From the IMG/VR virus record IMGVR_UViG_643692022_000008: a DNA stretch of 42,310 nucleotides; one strand, written 5' to 3'. The position numbers were made by a program, and so were the translations under genes. The DNA is from a virus (lineage: Duplodnaviria > Heunggongvirae > Uroviricota > Caudoviricetes). The notes beneath the pieces were generated by a model, which saw nothing but the letters and a program-made list of their open reading frames with translations, had not been told where the DNA came from and did not search any database. How positions within the stretch are numbered: the first letter of the stretch is position 1; every line of letters begins with the position of its first letter. Shown here piece by piece: positions 1 through 42,310 of the stretch.

Positions 1-74
1 CAACGTCAAAAAATAATTTACGTTGGTGATAATTAAAATATATTTTCTCTCCCCTTTTTAAACAGTATTTATAT

Positions 75-335
75 TTGTGGGAGAGAAATACGAACTCTTT
101 CGAATTGCAAATCATTACCGCTGGGTATCTGTGTACAAGGAAAGCGGCGCTGAGACGAGCTGGTATTGATGATTTCAGATTTCACGACTTGAGACACACC
201 TGGGCAAGTTGGCTGGTTCAGGCCGGAGTCCCGTTGTCAGTATTACAGGAAATGGGAGGCTGGGAGTCTATCGAAATGGTTCGTCGATATGCTCACCTCG
301 CGCCTAACACCTTACCGAACACGCACGGCAAATAG
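75..335 (+). pseudogene. C-terminal remnant of a tyrosine integrase from a neighbouring or older integrated element
   Basis: Translation ends with [19 protein letters not shown]...MVRRYAHL, matching the catalytic C-terminus of the intact integrase at 39692-40852 ([19 protein letters not shown]...RYAHL). In-frame stops at 27-29 and 30-32 leave only ~86 codons; AT-rich sequence upstream. Confidence 0.75.
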
Positions 336-407
336 ACTCGATCCTGAACCCATCGGTCCCAAATTTGTCCCAGTCAAAAAATAAGGAAGATATTAATGAT
401 GTGTAAC

Positions 408-466
408 TTATTGATTTAAGTGGTGCCGATAATAGGAGTCGAACCTACGACCTTCGCATTACGAAT
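408..466. repeat. Distal att copy: duplicated 3' 46 nt of tRNA-Thr plus ~13 bp of shared flank
   Basis: 421-466 (tggtgccgataataggagtcgaacctacgaccttcgcattacgaat) is identical to 40867-40912; the flank aacttattgattta is also shared with 40851-40864. Confidence 0.9.
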
Positions 467-907
467 CTGTAGCACCAATCATAACTATCTGTTTTAGCAA
501 GCATTAACCGCATTCACTAAGCTATAGTTGATGGCACAAACAGAAAGTTGATGCATGATGTTGTCATGTGTATGTCACAAATACGGCACAACGATCTTCA
601 AACATGTAGCCACACATCCACAGAAGAGCGCAAAGCCTTGCAATCCAGTACAAAGCTTTGTGTGTCTCATTTTTGTCTCACCTTTTATTACGCAAAAAAA
701 GATAAGCCTGAAACCAAACGGCGCCATAGGCATGTTAACGGGAGAATTACCTACCAGGAACTTACAAACCGTTTAAATGATGTGGAAGTATTAACATGTA
801 AAATCGGTAACGGCTGGAAATCATTCAATACTCGCACTATCAAAAGTTCACCAGCCAGCCGCAGCACGTTCTTGCATACGACGTGGCTGCGGCATATCAC
901 AAAACGA

Positions 908-1492
908 TTATTCCATGACAGGGATTACCGGCCACTCAACATCAGGTGCAGTTGATGTATCAACACGGTTCAGCAACACCCGATACTTTTTCCAGGCTTC
1001 CAGCAATGAGGTTTCTACCTCCGTTGCGATCTCAAGATCTACCGCATCCTGAAGTGGCGCAATATTCTCACTGGCTACCCGCATTAGGCTGTTTTTTGTT
1101 TCTTCCGCCTCCCGTATCCGAAACAGTTTTTCTGCTTCTGCATCTTTCACCCAAATTATGCCGTTCCACTTCTGATATTCCCCATCCGGCGACAACCAGG
1201 TGACATTTTCCGGTAACGGGCCGAGTTCAGAAATAAATAACGCGTCCCCTGATGCCACGTCATAGACCGTTTTTTCCCTGTGGTCTTCAACGAGATGCCA
1301 TGATGTATCCTCACTGTTAAAAACAGCCACGAAGCCAGCCGGAATATCTGGCGGTGCAATATCGGTACTATTTGCAGGCAGACCTGTATGAGGGGGAATG
1401 TATGCATCACCTTCACCAATAAATTCATTGGTTCCGGCCAGCAGATTATAAATTTTTATAGTCCGTGGTTGTTCACTCATTCTGAATGCCAT
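908..1492 (-). CDS. Tail fiber assembly protein (Tfa/gpG-like)
   Basis: 194-aa ORF immediately downstream of the tail fiber gene; start overlaps the fiber stop; sequence resembles enterobacterial phage Tfa chaperones. Confidence 0.8.
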
Positions 1493-3180
1493 TATGCAAG
1501 CCTCACAATATAGTTAAATGCGATGTTTTTGACGGTGTTTTCCGCGTTACCAGCAGCGTTAACGGTGATGGTGTGTCCATGTGCACCCAGCGCCACAGTG
1601 TGTGCATGGGCACCAATACCTACGGTGTGGTTATGCTGACCAATATCGACTGTATGGGCGTGTGCTCCGTCAGAGCTTGACACCTGGTTGGTTCCTGACA
1701 CCTGAACACGTTGTTTACCCCCAATGGAGTCACCACCGTAACGACCACCGACAGTGTGCGTATGCGCTCCTGTATTGTTTGTCGTTTTTGTGCCGTGGTT
1801 AAACGTGCTGACTGTTTTTGTCCCGTAATCAAACGAACTGGTTGTTTTCGTACCCAAATCCGTACTGGATGCACTGGCACTGTGGGTATGCGATTTAATG
1901 CCGTCCTGTTCCTGAGACAATACAGCGCGACCACTGGCGGGTTTGCCCTTAATTGTCCAGCCACGCATATCAGGGATCACACCAGATGGGTAAGCTGCTG
2001 CAAGCAGGGGATAGGCAGCCTTGTCAAAAGTCTGCCCCTGCATAATCGCATAACCTTCCGGAACTATGTCCGAAGGCCAGGCTATTGGTGCCCCCACAGG
2101 AAAAGCATTAACAGGTTCAAATCCCCGTTCAAATCCATACCCATCACGGGATGAGCGGTAATAAAGCCCTCTGTTTTTATAATCCGCACGTAGCTGAAAT
2201 GACCGGCAACTCCCTACACCACTAAAAAAATGAGCAACGATATATGAAGCGCCGCCGTCCATGACATTGTAAAGACCGCTTTTTGCGTTCCATGGCACCC
2301 CACCATCTGAACTCGGATACTGACCTGTACACCCAAGAGAAAAAGCATTTACATCTTCAGGTGATAACTTAATGTCAGATGACAGCGCGTGACCATTAAC
2401 CTTACGTCCTGAGGGCACACGCCCGTTTGCATTGTCATTAGCAGCTTTCACTGCTTTCGGAGTCGCGGCAAGCGTTTCAGAGTCACTGTTAGTGGCGCTG
2501 CTTAACTGAACAATCCCTTTTCGTGCCGTGGTGGCGTCCTGTGCAGTGTATTTGCCATCAGCAAGGTCATATGCTGTCTTAACCGCCTTTGATGTCGCTG
2601 CCTGTGTCTCACTGGTGCTGTTCACCGCACTGTTCAGTTGCACCAGACCTTTTTGCTTAGTCGTGGCATCCAGAACACCAAGAGACTCGCGGGATTCTTT
2701 TTGCGCGCCAGCTCCGCGCGCTTTTATTTCCTTCAGGTTCTGGTCAATGCGCAGAAAAAGTCCGTCTCCCGTTGCCACATTTAACGTGATGTTTGAGGTG
2801 TCAGATACAGCAAGCCGGAACTGCATATTGACACTGACACCGCCAACCGGTTTGTCAATCGCCGGGCAGTTCGCCACGGCATACAATTCCCCTCCATCAG
2901 TCATCAGTCCCACTTCGCGGACTGTAAAACCTCCCGTTCCCGTTGGTAGCACAATTCTGGCCATGAGCTGTGTCGGCTGTTCCGGTGATACCACCAGCTC
3001 TGCAATATCTCCACGGTAGGTTTCATTAACAAGCTGCGTTTGTGCCGGATCGGGTTTCAGCGGTTTGCCATTACTGTCGCCAACCACAAACTGTGTCAGA
3101 ATAATCTGGCTACCACTGGCAAGCGCTTCCGCCTCCAGTTCTTTTCCCCGGTTAGTAATAATTGAATAATATTCAGCCAT
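1492..3180 (-). CDS. Tail fiber protein (P2 gpH-like) with C-terminal HxH-repeat tip
   Basis: ATG at 3178-3180 preceded by an RBS, overlapping the gpI stop; N-terminus [12 protein letters not shown]... is gpH-like; internal KG(L/I)VQLxSAxNSxSET repeats; C-terminal [28 protein letters not shown] repeats. Confidence 0.85.
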
Positions 3181-3736
3181 GAGACTCCCCGGCAAAAATA
3201 TCCACATCGATATGTGCTGTCGTCGCACCTGAAATATAAAAAGCGCCATCCATCCCGATATTCGCCAGAACATCTATTTTGCTCAGATGACTGCGCAGGT
3301 TTTTAGCCCGGTCAGTAAGCTGACGAATCTGGTGATACAGTGCATCGCTGACGCCCTGACTGCTGTGAACTTCAATCCGGAATGTGTAGGGTGCAGCCTG
3401 CGGTGAATCCTGCCACCACTCCACGACAGTGGTCGGCAGGTTTACCGCCCCCAGAGAACGCCTGACCGCACCCGCCGTTCCCCGGTGCTGGTGCACGTAA
3501 GCGGCGTCCTTAATCACCTGACGCTTTTGTGTCTCTGTCCAGCTGTCATCCCAAAAATCGACGGCATGTTCCCACGCAAGCCACGGTAAAAGATGTGCCG
3601 GGCAGCTGGCCGCATCTTTCACCTTACGCACCATGTTGGTATCCAGTGCGATGATGTGTTCTGTCGTCGCCTGCTCCTGCGCCCGTTCTTCATGAAATGC
3701 GCCCGGCGGCAGCAGGGAGCGAAATTTATCCGTCAT
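3173..3736 (-). CDS. Baseplate/tail protein gpI-like
   Basis: 187-aa ORF between gpJ-like and the tail fiber gene, in the P2 J-I-H order. Confidence 0.75.
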
Positions 3737-4646
3737 GGCTGCTTACCTCCCTGCGGGTGACGTTGATGGCAGTACACCACGGTGCTTTTCCGGCTTCGGC
3801 TTCCAGATCAGCCACGGGAGAGATCAGTCTGACGCGAACCACACCGGATTGCTGTAAAGCGGCATAGATGGCAGATAACGGCACCACGGTGTTAATCCGG
3901 TGAGACAGCATGGTGTAGGACTGCAAGGCTTCAATGGCATTGTTCAGAACTGTCGTGGCGTCCGGGCCGTCCGGGATCTCCAGTTCAGCCGTGATGGCAT
4001 AATTTGTGATGGTGGCGCTCTTCACCGTCACGTAGTCTGTCAATGGACGGATTTCATCGGCATTCAGTGTGCTGTTAACTTTATCCAGCAGTGGTGCAGC
4101 TGCTGTTCCGTCTCCCGTACGGGAAAGCACATACACATCAACACACCCCGGGCGGCTGTGTGTTTCGGGGCCATAAGCTTCAGCATCCAGCACATCGGTA
4201 TCCGCCGATTTCGCATGGAAGCGGTAAGCGTTGCGGGCACCCGCCGTATTTAGCTGTGCCCAGGACAACTGAATACGTTCACGAAATGCGCCGTCATCTT
4301 CCAGTTCCACTTCGACGGGGGGAACGGCATCCGGATCACCCGGTCTGATAACCTGGCGTTTAACATTGAAGGCAGCGCCAATATGATCAAGGTCTGCGCC
4401 TCTGGCGCTGGCAAGAAATACTGCCCGCACTGCATCATTGACACGCTGAAAGGCCAGCGTCAGCTGATATGCATTCACCTCTCCCTGTTTAAACGCCGGA
4501 TCGGACTCTACCAGCGCATCAAACTGCGGATCCAGCTCCTGCAGACGTGCCAGCCATCGGGAGAAAATCTCTGCGGCATCCGGCACTACAAGCGCATCAG
4601 GAACAGCGAGTTCAGACAGATTGATCACATCATAACTGTTGGGCAT
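3726..4646 (-). CDS. Baseplate assembly protein gpJ-like
   Basis: 306-aa ORF, overlaps the gpW-like and gpI-like genes; size and position match P2 gpJ. Confidence 0.8.
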   Translation of the reverse strand: MPNSYDVINLSELAVPDALVVPDAAEIFSRWLARLQELDPQFDALVESDPAFKQGEVNAYQLTLAFQRVNDAVRAVFLASARGADLDHIGAAFNVKRQVIRPGDPDAVPPVEVELEDDGAFRERIQLSWAQLNTAGARNAYRFHAKSADTDVLDAEAYGPETHSRPGCVDVYVLSRTGDGTAAAPLLDKVNSTLNADEIRPLTDYVTVKSATITNYAITAELEIPDGPDATTVLNNAIEALQSYTMLSHRINTVVPLSAIYAALQQSGVVRVRLISPVADLEAEAGKAPWCTAINVTRREVSSHDG

Positions 4647-4983
4647 TTAGCGTTATTTCTCCTGTTCTGACGGGTAAGCCGTCTTCTTTTTTGATCCCTT
4701 CGATATCCAGAACACAGCCGGATTCGCCCGCCGGGAAGGTGACCATCACCCGCGTCACCTTTAAACGCGGCTCCCAGCGAGCCAGTGCAGTCGCTGAAGC
4801 GGCGATTATCCGCAGACGCGTCAGGTCATCCCGTGGGTTATCCAGCAACGAAAACAGTTCACTGCCATAGTCACGGATCAGCACACGACTCCCGACGGGC
4901 GTGGTCAGAATGTCCCGGACAGACTGGCGCAAATGCGCCACGCCAGACAGACGTTTGCCTGTCCGGCTGTTTACACCGTTCAT
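4630..4983 (-). CDS. Baseplate protein gpW (gp25-like)
   Basis: 117-aa ORF with a GPW/gp25-like sequence immediately upstream of gpJ. Confidence 0.8.
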   Translation of the reverse strand: MNGVNSRTGKRLSGVAHLRQSVRDILTTPVGSRVLIRDYGSELFSLLDNPRDDLTRLRIIAASATALARWEPRLKVTRVMVTFPAGESGCVLDIEGIKKEDGLPVRTGEITLNAQQL

Positions 4984-5023
4984 GATGATTTTCCGTTACA
5001 AAAGCGCCGGATGGCGCGATGGA

Positions 5024-6142
5024 TTAACCGAAGTAAGCCGGACCAGTTTTATCCTGTTGCTTCGATTTTTTTGCTGATTTTTGTGGTTTGTGAATATCCA
5101 CCACCAGATTGCAGGTATAACTGAATCCGGCAGCGGTCAGTGAAAAGACCAGCGACTCAACCACCCAGGCTCTGTCTTCCCGGGTACCAAATCCTGAGGT
5201 TGCCACCCCTGCTTCTGCCGTCAGGGGAATATGCTGTGGTCGGCAGGGGCCGGTGAGCGTCATTTTCTGCTCATTCCGTCTTGCCTGTGTTTTTCGTGCT
5301 TTCGCCTGCTTCTCTGCCGTATCCTTTTCTGACTGGGTATACGGGTTGGTCATTGCCGGTCCGTCATGTTCGACCGCTGCGGTTTTTGTCCTGCCATCCA
5401 CTTCATCGTAATAGCGAACCCCGATTTTCTCTTTTGCTTTACCCCCGCTTTCCGTGACTTTACCCGTGGAACTCCCCCGCTCACCTTCACTGTATGACCA
5501 CGTTGTCACGTCTGCAGGCGTAATGGTGATACTGTCAATCTGTTTACCGGAAACTGTCGCTGTCGCCCCCTGCGGCAGAAAAAGCCAGTAACCACCGGAA
5601 GGTTTACTCACCGCGTTGTAGATGCGGGCAAGCCGGGACAGCAGGTTAGCATCAGATTCAGCCACCTGGTCGATGTGGTTAATGTGAATATCTTTCAGCG
5701 CGGCAGCGACTCTGGGGATCAGGCCATTATCGGTGGCCACGGTTTTCACCACATCCTCCAGACGAATGTTATCCCAGCTTCGTGTTTTCTGACTGGTGAC
5801 GTCACCGGGTTGCTTCCGGGCATTCATGGGCGCTGCGGTGGCATAAATTTCAATGCGCCTCGGTGGCCCACTGCTGGCAACTCCGCTGACAACAAACCAG
5901 CCTTTATCGACAAGCTGCTCATTAAATCCCAGCGCAACCTGTAGTCGCGCCCCTCTGGGCGGAAGTGTCAGCGTTTCAGAAAGCAGGGTAATCTTCAGTT
6001 CATCGGCTCTGGCGGTCGCGCCACCGTAATCTGTCAGCGTCAGTTCAGAAAGGCATTGCTCAATTATGCGGGTAATATCTTTCCCTTCTGCCTTTATGCG
6101 GAATGCTGGCGCATATTCAGGAGTCATCGTCTGAGAAACCAT
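5024..6142 (-). CDS. Phage late control protein D (P2 gpD-like tail protein)
   Basis: Start taken at internal ATG 6140-6142, which abuts the gpX stop; TPEYAPAFRIKAEGKDITRIIE...LPPRGARLQVALG resembles the P2 gpD N-terminus. Confidence 0.75.
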   Translation of the reverse strand: MVSQTMTPEYAPAFRIKAEGKDITRIIEQCLSELTLTDYGGATARADELKITLLSETLTLPPRGARLQVALGFNEQLVDKGWFVVSGVASSGPPRRIEIYATAAPMNARKQPGDVTSQKTRSWDNIRLEDVVKTVATDNGLIPRVAAALKDIHINHIDQVAESDANLLSRLARIYNAVSKPSGGYWLFLPQGATATVSGKQIDSITITPADVTTWSYSEGERGSSTGKVTESGGKAKEKIGVRYYDEVDGRTKTAAVEHDGPAMTNPYTQSEKDTAEKQAKARKTQARRNEQKMTLTGPCRPQHIPLTAEAGVATSGFGTREDRAWVVESLVFSLTAAGFSYTCNLVVDIHKPQKSAKKSKQQDKTGPAYFG

Positions 6143-6143
6143 A

Positions 6144-6359
6144 TTAATCCCATAAGCTGAATGCAGACTCCACAACCGGGATCACCCGTTCCGGCAGAAT
6201 AACAGACTGACCGGAGGGATATACCGCGCCACGATCAGCCAGCCCGGGATTTGCCTCCAGAACCTGGATTATCGTGTCAGCGAGATTTTCGCTGCCATAG
6301 TGCGCGGCGCAAATCGCATCCAGCACATCACCGTCACGGGTTTGATATATCGTCGGCAT
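6144..6359 (-). CDS. Tail protein X (P2 gpX-like)
   Basis: 71-aa ORF between the gpU-like and gpD-like genes. Confidence 0.7.
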   Translation of the reverse strand: MPTIYQTRDGDVLDAICAAHYGSENLADTIIQVLEANPGLADRGAVYPSGQSVILPERVIPVVESAFSLWD

Positions 6360-6804
6360 AGTGTTTCAGTGTCATTGTCCAGTTTTTATTACGGTGACCA
6401 CCTCCCGGCAGGAACCGGTTAGTGGTGTCAGTAAAGTCAGTTACCACCCACCATCCCAGAACATCCCCTTCTCCACTGACCAGCTGCAGTGGCTTCGCCT
6501 GGTCGGCAAGAGCAAACAGGTCATTGACGGGGCCAACACCTTTTCGAAAAAAGGCATGGGATTCGCCTTCAAGTCTGACGGTACGCCCCGGCTTTCCGGT
6601 GTACTGGAGAAGATCCTGCTTACCAATGCGCTCCTGTTCGCTCCAGCGCCAGGTTGCTTCGCGGGTCAGCTGGTTATAGGCTGTCGTATCAATCGAAAAA
6701 GCAAAATCTCCCAGCATCATCATCACGCGGGCGGTTCCTGCCGAACGCAGGTTTTCAGCCTGTTGCTGACCAAATTCATCAATAAAAGACATGAAATTAC
6801 TCAC
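6334..6804 (-). CDS. Tail protein U (P2 gpU-like)
   Basis: 156-aa ORF directly after the tape measure gene; MMMLGDFAFSIDT...VLGWWVVTDF...TMTLK pattern is gpU-like. Confidence 0.75.
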   Translation of the reverse strand: MSNFMSFIDEFGQQQAENLRSAGTARVMMMLGDFAFSIDTTAYNQLTREATWRWSEQERIGKQDLLQYTGKPGRTVRLEGESHAFFRKGVGPVNDLFALADQAKPLQLVSGEGDVLGWWVVTDFTDTTNRFLPGGGHRNKNWTMTLKHYADDISNP

Positions 6805-8711
6805 CAGACCAGTCCTCCATCCGTCAGACGGTTGTCCCCGTTAAAAGCCGGATTATTTCGGGTGACCGTGGTCAGTTCATCGGCAATGGCTTTTTCATCC
6901 TGCCCGGGAGCTGCATTAATTTCGAAGTGATAATCAAACTTCCGGTTATCGATAACCTGCCTGGACGGCGGCTGTTTATCCAGTGCGTCCATTTTCTGCA
7001 GCAGGTTTTCCCAGTAGCCCCCTGTTTTGTCCTCCTGCTCTCTGGCAGAACGCGGATCCGGGGCTTGTTGTTGTCGTGAAGAAAATGTGATTTCCGGTAG
7101 AACAGCAGGAAAGACGGGAGGTAACACATCTTTATTCCAGGCTTCGGTATTGTTCTCCGTCATTGCCGGAACGTAATGCATAAATGTGTTGTTTTCTGTC
7201 GTCGTCGGAGCGGTATGAATAACTGTGTTATTTTCCGTTGTTACCGGGGGCAACGATGCAGACTCCCGCTGGTTACGCTGTAAAGCGGTATTCCAGTTTA
7301 ATAAGGATTCGTGGCTTTCCGGGGTCAGATAGTGATCAACAGACTGGTTAAATGCCTCATCATCCGAATCAAAACCCAAATAACCACGTGTCGATGCCCA
7401 GGACTGTTTCACCTTTTCCGGTAAGTCCGGATGCGCTGTTAACTGCTGTTCAAACCATTCCCCCTGTCCACTTCGCTGCGCGGTCAGTCTGGCAAAGTCA
7501 ACGGAACCTCTTCTGGCGAGCGCTTTCAGCACATCACGCTGATCTTCACGCTCATCCGGTAACAGCCAGGCCAGTTTTTTAGCCAGCGCATAGACAATTT
7601 TGCCAACAAAAACCACGCCCTGACCAAAGGTCAACACCCCGGGATAAAGATCGTTACGCAGGAAAGTGACAATACGCCTGACGCCGCCCCCTTTAAACCA
7701 GTCTGCCAGATCGTCCGTTAATCGCCGGATATCAGGTGCCAGCTCGTTACCCAGTTGCCCGGAAATCTCCGCCACCGCCGAAGAGAACACCGTGCGCAGA
7801 TTACTGATAGCCTGATTACCGGCAATCGCACCTTCTGCCCCCTCCCGGGTCACCAGGTTATAACGACGCTGCTCGTCCATCAGCTCCCGGTAGCTTCTAC
7901 CCGACTGTTTGATCAGCATCAGCAGCTTACTGGCCTCCCCGCCAAAAAGAGAGTCCAGCGCAAAAGATGCTTTTGCCTCATCCTGGAGACTGAGCGCCCG
8001 CTCAACAATTTTATCGAACTGCGCCATATCACTGAGCCCGGCAAAATCGCCCTCTTTAAATCCCAGCGTTTCAAAGGCATCCTGCAGAGAGCCCTGTTTC
8101 CCGTTTTGCTTATACTCACCCGCTTTGTGCAGATACTCCTCAAAAAGGTCACCAATATTTTCGGCATTCATATCGTACTGCCGGGCCAGGGAGTCCCACG
8201 CACTGAAGGTGGCGACATCCACACCGTAGCTTTTCGCCACACTGGCGCGGGTGGCAGTTTCAGCATTCGTTGCTGCCGGGGCGATAAGCGTGCCGAGCGC
8301 TGAGGCCACCACACCACCGCCACCAAATGCCAGTCCGGTACCGAACATACCTCCGACCTGACCGGCAATCCCCAGACCACGCCGGAACAATCCCTTCCCG
8401 GCACCTTTGAATGCCTCAATCCGCTGTGCTTTTTGCATCTGGACATTCAGTTTCTGCTGCTCTGCCTCTGCCTTGCGGATCTCTCTGGAAACTTCGCTAT
8501 AACGGCGTTTCAAGTTTCCCAGACTTTCACCTGCCAGTTTCGCGCGTTTAATTTCAGCAGCCAGTTTTGTCTGCTCCTTTGTCAGACGTTCTGAACGTTT
8601 CCCGACATCATTCAGGCTCTTTTGTAAACCGTCAGCCGATCGCTTCCATGAACTGTCCAGGTTACCGCCAAACGTGATAACGGCTTTAAGATTCTGGCTT
8701 ATTCCGCCCAC
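6801..8711 (-). CDS. Tail tape measure protein
   Basis: 636-aa ORF (GTG start) with coiled-coil-rich N-terminus and Gly-rich segments; follows the tail chaperone gene. Confidence 0.85.
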   Translation of the reverse strand: MGGISQNLKAVITFGGNLDSSWKRSADGLQKSLNDVGKRSERLTKEQTKLAAEIKRAKLAGESLGNLKRRYSEVSREIRKAEAEQQKLNVQMQKAQRIEAFKGAGKGLFRRGLGIAGQVGGMFGTGLAFGGGGVVASALGTLIAPAATNAETATRASVAKSYGVDVATFSAWDSLARQYDMNAENIGDLFEEYLHKAGEYKQNGKQGSLQDAFETLGFKEGDFAGLSDMAQFDKIVERALSLQDEAKASFALDSLFGGEASKLLMLIKQSGRSYRELMDEQRRYNLVTREGAEGAIAGNQAISNLRTVFSSAVAEISGQLGNELAPDIRRLTDDLADWFKGGGVRRIVTFLRNDLYPGVLTFGQGVVFVGKIVYALAKKLAWLLPDEREDQRDVLKALARRGSVDFARLTAQRSGQGEWFEQQLTAHPDLPEKVKQSWASTRGYLGFDSDDEAFNQSVDHYLTPESHESLLNWNTALQRNQRESASLPPVTTENNTVIHTAPTTTENNTFMHYVPAMTENNTEAWNKDVLPPVFPAVLPEITFSSRQQQAPDPRSAREQEDKTGGYWENLLQKMDALDKQPPSRQVIDNRKFDYHFEINAAPGQDEKAIADELTTVTRNNPAFNGDNRLTDGGLVW

Positions 8712-8813
8712 AGTTCATCGTCTCCAGTTCATCAGTAAGAAAATCAGAGAAAGTGCTGAACGGCATATCCAGATAGTCCGACATCGGAAAATGCAGTCGC
8801 CGTCCAAGGAGTT

Positions 8814-9125
8814 TTATCGCCCGGAGGAGGTGTCTTTCGGACGCTTCGCGGGCGGTAGCATAAAAACATTGAAGGCATCCAGCAGTTGCGCATAGTCTGC
8901 AGCCGTCAGTTGCCAGATGTCCTTTTCACTGAGGTTGCACAACAGCGCAATCATCCGGGCTTCTTTTTCTTCTTCATTACCGCGATCTTTGGCATGAGCA
9001 ATACGATCGCGCACCAGCGGTTCACGCATCGTCACTTCCTCAAGGATCACGCCACCCTCCAGAATGACAGGGGAAAACAATCGGATAACGCGGGTTTCAC
9101 CGGGAAAAAGCATAATCACCTCCAT
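8814..9125 (-). CDS. Tail assembly chaperone (gpE-like); possible -1 frameshift extension to ~8686
   Basis: 103-aa ORF between tube and tape measure genes; the -1 frame is open from ~8925 to a stop at 8686-8688 and a T5 run lies at 8862-8866 (minus strand). Confidence 0.65.
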   Translation of the reverse strand: MEVIMLFPGETRVIRLFSPVILEGGVILEEVTMREPLVRDRIAHAKDRGNEEEKEARMIALLCNLSEKDIWQLTAADYAQLLDAFNVFMLPPAKRPKDTSSGR

Positions 9126-9171
9126 TAAAAAACGGCCCGCAGGCCGTCAGGTAGTTAAAGAACGGGAATAA

Positions 9172-9678
9172 TCAGAGACGAACTTTTGCCGCCAGACCCG
9201 ACAACATATCGACACCATTTACCCGACGGGAAAAGCGCTCGGTATCAATGGCAAACAGTTCACGACCATCCAGCGTCTGTCGGTAATAACTGACCGCAAT
9301 ATCGACCGTGATAGCATTTTCAGAAAGATTATCCTTACCCCGCGCATCCGGCGTGACAGCCTGAATAAACCCTTCAATTTCCTCAACAGTACCGCGAGCA
9401 GTACCGTTGCCGAGATACCCCTGGTAGGCCGTAAAGCGGGAACGACTGCCACTGACAAATCCAAAGCTGGCCAGCATATCCGTGTCCAGACCGTAAAATT
9501 TCACCTGACAGGTCAGTGCTTCCATCCCGTCATCCACGGGCGTGGGCGCATCCTGGGCACCAGTTCGCAGGTCAGTTTTCACGATTGTCAGCGATGGTGG
9601 CGTAAACTCATGCGCCCCCTGAATACGGATCCCCTGCCGGAAGAAAGTCCAGGCACGTAGTGTATTTTTATCGCTCAT
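9172..9678 (-). CDS. Major tail tube protein (P2 FII-like)
   Basis: 168-aa ORF immediately downstream of the sheath gene. Confidence 0.8.
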   Translation of the reverse strand: MSDKNTLRAWTFFRQGIRIQGAHEFTPPSLTIVKTDLRTGAQDAPTPVDDGMEALTCQVKFYGLDTDMLASFGFVSGSRSRFTAYQGYLGNGTARGTVEEIEGFIQAVTPDARGKDNLSENAITVDIAVSYYRQTLDGRELFAIDTERFSRRVNGVDMLSGLAAKVRL

Positions 9679-11144
9679 GCTGCCAGCATCTCCTCAAGCG
9701 CATAGTTATTATTCACCCGGACGCGCAAACTGATAAGTTCAGTCGGCGATTTCGGTCCAAAGTCATAGTTGATATACAGGACACCTGCCGCCATGCTCTC
9801 TGCGGTATTAAGTTCTTCATCCAGCCAGGCCCGACCGCCGAAGATGGCGCCCAGTCCGACCAGTTGTCGCATATAGGCATTAATGGTGCCGATAATGTCA
9901 TCGGCATTTTCGCGATCCAGCGGACGGTCAACATACTCCAGCATGGTTTCCTGAATGCTGTCCTCGATAACATCTGCTGTACGTCGTACGGATTCAAAAC
10001 GCCACTGCGGATCGGTTGCGCACAGACGGTTTCCCCAGTGTTTAAAGCCCGCACGACGGATAATGGTGGATACGTTCTGCATGTTGAGCAGGTTCGCATC
10101 GCAGTTTTCATCCCCGAGAATAAATTCGTCGATCTGCTCCACCCCGAGGATATTGTTGATGTCCTGGTTCGATTTGCTCCACCACCAGCCCTTTTCGTAG
10201 TCGATACGGGCACGTAATCCGGCGGCAAAAGCAGAGTAAGGGCGATACACTAACTGGCCATCCGCATCGGCAGCCTGAACACGCGGTCGCAACAGTTCAG
10301 TACGGGCACCATAGGACTGACGGCGCTGTACCACCTCCTGCAACGTTGCACCGGAAGCACAGTCAACATAAGCCACCGCGCGTAATTTCCCGGCCACCGT
10401 TTCCAGGGCTTTCCCGACCGCATCGTCCTCACTAAATCCCGGCGCAATCACAATACGTGGCTGATACGTGGTAATGGATTTTGCTGATGACAGAAGCCCA
10501 ATCCCTTTCAGTATGGCTGCCCGTTTTTTTGCCCCGTCAGTTTCATCAGCCACCCGCACCACCACTGTCAGCGCATTACGCTGATCATTAATCTCTGTCA
10601 GCGCCTGTTTGAGAGTCCCCTTGTCTCCCAGACGATTAATGAGCGCGGTGCCCGCCACAGCCACAGGCGTATTTAACGGAAAAGGCTCATCTTCGCCCCC
10701 TTCCAGCTTTACACTGAACGTTGCCAACAGCCCCTCGCCACTGCCTTCGGCCTGAACTTTGACGCCATCCAGCGCATTGACCACACTGACCACATCAGCA
10801 GGTCGCGCCGTGATCACCCCCTGCTCATCACAGCCCAGTGTCACCGTCAGTTTGTGCGTAACGTCATCCCAGGATGCCGATGTGTTAACAGCCTGCGGGC
10901 TTTCCGTATCTGGTACCGCCGCCACCGCGTCCACCTGGATAACATTGCCAGCCCGGCCCCTCTCCTTTGCTGTGAAGTTCAGAACGTTATCCAGAATCGG
11001 CGTCCCGGTGGTGACCGCTGCCGCACTCCCGGCAGACGACTCCGGTGCCGTGCCCACCAGACCGATAATAGCCGTCTGGATAGTGGTCACCGCCACAGTT
11101 CCCGAGGTCAGTTCAATTGTTTCAACACCATGTAACTGAGACAT
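9675..11144 (-). CDS. Tail sheath protein (P2 FI-like)
   Basis: Start at ATG 11142-11144 with GGAG RBS; ~490 aa; C-terminal region (GAIFGGRAWLDEE...LYINYDFGP) is sheath-like. Confidence 0.85.
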   Translation of the reverse strand: MSQLHGVETIELTSGTVAVTTIQTAIIGLVGTAPESSAGSAAAVTTGTPILDNVLNFTAKERGRAGNVIQVDAVAAVPDTESPQAVNTSASWDDVTHKLTVTLGCDEQGVITARPADVVSVVNALDGVKVQAEGSGEGLLATFSVKLEGGEDEPFPLNTPVAVAGTALINRLGDKGTLKQALTEINDQRNALTVVVRVADETDGAKKRAAILKGIGLLSSAKSITTYQPRIVIAPGFSEDDAVGKALETVAGKLRAVAYVDCASGATLQEVVQRRQSYGARTELLRPRVQAADADGQLVYRPYSAFAAGLRARIDYEKGWWWSKSNQDINNILGVEQIDEFILGDENCDANLLNMQNVSTIIRRAGFKHWGNRLCATDPQWRFESVRRTADVIEDSIQETMLEYVDRPLDRENADDIIGTINAYMRQLVGLGAIFGGRAWLDEELNTAESMAAGVLYINYDFGPKSPTELISLRVRVNNNYALEEMLAA

Positions 11145-11181
11145 GTCTTTCTCCAGCCATAAAAAAACCTGCCGCAGCAGG

Positions 11182-11799
11182 TCACATTTTCTGATTAGGT
11201 TTATCCGTACTCCCGCCACTGTCGCCGGGGTGGTTGTGCTCGTTAAAGATGTTGCGGATCCCGCTCATACTGCCGGTTTTGTCGGTAATTTCTGCAGAGG
11301 CACCAATATTACCCTTCACCGTCGTATCGGCGTTAATCTGCGTTTTCCCCTGTACAGTCAGGGTATCGGTGATTTCAACCGGACCATCAAGCGTACCCTT
11401 ACCGGTGATTTTGTAAGTGCCTCCTTCGGTCAGGGTGATCGTCAGGGCATGAGCTGCCCGGTCATACCGGATCTCTGTGCCGTCGCTGTAACGGGTAATA
11501 TGTTCGCTGTCGCTGCCCTCCGGCACGGGTAATTTCCCGGTGTTCCAGCCAGGAAACACCCGCCCGTTGTTTAACTCTCCGGCCTCCGACAACACTGTCA
11601 CCGCATCACCGACGGCATAAGGATTCGAATCAGCCCGGTTTGCGCCAGAAAAACCCTGACACAGCGGCAGCCAGGTCGTGATGATATCGCCCAGATCAAC
11701 CCGGCATTTGGGGATACCATCATGCCGGACAGAATGAATCACACCGCGTCGTACCAGATTTGCCAGTCTGCGTTGCAAATCCCCTGTAATGTCACTCAT
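11182..11799 (-). CDS. Baseplate assembly/spike protein V-like
   Basis: Start at ATG 11797-11799 with AGGAG RBS; C-terminal HNHPGDSGGST motif resembles the gpV family; placed upstream of the sheath gene rather than next to gpW. Confidence 0.5.
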   Translation of the reverse strand: MSDITGDLQRRLANLVRRGVIHSVRHDGIPKCRVDLGDIITTWLPLCQGFSGANRADSNPYAVGDAVTVLSEAGELNNGRVFPGWNTGKLPVPEGSDSEHITRYSDGTEIRYDRAAHALTITLTEGGTYKITGKGTLDGPVEITDTLTVQGKTQINADTTVKGNIGASAEITDKTGSMSGIRNIFNEHNHPGDSGGSTDKPNQKM

Positions 11800-12343
11800 C
11801 AGCTCCTGCCTCCAGGATAAGGTAATAGTCGTCCACATGCTGCCGCCCCGTATCCGGTGCTACTCCCAGCCAGACCTGACTCAGTGGCATAGCGGTGCGG
11901 GCGAACGGATCCACGCCAAAAGCTGCCTCCTGGGTAAACGACACCCGCCACACCAGGTAGTCATCCATGCGAGGATCAAATTCGTCACGCTCTGCAGCAG
12001 TGAATACGGCGGGTGAAATGTGAGTCAGACCAAACTGTTGCCCGTCAATCCACTGCGTAATATCTGCTGCCGCTGTTCGCAGGAAGATTTCCGGACAACT
12101 GAGACCAGACGCGGCATCAACCACCACATAAAGATCGCACGAGAGTTCAACATTGAGTTGCCCCTCATTGCCGCCGTTCTGCTCCCAGCTGTTAATGGTG
12201 AAATACACGGCAGGCGTCACCAGCCCGGTGAAACGGGGAATATTTTTTTCAGGATAAGCTCCGGCATCACTTACCCACGTTATCTGCTTCAGCGCACTGA
12301 TAACCGCATCGTGGTATCGGGCCAGAGATAAAGGTTCAGCCAT
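11792..12343 (-). CDS. Virion structural/tail completion protein (hypothetical)
   Basis: 183-aa ORF in the head-tail joining block, overlapping the downstream gene. Confidence 0.5.
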   Translation of the reverse strand: MAEPLSLARYHDAVISALKQITWVSDAGAYPEKNIPRFTGLVTPAVYFTINSWEQNGGNEGQLNVELSCDLYVVVDAASGLSCPEIFLRTAAADITQWIDGQQFGLTHISPAVFTAAERDEFDPRMDDYLVWRVSFTQEAAFGVDPFARTAMPLSQVWLGVAPDTGRQHVDDYYLILEAGADE

Positions 12344-12353
12344 TGTGATGACC

Positions 12354-13010
12354 TCATACAGATATCCTGGCTTTCACCCGCCCACGGATATCTGTTTCAA
12401 AATGGTGCATGAAAATGTCCATTGCTTCGGCAAAGGCGTTATCTTCAATGTAATTGAGCATCGGTTCATAAATATCCACCTCAGCTTCCCGGGTACGCCG
12501 GGTTTGCGGATCACGAATAACCACCGTTCGCCGATTCTCTCGTTTTGAGCGGGCGACTTCGCCATTTTCGAAGGTCAGTGTCGAAAGCAGACTGCCTTTA
12601 GGCGTAAACCCGGCATTTTTTACCTGTCGACGAGCTTTGATAAAACGCCCCGTGGATTTATCCCGCAGGGTATGGCGCGGGCGTAGCCGCCCGTTAATTC
12701 GCCCTTTCAGGTCTTTAACCTTAATGGCGTTGAGACCAAACCAGATCCTGAAATTATCCAGCCGGGAGCCTCTGTCGAGGCGAAAAGAGAGCAGACGGCG
12801 GCGTACCAGCCCGATACTGCGCGGCGCCAGCCCGTCTTTCAGATCAGCCAGCGCTTTTTTGCGCAGGGTGGCAGCAGTTCGTCTGAGCGCCCGGGAGTAG
12901 GCTGCCCGAAACTGTTTTTGTGTGGCACCGATACTGTCCGCAATCTGCCAGATAGCATCCACATCAATATCGATCGGTAAATCCCGTCGCAGTCTGAATC
13001 CTCGCGCCAT
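12354..13010 (-). CDS. Phage virion morphogenesis protein-like
   Basis: Start taken at internal ATG 13008-13010 abutting the upstream stop; lies between head and tail modules. Confidence 0.5.
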   Translation of the reverse strand: MARGFRLRRDLPIDIDVDAIWQIADSIGATQKQFRAAYSRALRRTAATLRKKALADLKDGLAPRSIGLVRRRLLSFRLDRGSRLDNFRIWFGLNAIKVKDLKGRINGRLRPRHTLRDKSTGRFIKARRQVKNAGFTPKGSLLSTLTFENGEVARSKRENRRTVVIRDPQTRRTREAEVDIYEPMLNYIEDNAFAEAMDIFMHHFETDIRGRVKARISV

Positions 13011-13011
13011 A

Positions 13012-13368
13012 TCAGCTCCATTGTTCAATCGGTGGCTGAACGTTTCCCGGTGCGCCATACGCCAGCGTGACACGGGTGCGCCCGGCTTCGTTCGCACCGA
13101 CATGCGTTACCCGGTAGCGAATATTGTTCACCACCACCTCATCATGCCTGGACAGTCCGACAATATCCGTCGTCATCGCACTGAATGCCGGGGCGTGATT
13201 GCTGATTTCTCCGCCACCCGGAACACTGACCGGAGCATCCGGCGTTTCAAAAATCACATTCACCTGACGACATTCATTACCGATGTACAACACTGCGGGG
13301 TATGGCTGCGCAAAAAGTCGCGTTATGCGGGCCTCTGCCCGCATCAGCCGTTCATGGAAATTGCCCAT
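13012..13368 (-). CDS. Head-tail connector/adaptor protein (hypothetical)
   Basis: Start at ATG 13366-13368 overlapping the upstream stop (ATGA); ~118 aa. Confidence 0.45.
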   Translation of the reverse strand: MGNFHERLMRAEARITRLFAQPYPAVLYIGNECRQVNVIFETPDAPVSVPGGGEISNHAPAFSAMTTDIVGLSRHDEVVVNNIRYRVTHVGANEAGRTRVTLAYGAPGNVQPPIEQWS

Positions 13369-13697
13369 CAGTAACCGAGACGCACACACACGGTAGCATC
13401 GCTGGTTTCTGCCGCTGCCCATACGGTTCCCACCAGCGCATTGCCCGATTCTGTTGCTGTCAGCGTGGCAGTATCAGACCTGAGATATACCCGTTTTCCC
13501 TGTGTCAGTTCTTCAGCTTCTTTGGGTAATGCAAAAATCCCCGTGGTATGCAAAACACCTGAGCCATCCTGCAGAATATCCGCATGCGCCACCCCGATCA
13601 GATTGTCTTTAACGACCAGTTCCCCGGATAAGACTGTTTTACCGCTATCGTTCACCCATTCAACGGTCGTACCGTCCTGAACATAATTTTTTGACAT
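13368..13697 (-). CDS. Small head-associated protein (possible decoration protein)
   Basis: 109-aa ORF directly downstream of the major capsid gene. Confidence 0.4.
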   Translation of the reverse strand: MSKNYVQDGTTVEWVNDSGKTVLSGELVVKDNLIGVAHADILQDGSGVLHTTGIFALPKEAEELTQGKRVYLRSDTATLTATESGNALVGTVWAAAETSDATVCVRLGY

Positions 13698-13768
13698 TTT
13701 TACCTCCGGTATAAGCGGCTCCCGACGGTGCCGCCTGAGTAAAAAAAACCGCCTGACGCGGCGGTGAA

Positions 13769-15814
13769 TTACTGTTTTTTGACTTTAACCATGCCACGCC
13801 AGTCAAGCGGTGCGACCCCGGCATCAATGCGCACTTTGAATGCGGCCCCGTCAACGGTAAAGCCCTGCTGCTGTTCCAGATACGGAGTATCGATACCGTC
13901 AAGATAAGCCACTTCAATCGTGTCACGCCCCTGTGCCGCCACCAGGTAATAATCGGTCGGGCTGCTGTCATCCAGACGGGCTTCTGACAGAACGGTGGCA
14001 AAGTTCTGGATCGGGTTAACAATGCCGCTGTTGGCATCTGCCCCCGGTACACTGGAAGATTTAATTAACTGACTTGCCCGGGATTCAATGGCAACAGGTG
14101 TCAGCATAAAGGCCGGACGAATATTCAGGCGGCGGCTACCGGACTTTTGCAGCAACATGGCTTTACGCCCTGCATCCAGTCCTTCAATGGACAGATCCGC
14201 AGTCACCAGGTTGCCGTGATCGGCATGGAACAACGGTTTACCATCAGACATTTTCGGGTTGCTGGTCAGTACGGCCCAGACAAGATCGCCCACTGTGGTA
14301 CGCGCTGCTGCTCCCATTGCCATCGGAATACGGGTCAGCATATCCAGGTCATCGTTAATGATGGTCTGGCGATCAATGCTGAAGAGTTCGCCATACGTAG
14401 CCAGCGCAATGGGCTCACCGCGATCTTTAAGGGTTACATACTTATATTCAGCGCCCGGCTGAACCTGTCGCAGGGTCGGGAAAGCCTCCAGCCCCACACG
14501 GTGGGCAGTTTTAAAATCTGACAGCGTGCCCTTGCGGGTCCACTGGTCAAACGTTTCACTGGCGCTGCCCCAGCCCTGCAGTGCCGCTTTGTGAGCAACA
14601 TCCATCAGGATATTGCCAAAGTCACTGCCACTGTGGGTGAATGCCAGCCCCACCATTGCCATCGGTGCGGCATGTCCGGAAATTCCGATGCCGCGATCCA
14701 CCAGTGAGGCACGCGCCAGTTCGCGTAGCGTAAAGCCGTTATAGGCATTGTCTTTTTCGGCTTCGCTGTACCCTGCGCGAGCCATCACTGCTGCACGGAT
14801 GGAATCACCCACCAGATTGCCGTTTCCTGCGTAAATGTGTGCTGCTCCCGGCCCGGCACAGGGCGTGGTACCCGCCGCCAGCGCCTGCAGCAGTCGTTCA
14901 CGGGCTTTTTCAGCCGAGCAGGTGAAATCGCTCAGGCATTCCGCTTTCAGCGAGGCGAATGCCGGAAATGCGTCGAACACGGCAGAGACGGCGTTCACGC
15001 GTTCCGCATTGGCAGCCTGCATCTGCTGCTGTAGCTGAGTGGCCAGCGCGGCAATATCTACGGCGCCTGGCTGCGGTGTGTCCTGAGATACCTGTGGTGC
15101 CGGAGGCTGGCTGGCCTGCAGTGGGGTAACCTGAGTTTCTGCACGCGGAGCAAAAAGAGCATTAACCTGTTCTGGCATATTCTGATAATCCTTCAGTTTA
15201 TTTTGGTTCACACAGGCCGCAGCCTGTAATTCGGGTTCGAGGGAGTCTGCAAAGCCCTTTTCCACAGCTTCAGCGCCGCTGAGCCAGGTTTCCGATTTCA
15301 GCATGGCCTCCAGCTCCTCCTGCCCCAGTCCGGTTTTATTCATGTAGGCAGACAGCATCAGCGCCTCGTTGCGATCCAGCCAGTCGGCATAATCACGCAT
15401 ATCATCGGAATCACCGGCGATCCCGCCCCAGGGCTTATGCACCATAATCCAGGCGTTTTCAGGCATATGTACTGTGGCTCCGGGAAGGCAGACGATCATC
15501 GATGCCATACTGGCAGCGACACCATCCACCCAGATATCCACCTTCGCTTTCAGGCGTGACAGCGTGTTAAAGATGGCAAAGCCCTGCATCACATCACCGC
15601 CCGGGCTGTGGATATGCAGATCAATGGCGCTGGCCTCAAACACCCCCGCATCTTTACAGTCAGTGATAAACTGCTGCGCGGTGATGCCCCATCCACCAAT
15701 CACGTCATAGAGGAAAATTTCCACCCGTCCGGTTGCCTGTGCACGGATTTCGTACCAGCACTGACCGTTTGCGGCATCGACACCCGCAAGGCTGGCGCGG
15801 GGATTAATCGTCAT
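13769..15814 (-). CDS. Prohead protease (ClpP/S49-like) fused to major capsid protein
   Basis: Start taken at ATG 15812-15814 just after the portal stop; N-terminal half has a ClpP-like serine protease core (HIHSPGGDV...VDGVAASMASMI); long C-terminal capsid-like domain. Confidence 0.8.
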   Translation of the reverse strand: MTINPRASLAGVDAANGQCWYEIRAQATGRVEIFLYDVIGGWGITAQQFITDCKDAGVFEASAIDLHIHSPGGDVMQGFAIFNTLSRLKAKVDIWVDGVAASMASMIVCLPGATVHMPENAWIMVHKPWGGIAGDSDDMRDYADWLDRNEALMLSAYMNKTGLGQEELEAMLKSETWLSGAEAVEKGFADSLEPELQAAACVNQNKLKDYQNMPEQVNALFAPRAETQVTPLQASQPPAPQVSQDTPQPGAVDIAALATQLQQQMQAANAERVNAVSAVFDAFPAFASLKAECLSDFTCSAEKARERLLQALAAGTTPCAGPGAAHIYAGNGNLVGDSIRAAVMARAGYSEAEKDNAYNGFTLRELARASLVDRGIGISGHAAPMAMVGLAFTHSGSDFGNILMDVAHKAALQGWGSASETFDQWTRKGTLSDFKTAHRVGLEAFPTLRQVQPGAEYKYVTLKDRGEPIALATYGELFSIDRQTIINDDLDMLTRIPMAMGAAARTTVGDLVWAVLTSNPKMSDGKPLFHADHGNLVTADLSIEGLDAGRKAMLLQKSGSRRLNIRPAFMLTPVAIESRASQLIKSSSVPGADANSGIVNPIQNFATVLSEARLDDSSPTDYYLVAAQGRDTIEVAYLDGIDTPYLEQQQGFTVDGAAFKVRIDAGVAPLDWRGMVKVKKQ

Positions 15815-17315
15815 CCCGCGACAGGGCGGGCTTATCATTTGCTGCATCAGGGAGCACTCCTTTATCGTTGGCGGCGTCAGAATCGAACACCAGCCCGTTT
15901 TGTCGGTTAAATTCGGTTTCACGCATTCGCTGGCGTTTGACCTCCTGCGGTGACTGCCCTCTGGCACGGATCCACTCGGCTTCTGTTCCTGCTCCACCAC
16001 GAAGAATGGCCCGCCATGCTGCAGCCTCTTTGACGGGATCAATCCACGGCATCACCGGACCAAGATAGGTCGCGTTAAAGAGCGTGGTTTTGTCGATATC
16101 AGGCGGGATATCCATATCAAGCAGCGCCATTGCCAGCCAGGCGCGGTACACCGGACGGCTGAACTGCCCCACAAACCATTGCTGCAGGACGTTATAACCT
16201 TCGTAACTTTCCACCAGTTCCTGACGTTGTGCGCTGTAGGTGCCGTTGTAGTCACGGGCAATACTGGAATAGCTGCCGCGACTCCCGGCGGCAACCGCCC
16301 GCAGTTGCCCGTTACGAAACTCATGGAGGTGGACGTTCGGACGGTTTGACTCAACCATGCCCAGATCTTCCCCCGGCGCCAGGTCGTCGAAAATCATGCC
16401 TGGCGCAATATCAAAGTGGCGGTACTTTTGTCCTGAGGGTTTCCAGTCTTCATCCGCCGGAAAGCTGGCGGCATCACCACGCTTGATGTAGAAGCCCAGC
16501 GCGGCAGCAATGCGGGCAGCCACACGTTCGCTCTCTTCGTAGTCCTTAATGTCACCCAGACGGCGGATCACCCCATGAAGCAGACTTATGCCACGTAACT
16601 GGTGAAGGCGTTTACGCTGGGCAAGGTGCAGCATGTTCTCTGCCGCAATGGTTTTCAGTTCAGCGCTGAAGCGCGTCATACTGGCCGGGTGATATTTGTA
16701 AACCCGGTAACCAACAGGACGCCCCCAGTCGTTAACGATAATGCCCTGGCGGATCTGCTGCCCCGATGTGCTGTTAAGACTGAACGGGACAAAATCAGCT
16801 TCCAGCAGTTCCAGTGAAAACGGCACTCGGGTTGCGTGCGTCAGTCCGGCAACCGGGCCCCGCACCAGCTGCGTGAACATCTCACCATCACGCAGTGCTG
16901 AACGCAGCGCCAGTCGCTCGGCTTCCGGACGGGTAAACACCCCCGTCACCTCCGGACGCACCGACCATTCCGACCAGAGTGCAGATATCTGTGCTGCAAA
17001 TTCTTCATGCAGCTTACCGTCCAGACTGAGCGGTTGCGGCTCCACCTGGATCCCCTGCGCACCAATAACACGTTCTTCCAGCTTATCCAGCAGACCAATC
17101 ACTATGTCATGGTCTTCATCCAGTGCCCGTGCCTGCTCACGCAGAGATACGCCAGCCACACCCACCGCAGTATCTGCCGCCCGACTCTCACGTTTTGTTT
17201 TGTTCACTCTGGAGGGGTGCGCCGCCTCGTAGGCGCGAAGAAGCATTCTGTTTCTGGCGCGCGAAACAGCCCACCCTGGCGCAATCGCGCCAAGTGCCCT
17301 GTCAAAAATGCCCAT
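15804..17315 (-). CDS. Portal protein (lambda gpB-like)
   Basis: 503-aa ORF between the gpW-like and protease-capsid genes. Confidence 0.8.
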   Translation of the reverse strand: MGIFDRALGAIAPGWAVSRARNRMLLRAYEAAHPSRVNKTKRESRAADTAVGVAGVSLREQARALDEDHDIVIGLLDKLEERVIGAQGIQVEPQPLSLDGKLHEEFAAQISALWSEWSVRPEVTGVFTRPEAERLALRSALRDGEMFTQLVRGPVAGLTHATRVPFSLELLEADFVPFSLNSTSGQQIRQGIIVNDWGRPVGYRVYKYHPASMTRFSAELKTIAAENMLHLAQRKRLHQLRGISLLHGVIRRLGDIKDYEESERVAARIAAALGFYIKRGDAASFPADEDWKPSGQKYRHFDIAPGMIFDDLAPGEDLGMVESNRPNVHLHEFRNGQLRAVAAGSRGSYSSIARDYNGTYSAQRQELVESYEGYNVLQQWFVGQFSRPVYRAWLAMALLDMDIPPDIDKTTLFNATYLGPVMPWIDPVKEAAAWRAILRGGAGTEAEWIRARGQSPQEVKRQRMRETEFNRQNGLVFDSDAANDKGVLPDAANDKPALSRDDD

Positions 17316-17323
17316 GAATGACC

Positions 17324-17539
17324 TTACAGAAAGTTAGCGAGTTTGAAGTTGGTGCCGCGACCGTTGACGGCCTGCCAGCGTTTTTCCCAGTATTCAAGCT
17401 CTTTACGAAGTGCGACGGGATCATGGTTGGTAATGGCGCGCCCATTCACGCCAGTAAAAGACACGCTTTTCCCGTCCAGAGAATCACGATACGCCTGGCG
17501 TACCGTGACCAGCATCTGCTGGATTTCAGATTTCGTCAT
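17324..17539 (-). CDS. Head-tail joining protein (lambda gpW-like)
   Basis: 71-aa ORF overlapping the large terminase stop, in the lambda A-W-B order. Confidence 0.7.
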   Translation of the reverse strand: MTKSEIQQMLVTVRQAYRDSLDGKSVSFTGVNGRAITNHDPVALRKELEYWEKRWQAVNGRGTNFKLANFL

Positions 17540-19653
17540 AGCCAGCCTCCGTTACCACTGACCCCCAGCCAGCCGCCAGACAGTGGGCTGGCCTGTTCGG
17601 TGACGGCAACCGGAGATGAACGAGCGGATATCGCTTTTTTCACTCCCCTCTCCCCGGGGCGTTCCCCGTCAATAATGTCCGGATTTGTGTCCTGAGATGC
17701 CGCCCAGGCAGGCGGCTGCTCCCAGTCTCGGATTTTTTCGTAACCACGCAGAATAGCGACGGCATGGGCATAGCAGAACAGGTCGAATGCTTCGTTGTTC
17801 CCTTTACCTGGCTTGCGCCATTTTCCGTCGCTGCCCCGCTCCTCATAAGTCAGCTCCTCGTAAAACCACTCACCGAGCCAGTCGGGAAAATGGATATACC
17901 CGGCCCCCGGGGTTTCACGCTCCAGATTATTGCTGAGTTGATCTTTGAGCAGATCGGTCTGCAACAGATATACCGGTACTTCGCCGCGGGCATCAGCCCG
18001 GCGATCGCTTCGTCCGGTATTATCAGGGTGTGTTCGGGTGATCACTTTCTGGCGACGGGTACTATCACCTTTTATCAGGTATACCCGTTTTCCCAGACCA
18101 TCACGGCGGCATGTGCGCCAGAACTTATACGCATTATCCGTCACACCATCCTCACCCCCACTGTCCACAGCCATAGCCAGCACGGGCATACGGCGGGAAG
18201 GATTTGACTGGAGAGGGTATGTTTTCTCCAGCACATCCGTGATCAGCAACTGCCAGTCCTCAGGGTAAGAGCCCGGATGAATCGTCAGTGCCTCGCCGTT
18301 TTCATCACAGCGCAGGGACTGACGAATGTTATAGCGATCCACCAGCCAGCGTTCGCCGTTCTCACCGTAACCGATAATCTGCACCACAAAACGACGTTTC
18401 TTCCCGCCCTGTACATCCACCGATGCCAGCAGAAAACGCACCTTCGGTGGTACCAGACGTTTACCGTAGTCCTCCGCCCGCTGCATCAGTACATCAGCCC
18501 TGCGCTGTTCGGTCGCCGCGCGTGGCAGATAAGGTAAGCCCCAGTCAGTGTTGATCACCGTTTTCAGTGTTTCTTCACTGCCTGTGGTTTCATAGTCCTG
18601 CTCTGCCGTCAGTAATTTGTAAACCAGCTGTGCCCAGGTCTGGTAAGCCGCGGCGGGACCTTCCATCCAGAAGGACGCGATGCGGGAACGACGGGCATCA
18701 CCCGATACATTCCCGGCTTTATCAATGCTCTGACCTTCCCTGAGCCAGACGCCACGTCCGTTAAGCTCCCGCTTTTTATCAGCTGTGATCACCCCGTTAC
18801 AGTGCGGGCAGACGATATGTGCCGCTTCACTGGCTTTTACCGGATCGGCAATATCGCGGTAACCGGTCATCGCCTCCATAGCAGGCTGAAAGTACCCACC
18901 ACAGTGCGGACAGGGCCAGTACCAGCGACGGCGATCACCGCGATTATATAAAGCCAGAATACCGGTAGTGGGTGGCGCTTCATGGGGTGATTTTCGTCGC
19001 CATTTGGTATTGGTGATTTCCCGCCCTGGCGAGCTCTCCACCAGGGTCATGCCCGCCGACATAAATGTGGTGGTTCGTTTTGAGGCCAGCGAAAAACCAT
19101 CGCCTTCCCCGTCGATATCCTCCGGAAAACGGTCGTAATCCGTCAGTGCAACGCATTTAAAATCCGAGGATGACATGATGTTGACGGAGGGCCAGCCAAT
19201 CTTGAGGTAGTTTCCGGCAAGAAACGTGCGGTCATGAACGTTGTTATCGTTACGCGACGGACTCAGCCTGCATGCCACTTCCGGGCTGACGCGAAATGTT
19301 CTGGCCAGACGTTTTTTGGAGTGTTCACGCGCTTTTTCTTCCGTCATCTGGACGATAAGCATATCCGACGGGTCACACACCACGTTGTACACCACCCAGC
19401 CGTCAATCAGCCCAATTGTTTTACCTGTTCGGGCCGGACCAACAAAAATAACAGCATCATACTCACGTGATGCCAGGCAGTTCATCGGCTCCACGACATA
19501 GGGGGCGAGTTGCGGATCCCATTCGACGGAGTTTCCGACGCCCACGGGAACCCGCATGTACTTATGAACGGCCTCGGCAACAGGCATCCGACGCGGTGCC
19601 TTTATGATCCCGGCGGTATTCTTTCTGACTTCCGCCGCCGTGGCCTGTCGCAT
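17536..19653 (-). CDS. Terminase large subunit (lambda gpA-like)
   Basis: 705-aa ORF following the small terminase gene; N-terminal ATPase region (VIFVGPARTGKT) and C-terminal nuclease region. Confidence 0.9.
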   Translation of the reverse strand: MRQATAAEVRKNTAGIIKAPRRMPVAEAVHKYMRVPVGVGNSVEWDPQLAPYVVEPMNCLASREYDAVIFVGPARTGKTIGLIDGWVVYNVVCDPSDMLIVQMTEEKAREHSKKRLARTFRVSPEVACRLSPSRNDNNVHDRTFLAGNYLKIGWPSVNIMSSSDFKCVALTDYDRFPEDIDGEGDGFSLASKRTTTFMSAGMTLVESSPGREITNTKWRRKSPHEAPPTTGILALYNRGDRRRWYWPCPHCGGYFQPAMEAMTGYRDIADPVKASEAAHIVCPHCNGVITADKKRELNGRGVWLREGQSIDKAGNVSGDARRSRIASFWMEGPAAAYQTWAQLVYKLLTAEQDYETTGSEETLKTVINTDWGLPYLPRAATEQRRADVLMQRAEDYGKRLVPPKVRFLLASVDVQGGKKRRFVVQIIGYGENGERWLVDRYNIRQSLRCDENGEALTIHPGSYPEDWQLLITDVLEKTYPLQSNPSRRMPVLAMAVDSGGEDGVTDNAYKFWRTCRRDGLGKRVYLIKGDSTRRQKVITRTHPDNTGRSDRRADARGEVPVYLLQTDLLKDQLSNNLERETPGAGYIHFPDWLGEWFYEELTYEERGSDGKWRKPGKGNNEAFDLFCYAHAVAILRGYEKIRDWEQPPAWAASQDTNPDIIDGERPGERGVKKAISARSSPVAVTEQASPLSGGWLGVSGNGGWL

Positions 19654-19656
19654 GGC

Positions 19657-20175
19657 TTACTCCTCTTGTGACAAACTGTCCTCCTGTTCTGGCGACTCTG
19701 CCAGCTCAACCTTCATGGCAATCTGATCCCGCAGGTCATCTATGACTTTTTGCACCCTGACGACGGCTGACGGTGTCATTGCACAGTCACGCTCGAGAAT
19801 ATCCGGTAGCGTTTCCAGTACCTGAACGACAGCTTTTGCCATTGAGGCAAACTCCCGGCTGACTTCTGAGGCCGGGATAAGCTCTCCGGTCTCCTGCTGA
19901 AACTTGAGGCGCTCCCGCTCAGACTGAAACCACGCCTTTCGATCCGGCGGTGTCATTTTGTCAACAGCAACCAGCTCCGGCGTCGTAGTCCTGCCCAGTA
20001 ATTCCCTGAGAATATCCAGAACCGAATACAGCTTGAGGCGGGAGTTACTTCCGGGGGCAGGCTCAACATTGCTCAGTCTACTTGCGACGGTCTGACGATG
20101 CAGATTAGTCAGCGCCGCCAGCTGGTTAATATTGAGGCGAAGATTTTTCAGTTCGTTATCCATGATGGTGAACAA
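19657..20175 (-). CDS. Terminase small subunit (Nu1-like, HTH)
   Basis: 172-aa ORF with N-terminal HTH (NINQLAALTNLHRQTVASRL), 3 bp upstream of the large terminase gene. Confidence 0.8.
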   Translation of the reverse strand: MFTIMDNELKNLRLNINQLAALTNLHRQTVASRLSNVEPAPGSNSRLKLYSVLDILRELLGRTTTPELVAVDKMTPPDRKAWFQSERERLKFQQETGELIPASEVSREFASMAKAVVQVLETLPDILERDCAMTPSAVVRVQKVIDDLRDQIAMKVELAESPEQEDSLSQEE

Positions 20176-20755
20176 TATTTAAGCGAATCGACATCATGAA
20201 TAATTTCACAACTGAAATATCAACAGGTTAGATAAAAGATGATGATGCCGATAAAATGCAAAAAACCAGCCGTTTTCCGCGTGTCCGCAGCCCCCCGGTG
20301 TTTCAAATCGCCAGGAGGACCCGCCAACCGCTCTGGTTTACTCCGCAAAACGAATGAAAATCTGAACGACCACGGTCGCACAGACTAGAATACATGTCCT
20401 GTTTCTTCCCCCCCACACAGAACTTGCGAGCATGAGGGACAAACCCGCGAATAATTAGCGCGGTAAAAACCCGGTGTGCATCGTTTTTGATTATTTCCGC
20501 ACACTCGCGCAGAGGAGTTCCCCGTCGGGCTACGGTCATTGTTAATGCGGGAATACGGCGACGATACAGCGCAGCTAAAAGGGTAAAGGACAGATAGAGC
20601 GGTTTATTTCATTCCACAGGATTCTGAATGTCCCCAACTCCCTCCAATAGTCTGAGCGTCCACCTGTGTAGTTTTAATTTTCATCAATTCATTTAACTAT
20701 CGTTTAATTGTTGTCACATAGGATTCTGCCGTTTTTAACAATGCAGGATAATAAG

Positions 20756-21049
20756 ATGAAAAAAATGTTGTTTTCTGCCGCTCTGGCAATGCTTATTACA
20801 GGATGTGCTCAACAGACGTTTACTGTTGGAAACAAACCGACAGCAGTAACACCAAAGGAAACCATCACCCATCACTTCTTCGTTTCGGGAATTGGACAGG
20901 AGAAAACTGTTGATGCAGCCAAAATTTGTGGCGGCGCAGAAAATGTTGTTAAAACAGAAACCCAGCAAACATTCGTAAATGGATTGCTCGGTTTCATCAC
21001 TTTTGGCATTTATACTCCGCTGGAAGCACGGGTATATTGCTCACAATAA
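20756..21049 (+). CDS. bor: Bor/Iss-family outer-membrane lipoprotein (serum resistance)
   Basis: Start at ATG 20756 with RBS; MKKMLFSAALAMLITGCAQQTFTV...LEARVYCSQ closely matches lambda Bor including the lipobox (ITGC). Confidence 0.9.
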   Translation: MKKMLFSAALAMLITGCAQQTFTVGNKPTAVTPKETITHHFFVSGIGQEKTVDAAKICGGAENVVKTETQQTFVNGLLGFITFGIYTPLEARVYCSQ

Positions 21050-21057
21050 TTGCATGA

Positions 21058-21087
21058 GTTGCCCATCAATATGGGCAACTTTATCTG
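21058..21087 (+). terminator. Rho-independent terminator after bor
   Basis: Hairpin gttgccca/tcaata/tgggcaac (21058-21079) followed by ttta. Confidence 0.55.
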
Positions 21088-21542
21088 CACTGTTCCTTAA
21101 TATACTGCTGAGTCCCTTCCAGTTGTTTCTGCATTATTATCAGTCTATCTCTGAGGGTGAAATAATTCCGTTCAGCGGTGTCTGCCAGTCGGGGGGAGGC
21201 TGCATTATCCACGCCGGAGGCGGTGGTGGATTCACGCACGGACGGACAGACTGCTTTGATGCGCAACCGACGACGACCAGCGGCAACATCATCACGCAGA
21301 GCATCATTTTCAGATTTCGCATCATCTAACTCCTTCGTGTATTTTGCATCGAGCGCAGCAACATCACGCTGGCGAAGCTGCATATCAGTAATTGTCGAGT
21401 TCGCCAGCTTCAGTTCACTGGCCTTGTTATCGCGCTGCTCTTTGTAGGCGATTGCGTTATCACGGTAATGATTAACAGCCCATGACAGGCAGACGATGAT
21501 GCAGATAACCAGAGCGGAGATAATCGCGGTTACTCTGTTCAT
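21081..21542 (-). CDS. Rz: i-spanin Rz
   Basis: [34 protein letters not shown]... closely matches lambda Rz; start overlaps the endolysin stop. Confidence 0.9.
21140..21325 (-). CDS. Rz1: o-spanin Rz1 (embedded in Rz, +1 frame)
   Basis: [19 protein letters not shown]...[27 protein letters not shown] matches lambda Rz1 lipobox and proline-rich region. Confidence 0.85.
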
Positions 21543-22036
21543 TGCTGACCCCACAAACAGATTTCACGCTCAATCTCACGACGAGTCATGAGACCTTTCC
21601 ATTGCTTACCGCCAGCGTATGTCCAGCGCCGTAGCTGATCACATGCGCCTTTGATATCACCCTGGTTTATTTTGCGAAGAAGCGTCGATGTTCTGAAATT
21701 GCCAGCACCCACGTTGTAGACGAACGAGTAAAGAGCGCCGCGCGTTGTTTCCGGTATATCGACTTTGATGTACGGGTTAATTTGTCTGGCGACAGTGGCA
21801 AGGTCTTTATTCAGGAGGGCTTTGCATTCTGCTTCGGTATACGTTTTACCGAGCATAATGTCTTTTCCGGTGTGTCCGTAACATACAGTCCATACACCAA
21901 CTATGTCTTTGTAAGGATTATGTCTCACACCTTCCAGACCATCGTTACCACTTGGGCCAGTGATTAACACAGATGCTATAGCAATAGCCCCGCCACCAAT
22001 AGCAGCAGCAACAGCTTTTCGTAATGATGGAGGCAT
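21539..22036 (-). CDS. R: SAR endolysin (phage 21 R-type lysozyme)
   Basis: N-terminal SAR segment ([20 protein letters not shown]) plus lysozyme domain; near-identical to R21 as I remember it. Confidence 0.9.
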
Positions 22037-22251
22037 TATTCACCTCTCGCAGCCTTGCGCTTATCTTCTTTAATCTTGAAATAAAGGTTTGTCAGGTACG
22101 TCAGCAGGCCAAATACCAAGCTACCCAGCACACCTATTGCTGCCCACTGTGAGGGCGTGACTTTATCGAGCAGCTGTAAAAACCAGTAGCCAGCACTGCC
22201 TGCGGAGGTGCCGTAGGCAATGCCCGTTGTTAACTTATCCATGGATTTCAT
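22036..22251 (-). CDS. S: Pinholin (phage 21 S-type)
   Basis: 71-aa protein [26 protein letters not shown]... with two TM segments, overlapping the endolysin start. Confidence 0.9.
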
Positions 22252-22345
22252 AGCCTCACCTCCGCAAATAACGGATGGTGTACACGGTTCGGAACGAAGA
22301 GGAAAGGTATAGAAGTTACATTAGCGTAAGGCTTGAACATCTATT

Positions 22346-22378
22346 CAAAAAGAAAAACGCCAGCGATTATTCTGGCGT
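22346..22378 (-). terminator. Rho-independent terminator downstream of the AraC-family gene
   Basis: Hairpin acgccag/cgattatt/ctggcgt (22357-22378) followed on the minus strand by a U-run (plus-strand aaaaagaaaaa 22346-22356). Confidence 0.6.
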
Positions 22379-22439
22379 AGCTGAAAGCATCATACAATTA
22401 TCAAATACGAAAATTACAAAATCATTAAAACGCATCACG

Positions 22440-23180
22440 TTACATCATGTCTTTTTCTAAAAAAAATCTTGATGAATATTGATGGGGAGGAACACCAAAA
22501 TATCTTCTGAAAACACTTACAAAATATGACGTGTTTTCATAACCGCATATCTCAGCAACTTTTCCAACAGAATATAAATTGTAGCTTAATAACCTTTCCG
22601 CCATCACCATTCGCTCTTCAAGAATTAACTTACTAAATGATAAGCCTTCGTGCTTTAATTTTCTTTTTAACAGACTTTCACTCAGATACAGTCTTGAAGA
22701 TATATCACAAAGTCTCCATGCTGCAGATATATCCGTGTGAATAATAGCCTTAACTTTACTTCCTAAACTATTAAGACATCCAAATAAAAAACTTTGCACT
22801 ATTTTCTCTGAAGATAAGATAGCAAGACATGCAAGTGATATTTGATTTCTAACAAAATCTACAGTTCTGCCATCACAATTCAAGCATGCAATCAAGTTCT
22901 TTAACAATGAAAAATCTTCACATTCCACCATCAAGTATGCCGGATAAAACCTTCTTACAGAAAAAGGTGAGAGTGTGTTGCTTTTAAAGAAATCATTAAC
23001 TGTTTTCTCTTCAACATCTACGATCATTACATGATCTATATTTGATGAAAAAAAATCTTTTAAATTGTAATCAATGAGAACAGCACTTCCCTTTTTAAAC
23101 AAAATATCTTCTTTACCAATTCGGGCATCAAACGAGTTCAACACCAAAATGATAGAACATATGTATGGCATATTATCCAC
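22440..23180 (-). CDS. AraC/XylS-family transcriptional regulator (AT-rich cargo gene)
   Basis: 246-aa ORF with C-terminal AraC-type HTH (VGKVAEICGYENTSYFVSVFRRYFGVPPHQY); very AT-rich gene and 340-bp AT-rich upstream region. Confidence 0.8.
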   Translation of the reverse strand: MDNMPYICSIILVLNSFDARIGKEDILFKKGSAVLIDYNLKDFFSSNIDHVMIVDVEEKTVNDFFKSNTLSPFSVRRFYPAYLMVECEDFSLLKNLIACLNCDGRTVDFVRNQISLACLAILSSEKIVQSFLFGCLNSLGSKVKAIIHTDISAAWRLCDISSRLYLSESLLKRKLKHEGLSFSKLILEERMVMAERLLSYNLYSVGKVAEICGYENTSYFVSVFRRYFGVPPHQYSSRFFLEKDMM

Positions 23181-23520
23181 CTGATATCATTGAGGTTACA
23201 CCAGGTAAGTATAGGTGGAAAATCAATATTCGCCAGTTCAACAATAAGGAAAATCTCATTGCATCACAAGTATAAAATTATGTATTTAACTCACAAAGAC
23301 AAATTATTAAACCAATCTGTTATATTATATATAGCTGCGTGGAATCATAATATTATATTTTGACTGGCATGTTTACCAACTTTAAGTTGCATCTCAATGG
23401 TTTCTTCAGCGTAAACAGAGTTTTTATACAAACTGACACTCTGGGTATCATAGTGTAGTTTTTACGATTGTAAATATCCTGCATGCAGGAACTCATCCTT
23501 TTGGATGATATCGCATACAA

Positions 23521-24480
23521 TTAATTTACCATCAGTCTTAGAGCCAGTTCGTCCGGATAGGGATCGAAGTAATTCTGTGTAAGCAAGTAATCATTAGGAT
23601 ACTCACCCAGATAATGCTTCAGCAGAGTCAACGGCGCAAGAAGAGGTAATGTGCCAGAACGATAGTTAAGTATAACCTCGCTCAACTCTTTACGCTGGCG
23701 TGTACTTAAGTAGTTACTAAAATACCCCTGTATATGCATCAGCACATTCGTGTGATTTTTACGTGATGCAGGTTTTCTGAGAATCGCCATCAGCTTATCA
23801 CGATACACCTCAAAGTATGATTCAAGGTCCGCCCACTCGTGTATTGCAGCCACAAATGGTCCCATATCTTTATAGCCTGCCTGACTATGCGCCAACAACT
23901 GAAGCTTATAACGACTATGAAAAGCTAATAACTCTCTTCTTGATAATTTCTCCTTGTAAAGGTGATTGAGCTCATGCAAAGCAAAAACTCTTTCAACAAA
24001 ATTCTCACGAAGCACTGGATCATGTAATCGCCCATCCTCTTCAACCGGTAGCCAGGAAAACTTTTCCATCAAAGTGCTCGTAAATAGTCCCACTCCATCT
24101 TTACGACCTCGATTACCATTTTCATCATAGACACGCACGCGCTCCATGCCACAGCTGGGAGATTTAGCACAAACCACAAACCCCGATACATCCTTTAATT
24201 TGTCCATATAAGAACGACTAAACTCTGTCATTCTCTCTGTCACATCCTCATTCTGGTCGTGGCTGAAACACATCCGTATATTTCCTTGCGTCGAGCGCAC
24301 AAGACGTAGAGCAGGACGCGGAACTGGCAGCCCTATAGCCATTTCTGGACATACTGGTCTGAATGTTACCCATTCCACTAATTTGTCCATTAAAAAGTCA
24401 GCTCTTTTGTGACCACCATCAAAACGAACAGCAGAACCGGCCAAACAACCGCTGATTCCAATCACAGGTTTTTTTATCAT
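23521..24480 (-). CDS. DUF523 + DUF1722 (YbgA-like) protein, possible Fe-S desulfidase-type enzyme
   Basis: 319-aa ORF; N-terminal Cys-rich region (GISGCLAGS, PVCPEM, CAKSPSCGME) and YbgA-like C-terminal half. Confidence 0.65.
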   Translation of the reverse strand: MIKKPVIGISGCLAGSAVRFDGGHKRADFLMDKLVEWVTFRPVCPEMAIGLPVPRPALRLVRSTQGNIRMCFSHDQNEDVTERMTEFSRSYMDKLKDVSGFVVCAKSPSCGMERVRVYDENGNRGRKDGVGLFTSTLMEKFSWLPVEEDGRLHDPVLRENFVERVFALHELNHLYKEKLSRRELLAFHSRYKLQLLAHSQAGYKDMGPFVAAIHEWADLESYFEVYRDKLMAILRKPASRKNHTNVLMHIQGYFSNYLSTRQRKELSEVILNYRSGTLPLLAPLTLLKHYLGEYPNDYLLTQNYFDPYPDELALRLMVN

Positions 24481-24672
24481 ATTCTCCCCCTTGACTAATT
24501 CATTAACATATAAACTGTGTAGTGCACGGAATAAATTGCCTTTCTGGCGTCATCACTGACAATTTTTCTGTTATGGACTATTCCTAATATAGTATGAAAG
24601 TTCTTTAAGTGATCGGTCGTAATCATCTATCTTTCATACTTACTCTCAACTATCAAAAGTACAGGATTTATT

Positions 24673-25197
24673 ATGAAGTTATGGCCTGTGTTGACTGGCA
24701 TTGCACTCTCTTTCACTCTTATAGCATGTAAGGCCCCGACACCACCTAAAGGTGTGCAGCCGATTACAAATTTTGACGCCAACCGCTACCTCGGAAAATG
24801 GTATGAAATAGCTCGCCTCGAGAACCGGTTCGAACGTGGTCTGGAACAGGTCAGCGCTACTTATGGAAAACGGAACGACGGAGGGATTCGTGTACTTAAC
24901 CGTGGATACGATCCAACGAAAAATAAATGGAGCGAGAGCGAAGGTAAAGCATACTTTACTGGAGATACTAAAACTGCAGCGTTGAAGGTTTCGTTTTTTG
25001 GCCCCTTCTATGGTGGCTATAATGTAATCAAACTGGATGATGAGTATAAGTATGCTCTTGTCAGTGGTCCGAACAGAGAATACCTATGGATTCTGGCAAG
25101 GACCCCAACTATTCCAGATAAAGTAAAAGCAGACTATGTGCGAACCGCTCAAAAGTTGGGATTCAATGTCAATGAATTATTATGGGTTAAACAATAA
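24673..25197 (+). CDS. blc: Outer-membrane lipoprotein Blc (bacterial lipocalin)
   Basis: Lipobox LIAC; NFDANRYLGKWYEIARLENRFERGLEQVSATY and KVSFFGPFYGGYNVIKLD match E. coli Blc motifs. Confidence 0.85.
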   Translation: MKLWPVLTGIALSFTLIACKAPTPPKGVQPITNFDANRYLGKWYEIARLENRFERGLEQVSATYGKRNDGGIRVLNRGYDPTKNKWSESEGKAYFTGDTKTAALKVSFFGPFYGGYNVIKLDDEYKYALVSGPNREYLWILARTPTIPDKVKADYVRTAQKLGFNVNELLWVKQ

Positions 25198-25224
25198 AAT
25201 CCCTACTCGAAATAATACTTATTA

Positions 25225-25251
25225 GAAAAAACCAGCCTTTGGAGAGGCTGG
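25225..25251 (-). terminator. Rho-independent terminator on the minus strand downstream of Q (tR'-like)
   Basis: Hairpin ccagcct/ttggag/aggctgg (25232-25251) followed on the minus strand by UUUUUU (plus aaaaaa 25225-25230), ~100 nt downstream of the Q stop. Confidence 0.6.
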
Positions 25252-25351
25252 CTAAATCAGGAAACAAGCTGTTATATGATAATAACTACGTTGCGATTCC
25301 AACATTTAAAATGTTAGACTAATGACAATCAGACAGCAACTTTTCCTTTAA

Positions 25352-25744
25352 TTATTTCGAACAATCAGCATCCATCTCCAATCGGAGATCCAACACCATC
25401 AGCATACCCTCCACTACGCCCTCAGCTTTCTGGAGCATCCTGCCAACCCAACAATCAGATCGCCCATGCTTACGTGCAAGCGCCATAAAAGTCATGCCGC
25501 CGACATAATAGTCCACCAATAAATCATGCAAATCGCTGTTGTTCTTTTTCAGACGGGCCATGCACCCGCAAATGATCATCGCGTCATCGTCACAACATTG
25601 TGGGCGAGATTTTACTTTTGAAGGAATTAATCCCTTAAAACCGGCGGCAATGGACGACCAGGTCACATCTTCATGATTATTAGCCGCCCACGCTCCCCAA
25701 CGCTCAAGAACCATCTGAATATCACGCATCAACTTACTCCACAA
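25352..25744 (-). CDS. Q: Late antiterminator Q (QuuD-like)
   Basis: [22 protein letters not shown]... Cys-rich Q-family protein; lies between rusA and the lysis region as in DLP12. True start may be the internal ATG (MRDIQ). Confidence 0.8.
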
Positions 25745-25951
25745 AAATCAGACCAGAACGCCAATTACAAGCAAAAATCAACAAAACAGTATTAGTTGAT
25801 TGTTATCTCTGACTTCATACTCCTGCTCCTGTCAGGGTTTTGGCGTAATTCTTCAGTATCCGGTAATCGGTCAAAACAGAACCGGGGAAACGATATAAGC
25901 GCAGGCGCATCCAGCGGTGGCGAAGACGTTCTGCCACATAAAACTCAAACA

Positions 25952-26314
25952 TCATTCATTCCCCATTTCGGTGATGGTCAGTTCCAGCCTCCCACCTTTG
26001 GTAACTGGCATCTTCACAACGCGGTAATCAACGACCTGAGCATCATCCAGCCAGAAACCTGCTTTGGTGAGTGCGTCAAAAGCGGCTTTTTGTAGATTAT
26101 CCAGGTCACGGCGACGGCGATCCGGCATGTGGCACTCAATGCGGATTTTCACAGGCATAGCCAGACCGATATCCAGCATTGCGTTTTTAATGATTCGGGC
26201 GACGTTATCGCGGTATGCCTGCCCTTCTGCGCTGATGTGCGTGCGCCCTCGATTATGGCGGTAGTAGCGGTTATTGCTCGGCGGCCAGGGTAGTGTGATG
26301 TGGTAAGTATTCAC
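25952..26314 (-). CDS. rusA: Holliday junction resolvase RusA
   Basis: 120-aa protein [18 protein letters not shown]...; RusA-family signature, DLP12-like context. Confidence 0.9.
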
Positions 26315-26601
26315 GCCTTAATTACTCCCTCTTTCAGCCAGATAACCTGCGTTCTCGCCATACCTTCCAGCGCGCATTCTTTTGCGTACTCAGCATCGAC
26401 AAAATGCGTGCGGCGGTCGATTTCGTCGAGACAGGCAGAACAGGCAATGGTGGCAATAAGGTCTGGCGGTTTAATACCGGTGCCGCACAATCCAGCCAGC
26501 CGGATATGTGCCAGTACAGACGTTTCAGGATTGCCATTACATACGCCAGGGATTCTTACCTGGCATTCCCGACTACGCGCTGCTTTTCTCAAATCAGCCA
26601 T
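26311..26601 (-). CDS. ybcO: YbcO-like protein (DUF1364)
   Basis: [35 protein letters not shown]... with a conserved Cys cluster; start taken at internal ATG. Confidence 0.7.
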
Positions 26602-26764
26602 GATTCCTCCTTGCTGCCAGTCGCAACCATTTTTTATCAACCAGGCTAGCGGTATATCCGAGCAGTGTTGGTATTTCGGATGGCTTCAGCTCAGGCTTAC
26701 GCTTACGACGATTTGATACTCTGTAGATGTGTCCGTTCATGACACGAATAAGCGGTGTAGCCAT
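26594..26764 (-). CDS. ninE: NinE-like protein
   Basis: Short basic ORF (RRKRKP...WLRLAARR) between the ybcN-like and ybcO-like genes; start taken at internal ATG abutting the upstream stop. Confidence 0.55.
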   Translation of the reverse strand: MATPLIRVMNGHIYRVSNRRKRKPELKPSEIPTLLGYTASLVDKKWLRLAARRNHG

Positions 26765-27219
26765 TACGCCTCCTGCTTGTCGCGGAGCAGCTGGAACTCG
26801 CAGCTCTGCGGAATAGTCAGGTGGCAGCCAATATTCACCGCCCAAGCTTCAACCTTACACAGGAAGATATACATCTCTCCGGTATCAAGATCGGAGGTAT
26901 GGCGTAACGACTGGATAGCGGTGATCTCACCGGTTACGACATCAACCAGGTCTTTGGTTTCATAACCGAGATATGTGTGTTTGAGAGCATCTTTTACCCA
27001 AGCTGGAGTGGCGAACGTTTTACCACTGCTGATGAGGTATTCACTGATTTCGCTGTACCACATGTGGCTGAGTGCATTCTGGGAAAGACTGCGTTTCTCA
27101 CGCCACGGTTTAAGCACCATGCGAAAGCATTTTCCGTCCTCCAGATAAGGCTGGATCTGCTGGCCGATAGCGGTGAAGTTGCCGCGATGTAGTTTGATGC
27201 CGTCTTGTGGGAGGTTCAC
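26764..27219 (-). CDS. ybcN: YbcN-like protein (DUF1367)
   Basis: 151-aa [33 protein letters not shown]... matching DLP12 YbcN as remembered. Confidence 0.7.
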
Positions 27220-27406
27220 GCTTCACCTCCGTAGAGGTAAAACGCAGAATACAAAAAATCGCAGGTGCATTTCTGCATCTGTGACGGGAGAAGTGAGTTT
27301 GGATTGTATGTGCGCATAAACGTCCCCGTTTAGCGCAGAAGTCACCGGAGTTGTTCAGGCTCCGATGACATGATTATGGCGGGTTGATTATGGAAAATCA
27401 ATCAAG

Positions 27407-27916
27407 CTATGTTTCATCGGCGAGGTCATCATCTGTGACAATCATGAGGTTAAAGAATGAAATAATGTTTAACCACTGCGAGTAAATATCGCTCGTCATG
27501 CTGGTTAGCTCCTCTCCGTGAAAGAAGGCATCAGGCCCAACCTCATAGTTGAGCTCTTCAAAAAGCTCCATGTTTAATTGGCTAATAAAGAATTGCTTCA
27601 GACCTTTCATTGCATCCTGATTGTTGGTATCTGAGTAATTTATTATGCTCCCCATTGCCATGTTCAAACATCGAACAATATTGGCTGCGTCATGAAAGCT
27701 CCAGTCAGCCCCTTTCTTTCCTTTTGAGTATGAATTCGCTCTCTCAGCGCAAGCTTTTAATGTCTCGTACAAATACTGCTTTCCTTGCAACTGCAAAGCT
27801 TTTTCGGATGTGGCCCTGCTAGCTTCTGAGGATCGCCATGCTAAATAAGTTGCTACCGCAGATGCGATAGCTGCAATCGCAGAAACTGCATCTATACCGT
27901 TATCCCAACCAGACAT
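27407..27916 (-). CDS. Hypothetical membrane-anchored protein (AT-rich cargo gene in nin region)
   Basis: 169-aa ORF with one N-terminal hydrophobic helix (AVSAIAAIASAVATYLAW); AT-rich; RBS embedded in a hairpin at 27923-27942. Confidence 0.6.
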   Translation of the reverse strand: MSGWDNGIDAVSAIAAIASAVATYLAWRSSEASRATSEKALQLQGKQYLYETLKACAERANSYSKGKKGADWSFHDAANIVRCLNMAMGSIINYSDTNNQDAMKGLKQFFISQLNMELFEELNYEVGPDAFFHGEELTSMTSDIYSQWLNIISFFNLMIVTDDDLADET

Positions 27917-27965
27917 AAAAACCCCCTCGATTATTTGAGGGGATTATACCTTCAAAGTTTCCGCG

Positions 27966-28187
27966 CTACCCATTCATAACTAAAGCTTTTGCTTTCCAAT
28001 GAGAAAGCGCGCTATGTTCGCTAGAACCTGTTTCGACTATATGGCGCCCCCAGGAATCTCCCCATGCCCTCCACGTTGACTTGCCGGTTTGGACTACTGT
28101 GACAACATACTCTTTGCCGTCGATGTTAACTTCATGCTGCACTGGTGATTGTGATTTCATTTTCAAACCTCTGCTTATCGTTGACAT
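27966..28187 (-). CDS. Small hypothetical protein
   Basis: 73-aa ORF; more likely starts at internal ATG 28160 (MKSQSPV...), which has an AGAGG RBS. Confidence 0.45.
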   Translation of the reverse strand: MSTISRGLKMKSQSPVQHEVNIDGKEYVVTVVQTGKSTWRAWGDSWGRHIVETGSSEHSALSHWKAKALVMNG

Positions 28188-28307
28188 CGCAATTATGCTG
28201 TCACGACATAATCACTTCGCCTCCTGCTGCGGTGCTGCTGCGATCATGGCCTTCCATTGGTGGTCTGGGCTCCATAATCTACCGCCATCTTCACACTCTT
28301 CCTGCGC

Positions 28308-29018
28308 CTAATGGTACGCCTCACGCATTTCTGGAGTTGGCTCCTTAGGAACCAGCACCCAACCATCCGGAATCACCGGAGAGTTGCTGACGGGCGACTC
28401 GGAAATTTTTGGCGAAGAATCTAGGGCTGGCGCGGTCTGCATGGTGGTGGGCGACTCGGCTTTTTCGGCACCCTGAAGCATGGCGTCGCGGCATCCGTCA
28501 TACGCTTCTTTCATAGCATCACGCACCCATCCGACAGGTTTCTGCTCAGTCAACTCACACCATTTCTCGAATGTGGGCACAGATACCGGAACTGGCGGTG
28601 CTGCATAAAGCGCCTGACAACTCCAGCCAGACCAGTGAGCACCCTCCGCTCTCTCATCATCTTCAGGGCGAACAAGCGTGACTTCGCTCGGGTGTTTCCT
28701 GTGTGACCACAGCCAGGCTACGGTTTCGGCATTGGCTGGCTCTGGCGGGGCGGAGTAAAAATACTCATCCTCAATCCCATCAACGGGCTTTGAGAAGCCG
28801 ATAAAATCACCATAATGCCAAGGATAGGGGCCGTATGGCTCAGAGGTCACACGACGCCACCGGTGAATGGCAGGCTCCGCTTCGAGCGATGCCAGCGCGA
28901 TACGCAGTGCCGCCAGCGTGTTGCTGTCGCCTTCGTCCAGACCGAACGGGATTTCATCTCTGGCTGCTTCCATGTCGGCAATTTTCTGCTGCAGCCATTG
29001 TTTGGTAATAGTGCTCAT
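28308..29018 (-). CDS. Hypothetical phage protein
   Basis: 236-aa ORF in the early-right operon, overlapping the upstream gene. Confidence 0.55.
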   Translation of the reverse strand: MSTITKQWLQQKIADMEAARDEIPFGLDEGDSNTLAALRIALASLEAEPAIHRWRRVTSEPYGPYPWHYGDFIGFSKPVDGIEDEYFYSAPPEPANAETVAWLWSHRKHPSEVTLVRPEDDERAEGAHWSGWSCQALYAAPPVPVSVPTFEKWCELTEQKPVGWVRDAMKEAYDGCRDAMLQGAEKAESPTTMQTAPALDSSPKISESPVSNSPVIPDGWVLVPKEPTPEMREAYH

Positions 29019-29428
29019 GATGCCTCTCCTTTACCGGATGCGGCGGCGATCAGCTTCTGCGCCTGCTGAATGTCAGGATTGCCTGCAATCATCACTTCTG
29101 GCGCGTCACAGTCACCGCCAAGGTCAAGAATGCGCTCATGTCCGGTACGCAGGCAGGATTTGTATCCTGAAACCGTCTGCTTGAGCGATTCGGTCAGCAC
29201 AGCAATCCTCTGGTCTTTGGCTTCCAGCTCATCCAGCAGCGCCAGCACTGTGGCTGGGTTGGCTGCGGAGTTCAGCGCGTTCAAGGCAGTGATATCTGCA
29301 TCAAGCTGAGTTCCTTCTGCCAGTGAGATATCGAAAATGTCATCAGGCGGCATAACACTAAGGCGCTCATGCGCACCAACTGCTGCCTCAGCGATTTCAC
29401 GTAATGCGCGTTTGTCGATGTTGCTCAT
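29015..29428 (-). CDS. Hypothetical phage protein (MSNIDK paralog 1)
   Basis: 137-aa ORF; first 20 nt identical to the neighbouring gene's start. Confidence 0.55.
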   Translation of the reverse strand: MSNIDKRALREIAEAAVGAHERLSVMPPDDIFDISLAEGTQLDADITALNALNSAANPATVLALLDELEAKDQRIAVLTESLKQTVSGYKSCLRTGHERILDLGGDCDAPEVMIAGNPDIQQAQKLIAAASGKGEAS

Positions 29429-29655
29429 TCTTCATCCTCCAACTCAGATACGGCGTCCATTACATCTGAGCCGCGAATGGTTTCGAATGCCACGCAAGCC
29501 ATTTCAAAGCACAGGCGCTCATGCGGGTGCGGAGATTGCCAATACTTGAAGCCAGGACGATGCGAATAGCCCTGCATCGCATAAAACTCTCCGGCCAATT
29601 CAATGGCGGCATCCACCAGTTCACGGTTTGTCATTGGTTTGTCGATGTTGCTCAT
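29425..29655 (-). CDS. Hypothetical phage protein (MSNIDK paralog 2)
   Basis: 76-aa ORF beginning MSNIDKP; overlaps neighbours by 4 nt. Confidence 0.55.
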   Translation of the reverse strand: MSNIDKPMTNRELVDAAIELAGEFYAMQGYSHRPGFKYWQSPHPHERLCFEMACVAFETIRGSDVMDAVSELEDEE

Positions 29656-29852
29656 TGGGCGGCCTCCTGGATTAACTTTTCGAGAATGGCATCAAGGGCT
29701 TTCCGTTTTCCGATATACCCGCCACCAACCCACTCTCCACGAAGCAAGGCGTAATATTTCCCGTCGTCTTCGTGATACGGTCCTCGGATAGACCAGTCGG
29801 TTGTGATGGCGTCGATAGCCTTTTTAGTTTCTGCGAAATCCATCATGCTCAT
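29652..29852 (-). CDS. Hypothetical small phage protein
   Basis: Start taken at internal ATG (MSMMDF...) overlapping the Ren-like stop. Confidence 0.45.
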   Translation of the reverse strand: MSMMDFAETKKAIDAITTDWSIRGPYHEDDGKYYALLRGEWVGGGYIGKRKALDAILEKLIQEAAQ

Positions 29853-30142
29853 ACCCCTACCCTCCCCCAAACCATCAACACCCGCTTCATCGCGGCACTC
29901 TGGCGACACTCCTTAAAAATCAGGTTAGTGCTCACCTTTCCTTCCCGTTCTTCCCTGGTAGCGAATCTGTAATACACCGTTCGCCAGACCTTACCATCAA
30001 TGACCAAGATTCCTGCCCGCGCCATTTTAGCCGCAGCCTGATTTATGCTGGTTACTGTTGCGCCTGTTGCCGCAGCTACATCCGGCGCGCAGAAAGTCCG
30101 GTGCGTTTTCAGGTAGTGAAGAATTGCCTCTTTGCCTGTCAT
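29849..30142 (-). CDS. ren: Ren-like protein
   Basis: 97-aa ORF immediately downstream of P and overlapping its stop, the position and size of lambda ren; sequence identity is from memory only. Confidence 0.55.
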   Translation of the reverse strand: MTGKEAILHYLKTHRTFCAPDVAAATGATVTSINQAAAKMARAGILVIDGKVWRTVYYRFATREEREGKVSTNLIFKECRQSAAMKRVLMVWGRVGV

Positions 30143-30840
30143 ACACTGGCTCCTTTCAGTCCGAACTTAGCTTTGATTTCTGCGATCTTCGCCAGAGCCT
30201 GAGCCCGGTTAAGTGGTCTACCGCCCATGACAGGAAGTTGTTTTACTGGTTCAGGTATAGCCTCACCACGGTTAATTCGTGCGGTCATACAGGACAGTTC
30301 ATCGGCAGCCTTGCGCCGTAATTCCGCGTCAGTCAACGCATTGGCCCGCATGTTCTGATACAGGTTGGTAACCAGCCAGTAGTGCGCGTTTGATTTCCAC
30401 GGATAAGACTCCGCATCCGGATACAGGCCTCGCTTCCGGCAATACTCGTAAACCATATCAACCAGCTCGCTGACGTTTGGCAGTCCGGCGATAACGGATG
30501 CTTCTTCCCGGCACCATGCAACAAACTGCCCGGGTGATGGCAGGAATGGTCGATTCTGCCGACGGGCTACGCGCATTCCTGCGTTAACCTGTTCCATTGT
30601 GGTGATCCCGTTTTCCCGGAAAGCCAGAACCCACTGGCGGCGGATTTCGTTCAGTTCGTTCTGATCCCGGTTAGCCAGGCTCGCAGGGAAAGTTGCCAGT
30701 AACTGGCTGAACACACCGTTGATGATCTGCGCTACCTGCTGTACCTGCGGCTTTTCGTCGTACTGTTCCAGCATATTGTTGGCGATCCGGCGCATCTGCT
30801 CACGGTCAAAGTTAACCATCTGTGCGGCGATGTTTTTCAT
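30139..30840 (-). CDS. P: Replication protein P (DnaB helicase loader)
   Basis: 233-aa protein MKNIAAQMVNFDREQMRRIANNM... essentially matching lambda P as remembered. Confidence 0.95.
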   Translation of the reverse strand: MKNIAAQMVNFDREQMRRIANNMLEQYDEKPQVQQVAQIINGVFSQLLATFPASLANRDQNELNEIRRQWVLAFRENGITTMEQVNAGMRVARRQNRPFLPSPGQFVAWCREEASVIAGLPNVSELVDMVYEYCRKRGLYPDAESYPWKSNAHYWLVTNLYQNMRANALTDAELRRKAADELSCMTARINRGEAIPEPVKQLPVMGGRPLNRAQALAKIAEIKAKFGLKGASV

Positions 30841-31856
30841 AAATCCACCCCGTAAATCCAGTCAGTGTTCGTCAGGTCGAGTTTTGGTTTGCCGGCTGTC
30901 ACGCCAGCCTGTTGCTTGTTTCGGTTGATTTCGAGCTGGGTCCACTTGTCGCGGAGTTTGGCCGGACTCAGCACGTTACCGGACCAGAAGTTGTCCTGGC
31001 ATGCCCAGCGGAACAGTACACACATATCGCGGTGGTTACGCCCGTCACGCTCACGCATCAGGCGGATATCGTTAGCCCACCCTGCAAAATTCGGTTTTCT
31101 GGCTGATGGCGCGATGGTCTTCACCATGTCAAACATCCACTCTGCGGCGGTCAGGTCTTCTGCTGTCCCCCACTTGCTGCCGCTCTGAATCGCAGCATCC
31201 GGTTTCACCACAGGAAGGTCGTTTTCTGGCTGGTCAGAGTATTCGCCAGAATTCTCGGACGAATAAGGTTTTATATTGTCTTTTGTTAGTTTGTCTTTTG
31301 TGTTTACCTGATTCGGGTAAGTGCCTTTACCTGATTTGGGTAAACTTTTCTTACCTGATTCAGGTAAATTTACCTCTTTCAGGTAAACTTTATTTTTCTT
31401 ACCTGATTCGGGTAATGTTGACCATTCACTGACCACATTATTAATGCCTATATTCCGCCCGCTCTGAATAAAAATCCCACGCTTTACCAGAACACTTTTT
31501 GCAGCAGAACACTTGTGCGGCAATATCCCGGTCAACTCGGAAAGTTGCTCGTTGCTCACCCAATCCAGTTTTTTATTAAAGCCATATGTTTTGCGCATGA
31601 CAGCCAGGAAGACCAGAAGCTGGTGCTGTGTTAATCCGGCCAGCATTACAGCTTCCAGCAACTCATTTGCAATGCGCGTATAACCATCATCGAGATCTGC
31701 CACGCGCGGCTCCTTTTGTGCCGCATCCGGCACAGGAAAATTGAATATCTCAGCAGTGTTTGCCATAATTCCTCCCGCAATGAGTGTGTTACGATTTGCA
31801 CCTGAAAGTCGGTTCTGTTCCCGCAGACCGACTTTCGCCATTTTTAAACCTGTCAT
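30837..31856 (-). CDS. O: Replication initiator O (lambda O-like C-terminus, distinct N-terminal DNA-binding domain)
   Basis: 339-aa ORF overlapping P; contains the iteron array and AT-rich tract internally; C-terminal region resembles lambda O. Confidence 0.9.
   Translation of the reverse strand: MTGLKMAKVGLREQNRLSGANRNTLIAGGIMANTAEIFNFPVPDAAQKEPRVADLDDGYTRIANELLEAVMLAGLTQHQLLVFLAVMRKTYGFNKKLDWVSNEQLSELTGILPHKCSAAKSVLVKRGIFIQSGRNIGINNVVSEWSTLPESGKKNKVYLKEVNLPESGKKSLPKSGKGTYPNQVNTKDKLTKDNIKPYSSENSGEYSDQPENDLPVVKPDAAIQSGSKWGTAEDLTAAEWMFDMVKTIAPSARKPNFAGWANDIRLMRERDGRNHRDMCVLFRWACQDNFWSGNVLSPAKLRDKWTQLEINRNKQQAGVTAGKPKLDLTNTDWIYGVDL
31304..31415. repeat. Replication origin iterons inside the O gene
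   Basis: Five ~17-bp copies of TTACCTGATTCGGGTAA-like repeats at 31304-31320, 31327-31343, 31351-31367, 31369-31386 and 31399-31415, followed in the direction of O transcription by an AT-rich tract (31261-31300). Confidence 0.85.
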
Positions 31857-32398
31857 ATTGCCCCCAACATGGTGGTAACCATCGCCATCAATGGACCAGC
31901 CAGATCCGGGTCCACACGAAACATCGACACAATACCTTCACTCATCTCCTTCAGTTTCTGGTGGCGTGGTGCGTTGAGAATGACAGCCTGTTTTGCCTCA
32001 CTGAGTTCCTTTTCCATTTCAGCCAACCGAGTCATGAAGCTATCCTGCTCAACCAGGTAACCGCGATATTCCAGCGGTAGTACCGCCAGAATTGCCGGGG
32101 TCAGTTCACGCACGTTATTTCGGTATTTTTCAGAATCGAATTTGTTATCGAGGAAGCGGAACAGCTTCTGGCGTGCACGGCTGACATCATCAGGGAAATC
32201 GATGGTGCCGCCGCCCTGCTCCCGATACTCATTCACAATGAGTGCGGCAACAACATCCTGATTATCTGCAGCCGACCAGGCGCGGACGGCATCACGGATT
32301 TTTTCGTGGCCTGGCACCTGTTTTGTTTGAGAACGATTTATCACCGCAGTCGGGCTAAATCCGCTAGTCTGTTGGTATGTAAGTGGTTGCATAGTCAT
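31853..32398 (-). CDS. YdaT-like protein (cII-position regulator/toxin-like)
   Basis: 181-aa ORF between the cro-like gene and O; EYREQGGG...ELTPAILAVLP resembles Rac YdaT as remembered. Confidence 0.5.
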   Translation of the reverse strand: MTMQPLTYQQTSGFSPTAVINRSQTKQVPGHEKIRDAVRAWSAADNQDVVAALIVNEYREQGGGTIDFPDDVSRARQKLFRFLDNKFDSEKYRNNVRELTPAILAVLPLEYRGYLVEQDSFMTRLAEMEKELSEAKQAVILNAPRHQKLKEMSEGIVSMFRVDPDLAGPLMAMVTTMLGAI

Positions 32399-32422
32399 TG
32401 CCTTATCAGTTAACGCCGCAGT

Positions 32423-32650
32423 TTAGGCGGCAGAATTACTCGCGTTAAACAATGGTGCGAGGTCGGGACGAATATCTGCTGGTTTAATCTTTCCACCAGT
32501 GGCTGAGACAATTTTCATTACATAGCGGGCATCAATTCCGCCACCGTGTAGCCAACGCCAAACTGTGGGTTGGGCTACACCGCATAGATCTGCCAGTCGT
32601 TTTTGACTACCTGTAATACTGATTGCGAGTTGAATGGTTTGATTTGTCAT
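32423..32650 (-). CDS. Cro/YdaS-like HTH repressor
   Basis: Small HTH protein (RLADLCGVAQPTVWRW) transcribed divergently from cI; likely start at ATG 32648-32650. Confidence 0.75.
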   Translation of the reverse strand: MTNQTIQLAISITGSQKRLADLCGVAQPTVWRWLHGGGIDARYVMKIVSATGGKIKPADIRPDLAPLFNASNSAA

Positions 32651-32656
32651 TATCAA

Positions 32657-32760
32657 TTCCTATTGGTATTGCAATGAATGAATAATAGCAATGAGTATTA
32701 ACCCAAGCAATAGCAAAACGTGTTTTGACCATCAATACGCAAGCGTATAAATTAAAACTT
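32657..32760. promoter_or_regulatory. OR-like operator region with divergent pR and pRM candidates
   Basis: Repeated ATTGCAAT/ATAGCAAT/CAATAGCAA motifs; minus-strand promoter -35 at 32705-32710 and -10 TATTAT at 32682-32687; plus-strand promoter TTGACC at 32725-32730 with -10 ~32747-32752, giving an apparently leaderless cI start at 32761. Confidence 0.6.
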
Positions 32761-33453
32761 ATGAAAAAAGAAACTCTTGCTGATCGCTTAAATCTAGCGA
32801 TGGAACAATCTGGAATGTCTCAAGGCGCTCTTGCAAAGGCGTCTGGCGTAGCTCAACCCACAATCTGGAGACTGACAAGCGGCAACGCGCGCGGCTCAAC
32901 AAAAATTGTTGAAATAGCTAATGCATTGGGTGTTCGAACAGAATGGCTCTCTTCAGGCATAGGCCCGATGAGAAATGACGGTCAACAATCAGGGAAGCCT
33001 GCTGTCAGCCATTCCAAATACTTCAAAATTGACGTTCTTGATATAGAAGTCAGTGCCGGGCCGGGTGTAATCAACCGTGAGTTTGTAGAAGTTCTACGCT
33101 CGGTTGAATACTCGTTTGACGATGCTCGTCACATGTTCGATGGCAGGAAGGCGGAAAATATCCGCATCATTAACGTGCGTGGTGACAGCATGTCAGGAAC
33201 GATCGAACCAGGTGATCTGCTGTTCGTTGATATCACGGTTAAATCTTTCGACGGTGATGGTATCTATGCGTTTCTGTATGACGACACCGCCCATGTAAAA
33301 CGCCTGCAAATGATGAAGGATAAGCTGCTGGTTATCTCTGATAACAAGAGCTACTCACCGTGGGACCCGATCGAGAAAGACGAGATGAACCGCGTGTTCA
33401 TCTTCGGGAAAGTCATCGGGAGCATGCCGCAGACATATAGAAAGCATGGGTAG
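32761..33453 (+). CDS. cI: CI-type repressor (HTH-XRE + S24 LexA-like peptidase domain)
   Basis: N-terminal HTH (QGALAKASGVAQPTIWRL) and C-terminal S24 domain (GDSMSGTIEPGDLLFVD...KRL); start at ATG 32761. Confidence 0.85.
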   Translation: MKKETLADRLNLAMEQSGMSQGALAKASGVAQPTIWRLTSGNARGSTKIVEIANALGVRTEWLSSGIGPMRNDGQQSGKPAVSHSKYFKIDVLDIEVSAGPGVINREFVEVLRSVEYSFDDARHMFDGRKAENIRIINVRGDSMSGTIEPGDLLFVDITVKSFDGDGIYAFLYDDTAHVKRLQMMKDKLLVISDNKSYSPWDPIEKDEMNRVFIFGKVIGSMPQTYRKHG

Positions 33454-33582
33454 AAATCAGAACAAAATTATGCACTTCGCTTTTCAGCTTACTGTAGTAA
33501 GGCAATAAATTAGGCTTGACGTTAGCTATCAGGTGCACAACAATAATTGTTGAATAATAGGTTTTTTTAACTAGGTGATAAC

Positions 33583-34722
33583 ATGGCAGCGGTTGAATTT
33601 CAATTGTCTAGGAAGATGATTGATTGGATAGCAAATTCTCAAGGAGTTTCTATCGAAACTCTTGCTGACCAAGTCATGCCCAAAAAGATTAATAAATTTC
33701 TTAACGGAGTGGTAAGTAAATCCGCAGCAGAAAAACTGGCAAAAATTGGAGGAATCCCTTTCGGTTTTTTATTTCTTGAAACGCCACCAACTCCAGCCAA
33801 ACCCAAGATCCCTGACTTAAGGCAAGCTATAAATAGCCGTGAGTTAGGAAAAGATTTTTTTGATGTTTACTATGATATAGAATATAAACTTGAGTGGTAC
33901 AAAGACTATTTAAGAGAAAATGGTAATGATGATCCACTCGATTTTATTGGTAAATTTAAATTTAATAGAAAATTAAATTATAAGGTTGTTGCTACAGACA
34001 TAGCAAACACAATACATTTTGATATACAAAAAGAGATAAAAAATGTCACTTTTGAGAGCTATTTTTCTAAAGTGGCAAAACTAATAGAAGACACTGGCGT
34101 ATTAGTTTTCAAGAATGGTGTTGTGGGTAATAATAATAAAAGAAAACTTGACACGCGAGAGTTTCGTGGTTTCTGTATATCTGATAGCGTTGCTCCGATC
34201 ATTTTTGTAAATAGCTCGGACGCGTTATCTGCGCAGGTATTTACATTATTTCATGAGGTGGCTCATCTTTGGCTTGGAGTCGATGGAGTCTCTGGGTGGG
34301 ACACAGAAAAAAACATAGAATCTTTTTGTAATAAAGTTGCTGCTGAAATCTTAATGCCTGATAATCTCTTCAAATCTTTCTGGCTTAATGCATCCAGCGA
34401 TAATAATTATTATCGAGTAAAAGAGGTTTCTAAGTTATTTAAGGTTAGTGATTTCGCTTGTGCAATCAAAGCGTTACAATTAGATTTGATAGAAAGAAAC
34501 ACTTTGGAGATAATTAAAGATCAAGCTTACAATAAGCCCAAAAAAGAATCCAATGGTGGTTCTTTCTTTAACACATTACCTGTTCGTAACAGTCCAAAAC
34601 TTACGAATATAATAATTTCCAAAGCAATGTCTCAACAATTACCATTAAGGGAAGCAGGCGTACTGCTAAATGTAAAAGCAGATACAGTTGTTGAATTTTA
34701 TAAAAAACGAGAATCTCTATGA
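33583..34722 (+). CDS. HTH + ImmA/IrrE-family (DUF955/COG2856-like) HEXXH metallopeptidase
   Basis: 379-aa AT-rich ORF with AGGTGA RBS; N-terminal XRE-like HTH; HEVAH motif at 34251-34265; stop overlaps the next gene's start (ATGA at 34719-34722). Confidence 0.7.
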   Translation: MAAVEFQLSRKMIDWIANSQGVSIETLADQVMPKKINKFLNGVVSKSAAEKLAKIGGIPFGFLFLETPPTPAKPKIPDLRQAINSRELGKDFFDVYYDIEYKLEWYKDYLRENGNDDPLDFIGKFKFNRKLNYKVVATDIANTIHFDIQKEIKNVTFESYFSKVAKLIEDTGVLVFKNGVVGNNNKRKLDTREFRGFCISDSVAPIIFVNSSDALSAQVFTLFHEVAHLWLGVDGVSGWDTEKNIESFCNKVAAEILMPDNLFKSFWLNASSDNNYYRVKEVSKLFKVSDFACAIKALQLDLIERNTLEIIKDQAYNKPKKESNGGSFFNTLPVRNSPKLTNIIISKAMSQQLPLREAGVLLNVKADTVVEFYKKRESL

Positions 34723-35231
34723 TTCATAATGGAAAATTCTTAATTGATAGTAATGTCTTCATAGAGGCAAAAAACTTTGCATATAACTTCAATTATTGCA
34801 AAATATTTTGGGATTTTCTTCTCGCTTTACACATTAAAGGTCTGATTTATAGCATTAATGCTGTAAAAAAAGAACTATGTGCAAAAGATGATCCATTGTG
34901 TAAATGGATTAAAGAAGAGTTACCATCATCATTCTTCGAAGATGAGCATAGTTCAATAGAAAATTATGCAAAGTTAATAAATTGGTCAACTAAATTAGAT
35001 GTTACCGAAAAGGCAAAGTTTGATTTTGCAAGCCATGAAAAAGCAGATGCTTTTTTAATAGCCCATGCGATGACACATGGATATACTATTATTACCCATG
35101 AGAAACCATCCGGTGGCAAACCTAAAAAAAGAATAATGATCCCGGATGCTGCTGCTTCTCACGGCGTTAAGACATTAACACTATATGAATTTCTTCCAAG
35201 ATACGCTAGTCATAATTTTTCTTTGAAATAA
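34719..35231 (+). CDS. DUF4411 PIN-like putative nuclease
   Basis: 170-aa AT-rich ORF translationally coupled to the upstream peptidase; N-terminal FLIDSNVFIEA strand with conserved Asp typical of PIN-like folds. Confidence 0.65.
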   Translation: MIHNGKFLIDSNVFIEAKNFAYNFNYCKIFWDFLLALHIKGLIYSINAVKKELCAKDDPLCKWIKEELPSSFFEDEHSSIENYAKLINWSTKLDVTEKAKFDFASHEKADAFLIAHAMTHGYTIITHEKPSGGKPKKRIMIPDAAASHGVKTLTLYEFLPRYASHNFSLK

Positions 35232-35236
35232 AACGT

Positions 35237-35263
35237 CCCGGCCACCGTGCCGGGTTTTCTTTT
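35237..35263 (+). terminator. Rho-independent terminator after the two-gene module (tIMM-like)
   Basis: Hairpin cccggc/caccgt/gccggg (35237-35254) followed by ttttctttt. Confidence 0.7.
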
Positions 35264-35379
35264 GCCTCCCCTCATCACACACACCATTCAAAAAACCACC
35301 ACAACCCCGCTTCAGTTATCGCTATGCGATGCAAGTCACAAAATTAATTCTTTTTGCTATCAAATATTTAATATCAAAA

Positions 35380-35432
35380 CACATCTAGCAATAGCAATAA
35401 GTATTGATATCATCAATAGCAATAGCTATTAT
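35380..35432 (+). promoter_or_regulatory. OL-like operators with candidate pL promoter
   Basis: CAATAGCAA(T) motifs at 35386-35397 and 35414-35426 match the OR motif; TTGATA (35404-35409), 17-bp spacer, TATTAT (35427-35432) on the + strand facing gam-bet-exo. Confidence 0.55.
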
Positions 35433-35625
35433 CACCATGTCGCAACAACACAACGATACGGCAATCACCTGATTCACCGTTGCGATGACCGCTTAGATCC
35501 GCAGCTTGAATTTCAGCAGGCTCCGGGGAGTGCGAGGGGTGAAGCGGACGCGTGAACGTCGGTGTGACCAGCTGAAATCAACTCAACACTTCATACCTCA
35601 GTCGCTTCAACGAGGCGGCTTAGTT

Positions 35626-35916
35626 ATGACAACCGGCGGCCATCCACCGCCTGAATACGCGCAGAAGTCTTTATATGTTCAGCAGCCCAGCTTACGGGCA
35701 GGAGTTTTTATGGTTCATCAACATTACGGAACGCAGACCGTTAATCGCGGTGCGGTCATGCCAGGAATGCTGGTCAAACACAAAGATGGTACCTGGACTG
35801 CATCAGCTAATTTACGCGGACGGCTTTATCTGCATCGCGGCATCGAGCGCACTTATACCCGTGATTTGCTCGTGGAAGTTTTTCTCGACGGACGCGGTAA
35901 CGGCCTCAATCACTAA
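35626..35916 (+). CDS. Hypothetical early-left protein
   Basis: ORF between the OL-like region and gam; start uncertain (track ORF starts at 35506, internal ATG at 35626 has a GAGG RBS). Confidence 0.35.
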
Positions 35917-35991
35917 TCCCCTTTCCTGTTTTCCTAATCAGCCTGGCATTTCGCGGGCGATATTTTCACAGCCATTTTCAGGAGTTCAGCC

Positions 35992-36288
35992 ATGAACGCT
36001 TATTACATTCAGGATCGTCTTGAGGCTCAGAGCTGGGCGCGTCACTACCAGCAGATCGCCCGTGAAGAGAAAGAGGCAGAACTGGCAGACGACATGGAAA
36101 AAGGCCTGCCCCAGCACCTGTTTGAATCGCTATGCATCGATCATTTGCAACGCCACGGGGCCAGCAAAAAAGCCATTACCCGTGCATTTGATGACGATGT
36201 TGAGTTTCAGGAGCGCATGGCAGAACACATCCGGTACATGGTTGAAACCATTGCTCACCACCAGGTTGATATTGATTCAGAGGTATAA
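35992..36288 (+). CDS. gam: Gam (RecBCD inhibitor), short GamS-length form
   Basis: 98-aa protein [42 protein letters not shown]... matches lambda Gam; in-frame stop at 35935-35937 upstream. Confidence 0.85.
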
Positions 36289-36293
36289 AACGG

Positions 36294-37079
36294 ATGAGTA
36301 CAGCACTCGCAACGCTGGCTGGGAAGCTGGCTGAACGTGTCGGCATGGATTCTGTCGACCCACAGGAACTGATCACCACTCTTCGCCAGACGGCATTTAA
36401 AGGTGATGCCAGCGATGCGCAGTTCATCGCATTGTTGATCGTCGCCAACCAGTACGGCCTTAATCCGTGGACGAAAGAAATTTACGCCTTCCCTGACAAG
36501 CAGAACGGCATCGTTCCGGTGGTGGGCGTTGATGGCTGGTCCCGTATCATCAATGAAAACCAGCAGTTTGATGGCATGGACTTTGAGCAGGACAATGAAT
36601 CATGTACATGCCGGATTTACCGCAAGGACCGTAATCATCCGATCTGCGTTACCGAGTGGATGGATGAATGCCGCCGCGAACCATTCAAAACCCGCGAAGG
36701 CAGAGAAATCACGGGGCCGTGGCAGTCGCATCCCAAACGGATGTTACGGCATAAAGCCATGATTCAGTGTGCCCGTCTCGCCTTCGGATTTGCTGGTATC
36801 TATGACAAGGATGAAGCCGAGCGCATTGTCGAAAATACCGCATACACTGCAGAACGTCAGCCGGAACGCGACATCACTCCGGTTAACGATGAAACCATGC
36901 AGGAGATTAACACTCTGCTGATCGCCCTGGATAAAACATGGGATGACGACTTATTGCCGCTCTGTTCCCAGATATTTCGCCGCGACATTCGCGCATCGTC
37001 AGAACTGACACAGGCCGAAGCAGTGAAAGCTCTTGGATTCCTGAAACAGAAAGCCACTGAGCAGAAGGTGGCAGCATGA
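36294..37079 (+). CDS. bet: Bet (Red-beta single-strand annealing protein)
   Basis: 261-aa protein [43 protein letters not shown]... matches lambda Bet. Confidence 0.95.
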
Positions 37080-37756
37080 CACCGGACATTATCCTGCAGC
37101 GTACCGGGATCGACGTGAGAGCTGTCGAACAGGGGGATGATGCATGGCACAAATTACGGCTCGGCGTCATCACAGCTTCAGAAGTTCATAACGTAATAGC
37201 AAAACCCCGATCCGGAAAGAAATGGCCTGATATGAAAATGTCCTACTTCCACACCCTGCTTGCCGAGGTTTGCACCGGTGTGGCTCCGGAAGTTAACGCT
37301 AAAGCACTGGCCTGGGGAAAACAGTACGAGAACGACGCCAGAGCCCTGTTTGAGTTCACTTCCGGCGTGAATGTTACTGAATCCCCGATCATCTATCGAG
37401 ACGAGACTATGCGTACCGCCTGCTCTCCCGATGGTTTATGCAGTGACGGCAATGGTCTTGAGCTGAAATGCCCGTTTACCTCCCGGGATTTCATGAAGTT
37501 CCGGCTCGGTGGTTTCGAGGCCATAAAGTCGGCTTATATGGCCCAGGTGCAGTACAGCATGTGGGTAACGCGAAAAAATGCCTGGTACTTTGCCAACTAT
37601 GACCCGCGTATGAAGCGTGAAGGCCTGCATTATGTCGTGGTTGAGCGGGATGAAAAGTACATGGCGAGTTTTGACGAAATGGTGCCGGAATTCATCGAAA
37701 AAATGGACGAGGCACTGGCTGAAATTGGTTTTGTATTTGGGGAGCAATGGCGATGA
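37076..37756 (+). CDS. exo: Exo (Red-alpha 5'-3' exonuclease)
   Basis: 226-aa protein [44 protein letters not shown]... matches lambda Exo. Confidence 0.95.
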
Positions 37757-37914
37757 AGCATCCTCACGATAATATCCGGGTAGGCGCGATCACTTTCGTC
37801 TACTCCGTTACAAAGCGAGGCTGGGTATTTCCCGGCCTTTCTGTTATCAGAAATCCACTGAAAGCACAGCGGCTGGCTGAGGAGATAAATAATAAACGGG
37901 GGCTGTATGACTGA
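37753..37914 (+). CDS. Small hypothetical protein (orf60a-like position)
   Basis: 53-codon [21 protein letters not shown]...; ATG overlaps the exo stop and its stop overlaps the methyltransferase start. Confidence 0.4.
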
Positions 37915-38464
37915 TTTCACCGGAAGCAATACTCCTGCCGAACATCGCGACAGCTGGCGCACACCACCAGAGATTTTTGCTGCGCTGAATGCAGAGTTCG
38001 ATTTTCAACTTGATGCTGCAGCCAACGAAAAAAACCGACTATGTCGGCTTTTTATCTCACAGGAGCAGAACACATTAACCACTTCATGGCCTGAAGCAAT
38101 GGGATATGCCTCTGGTTATGTCTGGTTGAATCCACCATACAGCAATATTTCCCCTTTTGTGAAAAAGGCAGCCACTGAAAACAAATTCAGTAGTGTGGGA
38201 TGTGTAATGTTATTGCCTGCTGACACATCTGTCGGATGGTTTCATGAAGCGATACAAACCGCCAGTGAGGTCAGATTCATCACGGCAGGACGACTGGCAT
38301 TTATTAACCCACTCACCGGGAAACCCGTCAGTGGAAATAATAAAGGCTCGATGCTCATTATCTGGCACCCATACCCCCGTACACACTGCCACTTTACGAC
38401 CGTTGATCGTGGCGAGTTGATGGCGTTCGGCTCAAGGATTCTTGCCCGTCGGGAGGCTGCATGA
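37907..38464 (+). CDS. DNA N6-adenine methyltransferase (phage Dam-like, NPPY motif)
   Basis: 185-aa ORF with DAAAN motif (FQLDAAANEKN) and catalytic NPPY (WLNPPYS). Confidence 0.8.
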   Translation: MTDFTGSNTPAEHRDSWRTPPEIFAALNAEFDFQLDAAANEKNRLCRLFISQEQNTLTTSWPEAMGYASGYVWLNPPYSNISPFVKKAATENKFSSVGCVMLLPADTSVGWFHEAIQTASEVRFITAGRLAFINPLTGKPVSGNNKGSMLIIWHPYPRTHCHFTTVDRGELMAFGSRILARREAA

Positions 38465-38544
38465 CAACCACGGAATGCATTTTTCTGGCAGCGGGCTTCA
38501 TATTCTGCGTGCTTATGCTTGCCGACATGGGGCTTGTTCAATGA
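38461..38544 (+). CDS. Putative 27-aa hydrophobic peptide (MTTTECIFLAAGFIFCVLMLADMGLVQ)
   Basis: ATG overlaps the methyltransferase stop (ATGA 38461-38464) and its stop overlaps the next ATG (38541-38544); single predicted TM helix. Not in the ORF track (<60 aa). Confidence 0.35.
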   Translation: MTTTECIFLAAGFIFCVLMLADMGLVQ

Positions 38545-38756
38545 CACCTCAGCAGGAAAACACCCTTCGCAGCATTGCCCGTCAGGCTAATTCTGAAATC
38601 AAAAAAGCCAGACAGCAGTGTCCGGATAAAAACGTCGATGACATTTGCCGTAGCGTACTGAAGAAGCACCGCGAAACAGTAACGATGATGGGATTCACAC
38701 CGACTCATTTAAGCCTGGCGATCGGCATGTTAAACGGCGTCTTTAAGGAACGGTGA
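38541..38756 (+). CDS. Hypothetical small phage protein
   Basis: 71-aa ORF starting at ATG 38541 (MTPQQENTLRSIARQ...), translationally coupled to the upstream peptide ORF. Confidence 0.5.
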   Translation: MTPQQENTLRSIARQANSEIKKARQQCPDKNVDDICRSVLKKHRETVTMMGFTPTHLSLAIGMLNGVFKER

Positions 38757-38854
38757 GCATGAAAAACAAAATCATCATGGAGCTACAGGCTCCTTTTTTA
38801 TTATTCGCATTCACCCTCAAGCGTATTAACCAACAATTCAGGGATTAATGAAAG

Positions 38855-39073
38855 ATGGCAGACATCATTGATTCAGCATCAGAAATTGAAGAATTACAGC
38901 GCAACACAGCAATAAAAATGCGCCGCCTGAACCACCAGGCTATATCTGCCACTCATTGTTGTGAGTGTGGCGATCCGATAGATGAACGAAGACGCCTGGC
39001 CGTTCAGGGTTGTCGGACTTGTGCAAGTTGCCAGGAGGAGATCGAACTTAAGAACAAACAATGGGGACTGTGA
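38855..39073 (+). CDS. TraR/DksA-family C4 zinc-finger protein
   Basis: 72-aa protein with CxxC...CxxC (CCECGDPI...CRTCASC). Confidence 0.75.
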   Translation: MADIIDSASEIEELQRNTAIKMRRLNHQAISATHCCECGDPIDERRRLAVQGCRTCASCQEEIELKNKQWGL

Positions 39074-39120
39074 TGGCCTCAAAGCAGCAAATTTCAACAT
39101 CGTCCAATTGAGGTGTAAAA

Positions 39121-39399
39121 ATGTTCAGAATCATTTTTCCTAACACCTGGTACGTCGATCACCACGGCACTCCCTGCAAAATCCTGCGTTCTACCCACAA
39201 CAAAGTTCACTACATCCGAAAAGGCAGAACATGTATCGCCAGCATGTTCCGATTTAATCATGACTTTGAACCTGTGAATAAAGCTGATGCAGATCGGATA
39301 GCAGAAGAGATCGAAACGGCAGAACACATTAAGAAGTTACGTGACATGCGTTCAAAAAGCAGAGGTAACCATGGAATCATACAGCCTCACACTCGATGA
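39121..39399 (+). CDS. Hypothetical phage protein
   Basis: 92-aa ORF upstream of xis. Confidence 0.45.
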   Translation: MFRIIFPNTWYVDHHGTPCKILRSTHNKVHYIRKGRTCIASMFRFNHDFEPVNKADADRIAEEIETAEHIKKLRDMRSKSRGNHGIIQPHTR

Positions 39400-39467
39400 G
39401 GCCTGCCAGCTTCTCAAGATATCCAGACCTACAGCAATCATGTCAATCCAATAAATGGAGACTCCAA

Positions 39468-39815
39468 GTGGAAGAAGAAATCTTCACTCGTGAAGAGGCT
39501 GCGTCGTATCTGAAGGTAGACAAAGGCACTATCACGCAGTGGATACGAAGTGGACGACTTCAAGCCGCAAAGATAAATCCAGATAAACCTAAAAGCCCAT
39601 ATCGCATTTGCAAGTCAGACTGCATTGCGGCGCTTAAGTCTGTGAGACACAATAGCGCGGTGAATGCGGTTGATGTGCAGGAGGTTAAAGCATGTCAATC
39701 AAACTGCGCGGTGGCACATGGCACTGCGATTTCGTCGCGCCAGATGGATCAAGAGTTAGACGCTCTCTTGAAACATCGGACAAAAGGCAAGCGCAAGAAC
39801 TTCACGATCGTCTGA
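39468..39815 (+). CDS. xis: Excisionase-like HTH protein (Xis)
   Basis: Probable GTG start at 39468 with GGAG RBS; HTH (TREEAASYLKVDKGTITQWIRSGRL); overlaps the integrase start, as xis and int overlap in lambda. The exact stop is uncertain. Confidence 0.6.
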   Translation: MEEEIFTREEAASYLKVDKGTITQWIRSGRLQAAKINPDKPKSPYRICKSDCIAALKSVRHNSAVNAVDVQEVKACQSNCAVAHGTAISSRQMDQELDALLKHRTKGKRKNFTIV

Positions 39816-40852
39816 AAGCAGAAGCGTGGAGAGTAAAAAATCTCGGGGAATCACCGAAAAAGCTATTCAAGGAAGCCTGCATACGGTGGCTGCGTGAGAA
39901 ATCGGATAAGAAGTCCATTGATGATGACAAGAGCATTATATCGTTCTGGATGTTGCACTTCAGAGAAACCATTCTCTCTGACATAACAACAGAAAAAATA
40001 ATGGAGGCGGTAGACGGGATGGAAAACCGCCGCCATCGCCTGAACTGGGAGATGAGCCGGGACAGGTGTTTGCGGCTTGGCAAGCCAGTGCCGGAGTATA
40101 AACCAAAGCTGGCAAGCAAAGGAACGAAGACGCGGCATCTGGCAATACTTCGCGCTATTCTCAATATGGCTGTTGAATGGGGATGGCTTGACAGGGCGCC
40201 CAAAATATCAACACCACGCGTTAAGAATGGACGAATCAGATGGCTTACAGAGGAGGAATCGAAGCGCCTGTTTGCAGAAATTGCTCCTCATTTCTTCCCT
40301 GTGGTCATGTTTGCAATCACGACAGGCCTTCGTCGTTCCAACGTTACAGACCTTGAGTGGTCACAGGTCGATCTGGATAAGAAAATGGCATGGATGCACC
40401 CTGATGAAACAAAAGCTGGCAATGCGATCGGAGTTCCTCTTAACGAAACCGCATGCCAGATATTAAGAAAACAGCAGGGGCTCCATAAGAGATGGGTATT
40501 TGTCCACACCAAACCTGCCTACCGAAGCGACGGAACAAAAACAGCAGCGGTAAGGAAGATGAGAACCGACAGCAACAAGGCATGGAAGGGAGCGTTAAAG
40601 CGGGCAGGCATTAGCAACTTCCGCTTCCATGACCTGAGGCATACCTGGGCAAGCTGGCTGGTTCAGTCCGGTGTCTCTCTTCTTGCACTTAAAGAGATGG
40701 GAGGATGGGAAACTCTCGAAATGGTTCAAAGATACGCCCACCTTTCAGCTGGGCATCTCACCGAGCACGCGAGCAAAATCGATGCGATTATAAGTCGCAA
40801 TGGCACAAATACGGCACAGGAGGAGAACGTAGTTTACTTAAATGCGAGGTAA
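39692..40852 (+). CDS. int: Tyrosine site-specific integrase
   Basis: 386-aa ORF ending 14 bp before the tRNA 3' end; C-terminal catalytic region [10 protein letters not shown]...RYAHL. Confidence 0.92.
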   Translation: MSIKLRGGTWHCDFVAPDGSRVRRSLETSDKRQAQELHDRLKAEAWRVKNLGESPKKLFKEACIRWLREKSDKKSIDDDKSIISFWMLHFRETILSDITTEKIMEAVDGMENRRHRLNWEMSRDRCLRLGKPVPEYKPKLASKGTKTRHLAILRAILNMAVEWGWLDRAPKISTPRVKNGRIRWLTEEESKRLFAEIAPHFFPVVMFAITTGLRRSNVTDLEWSQVDLDKKMAWMHPDETKAGNAIGVPLNETACQILRKQQGLHKRWVFVHTKPAYRSDGTKTAAVRKMRTDSNKAWKGALKRAGISNFRFHDLRHTWASWLVQSGVSLLALKEMGGWETLEMVQRYAHLSAGHLTEHASKIDAIISRNGTNTAQEENVVYLNAR

Positions 40853-40866
40853 CTTATTGATTTAGA

Positions 40867-40942
40867 TGGTGCCGATAATAGGAGTCGAACCTACGACCTT
40901 CGCATTACGAATGCGCTGCTCTACCAACTGAGCTATATCGGC
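40867..40942 (-). tRNA. thrW: tRNA-Thr (anticodon CGU), thrW-like; 3' 46 nt form the att core
   Basis: Reverse complement reads GCCGATATAGCTCAGTTGGTAGAGCAGCGCATTCGTAATGCGAAGGTCGTAGGTTCGACTCCTATTATCGGCACCA: cloverleaf with CGT anticodon and encoded CCA. Confidence 0.95.
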
Positions 40943-41056
40943 CCTGAAAGGACATGTTCACGAGCGTGAATCACGGTGGACAAGGTTAAAACTAACCGGG
41001 CGATGCGTCAATGGCCTTGTGAATCAAATGGCTACTTTTGCATCACCCGGTTTTAT

Positions 41057-42310
41057 TTATGCACGAATGGTGTAATCACCAATGCCGATCCACTTGTAGG
41101 TGGTCAGAGCTTCCAGGCCCATCGGGCCACGCGCGTGAAGTTTTTGTGTGCTTACCGCCACTTCCGCACCCAGTCCAAACTGGCCGCCGTCGGTAAAACG
41201 CGTAGAGGCGTTAACGTAAACAGCGGACGAATCCACTTCGTTAACAAAACGCTGGGCGTTGCGCATATCGCGGGTCAGGATCGCATCGGAGTGTTGTGTG
41301 CCGTGTTCACGAATATGGGCGATGGCATCGTCAAGATCGCTGACGATTTTGACGTTCAAATCTAATGACAGAAACTCATCGTCATACTCTTCCGCTTTAA
41401 CAGCCACCACCTTCGCGGGGCCTGTCTGCAACTGCGCCAGTGCACCTGCATCAGCGTGTAACGTCACGCCACTTTCCGCCATTTGCTTGCTTAATGCGGG
41501 CAGGAAGCTATCTGCGATGTTTTTATTTACCAGCAACGTTTCTACCGTATTACACGTGCTCGGGCGCTGAGTTTTCGCGTTGACAATCACTTTCAATGCT
41601 TCAGCGATCTCTGCACTTTCATCAACGTAAATATGGCATACGCCTATACCACCTGTGATTACCGGAATCGTCGACTGCTCGCGGCACAGTTTATGCAACC
41701 CAGCCCCGCCGCGTGGGATCAGCATGTCGATGTATTTATCCATACGCAGCAGTTCACTGACCAGCGCACGGTCAGGATTATCAATCGCCTGCACGGCACC
41801 CGCCGGTAAACCGCAGGAATTCAGAGCATCCTGAATCACCGCCACCGTTGCAGCGTTAGTGCGACAGGTTTCTTTGCCGCCGCGCAGGATCACTGCATTA
41901 CCGGTTTTCAGGCACAGTGAAGCAACATCAACCGTCACGTTCGGGCGCGCTTCATAAATTACACCAATCACCCCCAGCGGTACGCGACGGCGTTCCAGAC
42001 GCAGGCCGCTGTCCAGCACCCCGCCATCAATTACCTGCCCCACCGGATCAGCGAGGTTACACACCTGGCGCACATCATCGGCAATGCCTTTCAGCCGCGC
42101 GGGCGTCAACGCCAGACGATCAAGCATCGCGTCACTAAGACCATTGGCACGCGCGTCAGCAACATCCTGGGCGTTAGCATTGAGGATGCTTTCGCTTTGT
42201 GCTTCCAGTTCATCGGCGATTTTTTCCAGCACGCGATTTTTTTCGCGGCTGGAGAGTTGCGCTAATTTATACGAGGCTTGCTTTGCGGCAATGCCCATTT
42301 GTTCCAGCAT
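41057..42310 (-). CDS. proA: Gamma-glutamyl phosphate reductase ProA
   Basis: 417-aa [43 protein letters not shown]... matches E. coli ProA; start codon is at the window edge. Confidence 0.95.

Follow-up and report, generated by a model that had tools for sequence, protein, structure and literature searches.

The thrW locus and its resident prophage

Bases 1-1492 of the window, by which we mean the whole 42,310-nucleotide stretch of DNA analyzed here, are identical to the reverse complement of CU928158.2, the chromosome of Escherichia fergusonii ATCC 35469, and a second strain (L002, GCA_020352015.1) equals this reference base for base across 20.6 kb. The proA gene of the window has a best identity of 96.9% among 5,426 complete E. 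coli genomes, a ceiling that fits a sister species of E. coli. The sole tRNA gene identified by ARAGORN is thrW. The main features of the locus are the following.

1-91, plus strand: chromosomal 3' flank of ykgR, not island DNA; the alignment with the sequence downstream of E. coli ykgR holds to about base 91 and then breaks
92-100, no strand: fusion junction between the ykgR flank and an integrase remnant, made up of bases of uncertain origin; its exact point may fall anywhere in about 92-103
403-420, plus strand: start of the old element's int-side att arm, with 16 of 18 bases equal to 40849-40866 beside the resident int
421-466, plus strand: distal att core, which matches the 3' 46 nt of thrW exactly and runs seamlessly into 40913 onward in a prophage-free contig (L011)
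467-40866, no strand: resident mosaic prophage of 40.4 kb, described from its ORFs and Pfam matches; the whole segment is absent from L011
about 39396-39815, in the resident prophage: xis (ORF/Pfam)
39692-40852, plus strand: intact integrase of 386 aa, covering PF00589 profile positions 2-170
40867-40942, minus strand: functional tRNA-Thr(CGT) gene thrW, the proximal att site
41057-42310, minus strand: proA, to the right of thrW

The 46-mer TGGTGCCGATAATAGGAGTCGAACCTACGACCTTCGCATTACGAAT has exactly two copies in the window, at 421-466 and at 40867-40912 (the 3' 46 nt of thrW), where none are expected from 100 shuffles. A preliminary description of this DNA, made from the sequence alone, had regarded 421-466 as the distal att copy of the prophage, and this exact repeat of the thrW 3' end supports that reading. 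The repeat continues beyond the core: 403-466 and 40849-40912 are identical at 62 of 64 positions, in agreement with the earlier proposal that the two elements carry similar int-attP junctions. Within this extension, the shared flank aacttattgattta (405-418, equal to 40851-40864) overlaps the stop codons of both integrases, which are TAA at 405-407 for the remnant and at 40850-40852 for the resident int. A candidate third copy of one repeat family (D3; 9865-9896, 72%) was a short match of low identity in the phage tail region, and we took it as a chance similarity.

The segment 467-40866 has the anatomy of a site-specific prophage: repeats of the tRNA 3' end lie at both of its ends, its integrase gene sits beside the complete tRNA gene, and a precise empty site exists. 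Its int/xis/attP module is 98% identical to those of the lambdoid phages HK446, mEp213, mEp043, HK542 and ECP1, and records of relatives of this integrase carry the annotation "attP type CP4-6; similar to thrW and ptwF".

Elsewhere in the prophage, lambda-like phages share about 91% identity with the region 20000-25000, for which the matching records give lysozyme and Rz. For the genes of packaging, head and contractile tail (about 6800-19900), identity to Citrobacter phage Chris1 reaches only about 80%, and the tail genes belong to P2-type Pfam families (sheath, tube, GpU, X, D, W, J, I). The early region contains, at 33583-35231 and adjoining an S24 repressor, a Peptidase_M78 gene (379 aa) and a DUF4411 gene (170 aa), for which the Pfam matches were made on the corresponding genes of L006 and L008; the two resemble the cargo pairs that prophages often carry.

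A decayed integrase gene beside the distal att core

Judged from its sequence, the stretch from about 101 to 407 is the decayed 3' end of a tyrosine integrase gene, a scar of some 300 bases that is fused to chromosomal DNA and corresponds to roughly the last 115 codons minus 25. The best relative among complete E. coli genomes is an intact integrase gene of 372 aa, found in strain NT1F10 and in nine similar isolates from pig, pork and cattle, and it served as the reference against which the following parts were delimited.

75-335, plus strand: chimeric ORF of 86 aa, which the public assembly lists as a gene; integrase only at 141-307
101-145, plus strand: integrase remnant piece A, Int residues QIGNHHRWVFVYKES of the intact NT1F10 homologue, in a frame that differs from that of piece B
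139-145, plus strand: GGAAAGC, the lone remaining copy of a 7-bp direct repeat flanking a 74-bp deletion
141-307, plus strand: integrase remnant piece B, 56 aa (KAALRRAG...RYAHLAPN) with HxxR, W and the catalytic Tyr; protein 100% identical to NT1F10 Int
308-407, plus strand: integrase remnant piece C, 32 aa in a frame shifted after a 1-bp deletion, with the original stop TAA at 405-407

The ORF at 75-335 matches PF00589 significantly (E = 6.2e-19, 68.9 bits against a cutoff of 27.1) and covers only positions 115-170 of the 172 in the profile, so that the catalytic domain is incomplete. When corrected for frame, the remnant protein is 65% identical to residues 299-379 of the resident intact Int; at the DNA level, 136-298 is 71% identical to 40581-40743 of the resident int, with 71-76% overall. 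The two genes have matching orientations, each with its 3' end facing an att core. The preliminary description was therefore right in calling the fragment a related but non-identical tyrosine integrase that faces the att copy, and its delimitation as the C-terminal ~86 codons at 75-335 stands in part: the integrase C-terminus is real, but 75 to about 100 is not integrase sequence, 101-145 is integrase in another frame, and the original coding sequence runs on to 405-407. Indeed, the ORF begins with a TTG inside the ykgR flank, 74 nt downstream of ykgR, and stops at 335 because of the 1-bp frameshift.

Three lesions interrupt the reading frame of the remnant. The first is the 5' truncation at about 92-103, and the second is an internal deletion of 74 bp between GGAAAGC repeats (139-145). 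Using blastn with a small word size, two collinear segments were found against the NT1F10 integrase gene, namely 110-145 (88.9%) and 139-520 (97.65%); the two share 7 nt of the window (GGAAAGC), with an offset of 74 bp between them in the intact gene, from which the repeat-flanked deletion follows. The third is a 1-bp deletion at 307/308, where the DNA alignment shows one T missing relative to NT1F10. Over 110-145, piece A is 91.7% identical to integrase genes in about 1,200 E. coli genomes, and its 15-aa translation from base 101 is integrase-like in a three-frame translation. With 89-92% identity to known alleles over this stretch, against 97.6% for the rest of the remnant, it suggests that the parental allele was not exactly any of those retrieved. 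A truncation at about 137, as given by a MAFFT alignment in which window 101-138 was misplaced, was rejected, since the small-word blastn and the three-frame translation show homology resuming at 101-145.

Of the catalytic elements, the remnant retains HDLRH, W and RYAH, and lacks the regions that align to GLRRSN (the first Arg) and to the Lys-containing strand of intact integrases. Lacking that Arg and that Lys, it cannot be an active recombinase, and on the strength of its sequence it is best described as a pseudogene derived from the tyrosine recombinase family, not a functional member of it. An Rfam scan of the stretch from the ykgR flank through the remnant to the att core found no RNA family at E <= 1.

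The chromosome to the left of the scar

The sequence to the left of the window was obtained through exact-protein look-ups, which returned the same chromosome with 10 kb extra (L003 and L005). Window base 1 is directly preceded by the stop codon of ykgR (33 aa, YkgR Pfam family; L005 9825-9926, which equals window -101 to 0), and about 10 nt separate the ykgR flank from the integrase homology. Beyond ykgR follow, leftward, a LysR regulator, two aldo/keto reductases, an acetyltransferase and a gene with GerE and EAL domains (L003/L005), a domain pair that we take to be that of E. coli PdeL/YahA. The first 3.6 kb of this flank (both aldo/keto reductase genes, LysR and ykgR) is collinear with its E. 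coli counterpart, to which it is 91.7% identical.

Downstream of ykgR, E. coli has ykgM-ykgO-ykgL-ecpRABC and more (L004 10020-16111), all between ykgR and thrW, whereas in E. fergusonii the integrase scar comes directly after ykgR and the locus lacks the ykgM-ykgO-ykgL-ecpRABC block. Decay of the thrW element in the E. fergusonii lineage may have taken these neighbouring chromosomal genes along; a literature search on E. fergusonii and loss of the ecp genes returned nothing relevant.

The 3' flank of ykgR itself contains two hairpins, at 1-25 and 44-88. The larger one, UUUCUCUCCC...GGGAGAGAAA (44-88), is kept in E. coli with one change on both sides of the stem (U-A to C-G, at the third pair from the stem base). 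The RNA fold z-score of window 1-100 is -2.8, and no Rfam family matches the hairpins. The hairpin at 44-88 may serve as terminator of ykgR or, lying upstream of the position that ykgM holds in E. coli, as a regulatory element.

The scar in a prophage-free chromosome and in other strains

An exact look-up of ProA returned other E. fergusonii-like contigs, one of which lacks the prophage. This contig (L011, from SRR20034978, another E. fergusonii sample; 5,151 bp) carries proB-proA, a gap of 610 bp, ykgR and LysR, and is 100% identical, ungapped over 3,364 nt, to a constructed empty site made of the left flank, window 1-466 and window 40913-42310. In other words, the order ykgR-int'-thrW-proA (int' being the remnant) exists with an intact thrW beside the scar and with the 40.4-kb prophage precisely absent, which means that the scar is chromosomal and no part of the prophage. 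The cell from which this contig came could have been cured, rather than never lysogenized.

Four other short-read contigs end at window 40883, 30 nt inside the core. Assuming a k=31 assembler that stops at the duplicated core, this would suggest that thrW is occupied in these four samples as well. A further assembly with an identical ProA (L007, GCA_019840705.1) diverges 2 nt past the end of thrW into unrelated DNA with no adjacent integrase. That DNA looks like a third kind of thrW occupant; at L007 11445-13331, about 1.3 kb nearly without called genes is followed by a gene for a resolvase/invertase of 183 aa and a phage capsid gene.

We also searched for junction patterns in metagenome and species-representative collections. 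The exact junction of the ykgR flank with the integrase remnant had no match in metagenome_contigs, the 74-bp-deletion junction had none in genome_contigs or metagenome_contigs, and the E. fergusonii-specific ykgR-flank pattern had none in genome_contigs.

Relatives of the old integrase

Compared over 329 nt with the int 3' end and attP of the Shigella phages SfII, SfIV, SfV and SfI, the remnant shows 96.7-97.3% identity; it is likewise about 97% identical to E. coli phage phi458, and 82% (81.8%) identical to the int of P22. Nucleotide identity thus places it with the thrW-specific int-attP modules of the SfII/SfV/P22 type, as does its layout, in which the stop codon (TAA, 405-407) comes directly before a core (421-466) identical to the 3' end of thrW. 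Considering that the remnant is of the SfII/SfV type and the resident integrase of the HK446/mEp213 type, two different thrW-specific modules have used this site. The core at 421-466 is at once the right-hand attachment site of the resident prophage and the tRNA-side core of the old element.

The integrase type of the remnant is widespread in E. coli, where it occurs at 90-99% identity in 2,332 of the 5,426 complete genomes, O157:H7 included (the range given is 1,288-2,332). None of the E. coli alignments listed crosses window position 139, and the 74-bp deletion was not seen in them. NT1F10 is 97.6% identical to the remnant over the int 3' end, the att core and the right end of the phage; unlike the E. 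fergusonii scar, it has kept the full 372-aa integrase gene (L001 14151-15269) in a prophage remnant of 13.7 kb, which is bracketed by att cores at L001 1628-1658 and 15298-15328.

In the ten E. coli strains from pig, pork and cattle, the similarity extends across a hybrid junction: window 139-985 and L001 15001-15849 are 97.5% identical, a stretch that spans the 3' end of the old integrase gene, the att core, the right arm of the resident prophage's type and the start of the tail-fibre assembly gene. The prophage of these ten strains is truncated by a transposase fragment. The presence of the hybrid junction in two species may reflect either independent site-specific integration or transfer.

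The surroundings in NT1F10 (L001 and L015; 3.625-3.675 Mb) form a region of more than 45 kb of mobile DNA beside paoD. It holds the prophage remnant bracketed by thrW cores, DLP12-like genes (emrE, ybcK, rusA), another truncated integrase and IS1, as well as trbJ/traJ, conjugation genes, an ABC-three-component system, a restriction-modification pair and a further phage tail module. When this array was traced toward thrW, the next 20 kb was further mobile DNA, in which no tRNA gene was reached.

A proposed history of the locus

The best explanation of these observations, to which we assign a probability of roughly 0.88, is that a dead relic of an SfII/SfV-type integrase gene lay at thrW and that the resident prophage later integrated into its core. 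An SfII/SfV-type element would once have been present at thrW in the E. fergusonii lineage, or would have arrived together with thrW-flanking DNA. A deletion running from the integrase gene (about codon 257) to a point 92-103 nt downstream of ykgR would then have removed the rest of the element, its distal att site and the intervening chromosome, leaving ykgR-int'-thrW-proA as the product. The relic would subsequently have suffered the 74-bp deletion mediated by the repeat and the 1-bp frameshift. Later, the resident 40.4-kb prophage would have integrated by means of its Int into the 46-bp thrW core and duplicated it, so that the old 3' end of the tRNA gene and the integrase relic were moved to the far end of the prophage. 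We infer both this order of events and the truncating deletion in situ. The serial integration at thrW that the preliminary description had suggested is borne out by a relic of a different thrW element that shows the same int-att geometry and is present without the prophage.

It is unlikely that the scar was instead imported already truncated from E. coli or Shigella by homologous recombination of a thrW-proximal segment. The abundance of the same integrase type in E. coli (1,288-2,332 of 5,426 complete genomes) would be consistent with such an import, as would the identity of 97.5% over the junction 139-985 in ten E. coli strains, which exceeds the 91.7% of the flanking core genes. This difference in identity says little about import, however; between species, phage genes commonly show higher similarity than core genes do. 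The alignments that end at position 139 and the 74-bp deletion that is seen in none of them argue against import, and so does the left junction, which lies in a ykgR flank of the E. fergusonii type and had no E. coli match as a short query.

The reverse order, in which the resident prophage came first and an SfII-type element entered its distal att site and then decayed to a scar, appears quite improbable. Either order gives the same middle junction (arm of the new phage, core, arm of the old int), so that the structure by itself cannot tell them apart. What speaks against the reverse order is that a scar beside an intact thrW in L011 would then need a later, precise excision of the older prophage. 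Moreover, decay is unequal: the scar carries three inactivating lesions, while the prophage has an intact int ORF in a module still 98% identical to those of isolated phages. Given this inequality and the prophage-free contig, the reverse order is the less parsimonious. Finally, in the one experimental case, that of SfI integrating at attL (thrW) of a resident SfX prophage to yield tandem prophages between proA and yaiC, the incoming phage used the attL at the tRNA (PMC3306764).

The preliminary description had favoured a tandem element, or a large remnant of one, that occupies thrW and continues past the left edge of the window, and had named upstream island genes and a third att copy as what should be looked for. 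The geometry of the remnant and its att core does equal that of the intact integrase and thrW, and an array of this kind exists in E. coli NT1F10. Nevertheless, such a continuation is refuted by the upstream sequence: the integrase homology ends at about 101, bases 1-91 are ykgR flank, and ykgR abuts base 1 and is followed by ordinary genes collinear with E. coli. The 9.9 kb left of the window contain no third att core (the only core in L003 is the window copy), and a tandem array requires at least three where two are found here; nor are there second-element genes beyond the integrase. What that upstream inspection indicates is an isolated scar, the outcome that the preliminary description had itself named as refuting its reading. 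Only a misassembly of CU928158.2 at this junction would revive the tandem element, and the independent contig L011 has an identical junction. The last alternative, that the fragment is a duplicated or aberrantly packaged piece of the resident prophage whose end it adjoins, is refuted by its persistence in the prophage-free chromosome, besides its position outside the att repeat and its identity of only 71-76% to the prophage int.

Comparison with known thrW elements and meaning of the scar

Serial integration of an SfII/SfV-type element and the resident prophage, our preferred reading, makes this locus one of a known kind: it is an ordinary hot-spot scar at a tRNA gene, not a second island. 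The phages SfII, SfIV, SfV and SfI (P22-type, serotype-converting) use the same thrW core downstream of proA (PMC3306764) as the remnant does. Compared with them, the E. fergusonii scar retains about 115 last codons, with lesions, and has no xis, gtr or other phage genes. In the SfI-SfX tandem, two thrW elements likewise integrated serially, and the middle junction again joins an arm of the new phage, through the core, to the int arm of the old one; there, however, both prophages are complete and three att copies are present, whereas in E. fergusonii about 300 bp are left of the older partner, with two att copies.

The CP4-6 cryptic prophage of E. coli K-12 occupies thrW and has a partial distal copy, ptwF. 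As in the window, the thrW hot spot there has a partial copy of the tRNA gene at the far end of the insert, in line with the annotations of the matching records.

If the ORF at 75-335 were transcribed by read-through and translated, its product would be a C-terminal Int fragment with HxxR, W and the catalytic Tyr and without DNA-binding or N-terminal domains, which might interfere with the Int of thrW phages, for example by forming inactive multimers. We consider this very unlikely; if true, the fragment would alter lysogeny or excision at the thrW hot spot.

Beyond correct annotation, the significance of the scar is slight. The ORF that the public assembly calls at 75-335 should be read as a chimeric pseudogene, and the true right boundary of the resident prophage is the att copy at 421-466 rather than the integrase fragment. 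For E. fergusonii, the locus indicates that phage integrases of at least two types have made use of thrW, as a third element probably has in another strain.

What the first reader, a model, noticed from the sequence alone, without database searches (positions are those of the whole stretch)
22346..25351. Cargo region lies inside the Q-dependent late transcription unit and is bracketed by intrinsic terminators
A strong minus-strand terminator (25225-25251) sits ~100 nt downstream of Q, the position of lambda tR'. A second one (22346-22378) follows the AraC-family gene, just upstream of the holin. Late transcripts from a pR'-like promoter must therefore read through both terminators, which Q-modified RNA polymerase can do, and would run antisense through blc before reaching S-R-Rz. 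This couples cargo expression and blc antisense RNA to prophage induction.
Basis: inference. Interest (0 to 1): 0.4.

Follow-up and report, generated by a model that had tools for sequence, protein, structure and literature searches.

The report
Late promoter sits inside prophage cargo
Both terminators are real, but the promoter that the phage's Q protein acts on appears to lie in the middle of the cargo, so probably only the AraC-type regulator gene and the second terminator belong to the late (lysis) transcript, while the lipocalin and YbgA genes lie outside it.

Summary
Both terminators exist where stated: T1 (hairpin 25253-25230, U-tract to 25225) and T2 (hairpin 22378-22357, U-tract to 22346), both on the minus strand.

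This Q belongs to the 933W/DLP12 clade of the Q21 family. That clade has a conserved late-promoter cassette, TTTACR-WWCGTAAAAA-N6-TATNNT-N4-AGAGTG. In the Sakai Stx2 phage the cassette fits the published 258-nt PR'-to-tR' distance.

The window holds one copy, at 23474-23437 (minus), between the ybgA-like gene and the AraC-family gene. That is 1.75 kb downstream of T1. Across the 166 fetched loci that hold both, the Q residue after a conserved 'SD' (C, T or G) matches the cassette core (CAATCG, CGATCG or CGTACG) without exception, whatever the distance between them.

I therefore infer that late transcripts start near 23440, run sense through the AraC-family gene, and need Q only to pass T2 before S-R-Rz. 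On this reading blc and ybgA lie between Q and pR', as nmpC does in DLP12, and pR' transcripts do not run antisense to blc.

T1 resembles the tR'/StxS 3' end of Stx phages but has no cassette upstream. The arrangement is common: 625 of 5426 E. coli genomes. All transcription claims are inferred from sequence.

The parts
25352..25729 (-). Q antiterminator gene (125 aa from the ATG at 25729; an alternative TTG lies at 25744). It belongs to the 933W/DLP12 clade of the Q21 family.
   Evidence: Pfam PF06530, E = 2.5e-51. PDB Q21, E = 1.9e-8. It is 81-88% identical to the Q of Stx phages, DLP12-type phages and 434B.
25439..25459 (-). Codons for Q residues S91-D92-C93-W-V-G-R. This is the putative start of the DNA-recognition helix, and residue 93 covaries with the promoter cassette core.
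   Evidence: SDC pairs with CAATCG (79 loci), SDT with CGATCG (30) and SDG with CGTACG (57), with no exceptions. The helix assignment is an inference by analogy with sigma region 4-type helix-turn-helix motifs.
25225..25253 (-). T1: intrinsic terminator between the convergent Q and blc genes. It resembles the Stx-phage tR' (the StxS 3' end) but has no pR' cassette upstream.
25225..25328 (-). StxS-like segment: about 100 nt similar to the 3' part of the Stx-phage PR'-tR' transcript. It includes the motif TATCATATAACAG at 25281-25269.
   Evidence: Local alignment score 49, against shuffles with mean 22.2 and maximum 34, z = 7.4. The 131-nt Q-to-T1 stretch folds with z = -4.3.
24673..25197 (+). 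blc-type outer-membrane lipocalin gene, on the opposite strand. It lies between Q and pR', outside the inferred late unit.
   Evidence: PF08212, E = 7e-44. NCBIfam Blc 316 bits, above the cut-off of 267. phrog_2809.
23521..24480 (-). YbgA-like gene (DUF523/2-thiouracil desulfurase domain plus DUF1722). It is upstream of pR', and no terminator separates it from pR'.
   Evidence: phrog_3275.
23437..23474 (-). Inferred pR' with its Q-binding element. The -35 TTTACA is at 23474-23469, the spacer ATCGTAAAAACTACAC follows, the -10 TATGAT is at 23452-23447, then ACCC and AGAGTG. The predicted start is near A23440.
   Evidence: It is the only match in the window, with 0 matches in 100 shuffles. It resembles the Sakai Stx2 phage PR' cassette. 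The -35, core and -10 are invariant in all related loci although the flanks diverge. The core covaries with the Q residue. It is one of the two best sigma-70 matches in the interval, at 10 of 12.
23172..23436 (-). Leader of about 270 nt between pR' and the AraC-family ATG. It contains a second promoter-like site (TTGGTA-16-TATAAT, 23379-23352) and a second copy of the ATAACAG motif (23329-23317). Both are absent in phage ev087.
   Evidence: The fold is not significant, z = -0.9.
22440..23171 (-). AraC-family, YdeO-like regulator gene with 31-33% G+C. It is the only gene between pR' and the first terminator.
   Evidence: PF12833 and PF00165. NCBIfam YdeO E = 1.4e-37 but below the cut-off. phrog_1450. 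Composition. First terminator at +1069 from the -10.
22346..22378 (-). T2: the only strong terminator between pR' and the holin gene, and so the inferred working tR'.
21081..22251 (-). Lysis cassette: S21-type holin (22036-22251), endolysin (21539-22036) and Rz (21081-21554, with an embedded Rz1-like ORF at 21140-21325). No promoter-like site lies directly upstream.

Best explanation
The Q-to-S interval holds two cargo modules separated by the phage's late promoter.

The inferred pR', with its Q-binding element, is the cassette at 23474-23437 on the minus strand. It lies 1.9 kb downstream of the Q gene. Transcription is predicted to start near 23440, run through a leader of about 270 nt and the AraC-family gene in sense, and stop at T2 (22378-22346).

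When Q is made after induction, it would load onto RNA polymerase at this cassette and carry it through T2 into S-R-Rz and the structural genes.

blc and the ybgA-like gene lie between Q and pR'. They are outside the Q-dependent unit, as nmpC is in DLP12-type phages, and must use their own promoters.

T1 ends the Q transcript and separates the convergent Q and blc genes. It is a relic, or a re-used copy, of the Stx-phage tR'/StxS 3' domain.

pR' is constitutive in lambda and in Stx phages, and no terminator precedes the AraC-family gene. That gene is therefore probably transcribed in the lysogen without Q, with T2 rather than T1 as the gate that keeps lysis genes off.

Shown here: the sequence features, their similarity to characterised elements, their conservation and the covariation. 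Inferred: promoter activity, the start site, Q loading, and termination and read-through.
For: (1) The cassette occurs once in the window, with no match in 100 shuffles even when 2 mismatches are allowed.

(2) The same cassette overlaps the Q stop codon in VT2-Sakai/Sp5. There, a start 7 nt after its -10 lies exactly 258 nt before the end of the U-tract of the GCCAGCC hairpin. Sy et al. mapped a 258-nt PR'-to-tR' distance by dRNA-seq and Term-seq (PMC7547250).

(3) The cassette is also present in BP-4795, in a Morganella phage whose Q is only 64% identical, and just upstream of S in DLP12-type phages and 434B.

(4) In 67 of 80 loci fetched by the cassette pattern alone, a Q of this family lies upstream, from overlapping the cassette to 3309 nt away. 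The other 13 loci are cut less than 2 kb upstream.

(5) Q residue 93 and the cassette core covary perfectly: 166 loci, three classes, no exception, and many distances within each class.

(6) The -35, core and -10 are invariant in all blc-type loci and in ev087, while the flanks are far less conserved.

(7) T2 is the only terminator predicted between the cassette and S, and no promoter-like site lies between T2 and S.

(8) Records deposited as complete phage genomes carry this layout (Lambda_ev087, 1H12, IdasGreatGrand). The laboratory phage 434B carries the DLP12 layout, with the cassette far from Q.

(9) G+C content differs between blc/ybgA (40-46%) and the AraC-family gene (31-33%), which fits two separate modules.
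Against: There are no transcript data for this element, so promoter activity, start site, Q loading and termination at T2 are all inferred.

The covariation could partly reflect linkage within three clades rather than selection, although the cargo between Q and cassette differs within each class.

The window's cassette lacks the hairpin plus T-run that follows 30-40 nt after the -10 in most other variants. Its AGAGTG block also varies among blc-type loci. It could therefore be a degenerate copy.

T2 is only moderately stable (z = -1.7), and about 15 related loci have a 1-nt deletion in its stem.

Weak promoter-like sites exist near Q, for example TGGAGA-18-AATAAT at 25380-25351 (9 of 12).

In DLP12 a separate RpoE-dependent start has been reported. 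By my primer mapping it lies about 350 nt upstream of the cassette, so promoters other than the cassette can feed these lysis genes.
Confidence: 0.72

Rival explanations
1. pR' lies in the roughly 100 nt between Q and T1. Q-modified polymerase reads through both T1 and T2, crossing blc antisense and ybgA and the AraC-family gene in sense.
For: T1 sits where tR' sits in Stx phages and resembles that terminator. A 9-of-12 promoter-like site overlaps the Q stop codon (25380-25351), the same relative place as PR' in Stx phages. The Q-to-T1 stretch is strongly structured, z = -4.3.
Against: The clade's conserved cassette is absent between Q and T1. Its only copy is downstream of ybgA, and its core matches this Q's specificity residue. 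Similarity to the Stx-phage unit covers only the last 100 nt or so, not the promoter half. Some prophages carry an insertion, not classified here, between Q and T1 (L008), and IS3-family transposases are annotated in this region of some genomes.
Confidence: 0.1
2. Two separate units. A Q-independent promoter at the end of Q, or processing of the Q mRNA 3' end, makes a small StxS-like RNA that ends at T1. The late operon starts at the 23474 cassette. T1 then has a role of its own in the lysogen or during induction.
For: The 100 nt before T1 resemble StxS_S, a 74-nt Hfq-binding sRNA cut from the PR'-tR' transcript. A hairpin at about 25319-25299 is kept in ev087 through changes that preserve pairing (C-G to U-G, A-U to G-U, U-G to U-A), by my reading of the sequences. 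Weak promoter-like sites exist here.
Against: No promoter match stronger than 9 of 12. By eye, the stretch corresponding to the start of StxS_S differs at 2 of about 9 bases. Rfam has no StxS model and gave no significant hit.
Confidence: 0.3
3. The 23474 cassette is only the AraC-family gene's own promoter, a captured copy of pR' that no longer responds to Q. The lysis genes are driven by read-through from early (pR) transcription or by an unrecognised, non-sigma-70 promoter near S.
For: The canonical promoter-proximal hairpin is missing and the AGAGTG block varies. In DLP12 an RpoE-dependent start has been reported for the lysis cassette.
Against: The cassette core always matches the Q specificity residue, which is unexpected for a site that no longer binds Q. 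The -35, core and -10 are invariant amid diverged flanks. No promoter-like site lies between T2 and S, and only the ribosome-binding site is shared with DLP12-type phages there.
Confidence: 0.08

Closest known systems
Late region of Stx phages (933W, Sp5/VT2-Sakai, BP-4795): Q, PR', StxS, tR', tRNAs and stx, then S
   Same: Q is 81-84% identical over residues 1-120. The promoter cassette has the same 16-nt spacer and the same 4-nt gap to AGAGTG. T1 resembles tR'/StxS. Cargo sits between Q and the lysis genes.
   Different: In Stx phages the cassette overlaps the Q stop codon, two hairpins follow (+30 and +236 from the -10), and all cargo lies downstream of tR', so it depends on Q. Here the promoter half and the terminator half are separated and in reverse order. 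Two cargo genes lie upstream of pR', and one lies between pR' and the first terminator.
DLP12 and DLP12-type phages (quuD, nmpC, essD-rrrD-rzpD; also PhiR26_1, mEp332 and the 434B recombinant)
   Same: rusA-ylcG-Q and S21-type S-R-Rz-bor flanks are shared. Cargo lies between Q and the cassette, which is therefore far from Q (about 1640 nt). The first 50 nt after Q and an ATATAACAG motif are shared.
   Different: In DLP12-type phages the cassette with its adjacent hairpin sits about 170 nt before S, with no gene in between. Here an AraC-family gene and a 270-nt leader are inserted and the adjacent hairpin is missing. The cargo differs (porin against blc and ybgA). The Q specificity class differs (SDG with GTACG against SDC with CAATCG).
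Lambda pR', 6S RNA, tR' paradigm
   Same: A constitutive promoter followed by a terminator that only Q-modified polymerase passes, placed before S-R-Rz. This is textbook knowledge and is restated in PMC7547250.
   Different: Lambda Q belongs to a different protein family (PF03589, from my own knowledge). The lambda leader is a 194-nt non-coding RNA. Here the inferred leader is about 1.1 kb and encodes a regulator.
Prophage-borne AraC-like regulators of E. coli (PatE, PsrA, PsrB in O157; AppY in DLP12)
   Same: A YdeO-like AraC-family protein carried as prophage cargo in AT-rich DNA (review PMC10877973).
   Different: Sequence relationship to PatE, PsrA or PsrB was not tested here. Those genes are described as linked to effector loci, not to the Q-S interval. 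The targets of this protein are unknown.

Membership tests
Q21-family antiterminator (PF06530), 933W/DLP12 clade | Sequence membership in PF06530 and similarity to solved Q21 | tested here: met
   PF06530 173 bits, against a cut-off of 26. Q21 chains 6p18 and 6jnx, E = 1.9e-8. 81-88% identity to Stx-phage and DLP12 Q.
Q-dependent late transcription unit | A pR' promoter carrying the cognate Q-binding element | tested here: met
   A single cassette at 23474-23437 resembles the Sakai PR' cassette. Its core covaries with Q residue 93. Binding itself was not tested.
Q-dependent late transcription unit | A sigma-dependent promoter-proximal pause that allows Q to load | not testable with these tools
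   Only the conserved AGAGTG block at the predicted start region can be pointed to.
Q-dependent late transcription unit | An intrinsic terminator between pR' and the lysis genes, and no other promoter before S | tested here: met
   T2 is the only predicted terminator between 23447 and 22252. No promoter-like site lies between T2 and S.
Q-dependent late transcription unit | Q-dependent read-through shown experimentally | not testable with these tools
   This needs in vivo or in vitro transcription.
   T1 resembles the Stx-phage tR'.
   There is no cassette between Q and T1. The only cassette is 1.75 kb downstream of T1.
StxS small RNA | Sequence similarity to the StxS 3' domain and terminator | tested here: met
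   z = 7.4 over about 100 nt.
StxS small RNA | Transcribed from PR' and carrying the rpoS-pairing seed | tested here: inconclusive
   There is no PR' cassette upstream. By eye, the stretch corresponding to the start of StxS_S differs at 2 of about 9 bases. Rfam has no StxS model.
Moron (autonomous cargo with its own promoter and terminator) | Own promoter and own terminator flanking the cargo gene(s) | tested here: inconclusive
   ybgA has a 9-of-12 promoter-like site (24649-24622) but no terminator. blc has T1 28 nt after its stop codon, but in the weak orientation. The AraC-family gene has a 10-of-12 site at 23379-23352, which is missing in ev087.
YdeO / GadX-type AraC regulators | C-terminal AraC-type double helix-turn-helix domain | tested here: met
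   PF12833 E = 1.1e-14 and PF00165 E = 2.1e-11.
YdeO / GadX-type AraC regulators | Reaches the NCBIfam YdeO equivalog score | tested here: not met
   129.6 bits against a cut-off of 348. The protein is YdeO-like over its full length but is not YdeO.

The most novel reading that the evidence does not exclude
A regulator gene has been placed between a constitutive late promoter and its first terminator. The phage's antitermination leader, a short non-coding RNA in lambda and an sRNA in Stx phages, would then have become an mRNA of about 1.1 kb for a YdeO-like AraC-family regulator. That mRNA would be made in the lysogen without Q, and the same terminator (T2) would hold back lysis.

Alongside this, the 933W/DLP12 Q clade would comprise three matched Q-promoter pairs, set by one residue at the start of the recognition helix (C, T or G) and by the core of a near-palindromic site over the -35. 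Pairs of that kind would let co-resident prophages avoid switching on each other's late genes.
Probability: 0.35. Interest if true: 0.6.

Novelty: new variant of a known kind. Interest (0 to 1): 0.45.

Why it matters
Which cargo genes are tied to induction depends on where pR' sits, not on where Q sits. This prophage type occurs in about one in nine complete E. coli genomes (625 of 5426).

If the model is right, blc and ybgA are ordinary lysogen-expressed cargo. The AraC-family regulator would be made from the late promoter without Q. Only T2 would stand between a constitutive promoter and host lysis.

The survey also shows that in this Q clade the promoter is often 0.6-3.3 kb from Q. Annotation rules that place pR' 'right after Q', and predictions of which virulence or fitness genes depend on Q, can therefore be wrong.

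The one-residue-to-site-core covariation gives a directly testable specificity rule for a Q family that also includes Shiga-toxin phages.

Tried and rejected
1. I looked for a pR' in the Q-to-T1 gap by eye and by consensus scan. Only weak candidates turned up: TTGCTG-17-TAACAT, TTGGAA-15-TATCAT and TGGAGA-18-AATAAT. None resembles the clade's cassette.

2. I first took the hairpin directly after the Stx-phage cassette (L083 5480-5501) to be tR'. Sy et al. place the 3' end 258 nt from PR', which fits the second hairpin.

3. I tested whether T2 descends from the canonical promoter-proximal hairpin. Alignment of the S-proximal regions is not significant, z = 0.8. Only 'AGCT.A' and the T-run look alike.

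4. I tried to tie the cassette to the published DLP12 essD promoter. The forward primer said to lie at -121 maps to L002 3770. That places the reported RpoE-dependent start about 350 nt upstream of the cassette, so it is a different promoter.

5. Rfam has no StxS family. The hits to a Betaproteobacteria toxic sRNA, mir-7 and U1 are below threshold and are chance or generic terminator matches.

6. L139 looked like a natural variant lacking the AraC-family gene and any terminator. It appears to be an IS1-associated deletion (identified by eye), so it is uninformative.

7. A possible anti-RBS hairpin (CCACCT 23218-23213 with AGGTGG 23182-23177) before the AraC-family ATG is conserved in sequence. 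The minimum-energy fold does not predict it, and the leader fold is not significant.

8. The papers on PatE (PMC3416394) and PsrB (PMC4288888) are not held. The relationship of this protein to them was not tested.

9. I looked for an N-like antiterminator among the early-region ORFs. None of those scanned matched one.
Full report
CONTEXT

The window is a lambdoid prophage. The integrase gene (39692-40852, by its position beside the tRNA; not scanned) adjoins tRNA-Thr (40867-40942). A CI-like repressor lies at 32725-33453 and a CII-like gene at 31853-32398. The late genes run on the minus strand.

Around the finding, the order on the minus strand is as follows:
- rusA (25952-26314)
- Q (25352-25729, PF06530)
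- T1
- blc lipocalin (24673-25197, on the plus strand)
- a DUF523/DUF1722 YbgA-like gene (23521-24480)
- a YdeO-like AraC-family gene (22440-23171)
- T2
- an S21-type holin (22036-22251), endolysin, Rz, and bor on the plus strand

The same 5.4-kb arrangement is present at 80% coverage or more in 625 of 5426 complete E. coli genomes. It is also present in records deposited as complete phage genomes: IdasGreatGrand, Lambda_ev087 and 1H12.

THE OBSERVATION

Both terminators are real features at the stated coordinates.
- T1: 9-pair stem at 25253-25230, U-tract to 25225, -15.6 kcal/mol, z = -3.5.
- T2: 7-pair stem at 22378-22357, U-tract to 22346, -12.1 kcal/mol, z = -1.7.

The consensus pattern alone is not rare (12 found against 9.0 expected), so the support comes from conservation. 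T1 is kept in all 80 related IMG/VR loci and in ev087, with changes mostly in the loop and U-tract. T2 is kept even in variants whose upstream flank has diverged. About 15 loci carry a 1-nt deletion in its 3' arm.

WHERE pR' IS

I tested this by comparison with relatives.

The Q protein is 81-88% identical to the Q of Stx phages (VT2-Sakai/Sp5, BP-4795), of DLP12-type phages and of the 434B recombinant. It is 64% identical to the Q of a Morganella phage.

In VT2-Sakai a promoter, TTTACG-16-TATCAT, overlaps the Q stop codon. A start 7 nt after its -10 lies exactly 258 nt before the end of the U-tract of the hairpin GCCAGCC...GGCTGGC. That equals the PR'-to-tR' distance that Sy et al. mapped by dRNA-seq and Term-seq (PMC7547250).

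The same cassette, TTTACR-WWCGTAAAAA-N6-TATNNT-N4-AGAGTG, is present in BP-4795 and in the Morganella phage at the end of Q. In DLP12-type phages it lies not next to Q but about 170 nt upstream of S, after the nmpC porin cargo.

In the window the cassette occurs exactly once, at 23474-23437 on the minus strand. No shuffle matched, even with 2 mismatches allowed. It sits 47 nt after the ybgA stop codon and 270 nt before the AraC-family ATG. The 16-nt spacer and the 4-nt gap to AGAGTG are the same as in the Stx phages. It is also one of the two best sigma-70 matches in the whole interval, at 10 of 12. Its -35, core and -10 are invariant in all blc-type loci and in ev087, whose flanks are far less conserved.

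THE CASSETTE IS Q'S PARTNER

I scanned IMG/VR with the cassette pattern alone. In 67 of the 80 loci analysed, a Q of this family lies upstream, at distances from -151 to +3309 nt. The other 13 loci are cut less than 2 kb upstream.

I then aligned the 47 distinct Q fragments. The residue after a conserved 'SD' covaries perfectly with the cassette core. This residue is position 93 of the window's Q and is probably the first residue of the recognition helix; that assignment is an analogy with sigma region 4-type helix-turn-helix motifs and was not tested. The classes are as follows:
- SDC with TTTACAATCG: 79 loci
- SDT with TTTACGATCG: 30 loci
- SDG with TTTACGTACG: 57 loci
- off-diagonal combinations: none

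The apparent exceptions by overall Q similarity (L165, L135) are resolved by this residue. Each class spans many Q-to-cassette distances and different intervening cargo. The N-terminal parts of Q are nearly identical between classes.

The window has SDC together with CAATCG. Some contigs were fetched twice and the three classes are clades, so the counts are not independent events. Even so, keeping matched pairs across varied cargo argues for a functional pairing.

CONSEQUENCES FOR THE REGION

T2 is the only predicted terminator between the cassette and S. No promoter-like site lies between T2 and S, and only the ribosome-binding site there is shared with DLP12-type phages.

In most other cassette variants, a covarying hairpin plus T-run follows 30-40 nt after the -10. 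The window type lacks it, and its first terminator comes 1069 nt after the -10, beyond the AraC-family ORF.

The inferred late unit is therefore pR' (start near 23440), leader, AraC-family gene, T2, then S-R-Rz. On this reading blc and ybgA lie between Q and pR' and are outside the unit. The G+C step from 40-46% over blc/ybgA to 31-33% over the AraC-family gene fits two separate cargo modules.

pR' is constitutive in lambda and, by the StxS evidence, in Stx phages. The AraC-family gene is therefore probably transcribed in the lysogen without Q. Q would be needed only to pass T2. This part is inference.

WHAT T1 IS

The roughly 100 nt ending at T1 (25328-25225) align with the 3' part of the Stx-phage PR'-tR' transcript. 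That part comprises the StxS_S domain and its terminator. The alignment scores z = 7.4.

The promoter half of that unit is missing next to Q. The Q C-terminus diverges from Stx-phage Q after '...RLEMD'. T1 is thus an orphan copy of tR'. It sits 28 nt beyond the convergent blc stop codon, where it can end the Q transcript and insulate the two convergent genes.

A 13-nt motif, TATCATATAACAG (25281-25269), recurs as TATAATATAACAG in the AraC leader (23329-23317). It recurs in part next to Q in DLP12-type phages. The second copy is missing in ev087, so it is not essential. It may mark past recombination between pR'-tR' units. Whether an StxS-like RNA is made here is open.

COMPARISON AND NOVELTY

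Cargo in the Q-S interval and Q-dependent read-through are textbook (lambda, Stx phages, DLP12). I found no description of three points, though my literature search was limited:
- In this widespread prophage type the cognate promoter lies inside the cargo, 1.9 kb from Q.
- A regulator gene occupies the promoter-to-first-terminator leader.
- The clade shows a one-residue-to-site-core specificity pattern.

I rate this a new variant of a known kind.

VERDICT AND LIMITS

The finding as written is a reasonable but partly wrong inference. Everything about transcription is inferred from sequence. The decisive experiments are listed separately.

Noticed in passing
window 25439-25459 (Q residues 91-97) and 23465-23470; loci L088 onward: Across 166 fetched loci, the Q residue after 'SD' (C, T or G) pairs without exception with the cassette core (CAATCG, CGATCG or CGTACG). 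The core is the centre of a palindrome, TTTACG-NN-CGTAAA, which is imperfect in the window (TTTACAATCGTAAA) and overlaps the -35. Solved Q21 binds a direct repeat, so this clade may bind differently.
   Followed up: partly
window 25225-25328 (-): About 100 nt after Q resemble the StxS_S small RNA and its terminator from Stx phages. A hairpin at about 25319-25299 keeps its pairing in ev087 through changes compatible with base pairing. An StxS-like RNA may be made in a phage without stx.
   Followed up: partly
window 25269-25281 and 23317-23329 (-); L002 about 2620-2650: The motif TAT(C/A)ATATAACAG and its flanks (31 of 40 nt alike) form a direct repeat 1.95 kb apart that brackets T1, blc, ybgA and pR'. 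A third, partial copy lies next to Q in DLP12-type phages. This may be a trace of recombination between pR'-tR' units.
   Followed up: partly
window 23177-23218 (-): CCACCT (23218-23213) could pair with the AraC-family ribosome-binding site AGGTGG (23182-23177). Both are conserved in the divergent ev087 leader, but the minimum-energy fold does not predict the hairpin.
   Followed up: partly
L094, L136, L151 (IMG/VR): Other phages of the SDG class carry a different AraC-family gene (39% identical) about 540 nt downstream of their cassette, after two terminators. AraC-type cargo just downstream of pR' therefore recurs in separate lineages.
   Followed up: no
L083 5480-5501; L002 4271-4292; many loci: A hairpin plus T-run 30-40 nt after the -10 is conserved, with covarying stems, in most cassette variants. 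In Sakai, however, the reported transcript runs 258 nt. This hairpin may be a partial terminator or part of the pausing and Q-loading region.
   Followed up: no
L008 (IMG/VR), about 65 nt after the Q stop codon; hits H7-H12: One related prophage (L008) has an unclassified insertion between Q and T1, and several genomes have IS3-family transposases annotated in the Q-S region. L139 has an apparent IS1-associated deletion that removed the AraC-family gene and T2.
   Followed up: partly
window 33583-35231 (+): Two genes lie between the CI-like repressor and the kil region, in the place of lambda rexAB. One is a 379-aa HTH/metalloprotease-type regulator (phrog_2439). The other is a 170-aa protein of unknown function (phrog_11126).
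   Followed up: no
window 951-1149 (-): Rfam family IS009 matches at 210.8 bits, far above its gathering score.
   Followed up: no
L084 (phage 434B, OL657227.1): The laboratory phage 434B carries the DLP12 Q, nmpC::IS5 and S-R-Rz segment. A late region with the cassette about 2.9 kb from Q therefore supports lytic growth.
   Followed up: no

Follow-up and report, generated by a model that had tools for sequence, protein, structure and literature searches.

A moron-borne AraC/XylS-family regulator of the PatE/Psr/AppY/YdeO branch in the Q-S slot of a lambdoid prophage

The Q-S slot and its regulator gene

The DNA analyzed here, a 42,310-nucleotide stretch of a Caudoviricetes record (IMGVR_UViG_643692022_000008; hereafter the window), holds a lambdoid prophage at the tRNA-Thr(CGT) gene thrW, adjoining proA, with an integrase gene at 39692-40852 and the late genes on the minus strand. 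The slot of interest is bordered upstream by a phage 21-type antiterminator Q (25352-25744, minus strand; PF06530, 2.5e-51) and downstream by an S21-type holin (22036-22251, minus strand; PF04971, 2.2e-35), after which endolysin, Rz, bor and terminase genes follow on the same strand. Compared with the K-12 prophage DLP12, homology is lost at 25370, still within the 3' part of Q, and is regained at 22262, where 11 nt remain to the holin ATG; the cassette lying between these points fills the slot that holds nmpC in DLP12. Cargo genes and morons of lambdoid phages include stx in Stx phages, nmpC in DLP12, and bor and lom in lambda.

Just downstream of Q lies an intrinsic terminator (25224-25253, minus strand) with a 9-bp stem (25253-25230) and a T-run, for which folding predicts -15.6 kcal/mol (z = -3.99); from its position, we infer that it acts as tR', which Q-modified polymerase would pass to reach the cargo and lysis genes. 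Between this terminator and the next late-strand gene is a Blc-type lipocalin gene (24673-25197) on the plus strand, i.e., opposite to the late genes. The middle gene of the cassette (23521-24480, minus strand) encodes a 319-aa TudS+DUF1722 protein and is an orthologue of RudS_vir, the phage 1H12 version of which has reportedly been tested as a tRNA 4-thiouridine desulfidase. Directly after this rudS-like gene comes a gap of 349 bp, followed by the AraC/XylS-family regulator gene (22440-23171, minus strand).

The regulator had first been called as an open reading frame at 22440-23180 on the minus strand, and the sequence-only reading accordingly described a protein of 246 aa. The frame is indeed present, but its length has to be revised, since the GTG at 23180 falls inside the Shine-Dalgarno sequence cAGGTGGataatATG and translation starts instead at the ATG at 23171, giving 243 aa. 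The RefSeq entry WP_001146305.1 likewise begins at this ATG, which is kept in all regulator alleles compared (56-83% protein identity). The ribosome-binding site (23172-23182, minus strand) consists of AGGTGG (23182-23177) and a 5-nt spacer before the ATG, and the arrangement of CAGGTGG, short spacer and ATG is kept in four of these alleles. A possible pairing of this element with an anti-Shine-Dalgarno sequence (CCACCT/AGGTGG) was considered and dropped, as it is not kept beyond the closest alleles.

At 31.8% GC, against 50.0% for the window, the regulator reaches an AT-richness matched by only 1.2% of 732-bp segments in a scan of the whole window, in agreement with its earlier description as one of the most AT-rich genes present; the sole comparably AT-rich block elsewhere spans 33292-35524. 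Its frame runs uninterrupted across both domains of the protein and is colinear from end to end with eight relatives. Between alleles, dN/dS amounts to 0.15-0.26 overall, and to 0.08-0.17 in the DNA-binding half versus 0.15-0.31 in the faster-evolving N-terminal half, synonymous sites being saturated between the alleles compared. A truncated pseudogene had been named as the finding that would speak against a working regulator; this colinearity and dN/dS, together with 98.8% identity to the gene of phage IdasGreatGrand, indicate instead that the window copy is an intact gene under purifying selection.

The regulator is closed by its own intrinsic terminator (22347-22378, minus strand), as had been claimed. 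The hairpin, ACGCCAG-loop-CTGGCGT, has a 7-bp stem with five GC pairs (22378-22357) and is followed by TTTTTCTTTTT; its predicted folding energy is -11.3 kcal/mol (z = -2.25). The same hairpin accompanies a far more distant allele (56% identity) in locus L010, and the junction sequence from regulator to holin is the same in 1H12, L009 and L010. The companion claim, that the regulator also lies on the late-operon path, is borne out by Q upstream and the S21-type holin downstream, all on the minus strand. Placed between tR' and S, the regulator would also be transcribed by Q-modified polymerase.

The protein consists of a beta-rich N-terminal domain (residues ~1-130) and a C-terminal double helix-turn-helix (~136-235). 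Pfam recognizes the latter as HTH_18 (54.9 bits, cut-off 33.6; 1.1e-14) and HTH_AraC (44.1 bits, cut-off 26.6; 2.1e-11), confirming that the window encodes an AraC/XylS-type regulator, and the protein also matches phrog_1450 (5e-106). The top NCBIfam model is that of YdeO (129.6 bits, E = 1.4e-37, residues 1-236), but this score is far under the equivalog cut-off of 348, so that the regulator is not a YdeO orthologue. Full-length alignment gives identities of 52-53% with PatE, 39% with PsrA, and 31% with both AppY and YdeO; with PsrA, identity rises to 48% over the C-terminal 159 aa. The recognition helix of helix-turn-helix 1 (SESLLKRKLK) is identical in PatE and one position off in YdeO, the recognition helices being nearly invariant throughout the clade; M1, C5 and S6 are invariant. 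These alignments place the regulator in the PatE/PsrA-B/AppY/YdeO branch of the AraC/XylS family.

Structure prediction is in line with this placement. The AlphaFold (AF2) model has a pLDDT of 75.8, with values of ~50-84 in the N-domain, and folds the C-domain into seven helices. The closest solved structure is the DNA-binding domain of GadX (3mkl), on which the modelled DNA-binding domain superimposes with an rmsd of 1.6 A (TM 0.91, 40% identity). The two-domain fold as a whole resembles that of Rns, ToxT and GadX. Full-length Foldseek searches rank Rns, CsvR and ToxT highest (E = 1e-10); global superposition on them is poor, with a TM of 0.42, an rmsd of ~15 A and 17-20% identity. Rns and ToxT typify AraC virulence regulators that respond to fatty acids through a pocket in a cupin-like N-terminal domain. 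The suggested comparison with known prophage AraC-like regulators thus yields a clear match, and the regulator is an uncharacterized member of this established class, ordinary rather than surprising. A literature search on the accession, or on the blc/ybgA/AraC cassette, found nothing specific to this protein.

Upstream gap, predicted promoter and possible silencing

The sequence-only reading had placed a ~340-bp AT-rich leader before the regulator. The AT-richness holds: 23181-23520 is 32.4% GC, a value equally low in 3% of 340-bp segments across the window. The only open reading frames within the gap are small and unsupported (55 aa and 57 aa). Most of it (23215-23520, minus strand, ~32% GC) is poorly conserved, with identity to the phage 1H12 allele dropping to 43-60% at 23250-23450, and may serve in regulation or silencing. 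Family-wide conservation is limited to the last ~85 bp before the ATG. In strain a7, an IS1 element is inserted in this gap.

The conserved segment contains a predicted -10 element, CTATACTTA, at 23206-23214 (minus strand), 36 nt before the ATG. It reads as an extended, sigma-S-like C-TATACT-TA and is preceded by a weak -35-like TGGCGA (23235-23230, minus strand); transcription would start at ~23201, leaving a predicted 5'-UTR of ~30 nt. The TATACTT core does not vary among the window, 1H12, L009, L010, the PatE locus of Sakai and phage mEp332, while its flanks diverge: across these six alleles C, G or A may precede it, and A or C may follow. At the equivalent position PsrA has CTATAAT, and among 80 closely related IMG/VR loci CTATACTTAC lies 35-36 nt from the ATG in 76. 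CTATACTTA fits the extended -10 favored by sigma-S. A core promoter of the sigma-S type is predicted at 23206-23214. A generic sigma-70 promoter scan of the region returned 13 matches versus 11.1 expected from shuffled sequence; since it does no better than chance, only the phylogenetically conserved -10 was kept.

With this -10 only 36 nt before the ATG, the 349-bp gap is probably upstream DNA and not leader, so that of the original description the AT-rich gap stands and the leader does not. A hidden RNA element in the gap was also considered and rejected: an Rfam search of the 340-bp gap gave no family at gathering or E-value thresholds, and RNA folding is unremarkable (z = -2.4 for the gap and ~ -0.5 for the predicted 5'-UTR).

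The AT-richness of the regulator also bears on its possible silencing. A scan for the high-affinity H-NS motif TCGATAAATT gave no match at up to two mismatches in 22440-23520, and the window-wide count of this motif equals chance, making the scan uninformative either way. Two members of the same branch offer an analogy: appY expression involves H-NS and RpoS (PMC10057817), and psrA expression rises when Hha is repressed (PMC13502914). On the grounds of AT-richness and this analogy, the regulator is possibly silenced by H-NS.

Spread of the unit and the T8 tract

The regulator is widespread in E. coli. When 5426 complete E. coli genomes were scanned with a 1.3-kb region containing it, 1087 (~20%) matched, 979 of which hold the full Q-to-S cassette, and its carriers include commensal, clinical, animal and environmental isolates. 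Other records that keep Q and S, sampled for spread, have a porin gene (nmpC/ompC-like) in the slot, and REL606 also carries the porin variant. The cassette is further present in viable phages, namely IdasGreatGrand and the 1H12/Lambda_ev group, the regulator of the latter being 82.7% identical. The structural genes of the window resemble those of the myovirus Citrobacter phage Chris1, implying that the cassette crosses phage backbones. A scan of species-representative genomes gave three matches only and, having been made by exact peptide words, says little on taxonomic spread. One of these matches (98%) comes from a contig of 3.2 kb assigned to a Candidatus Nanosynbacter MAG, in our view E. 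coli phage DNA placed in the wrong bin. In H67, rudS and blc are kept under the match, an IS1B is present there and no regulator is annotated.

The neighborhood of the regulator raises the question of what it controls. The order Q-blc-rudS-araC-holin is complete in 68 of the 80 IMG/VR loci, and four alleles share the same S21-type holin junction, as might be expected of a local regulator of its rudS-like and blc-like companions, or of the holin/lysis cassette. However, alleles of 64% and 56% identity immediately follow Q genes of the families PF03589 and PF06323 and lead straight into an S21-type holin, with neither blc nor rudS between. A dedicated regulator of rudS and blc was rejected on account of these distant alleles. 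As for the lysis genes, PatE-type alleles, that of mEp332 included, also occur at the prophage tail-fibre end, where appY lies as well, far from the holin, and in the window the terminator parts the regulator from S. A local role is thus scarcely likely. Rather, the occurrence of the unit behind three Q families (PF06530, PF03589 and PF06323), with or without its present neighbors, marks it as an independent moron. Specifically, it is a classic moron composed of a promoter region of ~85 bp, in which the promoter itself is predicted, a gene and a terminator.

A weak point of the gene is a T8 homopolymer at codons 39-42 (23048-23055, minus strand), a recurrent site of +/-1 frameshifts. The window copy has T8 and is in frame. 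Among the 80 IMG/VR loci, eight copies are disrupted, all at this tract (seven T7, one T9) and on at least five local haplotypes. Slips in draft genomes could in some cases be sequencing errors. Among 534 complete genomes with this allele segment, exact T8 is found in 242 and exact T7 in 232; one T7 copy is labelled 'frameshifted' in RefSeq. The resulting figure of ~43% frameshifted is inflated, as many T7 genomes resemble each other in chromosome size and coordinates as though a single clone had been sampled repeatedly; it suggests that the regulator is dispensable in many lineages. In other allele groups the T tract is interrupted, which argues for a mutational liability and against a designed switch. 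We therefore read the T8 tract as a mutational weak spot and a sign of dispensability in some lineages; an evolved phase-variation switch was considered and judged unlikely for the same reason.

A bolder reading combines the late-operon position immediately behind Q/tR' with this tract, proposing a Stx-like, Q-dependent burst of a host regulator on induction, and/or slipped-strand ON/OFF phase variation at T8. The former would reset the acid-resistance and virulence regulons of those cells that undergo induction, and the latter would make a prophage-borne global regulator phase-variable. We consider this reading very unlikely.

In another explanation, the regulator is an essentially silent or decaying passenger, xenogeneically silenced, of no value to the host and hitch-hiking in a popular Q-S cassette. 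Such a passenger could well be as AT-rich as this gene, acquire frameshifts on at least five haplotypes and in 232 of 534 complete genomes, and be adjoined by IS1 insertions, as in a7, or carry IS1B with no annotated regulator, as in H67. Decay, however, is hard to reconcile with a dN/dS of 0.15-0.26 that is lower still in the DNA-binding domain, with the preservation of the ribosome-binding site and the -10 across the 56-83% alleles, with independent capture of the unit behind three Q families, or with an intact gene in viable phages, and the T7 count itself is discounted by clonality. Taken together, this makes a mere passenger distinctly improbable, and an intact, functional regulator remains the preferred reading.

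Proposed function among known regulators

The closest characterized relative is PatE of E. coli O157:H7, encoded by prophage CP-933H, which is the same as Sp1 (Z0321/ECs_0287); Sp1/CP-933H has no AraC-type gene other than ECs_0287, which is hence presumed to be PatE/Z0321. The two share an AT-rich gene (patE is 35% GC), the predicted core promoter including TATACTT, and a prophage at thrW. Unlike the regulator, patE lies at the tail-fibre/attachment end and not between Q and S, and the N-terminal domains have strongly diverged. Expression of patE is 6-fold RpoS-dependent (PMC2907692), in keeping with the sigma-S-type promoter predicted here.

Another example is PsrA/PsrB (ECs_1087, Z1789/Z2104; Sp4/CP-933N, OI-57). 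Here the position is similar, with psrA just downstream of Q on the late-operon path, but the neighbors are a CAAX protease, tRNA genes and pchA, and PsrA/PsrB are confined to LEE-positive pathotypes, whereas the regulator occurs in about a fifth of complete E. coli genomes. AppY, of the K-12 prophage DLP12, belongs to the same lambdoid prophage family and aligns colinearly, but is only 31% identical, is encoded at the prophage end beside ompT and lacks the TATACTT promoter block. YdeO and GadX differ in being chromosomal and not phage-borne. Like other Q-S cargo and morons, the regulator forms a self-contained unit that deviates in base composition and ends in a terminator of its own; it departs from them in being a transcription factor and not a toxin or porin, and in travelling with rudS_vir and blc.

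The targets of these relatives point to acid resistance. PatE and PsrB are reported to bind the -132 to -45 fragment of hdeA. PatE, PsrB, AppY and YdeO activate gadE and/or hdeAB (PMC10877973, PMC10057817). As reviewed, hdeA and gadE are sites of action of PatE and PsrB, PsrA/B induce gadE and yhiF and hence repress LEE, and PatE also affects LEE genes (PMC10877973). AppY binds gadE directly, and YdeO and GadX belong to the circuit's core regulators (PMC10057817, PMC10877973).

By analogy with these proteins, the following sequence of events can be proposed. In the lysogen, stationary phase or stress would switch on transcription of the regulator gene from a sigma-S-type promoter of its own, perhaps in the face of H-NS/Hha silencing of its AT-rich DNA. 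Through its two helix-turn-helix motifs the protein would bind AT-rich sites in host promoters within the acid-fitness island (gadE, hdeAB), and their activation would increase glutamate-dependent acid resistance. In LEE-positive hosts, type III secretion may be indirectly damped. After induction, Q-modified RNA polymerase would pass both terminators and transcribe the regulator with the late operon. We favor this reading, of a moron-borne, intact activator that has a sigma-S-type promoter, feeds gadE/hdeAB acid resistance and is also transcribed with the late operon, with moderate confidence, its function being drawn from homology.

The regulator might also be a functional AraC-type activator whose main targets form another regulon, such as hydrogenase/acid phosphatase operons, as with AppY, or genes for adhesins, motility or biofilm. 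Identity to the characterized relatives is only 31-53%, and the regulons of AppY, YdeO and PatE overlap without being identical, so that the targets could differ. The fast divergence of the N-terminal domain would be compatible with this possibility, as would the pleiotropic targets of AppY, which extend beyond the glutamate-dependent AR2 system (PMC10057817), and the effect of PatE on LEE genes. Still, PatE, PsrA/B, AppY, YdeO and GadX all converge on gadE and/or hdeAB, according to the same sources, and the recognition helices are nearly invariant in the clade. A different main regulon is therefore possible but, in our judgment, unlikely, and activation of gadE/hdeAB continues to be the function we propose.

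Phages are known to tap into the acid-resistance and virulence circuitry of E. coli by way of AraC-like regulators carried on prophages, although those studied so far are PatE, PsrA/B and AppY only. The allele group described here is far commoner than the EHEC-specific members, being found in approximately one in five complete E. coli genomes, and its natural T8-intact and T7-frameshifted variants provide ready material for work on acid survival and stationary-phase physiology. If an effect on acid resistance or stationary phase holds true, the regulator would emerge as a widespread accessory gene behind stress tolerance in E. coli other than EHEC, a useful result that would leave current concepts unaltered.

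Companion genes in the Q-S slot

The regulator shares the Q-S slot, the cargo region between the antiterminator gene Q and the holin gene, with two further genes. One (23521-24480, minus strand) encodes a 319-aa protein of the "YbgA family" that by domain content is a TudS+DUF1722 fusion, and shows 93% identity to gp66 of phage 1H12, which is the RudS_vir tested in the study of the RudS tRNA 4-thiouridine desulfidase (PMC11417400). The product of this gene is a tRNA de-modification enzyme, phage-borne and located within the Q-S slot. The other (24673-25197, plus strand) encodes a Blc-type outer-membrane lipocalin (NCBIfam Blc, 316 bits, over the cut-off). This gene points in the opposite direction to the late operon, so that late transcripts driven by Q would cross it in antisense.

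Sequence variation and IS1A insertions around the regulator

The regulator gene carries two T8 homopolymers on the minus strand. The first (23048-23055) is a recurrent frameshift site, at which 232 genomes have T7 whereas 242 have T8. The second (22459-22466) lies in the stretch encoding the disordered C-terminal tail, and could be the source of the 241- and 248-aa length variants of the regulator found among viral contigs. Additionally, in two other genomes, L011 (strain 1506) and L012 (strain a7), IS1A has inserted independently on either side of the regulator, with one insertion between the regulator gene and the holin gene (window equivalent ~22260-22440) and the other inside the AT-rich upstream gap (window equivalent ~23300-23500). 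An IS1A copy is also found in strain ECNB21-M121, at the point where a prophage remnant breaks off directly after the lysis genes, adjoining betA. A regulator with 98% identity is encoded on a 3.2-kb contig (L094, JARKOR010000151.1) of a metagenome-assembled genome labeled 'Candidatus Nanosynbacter'; this contig almost certainly comes from an E. coli phage and was mis-binned.

Early region and prophage ends

A second AT-rich island (33292-35524, plus strand), which reaches a minimum of ~30% GC and is more AT-rich even than the regulator region, lies immediately downstream of the S24-type repressor gene, in the place where lambda has rexAB. It encodes a 379-aa M78/ImmA-like peptidase, for which PADLOC gives weak RmrA/CapP-like matches, as well as a 170-aa DUF4411 protein, and may be a moron with a defence or toxin-antitoxin role. 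Also in the early region and adjoining the repressor gene is an ORF with a YdaT_toxin domain (31853-32398, minus strand; PF06254, 4.9e-30). The integration site of the prophage, thrW (40867-40942), is shared with Sakai Sp1/CP-933H (L002), which carries its PatE-type paralogue at the far end of the prophage. Within the tail-fibre assembly region, Rfam matches the IS009 sRNA (951-1149, minus strand; 210.8 bits).

A predicted small transcript downstream of Q

On the minus strand, a short stretch (25224-25350) runs from the Q stop codon to a strong terminator. Within it, Rfam returned a sub-threshold RF02278 match only (27.5 bits; threshold 50). In lysogens, this interval would give rise to a small PR'-tR' transcript of ~100 nt, and the predicted RNA would belong to the same class as StxS, an sRNA of Stx phages (PMC13502914).

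Follow-up and report, generated by a model that had tools for sequence, protein, structure and literature searches.

The segment between the antiterminator gene Q and the holin gene S of the E. coli lambdoid prophage in the window (the whole stretch of 42,310 nucleotides that was analysed) is filled by three cargo genes, blc2, rudS and a gene for an AraC-family regulator (Table 1). We read them, with a probability of about 0.6, as a moron cassette in which a captured blc2-rudS pair is combined with a regulator, and in which an eraser of the light-sensitive tRNA nucleoside 4-thiouridine (s4U) has been placed under late control, with a benefit under UVA. Since the identities of the genes are settled, the value of the locus lies in its context, which leaves unchanged the conclusion that this cargo is common and has been described before. 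The new elements are the third gene, the fixed gene order, the blc paralog group, the operon context and the loss of MerR-type control.

Table 1. Layout of the cargo segment and its borders (positions in the window).
Feature	Position	Strand	Remarks
Q antiterminator (QuuD-like)	25352..25744	-	PF06530, E=2.5e-51; upstream edge of cargo segment
Q-proximal late regulatory region	25222..25351	-	candidate PR' and strong intrinsic terminator
blc2, Blc-type outer-membrane lipoprotein lipocalin, 174 aa	24673..25197	+	antisense to late transcript
Divergent blc2/rudS intergenic region, 192 bp	24481..24672		conserved among phage variants
rudS, TudS(DUF523)+DUF1722 fusion, 319 aa	23521..24480	-	late strand; Pfam; phrog_3275
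AT-rich spacer, rudS to regulator gene	23181..23520	-	contains 55-aa ORF 23353-23520
AraC-family regulator, GadW/AppY/YdeO group	22440..23171	-	PF12833/PF00165; phrog_1450
Intrinsic terminator at end of cargo segment	22357..22378	-	immediately upstream of holin S
Holin S (P21 type)	22036..22251	-	PF04971, E=2e-35; downstream edge of cargo segment

At the borders of the segment, the upstream gene is labelled 'antiterminator Q family protein' by PGAP in matching genomes, and the holin gene is followed by lysozyme, then Rz and Bor. A preliminary description, which had placed a DUF523/DUF1722 protein and an oppositely oriented Blc lipocalin in the segment equivalent to that carrying stx, was right about the positions and strands of both reading frames and about their domains, which Pfam searches upheld, and it was equally right about the slot; it overlooked the regulator gene, which lies outside the interval it covered. 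The cargo shows the features of a moron, being inserted between conserved phage genes, absent from close relatives and deviant in composition (GC 32-44%, compared with 50% for the whole window; 44% in blc2, 43% in rudS and 32% in the regulator gene). Porin-carrying relatives have only Q and S in common with the present phage, and these two genes are about 89% identical to theirs. The stx genes of Stx phages and the nmpC/ompD-type porin genes of DLP12-like phages likewise lie between Q/tR' and holin S, and the porin genes are antisense to the late strand, as is blc2; the content of the present cassette, a late-strand enzyme together with an antisense envelope protein and a regulator, is unlike either. 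Two further small open reading frames were rejected as genes, as neither matches any family or is called by PGAP: a 55-aa frame (23353-23520), which is also missing from the 1H12 variant and is probably a non-gene, and a 43-aa frame (24495-24626). Both are annotated in one phage record. Searches of the cassette for structured RNA with Rfam returned nothing at gathering score, the sole sub-threshold match being a terminator hairpin, and the PADLOC models gave zero matches to all three cargo proteins, on which ground a reading as a known anti-phage defence system was rejected.

The 319-aa protein is predicted to be RudS, a [4Fe-4S] tRNA 4-thiouridine (s4U8) desulfidase or 'eraser', on the grounds of its Pfam domains, its identity to an assayed enzyme and its conserved catalytic and cluster residues. 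An N-terminal TudS/DUF523 domain (PF04463, '2-thiouracil desulfurase', residues 7-149, E=3e-40) and a C-terminal DUF1722 domain (PF08349, residues 192-309, E=2e-40) lie in one polypeptide, which is the architecture of RudS, and both scores far exceed the Pfam gathering scores. The assayed counterpart is RudS_vir of phage 1H12 (H3V29_gp66), which has the same length, domains and cluster cysteines and is 93% identical (21 substitutions); the present protein is thus an allelic variant, and the assay data are those of RudS_vir. Also the surroundings are the same in 1H12, where Q and holin enclose a Blc protein of 97% identity and an AraC-like regulator of 83% identity. The ligands of the [4Fe-4S] cluster, C12, C44 and C110 (numbered after RudS_vir and RudS_ST, Table 1 of PMC11417400), all occur here and do not vary among 11 enterobacterial RudS proteins. 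The same is true, in the enterobacterial RudS aligned, of E46, S107, S109, R55, R19, F20, D21, S239 and R240, which correspond to E51, S111, S113, R60, R24, Y25, N26, S243 and R244 of RudS_KT by an offset from the cysteine numbering and not by alignment to RudS_KT itself. The change from N26 to D21 is common to all enterobacterial RudS aligned, and a change from Y to F at the tRNA-contact position has been reported to be neutral (PMC11417400). Between alleles, rudS has a dN/dS of 0.10. The description of the protein as Cys-rich was an overstatement, as it contains five cysteines in all. With TudS, the stand-alone DUF523 protein (PDB 6Z92), the catalytic domain of RudS shares the Cys, CPE and SxSC motifs, but overall similarity is weak (E=2e-4 over 60 residues). 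TudS has no DUF1722, and its substrates are free thiouracil and 4-thio-UMP instead of tRNA.

The 174-aa product of the oppositely transcribed gene is a lipocalin of the Blc type, as indicated by matches to PF08212 (Lipocalin_2, E=7e-44), to the NCBIfam model NF007786 for 'outer membrane lipoprotein Blc' (316 bits, cut-off 267) and to the solved E. coli Blc structures in the PDB (E=1e-68). Outer-membrane sorting of lipoproteins follows from a non-Asp residue at position +2 after the lipobox cysteine. The N-terminus of Blc2, MKLWPVLTGIALSFTLIAC19-K, is a lipoprotein signal peptide with the lipobox L-I-A-C19 and with lysine at +2. The E. coli Blc protein (b4149, encoded beside ampC) likewise belongs to Lipocalin_2 and the NCBIfam Blc subfamily, and has a lipoprotein signal, a similar length and the same core motifs, but it is only 60% identical to Blc2. 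Identity to the CMY-2/ampC-linked Blc is 61.5%, compared with 69-82%, and mostly 77-82%, to the rudS-linked Blc proteins of other genera. Orthology with the ampC-linked chromosomal gene, which had been implied as the source, is therefore not supported at 60-62% identity, and the phage gene is assigned on sequence grounds to a rudS-linked paralog group. The sequence upstream of blc2 is not homologous to that upstream of K-12 blc. The dN/dS of blc2 against the 1H12 allele is 0.065.

The third gene encodes a regulator of 243 aa from its ATG, in an open reading frame that reaches back to a GTG at 23180. Its best NCBIfam match, YdeO, scores 130 bits against an equivalog cut-off of 348, and every other NCBIfam equivalog cut-off was missed as well. 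Full-length identity amounts to 34% for GadW and 32% each for AppY and YdeO, which points to a relative within the GadW/AppY/YdeO group and not to an ortholog of any named regulator. Small, AT-rich AraC-family genes carried by prophages are also known from DLP12 (AppY) and from O157 prophages (PatE, PsrA, PsrB); identity to the GadW/AppY/YdeO proteins is only 32-34%, and the likeness to PatE and the Psr proteins is one of description.

The signals around the three genes place rudS in what would be a late operon controlled by Q. Downstream of Q, a terminator scan found an intrinsic terminator on the late strand at 25253-25230, about 100-120 bp past the Q stop codon, with a 9-bp stem including 5 G-C pairs, a U6 tract on the late strand only and a fold of -15.6 kcal/mol (z=-3.8). 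Near Q, a candidate PR' (TTGCTG-17-TAACAT) was read by eye and was not called by the consensus scan. From their position we infer the roles of PR' and of a tR' equivalent for these elements; the region that holds them is conserved in the cassette variants of 1H12 and STEC1575 and differs in the porin-carrying ev099. Given the placement of rudS downstream of this tR'-like terminator on the late strand, strong Q-dependent transcription is to be expected. The terminator at the other end of the cargo (-11.3 kcal/mol, followed by a U-tract) is kept in all three cassette variants and missing from the porin-type phage. A promoter consensus scan of the region yielded 13 sites, compared with 11.1 in shuffled sequence, and thus no excess. 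The divergent blc2/rudS intergenic region, which is conserved among phage variants and not with chromosomal loci, contains only weak promoter-like matches that do not go beyond chance, and presumably carries one or more putative promoters active in the lysogen. The spacer that separates rudS from the regulator gene holds the sigma70-like matches with the highest scores in the whole region (two, 10/12 each; 23474-23447 and 23379-23352), and these may serve the regulator gene.

The cassette appears to be a unit of exchange. All three cargo genes are carried by the same 12 deposited phage records, and the order and orientation Q/blc/rudS/araC/holin are identical in 74 of the 80 viral contigs from IMG/VR (the regulator gene is present in 76 of the 80 that bear rudS). 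These 80 loci are saturated by E. coli prophage copies of 98-100% identity and consequently give good statistics on synteny and no view of diversity. In addition, the cassette is found in differing prophage backbones, both DLP12-like and Qin-like. The shared records, the fixed order and the differing backbones together speak for exchange of the whole cassette in the Q-S slot. Among cultured phages, the TudS+DUF1722 fusion is limited to these 12 coliphages, the other matches being DUF523-only proteins of about 30% identity. The cargo had been presented as unusual, and a prophage copy of blc as unexpected; neither view holds, given the 12 phage genomes, the frequency of rudS in E. coli genomes (see below) and the fact that in 2020 blc was already named as a moron present in over 50% of the lambda phages of the infant gut (PMC6969025). 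The observation as such is confirmed, yet the cargo is common and largely known already. In the RudS study the phage gene was one test case, and neither its position in a late operon nor the linked lipocalin was discussed (PMC11417400).

Chromosomal relatives indicate where the pair may have come from. Phage RudS is 70-77% identical to other chromosomal RudS proteins of Enterobacterales, with which it forms one enterobacterial clade, and it has the same length and cysteine positions as Salmonella ORF319/RudS_ST (STM1389); identity to a Salmonella fragment is 68% over residues 1-195. In 42 of 62 Enterobacterales chromosomal loci, blc2 lies divergent from the adjacent rudS, as it does in the Enterobacter-type blc2-mlrB-transthyretin-rudS loci, and the two genes are 188-229 bp apart in a pair of Citrobacter loci and 192 bp apart in the phage. 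This shared divergent arrangement, the similar gap and the similar GC content (44% and 43%) argue for capture of blc2 and rudS together. The closest chromosomal rudS, that of C. amalonaticus (77% identity), is the last gene of an operon of the photooxidative-stress type, which also encodes an amine oxidase, DUF1365, a CFA-synthase-like protein and DUF2878 and DUF3833 proteins, and in Citrobacter the DUF3833 gene is directly upstream of rudS. The chromosomal rudS/blc2 loci were considered as prophage-borne themselves and rejected as such, since no phage genes flank them, apart from one or two marginal cases. A search for the donor among 7662 homologs and the loci of 62 species recovered none between about 77% identity (Citrobacter) and the E. 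coli prophage cluster of at least 90%; the low GC of the cassette points to a prolonged stay in phages or to a source not yet sampled (phage rudS 43%, Salmonella and Enterobacter-type chromosomal loci 50-62%).

The phage copy differs from these relatives above all in its control. Salmonella orf319 is repressed by MlrB (ORF242) and MlrA, and the Salmonella and Enterobacter-type loci, of which the latter contain an MlrB-like MerR gene, are subject to this repression through a promoter dyad. In 40 of 60 chromosomal loci the rudS promoter is overlapped by this dyad, ACTTRnACA-N10-13-TGTnYAAGT, which was not found upstream of blc2. The phage cassette has no MerR gene, no transthyretin-like gene and no MlrA/MlrB-type dyad, even with two mismatches allowed per half-site, and MerR/MlrB-type control of phage rudS was ruled out by the lack of gene and dyad. 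Instead of such control, phage rudS would be subject to Q. Light-responsive operons containing rudS have been reported, and such an operon or a MerR/LitR-type regulator is a frequent but not obligatory partner of RudS (PMC11417400). As a side observation, an 11-mer, GTGCACTACAC, precedes blc2 in the chromosomal loci and rudS in the phage (chance probability about 0.01-0.04).

In the reading that we prefer, blc2 and rudS would have been acquired jointly from the chromosome of an enterobacterium, in which the two stand as a conserved divergent pair within or next to clusters for light and photooxidative stress, and the MerR-type repressor would have been left behind. In the Q-S cargo slot of a prophage integrated at tRNA-Thr(CGU), the cassette would have been exchanged as one block. 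There, blc2 would be transcribed separately, from its own promoter and against the late transcript, which makes it a candidate lysogenic-conversion gene; low-level expression of rudS from the divergent intergenic region is possible in lysogens, and the terminator of the regulator gene would shield the lysis genes from cargo transcription during lysogeny. After induction, Q-antiterminated RNA polymerase would transcribe rudS strongly, as in the case of stx, and RudS would turn s4U8 of host tRNA back into U, an activity known from the 93%-identical ortholog: RudS_vir, when overexpressed in E. coli, lowers tRNA s4U (Jamontas et al., NAR 2024, PMC11417400). s4U has been tied to near-UV growth delay and photoprotection. 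Near-UV photoprotection of lysogens in particular is a claim of the classic literature, and it is not part of the evidence for this reading. The most likely net effect would be less tRNA s4U and, as a result, a decrease both in tRNA cross-linking by near-UV (UVA) and in the arrest of translation that s4U triggers, with a benefit in the lysogen and, above all, in lytic growth triggered by UV or sunlight. Blc2 would contribute to this stress response on the side of the envelope lipids; the ground for such a functional link is synteny, and the rudS operator dyad does not recur upstream of blc2. Late expression of rudS may come too late for tRNA that is already cross-linked, and some tRNAs can be destabilised when s4U is lost (PMC11417400). 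UVA growth delay was reduced by the Pseudomonas enzyme RudS_KT, upon overexpression only (PMC11417400).

A more specific and rather improbable version of this reading takes blc2-rudS as a portable module for tolerance of near-UV or sunlight, which lambdoid phages would have taken from a light-stress locus of an enterobacterium, freed of its MerR repressor and brought under Q-dependent late transcription. If it is true, a prophage induced by solar UV erases the s4U of host tRNA and thereby escapes the s4U-triggered translation arrest, that is, growth delay and the stringent response, which would otherwise lower phage yield. About one-fifth of E. coli strains would then gain a tRNA-modification eraser as lysogens, and both the level of s4U and the reaction to UVA would vary with the strain, as traits determined by phages.

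Slightly less probable still is a benefit to the phage only, in which late RudS would remodel the host tRNA pool during lytic growth, to tune translation or tRNA stability or to evade a tRNA-directed host response, with no role in the lysogen or in light and with Blc and the regulator as unrelated passengers. Stx phages carry tRNA genes in the Q-S slot, which fits such a role, as does the position of rudS on the late strand behind a terminator and without a regulator of its own. tRNA-Ser and tRNA-Tyr differ in abundance once s4U is lost (PMC11417400), which would likewise agree with it. However, the blc2-rudS linkage also exists in chromosomes without phage context, which argues for a shared cellular and not a phage-specific function, and the cassette is intact in degraded prophages such as L004, where selection in the lytic cycle is impossible. 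A host response of the kind envisaged is not favoured either, as PADLOC matched none of the cargo proteins and we know of no defence system that reads s4U.

Improbable, in our view, is that free thiolated pyrimidines or nucleotides (4-thiouracil, 4-thio-UMP) are the main substrate, with a role in salvage or detoxification and with tRNA as a side substrate. RudS_vir showed weaker tRNA desulfidation than other RudS proteins although it was well expressed, and it conferred the shortest lag of all RudS tested on uracil auxotrophs growing on 4-thiouracil (PMC11417400), so that its preferred substrate may differ. Nevertheless, every RudS assayed, RudS_vir among them, decreased tRNA s4U, and none supported growth as TudS did, which led the authors to discount thiouracils as primary substrates (PMC11417400). 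The tRNA-binding domain DUF1722, with its invariant S239 and R240, is moreover under purifying selection. The preliminary description was thus correct in linking DUF523 to Fe-S-dependent desulfuration of thiolated bases, and its suggestion of detoxification is not sustained, RudS being not primarily a free-base detoxifier. Least probable is a neutral hitch-hiker between the recombination-prone Q and S, since, for all the freedom with which this slot swaps its cargo (porin, stx, the present cassette) and despite the atypical composition of the genes, the cassette alleles have dN/dS values of 0.065-0.26 at a dS of about 0.2-0.37, some 1000 genomes have undamaged reading frames, the genes keep a fixed order and all catalytic residues are retained.

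The blc2-rudS pairing in Enterobacterales provides the long-unexplained bacterial lipocalins with a functional neighbourhood, that of light and photooxidative stress, and a tRNA-modification eraser in the slot that drives stx expression offers a clear instance, open to testing, in which a phage would change the epitranscriptome of its host upon induction. E. coli has been said to lack RudS, both in the RudS paper (NAR 2024, PMC11417400) and in a 2026 review (MMBR). Contrary to both statements, an intact prophage-borne rudS is present in 1064-1136 of 5426 complete E. coli genomes (about 20%), among them the commensal strain HS, and s4U content and near-UV physiology may accordingly vary between strains for a phage-encoded reason. 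In BL21, rudS is reduced to a remnant of 147 nt.

A lambdoid prophage makes up the window. Its integrase adjoins tRNA-Thr(CGU), its genes include an S24 repressor, replication protein O, the large terminase subunit and tail fibres, and at the right end stands a host aldehyde-dehydrogenase-family gene (proA-like). Between the Q antiterminator and holin S lies a cassette of three genes: for two of these, a preliminary description had given coordinates and strands exactly, while the third, an AraC-family regulator gene, had been overlooked. The cargo is common, annotated and partly characterized, and is no discovery in itself; worth recording are the conserved pairing of its lipocalin gene, here named blc2, with rudS, the loss of MerR control, the placement of rudS behind a candidate tR', and the third cassette gene.

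Layout of the Q-to-S segment and of the genes that follow it
Feature	Position	Strand	Remarks
Q antiterminator	25352-25744	-	PF06530
Blc-type lipocalin gene, 174 aa	24673-25197	+	between Q and rudS, opposite to the late strand
rudS, 319 aa	23521-24480	-	PF04463 + PF08349
AraC-family regulator gene, 243/246 aa	22440-23171/23180	-	AraC HTH domains
Holin S, P21-type	22036-22251	-	downstream of the regulator gene
Lysozyme, Rz, then Bor (+ strand), terminase			after holin S

The DUF523 and DUF1722 domains previously assigned to the 319-aa protein are upheld by Pfam (PF04463, now '2-thiouracil desulfurase', E=3e-40; PF08349, E=2e-40). RudS proteins are TudS-DUF1722 fusions, [4Fe-4S] desulfidases that convert 4-thiouridine (s4U) in tRNA to uridine (Jamontas et al., NAR 2024, PMC11417400). 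The panel tested in that study includes RudS_vir (H3V29_gp66 of Escherichia phage 1H12; Cys12, Cys44, Cys110), and overexpression of six RudS lowered s4U in E. coli tRNA 4.7- to 26-fold in all six cases (PMC11417400). With RudS_vir the window protein shares 93% identity across all 319 residues, and it retains C12, C44 and C110, E46, R55, S107 and S109, as well as R19, F20, D21, S239 and R240, all of them invariant in 11 aligned enterobacterial RudS and, when mapped by the offset that the published Cys positions give, counterparts of activity residues of Pseudomonas RudS (RudS_KT). Mutating these counterparts in RudS_KT abolished or reduced activity (PMC11417400). Judged by its sequence, the protein is RudS, a tRNA s4U desulfidase, an activity known for its 93% ortholog, and the original guess of Fe-S dependent desulfuration of thiolated bases was a good one. 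RudS_vir is active yet comparatively weak on tRNA s4U, although well expressed, and shows the shortest lag on 4-thiouracil (PMC11417400). As an alternative to a role on tRNA, RudS might act as a salvage enzyme for thiouracil or 4-thio-UMP. One 403-aa E. coli record (P0046), which fuses RudS (99% identity) with a GGDEF domain (PF00990), is seen on a single contig and probably reflects an error of assembly or annotation.

The earlier lipocalin (Blc) assignment of the 174-aa protein likewise stands, since domain (Lipocalin_2, E=7e-44), subfamily profile (above the curated NCBIfam 'outer membrane lipoprotein Blc' cut-off) and solved Blc structures (1e-68) all match; its N-terminus is a lipoprotein signal ending L-I-A-C19. 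The suspicion that the gene is a displaced copy of the ampC neighbor does not hold. Phage Blc shares 60% identity with the ampC-linked Blc of K-12 and 61.5% with the Citrobacter-derived, CMY-2-linked Blc, but 69-82% (nearly all loci 77-82%) with chromosomal Blc proteins encoded beside rudS, and Enterobacter Blc2 is 64% identical to K-12 Blc. Because these identities favor the rudS-linked over the canonical proteins, phage blc belongs, by sequence comparison, to the rudS-linked paralog group blc2.

Scanning other Enterobacterales, with each species represented by a single genome, yielded 62 chromosomal RudS loci (66-77% identity), including loci in Citrobacter, Enterobacter, Leclercia, Kluyvera, Klebsiella, Pectobacterium and Lelliottia. 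One or two marginal cases apart, no phage genes were found flanking them. Upstream of rudS, 42 of the 62 carry a Blc-like gene, divergent in every case, and no mention of this pairing is made in the RudS paper (PMC11417400). The two genes stand 192 bp apart in the phage; for C. sedlakii the spacing is 188 bp, for a further Citrobacter 229 bp, and for Enterobacter and Leclercia ~1456 bp, where genes for a MerR/MlrA-like regulator and a transthyretin-like protein lie in between. In Enterobacter hormaechei (locus L015, 4660-5898) these encode an MlrA/MlrB-like MerR regulator of 241 aa and a transthyretin/HIUase-family protein of 137 aa, whose N-terminus, read by eye, is hydrophobic and signal-peptide-like.

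Among the chromosomal copies, the rudS of C. amalonaticus comes closest to that of the phage (77%). It closes an operon (locus L008, 1218-6960) whose other products are an FAD amine oxidase, DUF1365, a CFA-synthase-like protein, DUF2878, a 191-aa protein and DUF3833. The amine oxidase/DUF1365/CFA-synthase-like/DUF2878/DUF3833 set is typical of regulons for photooxidative and light stress. Citrobacter loci L005 and L006 are of the same operon type, and C. braakii ATCC 51113 has two rudS loci of this kind; the DUF3833 gene, directly upstream of rudS in Citrobacter, may encode a lipocalin-like protein, to go by its Pfam clan. RudS has been found in light-responsive operons, and a reduction of the UVA growth delay by overexpression has been shown for RudS_KT only (PMC11417400). 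We infer that blc2 and rudS share a role in near-UV or photooxidative stress. A remodelling of tRNA that serves the phage alone is less favored, since blc2 and rudS are also linked in chromosomes, which argues against a purely phage-specific function.

In Salmonella, MlrB and MlrA repress orf319 (RudS_ST) by way of a dyad that overlies its promoter. Of 60 chromosomal loci, 40 have this dyad ahead of rudS. It was found neither upstream of blc2 nor anywhere in the phage cassette, which lacks native MerR control. The GC content of phage rudS and blc is 43-44% (chromosomal counterparts, 50-62%) and that of the regulator gene 32%, a contrast that fits a joint arrival of blc2 and rudS and a separate one of the regulator gene. 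No RudS homologs between ~77% and 90% identity to phage RudS were found. An 11-mer, GTGCACTACAC, precedes the blc2 start codon by ~45 nt in ~40 chromosomal loci (e.g., L015, ~4579-4589) and, inverted relative to blc, the rudS start by 37-47 nt in the phage (24517-24527), with a chance probability of roughly 0.01-0.04; a second short motif, TACTCTCAA, is also common to both.

In full-length alignments, the regulator is 34% identical to GadW and 32% each to AppY and YdeO, and it falls far under every NCBIfam cut-off of the equivalog profiles. Its gene has its own terminator downstream. Paralogs (52% identity) are located elsewhere in coliphages mEp332, PhiR70_1 and ev099.

The cargo had been thought unusual, which its distribution contradicts. 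RudS, Blc and the regulator co-occur in exactly 12 phage records, namely IdasGreatGrand (99% identity over the 3.6-kb Q-to-S segment) and eleven '1H12/Lambda_ev' infant-gut phages (~90%); at least 80% of the segment is present in 984 of 5426 complete E. coli genomes, and blc is a known moron in >50% of lambda phages studied (Mathieu et al., Nat Commun 2020, PMC6969025). rudS alone occurs in 1136 of the 5426 (1064 at >=80% coverage), among them that of the commensal HS, and all that is left of it in BL21 is a 147-nt 5' stub, annotated '2-thiouracil desulfurase family protein'. RudS is stated to be absent from E. coli in its original description (NAR 2024, PMC11417400) and in a 2026 MMBR review, contrary to the ~20% of complete genomes that carry it. 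Identical proteins occur on at least 1000 contigs each for RudS and Blc and on 274 for the regulator. Among the 80 IMG/VR contigs with RudS at >=98%, 74 share the arrangement Q(+) blc(-) rudS(+) araC(+) holin(+), and the backbones are both DLP12-like and Qin-like, so the cassette travels with its Q and S flanks. Comparison of the window alleles with those of 1H12 gives dN/dS values of 0.10 for rudS, 0.065 for blc and 0.26 for the regulator gene (dS 0.19-0.37), which indicate purifying selection on all three; together with the fixed synteny, this disfavors a neutral hitch-hiker. The PHROGs families of the three proteins are each labelled 'unknown function', and a PADLOC search with them gave no match. 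Two short 'Candidatus Nanosynbacter' MAG contigs (L057, JARKOR010000151.1; L062, JARKOR010000135.1) carry Q, blc, rudS, regulator and holin at 94-100% amino-acid identity to the cassette, almost certainly through binning contamination.

On the late strand, a strong intrinsic terminator (25253-25230; 9-bp stem, U6 tract, -15.6 kcal/mol, z=-3.8) lies ~100-120 bp past the Q stop codon; read on the opposite strand, the hairpin has no U-tract. The 150 bp nearest Q are conserved across cassette variants and differ in porin-carrying phages, and this region may represent a PR'/tR' unit, with a candidate PR' (TTGCTG-17-TAACAT) located by eye only. A second terminator (22378-22357), after the regulator gene and directly before S, is kept in all cassette variants and missing from the porin type. 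Promoter-like sites in the cargo region were no commoner in a scan than in shuffled sequence. With terminators at both cargo ends, a stop in the lysogen and read-through after induction are expected: in the lysogen, in which blc2 is probably expressed, cargo transcription would end at 22378-22357 before the lysis genes, and upon induction Q-modified polymerase would cross blc antisense, then rudS and the regulator gene, into S. Late expression of rudS would depend on Q, the logic of stx in Stx phages; in related phages, an nmpC/ompD porin gene occupies the Q-S slot, antisense to the late strand like phage blc.

Elsewhere in the window, two nin-region ORFs without Pfam match, 27407-27916 (-) (169 aa, ~42% GC) and 28308-29018 (-) (236 aa), may be additional accessory genes, and the tail-fibre region contains an Rfam IS009 sRNA match (951-1149, -; 211 bits against a gathering score of 117).

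Follow-up and report, generated by a model that had tools for sequence, protein, structure and literature searches.

A conserved tR2-like junction element in front of a variable early-gene slot in the nin region of an Escherichia coli lambdoid prophage

Morons, in the sense of Juhala and Hendrix, are extra genes of deviant composition that have their own promoter and terminator. Small membrane-anchored proteins of phages include the exclusion and abortive infection factors SieB (lambda and P22), SieA (P22) and gp15 (HK97). A small protein with a single N-terminal helix anchor is a common build among exclusion proteins. In phage lambda, the intrinsic terminator tR2 of the pR operon lies behind ren and directly before ninB; its 8-nt loop ends in TAATC, T5AT forms the tail and the 5' flank is A/T-rich. 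A translated ORF that ends a few bp ahead of lambda tR2 suppresses termination there (PMC4824070).

We analysed a stretch of viral DNA of 42,310 nucleotides, hereafter the window. As an initial reading of the sequence alone had proposed, the locus under study lies in a nin region; the setting is an E. coli lambdoid prophage. The gene order is O, P, ren, ead/DUF551, the 169-aa gene, orf33, ybcN, ninE, ybcO, rusA, ylcG and Q. No N homologue was recognised within the window. The features discussed below are as follows.

27216..27317, minus strand: orf33 (ylcH-like), overlapping the ybcN start; a PGAP CDS in WS0115A and orf33 in phage 82
27300..27402, minus strand: conserved leader of the ybcN/ninB block, where homology to cassette-free phages restarts
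27407..27916, minus strand: 169-aa cargo gene, an ORF with an ATG start; PHROG 1779, WP_000017329.1 (hypothetical protein)
27836..27892, minus strand: Ala/Ser-rich N-terminal hydrophobic helix, residues about 9–27, called from hydropathy and K/R flank bias
27917..27921, minus strand: U-tract, a T5 run in the sequence between hairpin and start codon
27920..27945, minus strand: stem-loop AAUCCCCUC-AAAUAAUC-GAGGGGGUU at the tR2 position, terminator-like, conserved and covarying
27923..27928, minus strand: GAGGGG, the hairpin 3' arm and sole Shine-Dalgarno-like sequence, 6 nt ahead of the start codon
27943..27948, minus strand: TATAAT hexamer at the 5' foot of the hairpin, last 3 nt paired; invariant in the family
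27966..28160, minus strand: 64-aa ORF upstream of the 169-aa gene; a 73-aa reading starts at 28187

The sequence-only reading described the 169-aa ORF as an AT-rich cargo gene. Its coordinates, start codon and sequence features were confirmed. Its GC content is 0.431 (GC3 0.459). By comparison, the window as a whole stands at 0.50, ybcN at 0.511, P at 0.538 and the DUF551-like gene at 0.563. The protein is identical to annotated E. coli proteins and is found at 100% identity in 25 complete E. coli genomes. The cassette occurs in 25 of 5426 E. coli genomes, as against 2822 with the adjacent ybcN leader. E. coli WS0115A, NCTC9112 and MIN9 are examples of strains with an identical copy. The protein matches phrog_1779 over its full length (E 2.5e-77, residues 3–167 on profile positions 2–169 of 169) and differs from that family in nothing. 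PHROG 1779 is a tiny enterobacterial prophage family for which no function is annotated. Literature searches with the PHROG number, the accession and the PhiR phages returned nothing. Among 1.84 billion representatives, the family forms 37 clusters at 50% identity.

A decaying remnant or chance ORF might look similar in some respects: the 169-aa protein has no assigned function or domain and its structure model is of moderate confidence. However, family members are conserved at full length (165–176 aa) in Escherichia, Klebsiella, Enterobacter, Serratia, Citrobacter, Kluyvera, Phytobacter, Scandinavium and Rosenbergiella. The motifs A(E/D)(R/K)AN, W72, ANI, PD and FF are invariant in the family, an acidic C-terminal tail is conserved and substitutions favour the third codon position. 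This pattern of conservation effectively refutes the idea of a non-functional ORF, which we consider extremely improbable.

Other members of the family lie in the early-left operon, with the repressor or N on one side and xis/int on the other. Behind a Rha terminator, the PhiR-type homologues carry an extended A/T-rich 5' region that could contain a promoter of their own. Upstream neighbours differ in nearly every lineage. A conserved partner gene was rejected because neighbours vary both upstream and downstream. These comparisons support the view that the 169-aa gene is compositionally distinct, patchily distributed cargo in a variable slot. Most likely, it is an accessory early gene subject to horizontal exchange, sited where the nin region begins. 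Taken alone, it would be one more orphan lambdoid accessory gene, which RefSeq already lists as a hypothetical protein.

Homology to cassette-free phages picks up again at 27300..27402, which places the 3' boundary of the cargo there. Only this leader part of the query was matched in 22 phage records and in the 2822 E. coli genomes. In the phage 82 record (X92588), putative -35 and -10 signals and a repeat are annotated in the ybcN/ninB leader. On the upstream side, the small ORF had been given as 64–73 aa (27966–28187). Its homologues are 62–64 aa long and 81–94% identical, with differences biased to the third codon position (9/3/22). Hence, the ORF is real in its 64-aa form (27966–28160). 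In other prophages the 64-aa ORF is followed by a homologue of theta, a DNA polymerase III protein, instead of the 169-aa gene. Judged by this arrangement, it is an unassigned small protein with no fixed partnership with the 169-aa gene. Phage PhiR26_1 carries a known defence system, PD-lambda-1, in the same region as the slot.

A single N-terminal hydrophobic helix had also been proposed. The hydrophobic segment is present (about residues 8–27; 19-residue Kyte-Doolittle maximum 1.74, family range 1.5–2.4). The predicted insertion cost (Hessa dG) is +4.3 in this allele; among relatives it ranges from -0.8 to +3.9. Across the family, K/R residues number 0–1 in the N flank versus 2–5 in the C flank. 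An N-terminal membrane anchor with an N-out/C-in topology is plausible on these grounds but marginal for this allele. The AlphaFold2 model places the anchor segment inside one long helix (8–64) with low confidence, and the domain that follows is all-helical in the model.

Searches for function gave little. Scans of the 169-aa protein against Pfam, NCBIfam and PADLOC gave no match, and no conserved housekeeping phage function was assigned by homology. The 169-aa protein, the DUF551-like protein and the 73-aa ORF each failed to match any defence family of PADLOC-DB 2.0 at E values up to 1. A sequence-profile search of the PDB with the 169-aa protein found no match, and Foldseek against BFVD and the PDB found no significant fold match (best E about 0.4). 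The weak Foldseek neighbours are HEPN-type toxins (5yep, 7bxo and 6m6w; E 0.7–1.1, probability 0.35–0.41). We rejected a HEPN relationship; the Rx4-6H motif is absent and no conserved His follows (R/K)AN in the family alignments. No catalytic motif was recognisable in the protein. An Rz-like spanin was also rejected since the gene lies outside the lysis cassette, the charge bias points to a cytoplasmic domain and there is no family match. Nothing in the homology, defence-profile or fold searches bears out the suggestion of a toxin or exclusion protein. Any part in phage–host conflict is an inference.

The hairpin was as first described. On the minus strand, the core CCCCTC/AAATAATC/GAGGGG (27942–27923) is followed by G and TTTTT and then by the ATG at 27916. 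The full stem is longer, at 9 bp (AAUCCCCUC/GAGGGGGUU, 27945–27920), with 5 G-C pairs and a folding energy of about -14 kcal/mol. As had been noticed, it overlaps the ribosome-binding site (RBS), because the 3' arm holds the only Shine-Dalgarno-like sequence. A lenient terminator scan found 7 sites versus 3.5 ± 2.2 expected per 3 kb, which is not significant alone. The significance of the hairpin lies in its conservation with covariation, not in the scan. These features support a hairpin with the anatomy of a terminator. An Rfam scan of 26700–28700 found no family. The upstream stop codon in the window is 17 nt before TATAAT. Downstream of the 169-aa gene, scanning found no terminator from the stop codon (27407) up to orf33, and the first terminator-like site is a weak 5-bp stem (27277–27260) within orf33.

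The hairpin is part of a junction element, TATAATCCCCTC-loop-GAGGGG-T-run-ATG, in which TATAAT is followed by the CCCCTC arm. The element is 35 nt long, with a 9-bp G+C-rich stem and a variable 5–10-nt loop, and more than 120 viral contigs carry it. Other lambdoid phages have it at the corresponding genome position, where it fronts at least nine unrelated gene families. In a pattern scan, the genes behind it were theta homologues (43 loci, the commonest), a 60-aa protein (29), the 169-aa family (13), a secreted-looking protein of 122–128 aa (7), a 164-aa family and singletons. It also precedes theta homologues that follow the same 64-aa ORF. In essentially all informative loci mapped in viral contigs, marker genes place the element downstream of O/P/ren/DUF551 and upstream of NinB/YbcN/NinG/RusA/Q, with the orientation of the operon. 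Of 68 contexts with a downstream ORF, 57 have GAGGGG at a distance of 5–9 nt from the ATG. At least five T residues occur in the 8 nt after GAGGGG in 69 of 93 unique contexts. An upstream stop codon lies 0–6 nt before TATAAT, or overlaps it (-5), in 38 of 79. When contexts were retrieved by a search that did not require the hexamer, 45 of 59 had TATAAT.

The sequence-only reading took the arrangement to mark a tightly controlled, possibly toxic or exclusion-type gene. That part is not supported. Since the same element fronts many unrelated genes and mirrors lambda tR2 in place and build, the hairpin belongs to the locus and not to the gene. Hence, it says nothing about toxicity of this gene; a hairpin over the RBS is here a shared property of the site and no mark of a dangerous gene.

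Within the 169-aa family, the hairpin is kept among homologues down to about 50% protein identity. Stem pairs were tabulated by script over the family contexts. Compensatory changes occur at two stem positions (A-U to C-G and C-G to U-A), together with an inserted G-C pair and G-U intermediates. The loop varies freely, with nine or more different versions. TATAAT or TATACT is present in 17 of 17 hairpin-bearing contexts of the family. The U-run is absent from 3 of 15 c0-family hairpin contexts (L008, L029 and L012); termination therefore cannot be the sole selected property. One sub-branch (L043, L048, L052 and L014) keeps the U-run and has a separate GGAG or GAGGAG RBS 17–20 nt downstream. 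Distant homologues (L266–L273) have no junction element. Its presence therefore follows the nin junction and not the protein family. A cassette array with one element per cargo gene was considered and rejected; the intergenic region between family gene and theta in L043/L047 holds a different hairpin.

The closest described counterpart is lambda tR2. Both elements sit after the replication and ren genes, directly before the first nin gene and in the sense of the pR operon. Both have a G+C-rich stem of 7–9 bp, an 8-nt loop ending UAAUC, a U5AU tail, an A/T-rich 5' flank and a start codon close behind. The stems are unrelated, however: GGCCUGC/GCAGGCC in lambda and CCCCUC/GAGGGG here. Furthermore, the 3' arm here doubles as the Shine-Dalgarno sequence, 6 nt ahead of the ATG, whereas in lambda a distinct RBS lies 20 nt downstream. 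TATAAT has no counterpart in lambda beyond an A/T-rich TAATAA. On position and architecture, the element is a counterpart of tR2 and a putative terminator. The paper on the svsR sRNA proved to have no bearing on this locus; it concerns the 3' end of cI.

The 169-aa gene also resembles a moron, being a single extra gene of distinct composition that is present or absent between similar phages and has sharp boundaries. It differs in having no demonstrable promoter or downstream terminator of its own and in being co-oriented within the early operon, with a terminator that precedes rather than follows it. With SieB, SieA and gp15 it shares, on general background knowledge, small size, an N-terminal hydrophobic segment and a place in an early operon or accessory slot. 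Unlike them, it has one hydrophobic helix only, and it shows no similarity to any Pfam or PADLOC model.

The interpretation we favour, and hold to be somewhat probable, is that an accessory early gene occupies a variable slot behind a tR2-type terminator and is read from pR after antitermination. Transcripts from pR would stop at the hairpin unless RNA polymerase had been modified for antitermination; dependence on N is assumed from lambdoid architecture. Alternatively, a ribosome finishing the upstream ORF might keep the hairpin from folding. In read-through RNA the 3' arm, GAGGGG, would serve as the ribosome-binding site, and folding would throttle translation too. The stop at the hairpin and the occlusion of the RBS would together mean that the 169-aa gene is weakly expressed, together with the delayed-early genes, and not constitutively from the prophage. 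The product would be a small bitopic inner-membrane protein. Its N-terminal anchor would be followed, on the cytoplasmic side, by a helical bundle of roughly 130 residues with the acidic tail at its end. Such a protein would most likely act at the membrane by binding a partner from host or phage, in conflict between phage and host or between phages.

The hairpin could instead be mainly translational, sequestering the Shine-Dalgarno sequence until the stem is melted by ribosomes that reach the end of the upstream ORF (translational coupling), with termination secondary or absent. The short distance from GAGGGG to ATG fits this possibility, as does the frequent upstream stop next to TATAAT, which puts a terminating ribosome within reach. 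The stem is also kept in L008 and L012, which have no U-run. However, the sub-branch with a separate RBS retains both stem and U-run, and thus keeps the stem there without a role in RBS occlusion. The stop codon in the window is too far from TATAAT for direct melting, and most contexts have a T-run after the stem. We consider a mainly translational role possible but rather unlikely. Alternatively, the element could be chiefly a DNA-level linker, providing homology for recombinases that swap cargo, with any RNA function incidental. Upstream contexts of at least 42 unrelated kinds and downstream genes of at least nine families meet at the element, which marks the 5' breakpoint exactly. Conservation reaches the first codons (ATG TCN; MSGWD in the 169-aa family versus MS(D/Q/K)WN in theta), a pattern that joints within the element would produce. 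Rad52-like phage recombinases reportedly act on short, diverged homologies. Yet the two conserved blocks are short (12 and about 17 nt), and the arms covary for pairing while the loop drifts, which points to selection on structure and not on sequence identity. A chiefly linking role is, in our estimation, decidedly unlikely.

A plain terminator does not account for the invariance of TATAAT, and pairing needs only its last three bases. Might the gene be an insulated moron expressed in the lysogen? TATAAT would then be a -10 element that needs no -35, with transcription starting about 7 nt downstream, on the first base of the loop (about 27936). RNA made in this way would have no 5' arm and would escape both termination and RBS occlusion, while read-through from upstream would be blocked. 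The product would be a prophage-expressed superinfection exclusion or abortive infection factor. Consistent with this, TATAAT is nearly invariant, homology between contexts begins exactly at the hexamer and its spacing to the loop suits a +1 at the loop A. The 169-aa gene is A+T-rich and patchy, the slot region holds PD-lambda-1 in PhiR26_1 and, from general knowledge, the one-helix anchor resembles the build of exclusion proteins. Conversely, across 99 contexts no -35-like hexamer is enriched at 16–18 nt (mean 2.58/6 versus 2.2–2.5 at control offsets) and no TGn extension accompanies TATAAT. A promoter scan did not call the site. Because no -35 is enriched, and with no scan call, a canonical sigma-70 promoter at TATAAT is not supported. 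A constitutive promoter would also read into orf33-ybcN...Q, as no terminator follows the gene. In addition, theta homologues lie behind the same element without an obvious role in the lysogen, some copies of the element are perfect palindromes in which TATAAT may merely mirror the T-rich tail, and there is no PADLOC match. Overall, we think lysogenic expression unlikely. A broader proposal makes the element a portable socket of enterobacterial lambdoid phages that combines an insulating terminator, a -10-only promoter starting in the loop and a recombination joint. Any cargo would then be expressed in the lysogen, and the 169-aa protein would be a new exclusion or abortive infection factor that works as a single membrane-anchored gene product. 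We found no description of the junction element as such a socket in the literature searched, and regard the proposal as very doubtful.

The sharply conserved junction element at the ren/ead–nin boundary is a more notable result than the gene. Should it prove to be a terminator, promoter, coupling device or recombination joint, it would explain both regulation of the slot and exchange of its cargo. If so, TATAATCCCCTC...GAGGGG would provide a simple handle for harvesting accessory, defence and counter-defence candidates from prophages. In the slot behind this element, phages of Escherichia, Klebsiella, Enterobacter and relatives keep exchanging small genes.

The window is a lambdoid prophage from E. 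coli, of DLP12/phage-82 type, whose early-right operon is encoded on the minus strand. In operon order, its features are:

30837–31856, minus strand: O
30139–30840, minus strand: P
between P and the ead/Ea22 genes, minus strand: ren-like ORF
28308–29428, minus strand: small ead/Ea22 and DUF551-like genes
27966–28187, minus strand: small ORF directly before the 169-aa ORF
27407–27916, minus strand: 169-aa ORF
27216–27317, minus strand: orf33
26764–27219, minus strand: ybcN/NinB
between ybcN and Q, minus strand: ninE, ybcO, rusA and ylcG, in that order
25352–25744, minus strand: Q

Complete genomes including E. coli WS0115A match the 1-kb stretch around the 169-aa ORF at 100% identity. In WS0115A, PGAP labels the ORF a hypothetical protein (WP_000017329.1). 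The gene is already in databases, and is an orphan accessory gene in the variable slot of the nin region. All features described in a sequence-only reading of this region were found where that reading had placed them. As it had noted, the gene is AT-rich; GC content is 0.431 (GC3 0.459) vs 0.51–0.56 in ybcN, P and the DUF551-like gene. At 28308–28310 (minus strand) the window has TAG where the otherwise identical WS0115A prophage has CAG. This nonsense change shortens a DUF551/ead-like gene (29018 down to 28212) from 268 aa to 236 aa.

For the 169-aa protein, remote homology search and structure prediction led only to PHROG 1779, with no function and no fold match. This PHROG, which has no assigned function, was matched along the full length of the protein (E 2.5e-77). 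No match was found in Pfam, NCBIfam or PADLOC, or in a PDB sequence-profile search. The family is small and limited to Enterobacterales. A word-indexed search gave 29 clusters at 90% identity, and an exhaustive profile search of 1.84 billion representatives gave 37 clusters at 50% identity. Nearly all members are 160–176 aa long, with a common layout:

1: hydrophobic N-terminal helix
2: motif A(E/D)(R/K)AN
3: conserved Trp ~12 residues after A(E/D)(R/K)AN
4: (A/V)ANI, PD motif, FF
5: acidic tail (T/S)D(E/D)DL(A/E)D

The hydrophobic helix claimed in the sequence-only reading is present (residues ~8–27, rich in Ala and Ser). Across the family its sequence is variable and its hydrophobicity is kept; the membrane insertion energy is marginal for the window allele. 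Lys and Arg number 0–1 in the N flank of the segment and 2–5 in the C flank. Hence, an N-out/C-in topology is predicted for the family. Two AlphaFold models (pLDDT 69.6 and 72.7; core 80–93) comprise a long helix, residues 8–64, then a bundle of four to five helices. Foldseek comparison of the model with BFVD and PDB found nothing significant (best E ~0.4). Kinship with HEPN toxins, raised by weak Foldseek neighbours, was rejected because the Rx4-6H motif is missing from the family. The adjacent small ORF, unassigned in the earlier reading, is real in a 64-aa form. Its homologues are 62–64 aa long with 81–94% identity, and substitutions by codon position (9/3/22) have a third-position bias.

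The minus-strand sequence before the 169-aa ORF is ggTATAAT-CCCCTC-AAATAATC-GAGGGG-G-TTTTT-ATG. The predicted 9-bp stem pairs 27945–27937 with 27928–27920 (~-14 kcal/mol). A lenient terminator scan of a 3-kb stretch found 7 candidates vs 3.5 ± 2.2 expected, which is not significant alone. The evidence that points to the hairpin is comparative. From 100% to ~50% protein identity, homologues retain TATA(A/C)T, the 9-bp stem and usually the U-run; farther upstream, sequences are unrelated. In three sequences, A-U at stem position 2 is replaced by C-G (TATAAT to TATACT with ATT to AGT); at position 7, C-G passes through U-G to U-A. The Phytobacter stem has an extra G-C pair inserted, and several one-sided changes retain G-U pairs. 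Conversely, loops vary freely in length and sequence. The terminator-like hairpin proposed from sequence is thus conserved and covarying. A Shine-Dalgarno-like sequence does lie within its 3' arm (GAGGGG), as was also proposed. However, in one sub-branch (loci L014, L043, L048 and L052) hairpin and U-run persist, with a separate GGAG/GAGGAG RBS 17–20 nt downstream. Hence, occlusion of the RBS is not the conserved feature.

Homologues of the 64-aa ORF elsewhere are followed, at the same spacing, by the same element and then by a homologue of DNA polymerase III theta instead of the 169-aa gene. This is decisive in assigning the hairpin to the site rather than to the gene. Scanning viral contigs for TATAATCCCCTC-N5-10-GAGGGG recovered at least 120 stretches.

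First ORF behind the element, among the matches listed
theta homologues: 43 loci
60-aa protein: 29 loci
169-aa family: 13 loci
122–128-aa protein, secreted-looking: 7 loci
164-aa family: 2 loci
singletons: several
none by a simple ORF caller: 29 loci

At least some of the loci with no ORF reflect the caller; several have theta-like frames interrupted by stops, and others form perfect palindromes. The element has the orientation of the operon, with O/P/ren/DUF551 upstream and NinB/YbcN/NinE/NinG/RusA/Q downstream, in essentially every informative locus listed. Among 93 unique contexts, loops are 5–10 nt and 69 have at least 5 T within 8 nt behind GAGGGG. The GAGGGG-to-ATG distance is 5–9 nt in 57/68 contexts having an ORF. 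An upstream ORF stops 0–6 nt before TATAAT, or overlaps it (-5), in 38/79 contexts; in the window, the 64-aa ORF stops 17 nt before. We conclude that the tR2 position is occupied by a conserved hairpin that is under structural constraint, carries a U-run and is common to many cargo genes.

Nearly all genes behind the element in loci L105–L223 start ATG TCN (Met-Ser), and the MSGWD N-terminus of the 169-aa family resembles the MS(D/Q/K)WN of theta homologues. These likenesses suggest that recombination joints may lie inside the first codons. In two loci (L101 3491–3973; L104 584–1066) the next gene after theta encodes a 160-aa protein with an RNNLLH motif (Rx4H, HEPN-like), a candidate toxin or defence gene carried in that slot.

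Lambda tR2, the intrinsic terminator of the pR operon, lies directly before ninB: ...cTAATAAc-AGGCCTGC-tggTAATC-GCAGGCCT-TTTTATTT..., then the ninB RBS and ATG. The two elements are alike in position, stem length, A/T-rich 5' flank, 8-nt loop ending TAATC and T5AT tail. They differ in stem sequence, and in the junction element the 3' arm doubles as Shine-Dalgarno sequence. The efficiency of tR2 in vivo is ~0.9; it collapses where an upstream ORF is translated to within a few bp of the terminator (PMC4824070). The latter fits the frequent upstream stop codon 2–5 nt before TATAAT.

Alternatively, TATAAT could be a promoter consisting of a -10 alone, with transcription starting on the first base of the loop; this would make an elegant insulation device. 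In 59 contexts retrieved without requiring the hexamer, TATAAT occurs 45 times, TACAAT twice and CATAAT once. Hence, TATAAT is integral to the element. However, a promoter is unlikely. Across 99 contexts (42 independent upstream sequences), -35-like hexamers are not enriched at 16–18 nt (mean 2.58 of 6 vs 2.2–2.5 at control offsets). The TGn extension is absent, the frequent upstream TG being the TGA stop codon of the preceding gene, and a promoter scan made no call at TATAAT. Furthermore, with no terminator behind the 169-aa gene, constitutive transcription from there would run on towards Q.

Flanking genes of the 169-aa family differ between lineages. Upstream lie the 64-aa ORF, an adjoining DUF551-type gene, other small ORFs or Rha; downstream is mostly ybcN/NinB, at times theta. 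Phages PhiR26_1 and PhiR5_1 have a homologue with 45% identity behind Rha at the same spot; in PhiR26_1, PD-lambda-1 also lies in that inter-ren-ninB region. The early-left operon houses the gene in Serratia and the most distant relatives, where repressor or N lies on one side and xis/int on the other. One viral contig (L047) has two diverged paralogues (170 and 160 aa) around theta, spanning 1–1334 relative to the first gene start. Theta and the family repeatedly occur side by side or in place of each other (also L043, L048 and L269). Neighbours change, yet the gene is always co-oriented in an early operon. Hence, it is stand-alone, mobile, single-gene cargo. The 169-aa ORF is real and conserved.

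In the window, the 3' boundary of the cargo is the stop codon of the 169-aa ORF. Homology resumes at ~27402 in the conserved ybcN leader (22 phage records, 2822 E. coli genomes). This leader (27216–27402, minus strand), found in 2822/5426 complete E. coli genomes, holds an A/T-rich inverted repeat (TTGATT...AATCAA), a promoter-like TTGATT-17-CATAAT and orf33. A weak terminator-like hairpin (27277–27260) lies just upstream of ybcN. The phage 82 record X92588 annotates the leader as a putative promoter and regulator-binding repeat.

We propose that unmodified pR transcription would stop at the hairpin and antitermination would allow read-through. The fold in read-through RNA may then lower translation, giving low expression alongside delayed-early genes. 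We would expect an inner-membrane anchor and a cytoplasmic helical domain for the product, which may act through protein binding in a conflict of phage with host or of phage with phage. No N homologue was recognised in the window, including 35247–35990 (plus strand) between the repressor-side cargo and gam, so dependence on N is presumed from lambdoid architecture. A TTG-initiated 136-aa ORF with an Arg-rich N-terminus (KRTRERR) lies at 35506–35916 (plus strand), with no family match. The sequence-only reading took the arrangement to suggest a tightly controlled, possibly toxic or exclusion-type gene. This key inference fails, since the same arrangement is found at this locus in front of many cargo genes. 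The interpretation is partly supported: the cargo gene, the terminator-like hairpin and the overlapping RBS stand. The sharply conserved junction element, with many alternative cargo genes behind it, is a more interesting lead than the 169-aa gene itself.

Other cargo was evident. Immediately behind the S24 cI-like repressor, 33583–35231 (plus strand) contains two overlapping genes, for a 379-aa Peptidase_M78/IrrE-like protein (PADLOC capP/RmrA-like matches, best E 1e-14) and for a 170-aa DUF4411 protein. In WS0115A, another gene occupies this position. Beside Q, two genes occupy 23521–25197: on the minus strand, one for a 319-aa DUF1722 and 2-thiouracil desulfurase protein, and on the plus strand, one for a 174-aa Blc-like lipocalin lipoprotein. 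The corresponding place in the related WS0115A prophage is taken by an OmpC-like porin; hence, this is another swap-prone cargo slot.

Follow-up and report, generated by a model that had tools for sequence, protein, structure and literature searches.

A repeated motif flanks the repressor gene of a Caudoviricetes virus genome (IMGVR_UViG_643692022_000008), and two further genes lie between its copies. Is the region studied, 32,657–35,432 of the 42,310-nt stretch analysed here (the window), a lambda-like immunity region in which operators bracket both the repressor gene and a cargo, and does the repressor control that cargo? We conclude, with a probability of about 0.88, that the 32–35-kb region is the immunity region of a lambdoid E. 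coli prophage, built as in lambda, with CI operators at OR and OL and a swappable cargo in the position of rexAB. This reading rests on observed features: sites that are restricted to OR and OL, are conserved and co-vary with the DNA-binding domain of the repressor, and a variable cargo slot. The region is a new specificity of a known kind, with an architecture precedented by lambda cI-rexAB, BTP1 bstA and CP-933P paaR2-paaA2-parE2. A literature search found no experimental description of this immunity type. Among 5426 complete E. coli genomes, at least several hundred have it, as do isolated phages, for example 4A7, Perceval and the PhiR series.

Regulatory genes

31853–32398, minus strand: YdaT-family gene in the cII position (Pfam YdaT_toxin, E = 4.9e-30)
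32423–32650, minus strand: cro analogue, YdaS-family HTH (Pfam YdaS_toxin, E = 9.6e-15, plus a weak P22_Cro match)
32761–33453, plus strand: cI repressor (Pfam Peptidase_S24, E = 1.3e-18; HTH_3, E = 1.8e-6)

The cro gene (ATG at 32650–32648, Shine–Dalgarno sequence AGGA at 32661–32658) and cI are divergent, and the 110-bp gap between them holds four 18-bp dyads that overlap pR and pRM. The nearest solved DNA-binding domain to that of CI is the 434 repressor, and CI has the residues for self-cleavage: an Ala99-Gly100 site, Ser143 (in GDSMSG) and Lys180 (in HVKRL). The recognition helix reads GVAQPTVWR in Cro and GVAQPTIWR in CI. YdaT is the functional equivalent of CII in CP-933P (PMC8630535, PMC9986795).

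One operator motif in two places

The operator is an 18-bp dyad, CAATAGC-N4-GCTATTG, with four copies between cro and cI (32654–32750), three at 35345–35431 and no match of comparable score elsewhere in the 42-kb window. Site scores given below come from a symmetrized 18-bp matrix built from all seven sites and are therefore self-fitted; the best score outside OR and OL in the window is 12.4. A repeat search connects the two regions through a direct repeat of 49 nt at 73% identity (32684–32732 versus 35390–35438) and an inverted match of 22 nt at 86% (32651–32672 versus 35388–35409). The original prediction of the same operator motif on both sides of cI and its cargo is thus borne out by repeats and matrix scores alike. 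The string that it took as the motif, CAATAGCAA(T), does recur, but as the left half-site plus spacer of the dyad rather than as a full operator; ATTGCAAT (32668–32675), proposed as a relative of the motif, is unconserved among related phages and does not count as a separate element.

32654–32671, unstranded: ORa, CAATTCCTATTGGTATTG, score 21.2; past the predicted pR start, over the cro Shine–Dalgarno sequence
32683–32700, unstranded: ORb, TAATAGCAATGAGTATTA, score 20.4; covers the pR −10 and spacer; OR1-like position
32708–32725, unstranded: ORc, CAATAGCAAAACGTGTTT, score 14.7; overlaps the pR −35, centre at about −44 from the cI ATG; OR2-like position
32733–32750, unstranded: ORd, CAATACGCAAGCGTATAA, score 14.7; within the pRM spacer and −10; OR3-like position
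32682–32710, minus strand: predicted pR, −35 TTGCTT (32710–32705), 17-nt spacer, −10 TATTAT (32687–32682); read from the sequence
32725–32753, plus strand: pRM candidate, TTGACC-17-TAAATT, 9/12 in the promoter scan, then 7 nt to the cI ATG at 32761

ORb is the best-conserved block of the cross-genus alignment. Both half-sites of ORa are conserved across genera around a variable central 4 nt, and ORd is likewise conserved; Mixta and Pantoea retain a dyad there with the sequence changed to ATAGC-N4-GCTAT. ORc is highly conserved across genera, with the consensus in its left half only. The right half is conserved yet not operator-like, and a constraint other than CI symmetry may act there. ORc, ORd and OL3 are weak matches to the matrix, and at some sites the register is uncertain by 6 bp owing to tandem CAATAG repeats.

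The minus-strand TATTAT at 32682–32687, expected to face cro, is present, and the pattern TTGCyT-17-TATTAT is conserved in Kluyvera, Citrobacter, Enterobacter and others; the −35 hexamer TTGCTT matches the consensus at three of six positions, so pR does not appear in the promoter scan list. Conservation across genera extends to the pRM hexamers and their distance to the ATG, the intervening 7 nt being variable, and a second immunity type (below) has TTGATG-17-TACATT-6-ATG as the counterpart. The cI ATG at 32761 indeed has no Shine–Dalgarno sequence and follows closely on a candidate −10, itself conserved, with a gap of 7 nt; a leaderless cI mRNA from pRM would fit both sequence and conservation. 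Promoter-like matches are not enriched in the region (12 versus 10.3 expected from shuffles), and the predicted promoters are credible because their positions are conserved in other genera.

35237–35254, plus strand: intrinsic terminator of the cI–cargo unit, six G-C pairs and a T run; terminator-like on both strands
35345–35362, unstranded: OL3, TAATTCTTTTTGCTATCA, score 13.9; AATTC-N5-GCTATCA conserved across genera
35389–35406, unstranded: OL2, CAATAGCAATAAGTATTG, score 21.7; overlaps the pL −35; conserved across genera
35404–35432, plus strand: predicted pL, TTGATA-17-TATTAT, 10/12 in the promoter scan
35414–35431, unstranded: OL1, CAATAGCAATAGCTATTA, score 22.3, the top of the window; covers the pL spacer and −10

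OL1 is symmetric at 13 of its 14 half-site positions, and OL3 sits 44 bp upstream of OL2. The plus-strand promoter anticipated at 35404–35432 was found by the scan, has a form conserved across genera (TTGmTA-17-TATTAT) and faces kil (RefSeq annotation), gam (Pfam, E = 3.4e-65), bet (RecT) and exo (YqaJ). The expected layout, with divergent pR and pRM at one motif block and pL facing the recombination genes at the other, is supported. Between pL and the kil frame there is no open reading frame of at least 40 amino acids, the RefSeq annotation has no N antiterminator gene after pL, and the leader after pL has no Rfam match. N is the first gene of the pL operon in lambda itself, although not in all lambdoid phages; because an N gene is absent here, early leftward transcription would not be fully lambda-like. 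Relatives with different cargo, or with no cargo, keep the terminator, homology resuming at 35223–35237; it lies ahead of the second motif block, as in the original prediction, but is part of the conserved backbone of the phage and not of the cargo operon.

Co-variation of operators and repressor

Of 39 related loci in other genera (CI N-terminal domains 52–82% identical), 28 have a motif match with a score of at least 14 at 158–2509 bp past the cI stop, besides matches just upstream of cI. The remaining 11, mostly the most diverged, have no downstream site of score at least 14, and several have weaker matches after cI. Dyads with free central bases are conserved across more than 15 genera.

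A second immunity type (Esc11, O157:H7 TR01) is nearly identical to the present prophage through the CI C-terminal domain, the terminator, the 90-bp spacer and the pL leader, with CI residues 83–230 100% identical. It diverges in two places only, the stretch from cro through OR to cI residues 1–80, and 35346–35439, and its OR and OL have a common dyad of their own (19 nt, 95% complementarity). Whereas CI and Cro both carry GVAQPT[IV]WR in the present type, both proteins of the second type carry another helix. By this comparison the OL block changes together with the DNA-binding domain of the repressor, as expected of immunity specificity. We therefore assign 35345–35432, from sequence comparison, as the cognate OL/pL of the cI repressor, because the motif flanks cI in those 28 loci and because prophages of the second type carry their own common motif at both places. 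The pair is a clean natural specificity swap, in which the cI N-terminal domain, cro, OR and OL go together and the CI C-terminal domain stays identical.

Could the motif be bound mainly by the YdaS-like Cro or another regulator, with CI recognizing something else? Because Cro and CI have the helix GVAQPT[IV]WR in common, sequence alone cannot say which protein binds, and the conserved right half of ORc forms another kind of palindrome, CAAAACGTGTTTTG. However, the co-varying block takes in the cI N-terminal domain, and the sites cover pR and pL, which have to be kept silent by the repressor of a lysogen. In lambda, 434 and CP-933P the two proteins share their operators (PMC8630535), so this explanation, which we consider very unlikely, hardly competes with that of CI operators.

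Exact CAATAGCAA occurs three times in the window (32708, 35389 and 35414), all within the two regions, against 0.46 expected, and none of 100 shuffles reaches three. With one mismatch it occurs 20 times window-wide versus 12.3 expected, which is not significant, eight of the 20 falling inside the two regions; ATAGCAAT occurs four times versus 1.5 expected, a count reached by nine of 100 shuffles. A leave-one-out test, run on an earlier matrix register shifted by 3 bp, with six sites and 84,122 positions outside OR and OL, recovered five of the six sites with no outside position scoring equal or better; ORc was weaker, with seven outside positions scoring at least as well. A chance or compositional likeness of two promoter regions, with no protein-binding site, would draw on their AT-richness and on the one-mismatch and ATAGCAAT counts, but it sits poorly with the exact matches and the clean leave-one-out result, is already contradicted by the conserved free-centred dyads and the co-varying block, and has next to no likelihood.

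A model of regulation

In the model that follows, CI binding, the order of site filling, activation, a leaderless transcript, read-through from cI and the action of the cargo are inferred. CI, a 434/lambda-type HTH repressor with a LexA-like S24 self-cleavage domain, would bind the CAATAGC-N4-GCTATTG dyad as a dimer. Occupation of ORb, on the pR −10 and spacer, and of ORc, on the pR −35, would silence cro, O, P and the cII-like gene; OL1, on the pL −10 and spacer, and OL2, on the pL −35, would do the same for kil-gam-bet-exo. ORc, centred at about −44 from the cI start, appears placed for activation of pRM, and ORd, within pRM, for repression at high CI, with ORa as a putative fourth site on the cro ribosome-binding site. 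Cro, which has the same recognition helix as CI, is a probable competitor for these sites. The pRM mRNA of the lysogen would begin at or beside the cI AUG, cross cI into the cargo and end at the backbone terminator before OL; read-through from cI is assumed only because the terminator scan detected no terminator between cI and the cargo. The result is a concrete operator model for this immunity type, comprising an 18-bp dyad, seven sites and three promoters.

The cargo slot and its peptidase–PIN cassette

The slot extends from the cI stop to the conserved terminator, with breakpoints at 33453 and 35223–35237. Phages of the same immunity (95–98% identical DNA) carry different cargo there. Cargo recorded in the slot includes an MqsA-like three-gene set, HipA_2 with DUF3037, ASCH, SIR2, Panacea, DUF6414 and lipoproteins, while in some relatives the slot is empty; it thus holds many toxin–antitoxin-like and candidate defence genes. 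We propose that cargo is exchanged by recombination within the flanking conserved sequence.

33516–33544, plus strand: cassette promoter candidate, TTGACG-17-AACAAT, then Shine–Dalgarno sequence AGGTGAT; scan match
33583–34722, plus strand: cargo gene 1, ImmA/IrrE (M78) metallopeptidase (Pfam Peptidase_M78, E = 1.2e-13; RefSeq product name)
34719–35231, plus strand: cargo gene 2, DUF4411 PIN-like (Pfam DUF4411, E = 1.6e-37)

The peptidase has the HExxH motif (HEVAH, residues 224–228), and its stop overlaps the start of the DUF4411 gene in an ATGA. Four cassettes with 53–78% protein identity, in different contexts, keep the spacing of TTGACG, CAACAAT and GGTGAT. The original prediction put the cargo inside the repressor-controlled region; the position holds, but probable co-expression of cargo and repressor in lysogens is a better wording than repressor-controlled. 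The matrix scan of the window places no operator-like site inside the cargo, which has its own conserved promoter.

The cassette occurs in 33 of the 5426 complete E. coli genomes, one copy each, as does the whole stretch of immunity region and cargo (likewise 33). The pairing of peptidase and DUF4411 is retained in all eight contexts sampled, this window included, five of which have the cassette directly 3′ of a prophage repressor. Repressor-adjacent homologues come from Klebsiella, Enterobacter and Morganellaceae, beside repressors of several prophage lineages. Contexts away from any repressor are a P4-like island, an integrase islet and a P2-like tail end.

Proteases of the ImmA family cut XRE-type repressors whose genes immediately precede their own, as ImmA does with ImmR in ICEBs1 (PMC5499597). 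The peptidase could be an ImmA-like anti-repressor that cleaves CI or Cro, making the cassette part of an induction circuit and not cargo. Its recurrence directly 3′ of repressors, two of them short and with no recorded S24 match, would suit such a role. We nevertheless judge it improbable: CI already contains an S24 cleavage module, unrelated cargo takes the place of the cassette in phages of the same immunity, and the cassette, always accompanied by the PIN gene and by a promoter of its own, also occurs away from repressors. Nor is the locus an ImmR/ImmA-type module, given a CI with an S24 domain and same-immunity phages that lack the peptidase.

The cargo is most likely a toxin–antitoxin-type anti-phage or addiction module. 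More specifically, and only tentatively, at a little under even odds, it may be an uncharacterized abortive-infection-type anti-phage system that is expressed in lysogens and has been captured repeatedly 3′ of prophage repressors. If so, placement in the repressor operon would tie cassette expression to lysogeny. As a candidate defence system, the cassette is the most useful lead from this locus.

Comparison with known systems

The closest counterparts of the cassette are the predicted three-component systems of HTH-DUF955 with a DUF4411.1 PIN protein, in which an M78 peptidase gene is likewise followed by an overlapping DUF4411 gene and DUF4411 is the predicted toxin (Matelska et al. 2017, PMC5499597). 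No Pfam HTH was detected in the present peptidase at E ≤ 0.01; the literature search found no functional test of that family. PDB entry 9vzy, an HTH cro/C1 protein with a DUF4411 protein, has weak similarity to the cargo (E about 1e-6), and 9vzy_A, despite its name, aligns with the peptidase only over residues 167–265. Rosmer RmrA and CBASS CapP (PADLOC models) have the M78 peptidase domain in common with the cargo, but the matches are weak (E-values of 1e-14 to 1e-4), and neither an RmrT partner nor CBASS genes are present. RmrA models align from residue 20 of the peptidase, up to residues 20–314. Assignment to Rosmer (RmrT/RmrA) was rejected, the RmrA matches being weak and the partner DUF4411 protein having no PADLOC match.

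Lambdoid CP-933P of E. coli O157:H7 also has a toxin–antitoxin pair in its repressor operon, opposite a Cro-like YdaS and a CII-like YdaT (Jurenas et al. 2021, PMC8630535). Its repressor PaaR2 is small, whereas the CI described here bears an S24 domain; the pair in paaR2-paaA2-parE2 is ParE-type rather than peptidase and PIN, and the operator consensus is another. The CP-933P system was tested experimentally (PMC8630535), whereas the present locus is known as DNA sequence. In Salmonella prophage BTP1, the defence gene bstA similarly lies just 3′ of the repressor, presumably under a common promoter (Owen et al. 2021, PMC8585504), although BstA is a different cargo, a single protein with a DNA-based self-immunity element. 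A passage in that paper, citing Degnan et al. 2007, describes the cI–N interval as a hotspot of mosaic diversity (PMC8585504).

The lambda arrangement of OL/pL, rexB-rexA-cI, OR, pRM/pR, cro and cII is established (restated in PMC8630535 and PMC8585504). The present region resembles it in its divergent cI and cro with several dyad operators between them, in the recurrence of these operators over the early leftward promoter, and in accessory genes 3′ of cI on the same strand, ahead of a terminator and OL. Again as in lambda, an operator centre falls near −42 to −44 of pRM, no Shine–Dalgarno sequence stands between the −10 and the cI start codon, and CI has an S24 self-cleavage domain. It differs in its operator sequence (CAATAGC-N4-GCTATTG), in having four OR sites of which one, ORa, lies past the pR start, in YdaS/YdaT-type Cro and CII, in the absence of an N gene after pL, and in a cargo that is a peptidase and PIN pair with its own promoter rather than rexAB. 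The locus leaves current understanding unchanged and extends the picture known from lambda, CP-933P and BTP1 to another module.

Prophage setting

The window is an Escherichia coli lambdoid prophage, and strain JNEC-KY177 is 100% identical to it across bases 32400–35700. Strain IAI1 is another lysogen with this prophage and cassette. A two-gene cargo, with 26–38% G+C against approximately 50% in its flanks, lies between the cI stop codon and a terminator.

Gene order and features of the window
30139–30840, minus strand, replication gene P
30837–31856, minus strand, replication gene O
31853–32398, minus strand, YdaT-family gene in the cII position
32423–32650, minus strand, cro analogue of the YdaS family
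32761–33453, plus strand, cI (HTH_3 and Peptidase_S24)
33583–34722, plus strand, ImmA/IrrE (M78) peptidase gene
34719–35231, plus strand, DUF4411 PIN-like gene
35237–35254, hairpin terminator
beyond the terminator, plus strand, kil, gam, bet and exo
39692–40852, plus strand, 386-amino-acid open reading frame adjoining tRNA-Thr, presumed integrase
40867–40942, minus strand, tRNA-Thr (CGT)

The tRNA-Thr and presumed integrase (39692–40942) probably mark the attachment end of the prophage. At the far end, Rfam IS009 (RF02111) has a full-length match (951–1149, minus strand; 210.8 bits).

Predicted operators on both sides of cI

The original prediction, that one motif occurs both in the cro–cI gap and downstream of the cargo, was confirmed by exact counts, repeats and a leave-one-out matrix. 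Three exact copies of CAATAGCAA are present in the 42 kb (32708, 35389 and 35414; 0.46 expected), a number that no shuffled sequence reached. A repeat search of the window recovered a 49-nt direct repeat with 73% identity (32684–32732 and 35390–35438) and a 22-nt inverted match with 86% identity (32651–32672 and 35388–35409). Looser forms of the motif have no window-wide significance alone; the signal is the clustering. In the leave-one-out test, the position matrix recovered five of the six candidates, and for these five none of 84,122 positions outside OR and OL, the predicted operator groups in the cro–cI gap and over pL, respectively, scored as high or higher. When OR was used as the query in a test of shared 16-mers, the OL bin ranked first with a six-fold lead, against a noisy null in which 2 of 150 random queries equalled the OL-bin count; we therefore give preference to the matrix test and the comparative evidence.

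Upstream of cI homologues in 18 other genomes, including Kluyvera, Citrobacter, Enterobacter, Yokenella, Siccibacter, Buttiauxella and Pantoea, we found an 18-bp dyad, CAATAGC-N4-GCTATTG, with retained half-sites and free central bases. We adopted this register and dropped our first, TAGCAATA-NN-TATTGATA, after the cross-genus alignment gave perfect palindromes of the dyad form in some relatives (for instance, CAATAGCATATGCTATTG in Pantoea, and TAATAGCAATTGCTATTA in Enterobacter at OL). The motif originally proposed as CAATAGCAA(T) corresponds to the left half-site and spacer of the dyad, and its supposed relative ATTGCAAT is not conserved.

Predicted operators, with symmetrised matrix scores
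ORa, 32654–32671, 21.2
ORb, 32683–32700, 20.4
ORc, 32708–32725, 14.7
ORd, 32733–32750, 14.7
OL3, 35345–35362, 13.9
OL2, 35389–35406, 21.7
OL1, 35414–35431, 22.3

These scores are self-fitted, as the matrix was built from all seven sites; the highest score elsewhere in the whole window is 12.4. Measured between centres, successive sites are 29, 25 and 25 bp apart at OR and 44 and 25 bp apart at OL. Other genera have four OL dyads: the extra one, a perfect TAATAGCAATTGCTATTA, falls between OL3 and OL2 (in related loci L012, near 7384, and L017, near 6864), where the window has only a degenerate remnant, TTAATATCAAAACACATC (35368–35385).

The promoter hexamers and terminator lie where they had been predicted. 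On the minus strand, pR (TTGCTT-17-TATTAT) has ORb over its −10 element and spacer and ORc over part of its −35 element. ORd falls within the spacer and −10 element of pRM (TTGACC-17-TAAATT), and the centre of ORc precedes the cI ATG by approximately 44 bp. At pL (TTGATA-17-TATTAT), OL1 covers the spacer and −10 element and OL2 part of the −35 element.

The cI ATG (32761) is 7 nt past TAAATT and is not preceded by a Shine–Dalgarno sequence. Across genera, the −35 and −10 elements are retained, as is their distance from the ATG, while the intervening bases vary, and single-base indels exclude an upstream coding extension. In a second immunity type, described below, the cI promoter is TTGATG-17-TACATT-6-ATG. 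From this arrangement, a leaderless cI mRNA is a reasonable prediction. Over the cro start codon, TTGATTTGTCATTATCAA (32639–32656) has one mismatch to the CP-933P YdaT site TTGATT-N6-AATCAA; we rejected it as a YdaT-type site, given a chance-level count of matches in the window and a position that is wrong for a pRE-like promoter.

Predicted operators and repressor specificity

We scanned 39 loci encoding CI proteins with N-terminal domains 52–82% identical to that of the window, and found strong motif matches directly upstream of cI. A further site scoring at least 14 occurs 158–2509 bp past the cI stop codon in 28 of the 39; the remaining 11, mostly the most diverged, have no post-cI site at that threshold, and several have weaker matches there.

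Many E. coli prophages (for example, in strain Esc11 and O157:H7 strain TR01) carry the second immunity type. Its CI is 100% identical to that of the window from residue 83 to the end and diverged across residues 1–80, including the recognition helix. The DNA is almost identical across the terminator, the 90-bp spacer and the pL leader, and unrelated in cro–OR and in the block equivalent to 35346–35439. The OR and OL of the second type have their own common dyad (19 nt, 95% complementarity), unlike that of the window. Because the second type diverges at both places and has its own shared dyad, the OL block is exchanged jointly with the repressor DNA-binding domain, as expected of cognate operators. 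A GVAQPT[IV]WR helix is common to CI and Cro of the immunity type of the window, and another helix is found in CI and Cro alike in the second type, which fits with CI and Cro reading the same sites.

Comparison with L004 and L005 places a recombination junction inside cI, at approximately 33000–33010 (codons 80–83). Given the identity from residue 83, the C-terminal domain can serve as a homology arm for swapping the specificity module and cargo.

The pL leader (approximately 190 nt) is nearly the same in prophages of both types. We found no N-like gene between pL and kil (35440–35626), and a structured RNA in the leader (35439–35640) was unsupported (folding z = −1.6; no Rfam match).

An exchangeable cargo slot

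Phages and prophages of the same immunity, with DNA 95–98% identical to the window, have differing genes between cI and OL; they include PhiR70_1, PhiR68_2, 4A7, Perceval and many chromosomal prophages. The genome search behind this comparison gave matches in 2229 genomes. Homology to the window breaks at the cI stop codon (33449–33453) and returns at 35223–35237, the foot of the terminator. The terminator, originally assigned to the cargo operon, is therefore part of the backbone, as homology resumes there in relatives with other cargo. The slot is empty in some relatives and elsewhere holds an MqsA-like three-gene set, HipA_2 with DUF3037, an ASCH pair matching the PADLOC candidate PDC-M11, SIR2, a Panacea-domain pair, DUF6414, a ParA-like ATPase or lipoproteins. 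One ASCH cargo is present with both immunity types, and cargo and immunity therefore reassort independently.

Besides an MqsA-like antitoxin, the three-gene set of PhiR70_1 (L001, 3674–5196) encodes an unknown protein and a third, which RefSeq lists as a SecB chaperone where apparently the same cargo occurs in an E. coli genome. The set has no PADLOC match and resembles toxin–antitoxin–chaperone defence systems such as CmdTAC. We suspect that a 2025 paper by Brenes and Laub describes the PhiR phages. A 1652-bp contig from a Parachlamydiaceae metagenome-assembled genome (L019) carries the OL dyads together with a lipoprotein cargo gene and a cI of Enterobacter type; very likely, the bin is contaminated with enterobacterial DNA. 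The cI–N interval is a known mosaic hotspot, which holds rexAB in lambda and bstA in BTP1 (PMC8585504).

The peptidase–PIN cassette

The peptidase has a HEVAH motif, and the ATG of the PIN gene overlaps its stop codon. The pair matches HTH-DUF955 with DUF4411.1, a predicted toxin–antitoxin architecture (PMC5499597). Weak similarity links the two proteins to the two chain types of PDB 9vzy, which, with 9vzz, is a solved structure in which an HTH cro/C1-domain protein is complexed with a DUF4411 protein; literature searches found no paper describing these structures and nothing relevant for GevA/GevT. PADLOC gave only weak peptidase-domain matches and none for the PIN protein.

Among 5426 complete E. 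coli genomes, 33 have the cassette, each as a single copy, and the whole immunity-plus-cargo stretch is found in equally many. The cassette is absent at useful identity from all deposited phage genomes searched. Homologues with 53–78% identity retain the gene pair, an upstream promoter (TTGACG-17-AACAAT) and an AGGTGAT ribosome-binding site. In five of eight sampled contexts, including the window, the pair directly follows a prophage repressor gene; the hosts are E. coli, Klebsiella, Enterobacter and, for two of the prophages, Morganellaceae, one of these two having N immediately after the cassette. The remaining contexts are a P2-like tail end, a P4-like primase island and an integrase islet. 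The Klebsiella, Enterobacter and Morganellaceae post-repressor cassettes (L046–L049, L052 and L053) have 53–72% protein identity, and two of the lambdoid repressors there are short (143 and 155 amino acids), with no S24 match recorded. Mobile defence or addiction modules typically show such a distribution of contexts.

CI probably does not repress the cargo, because the matrix scan found no operator-like site within it; expression would probably come from both its own promoter and pRM read-through. A 20-nt stretch of cI, CAACAAAAATTGTTG (32894–32913), is 90% identical to the cassette-promoter palindrome CAACAATAATTGTTG (33535–33554). We consider this a coincidence rather than a functional link, because phages with other cargo also have the cI copy, and the cI genes of other genera lack it.

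Relation to known immunity regions

Subject to these corrections, the original observation and its lambda-like interpretation hold. The sole modestly novel lead is the peptidase–PIN cassette, as a candidate defence system tied to prophage repressors. What is new is an uncharacterised immunity specificity; the architecture that contains it is well known. The predicted operators match the OR1/OR2/OR3 and OL1/OL2 layout of lambda, with ORa as an additional site over the cro ribosome-binding site. At the OR of CP-933P, experiments have also shown four 18-bp palindromes (PMC8630535), the number predicted here from sequence.
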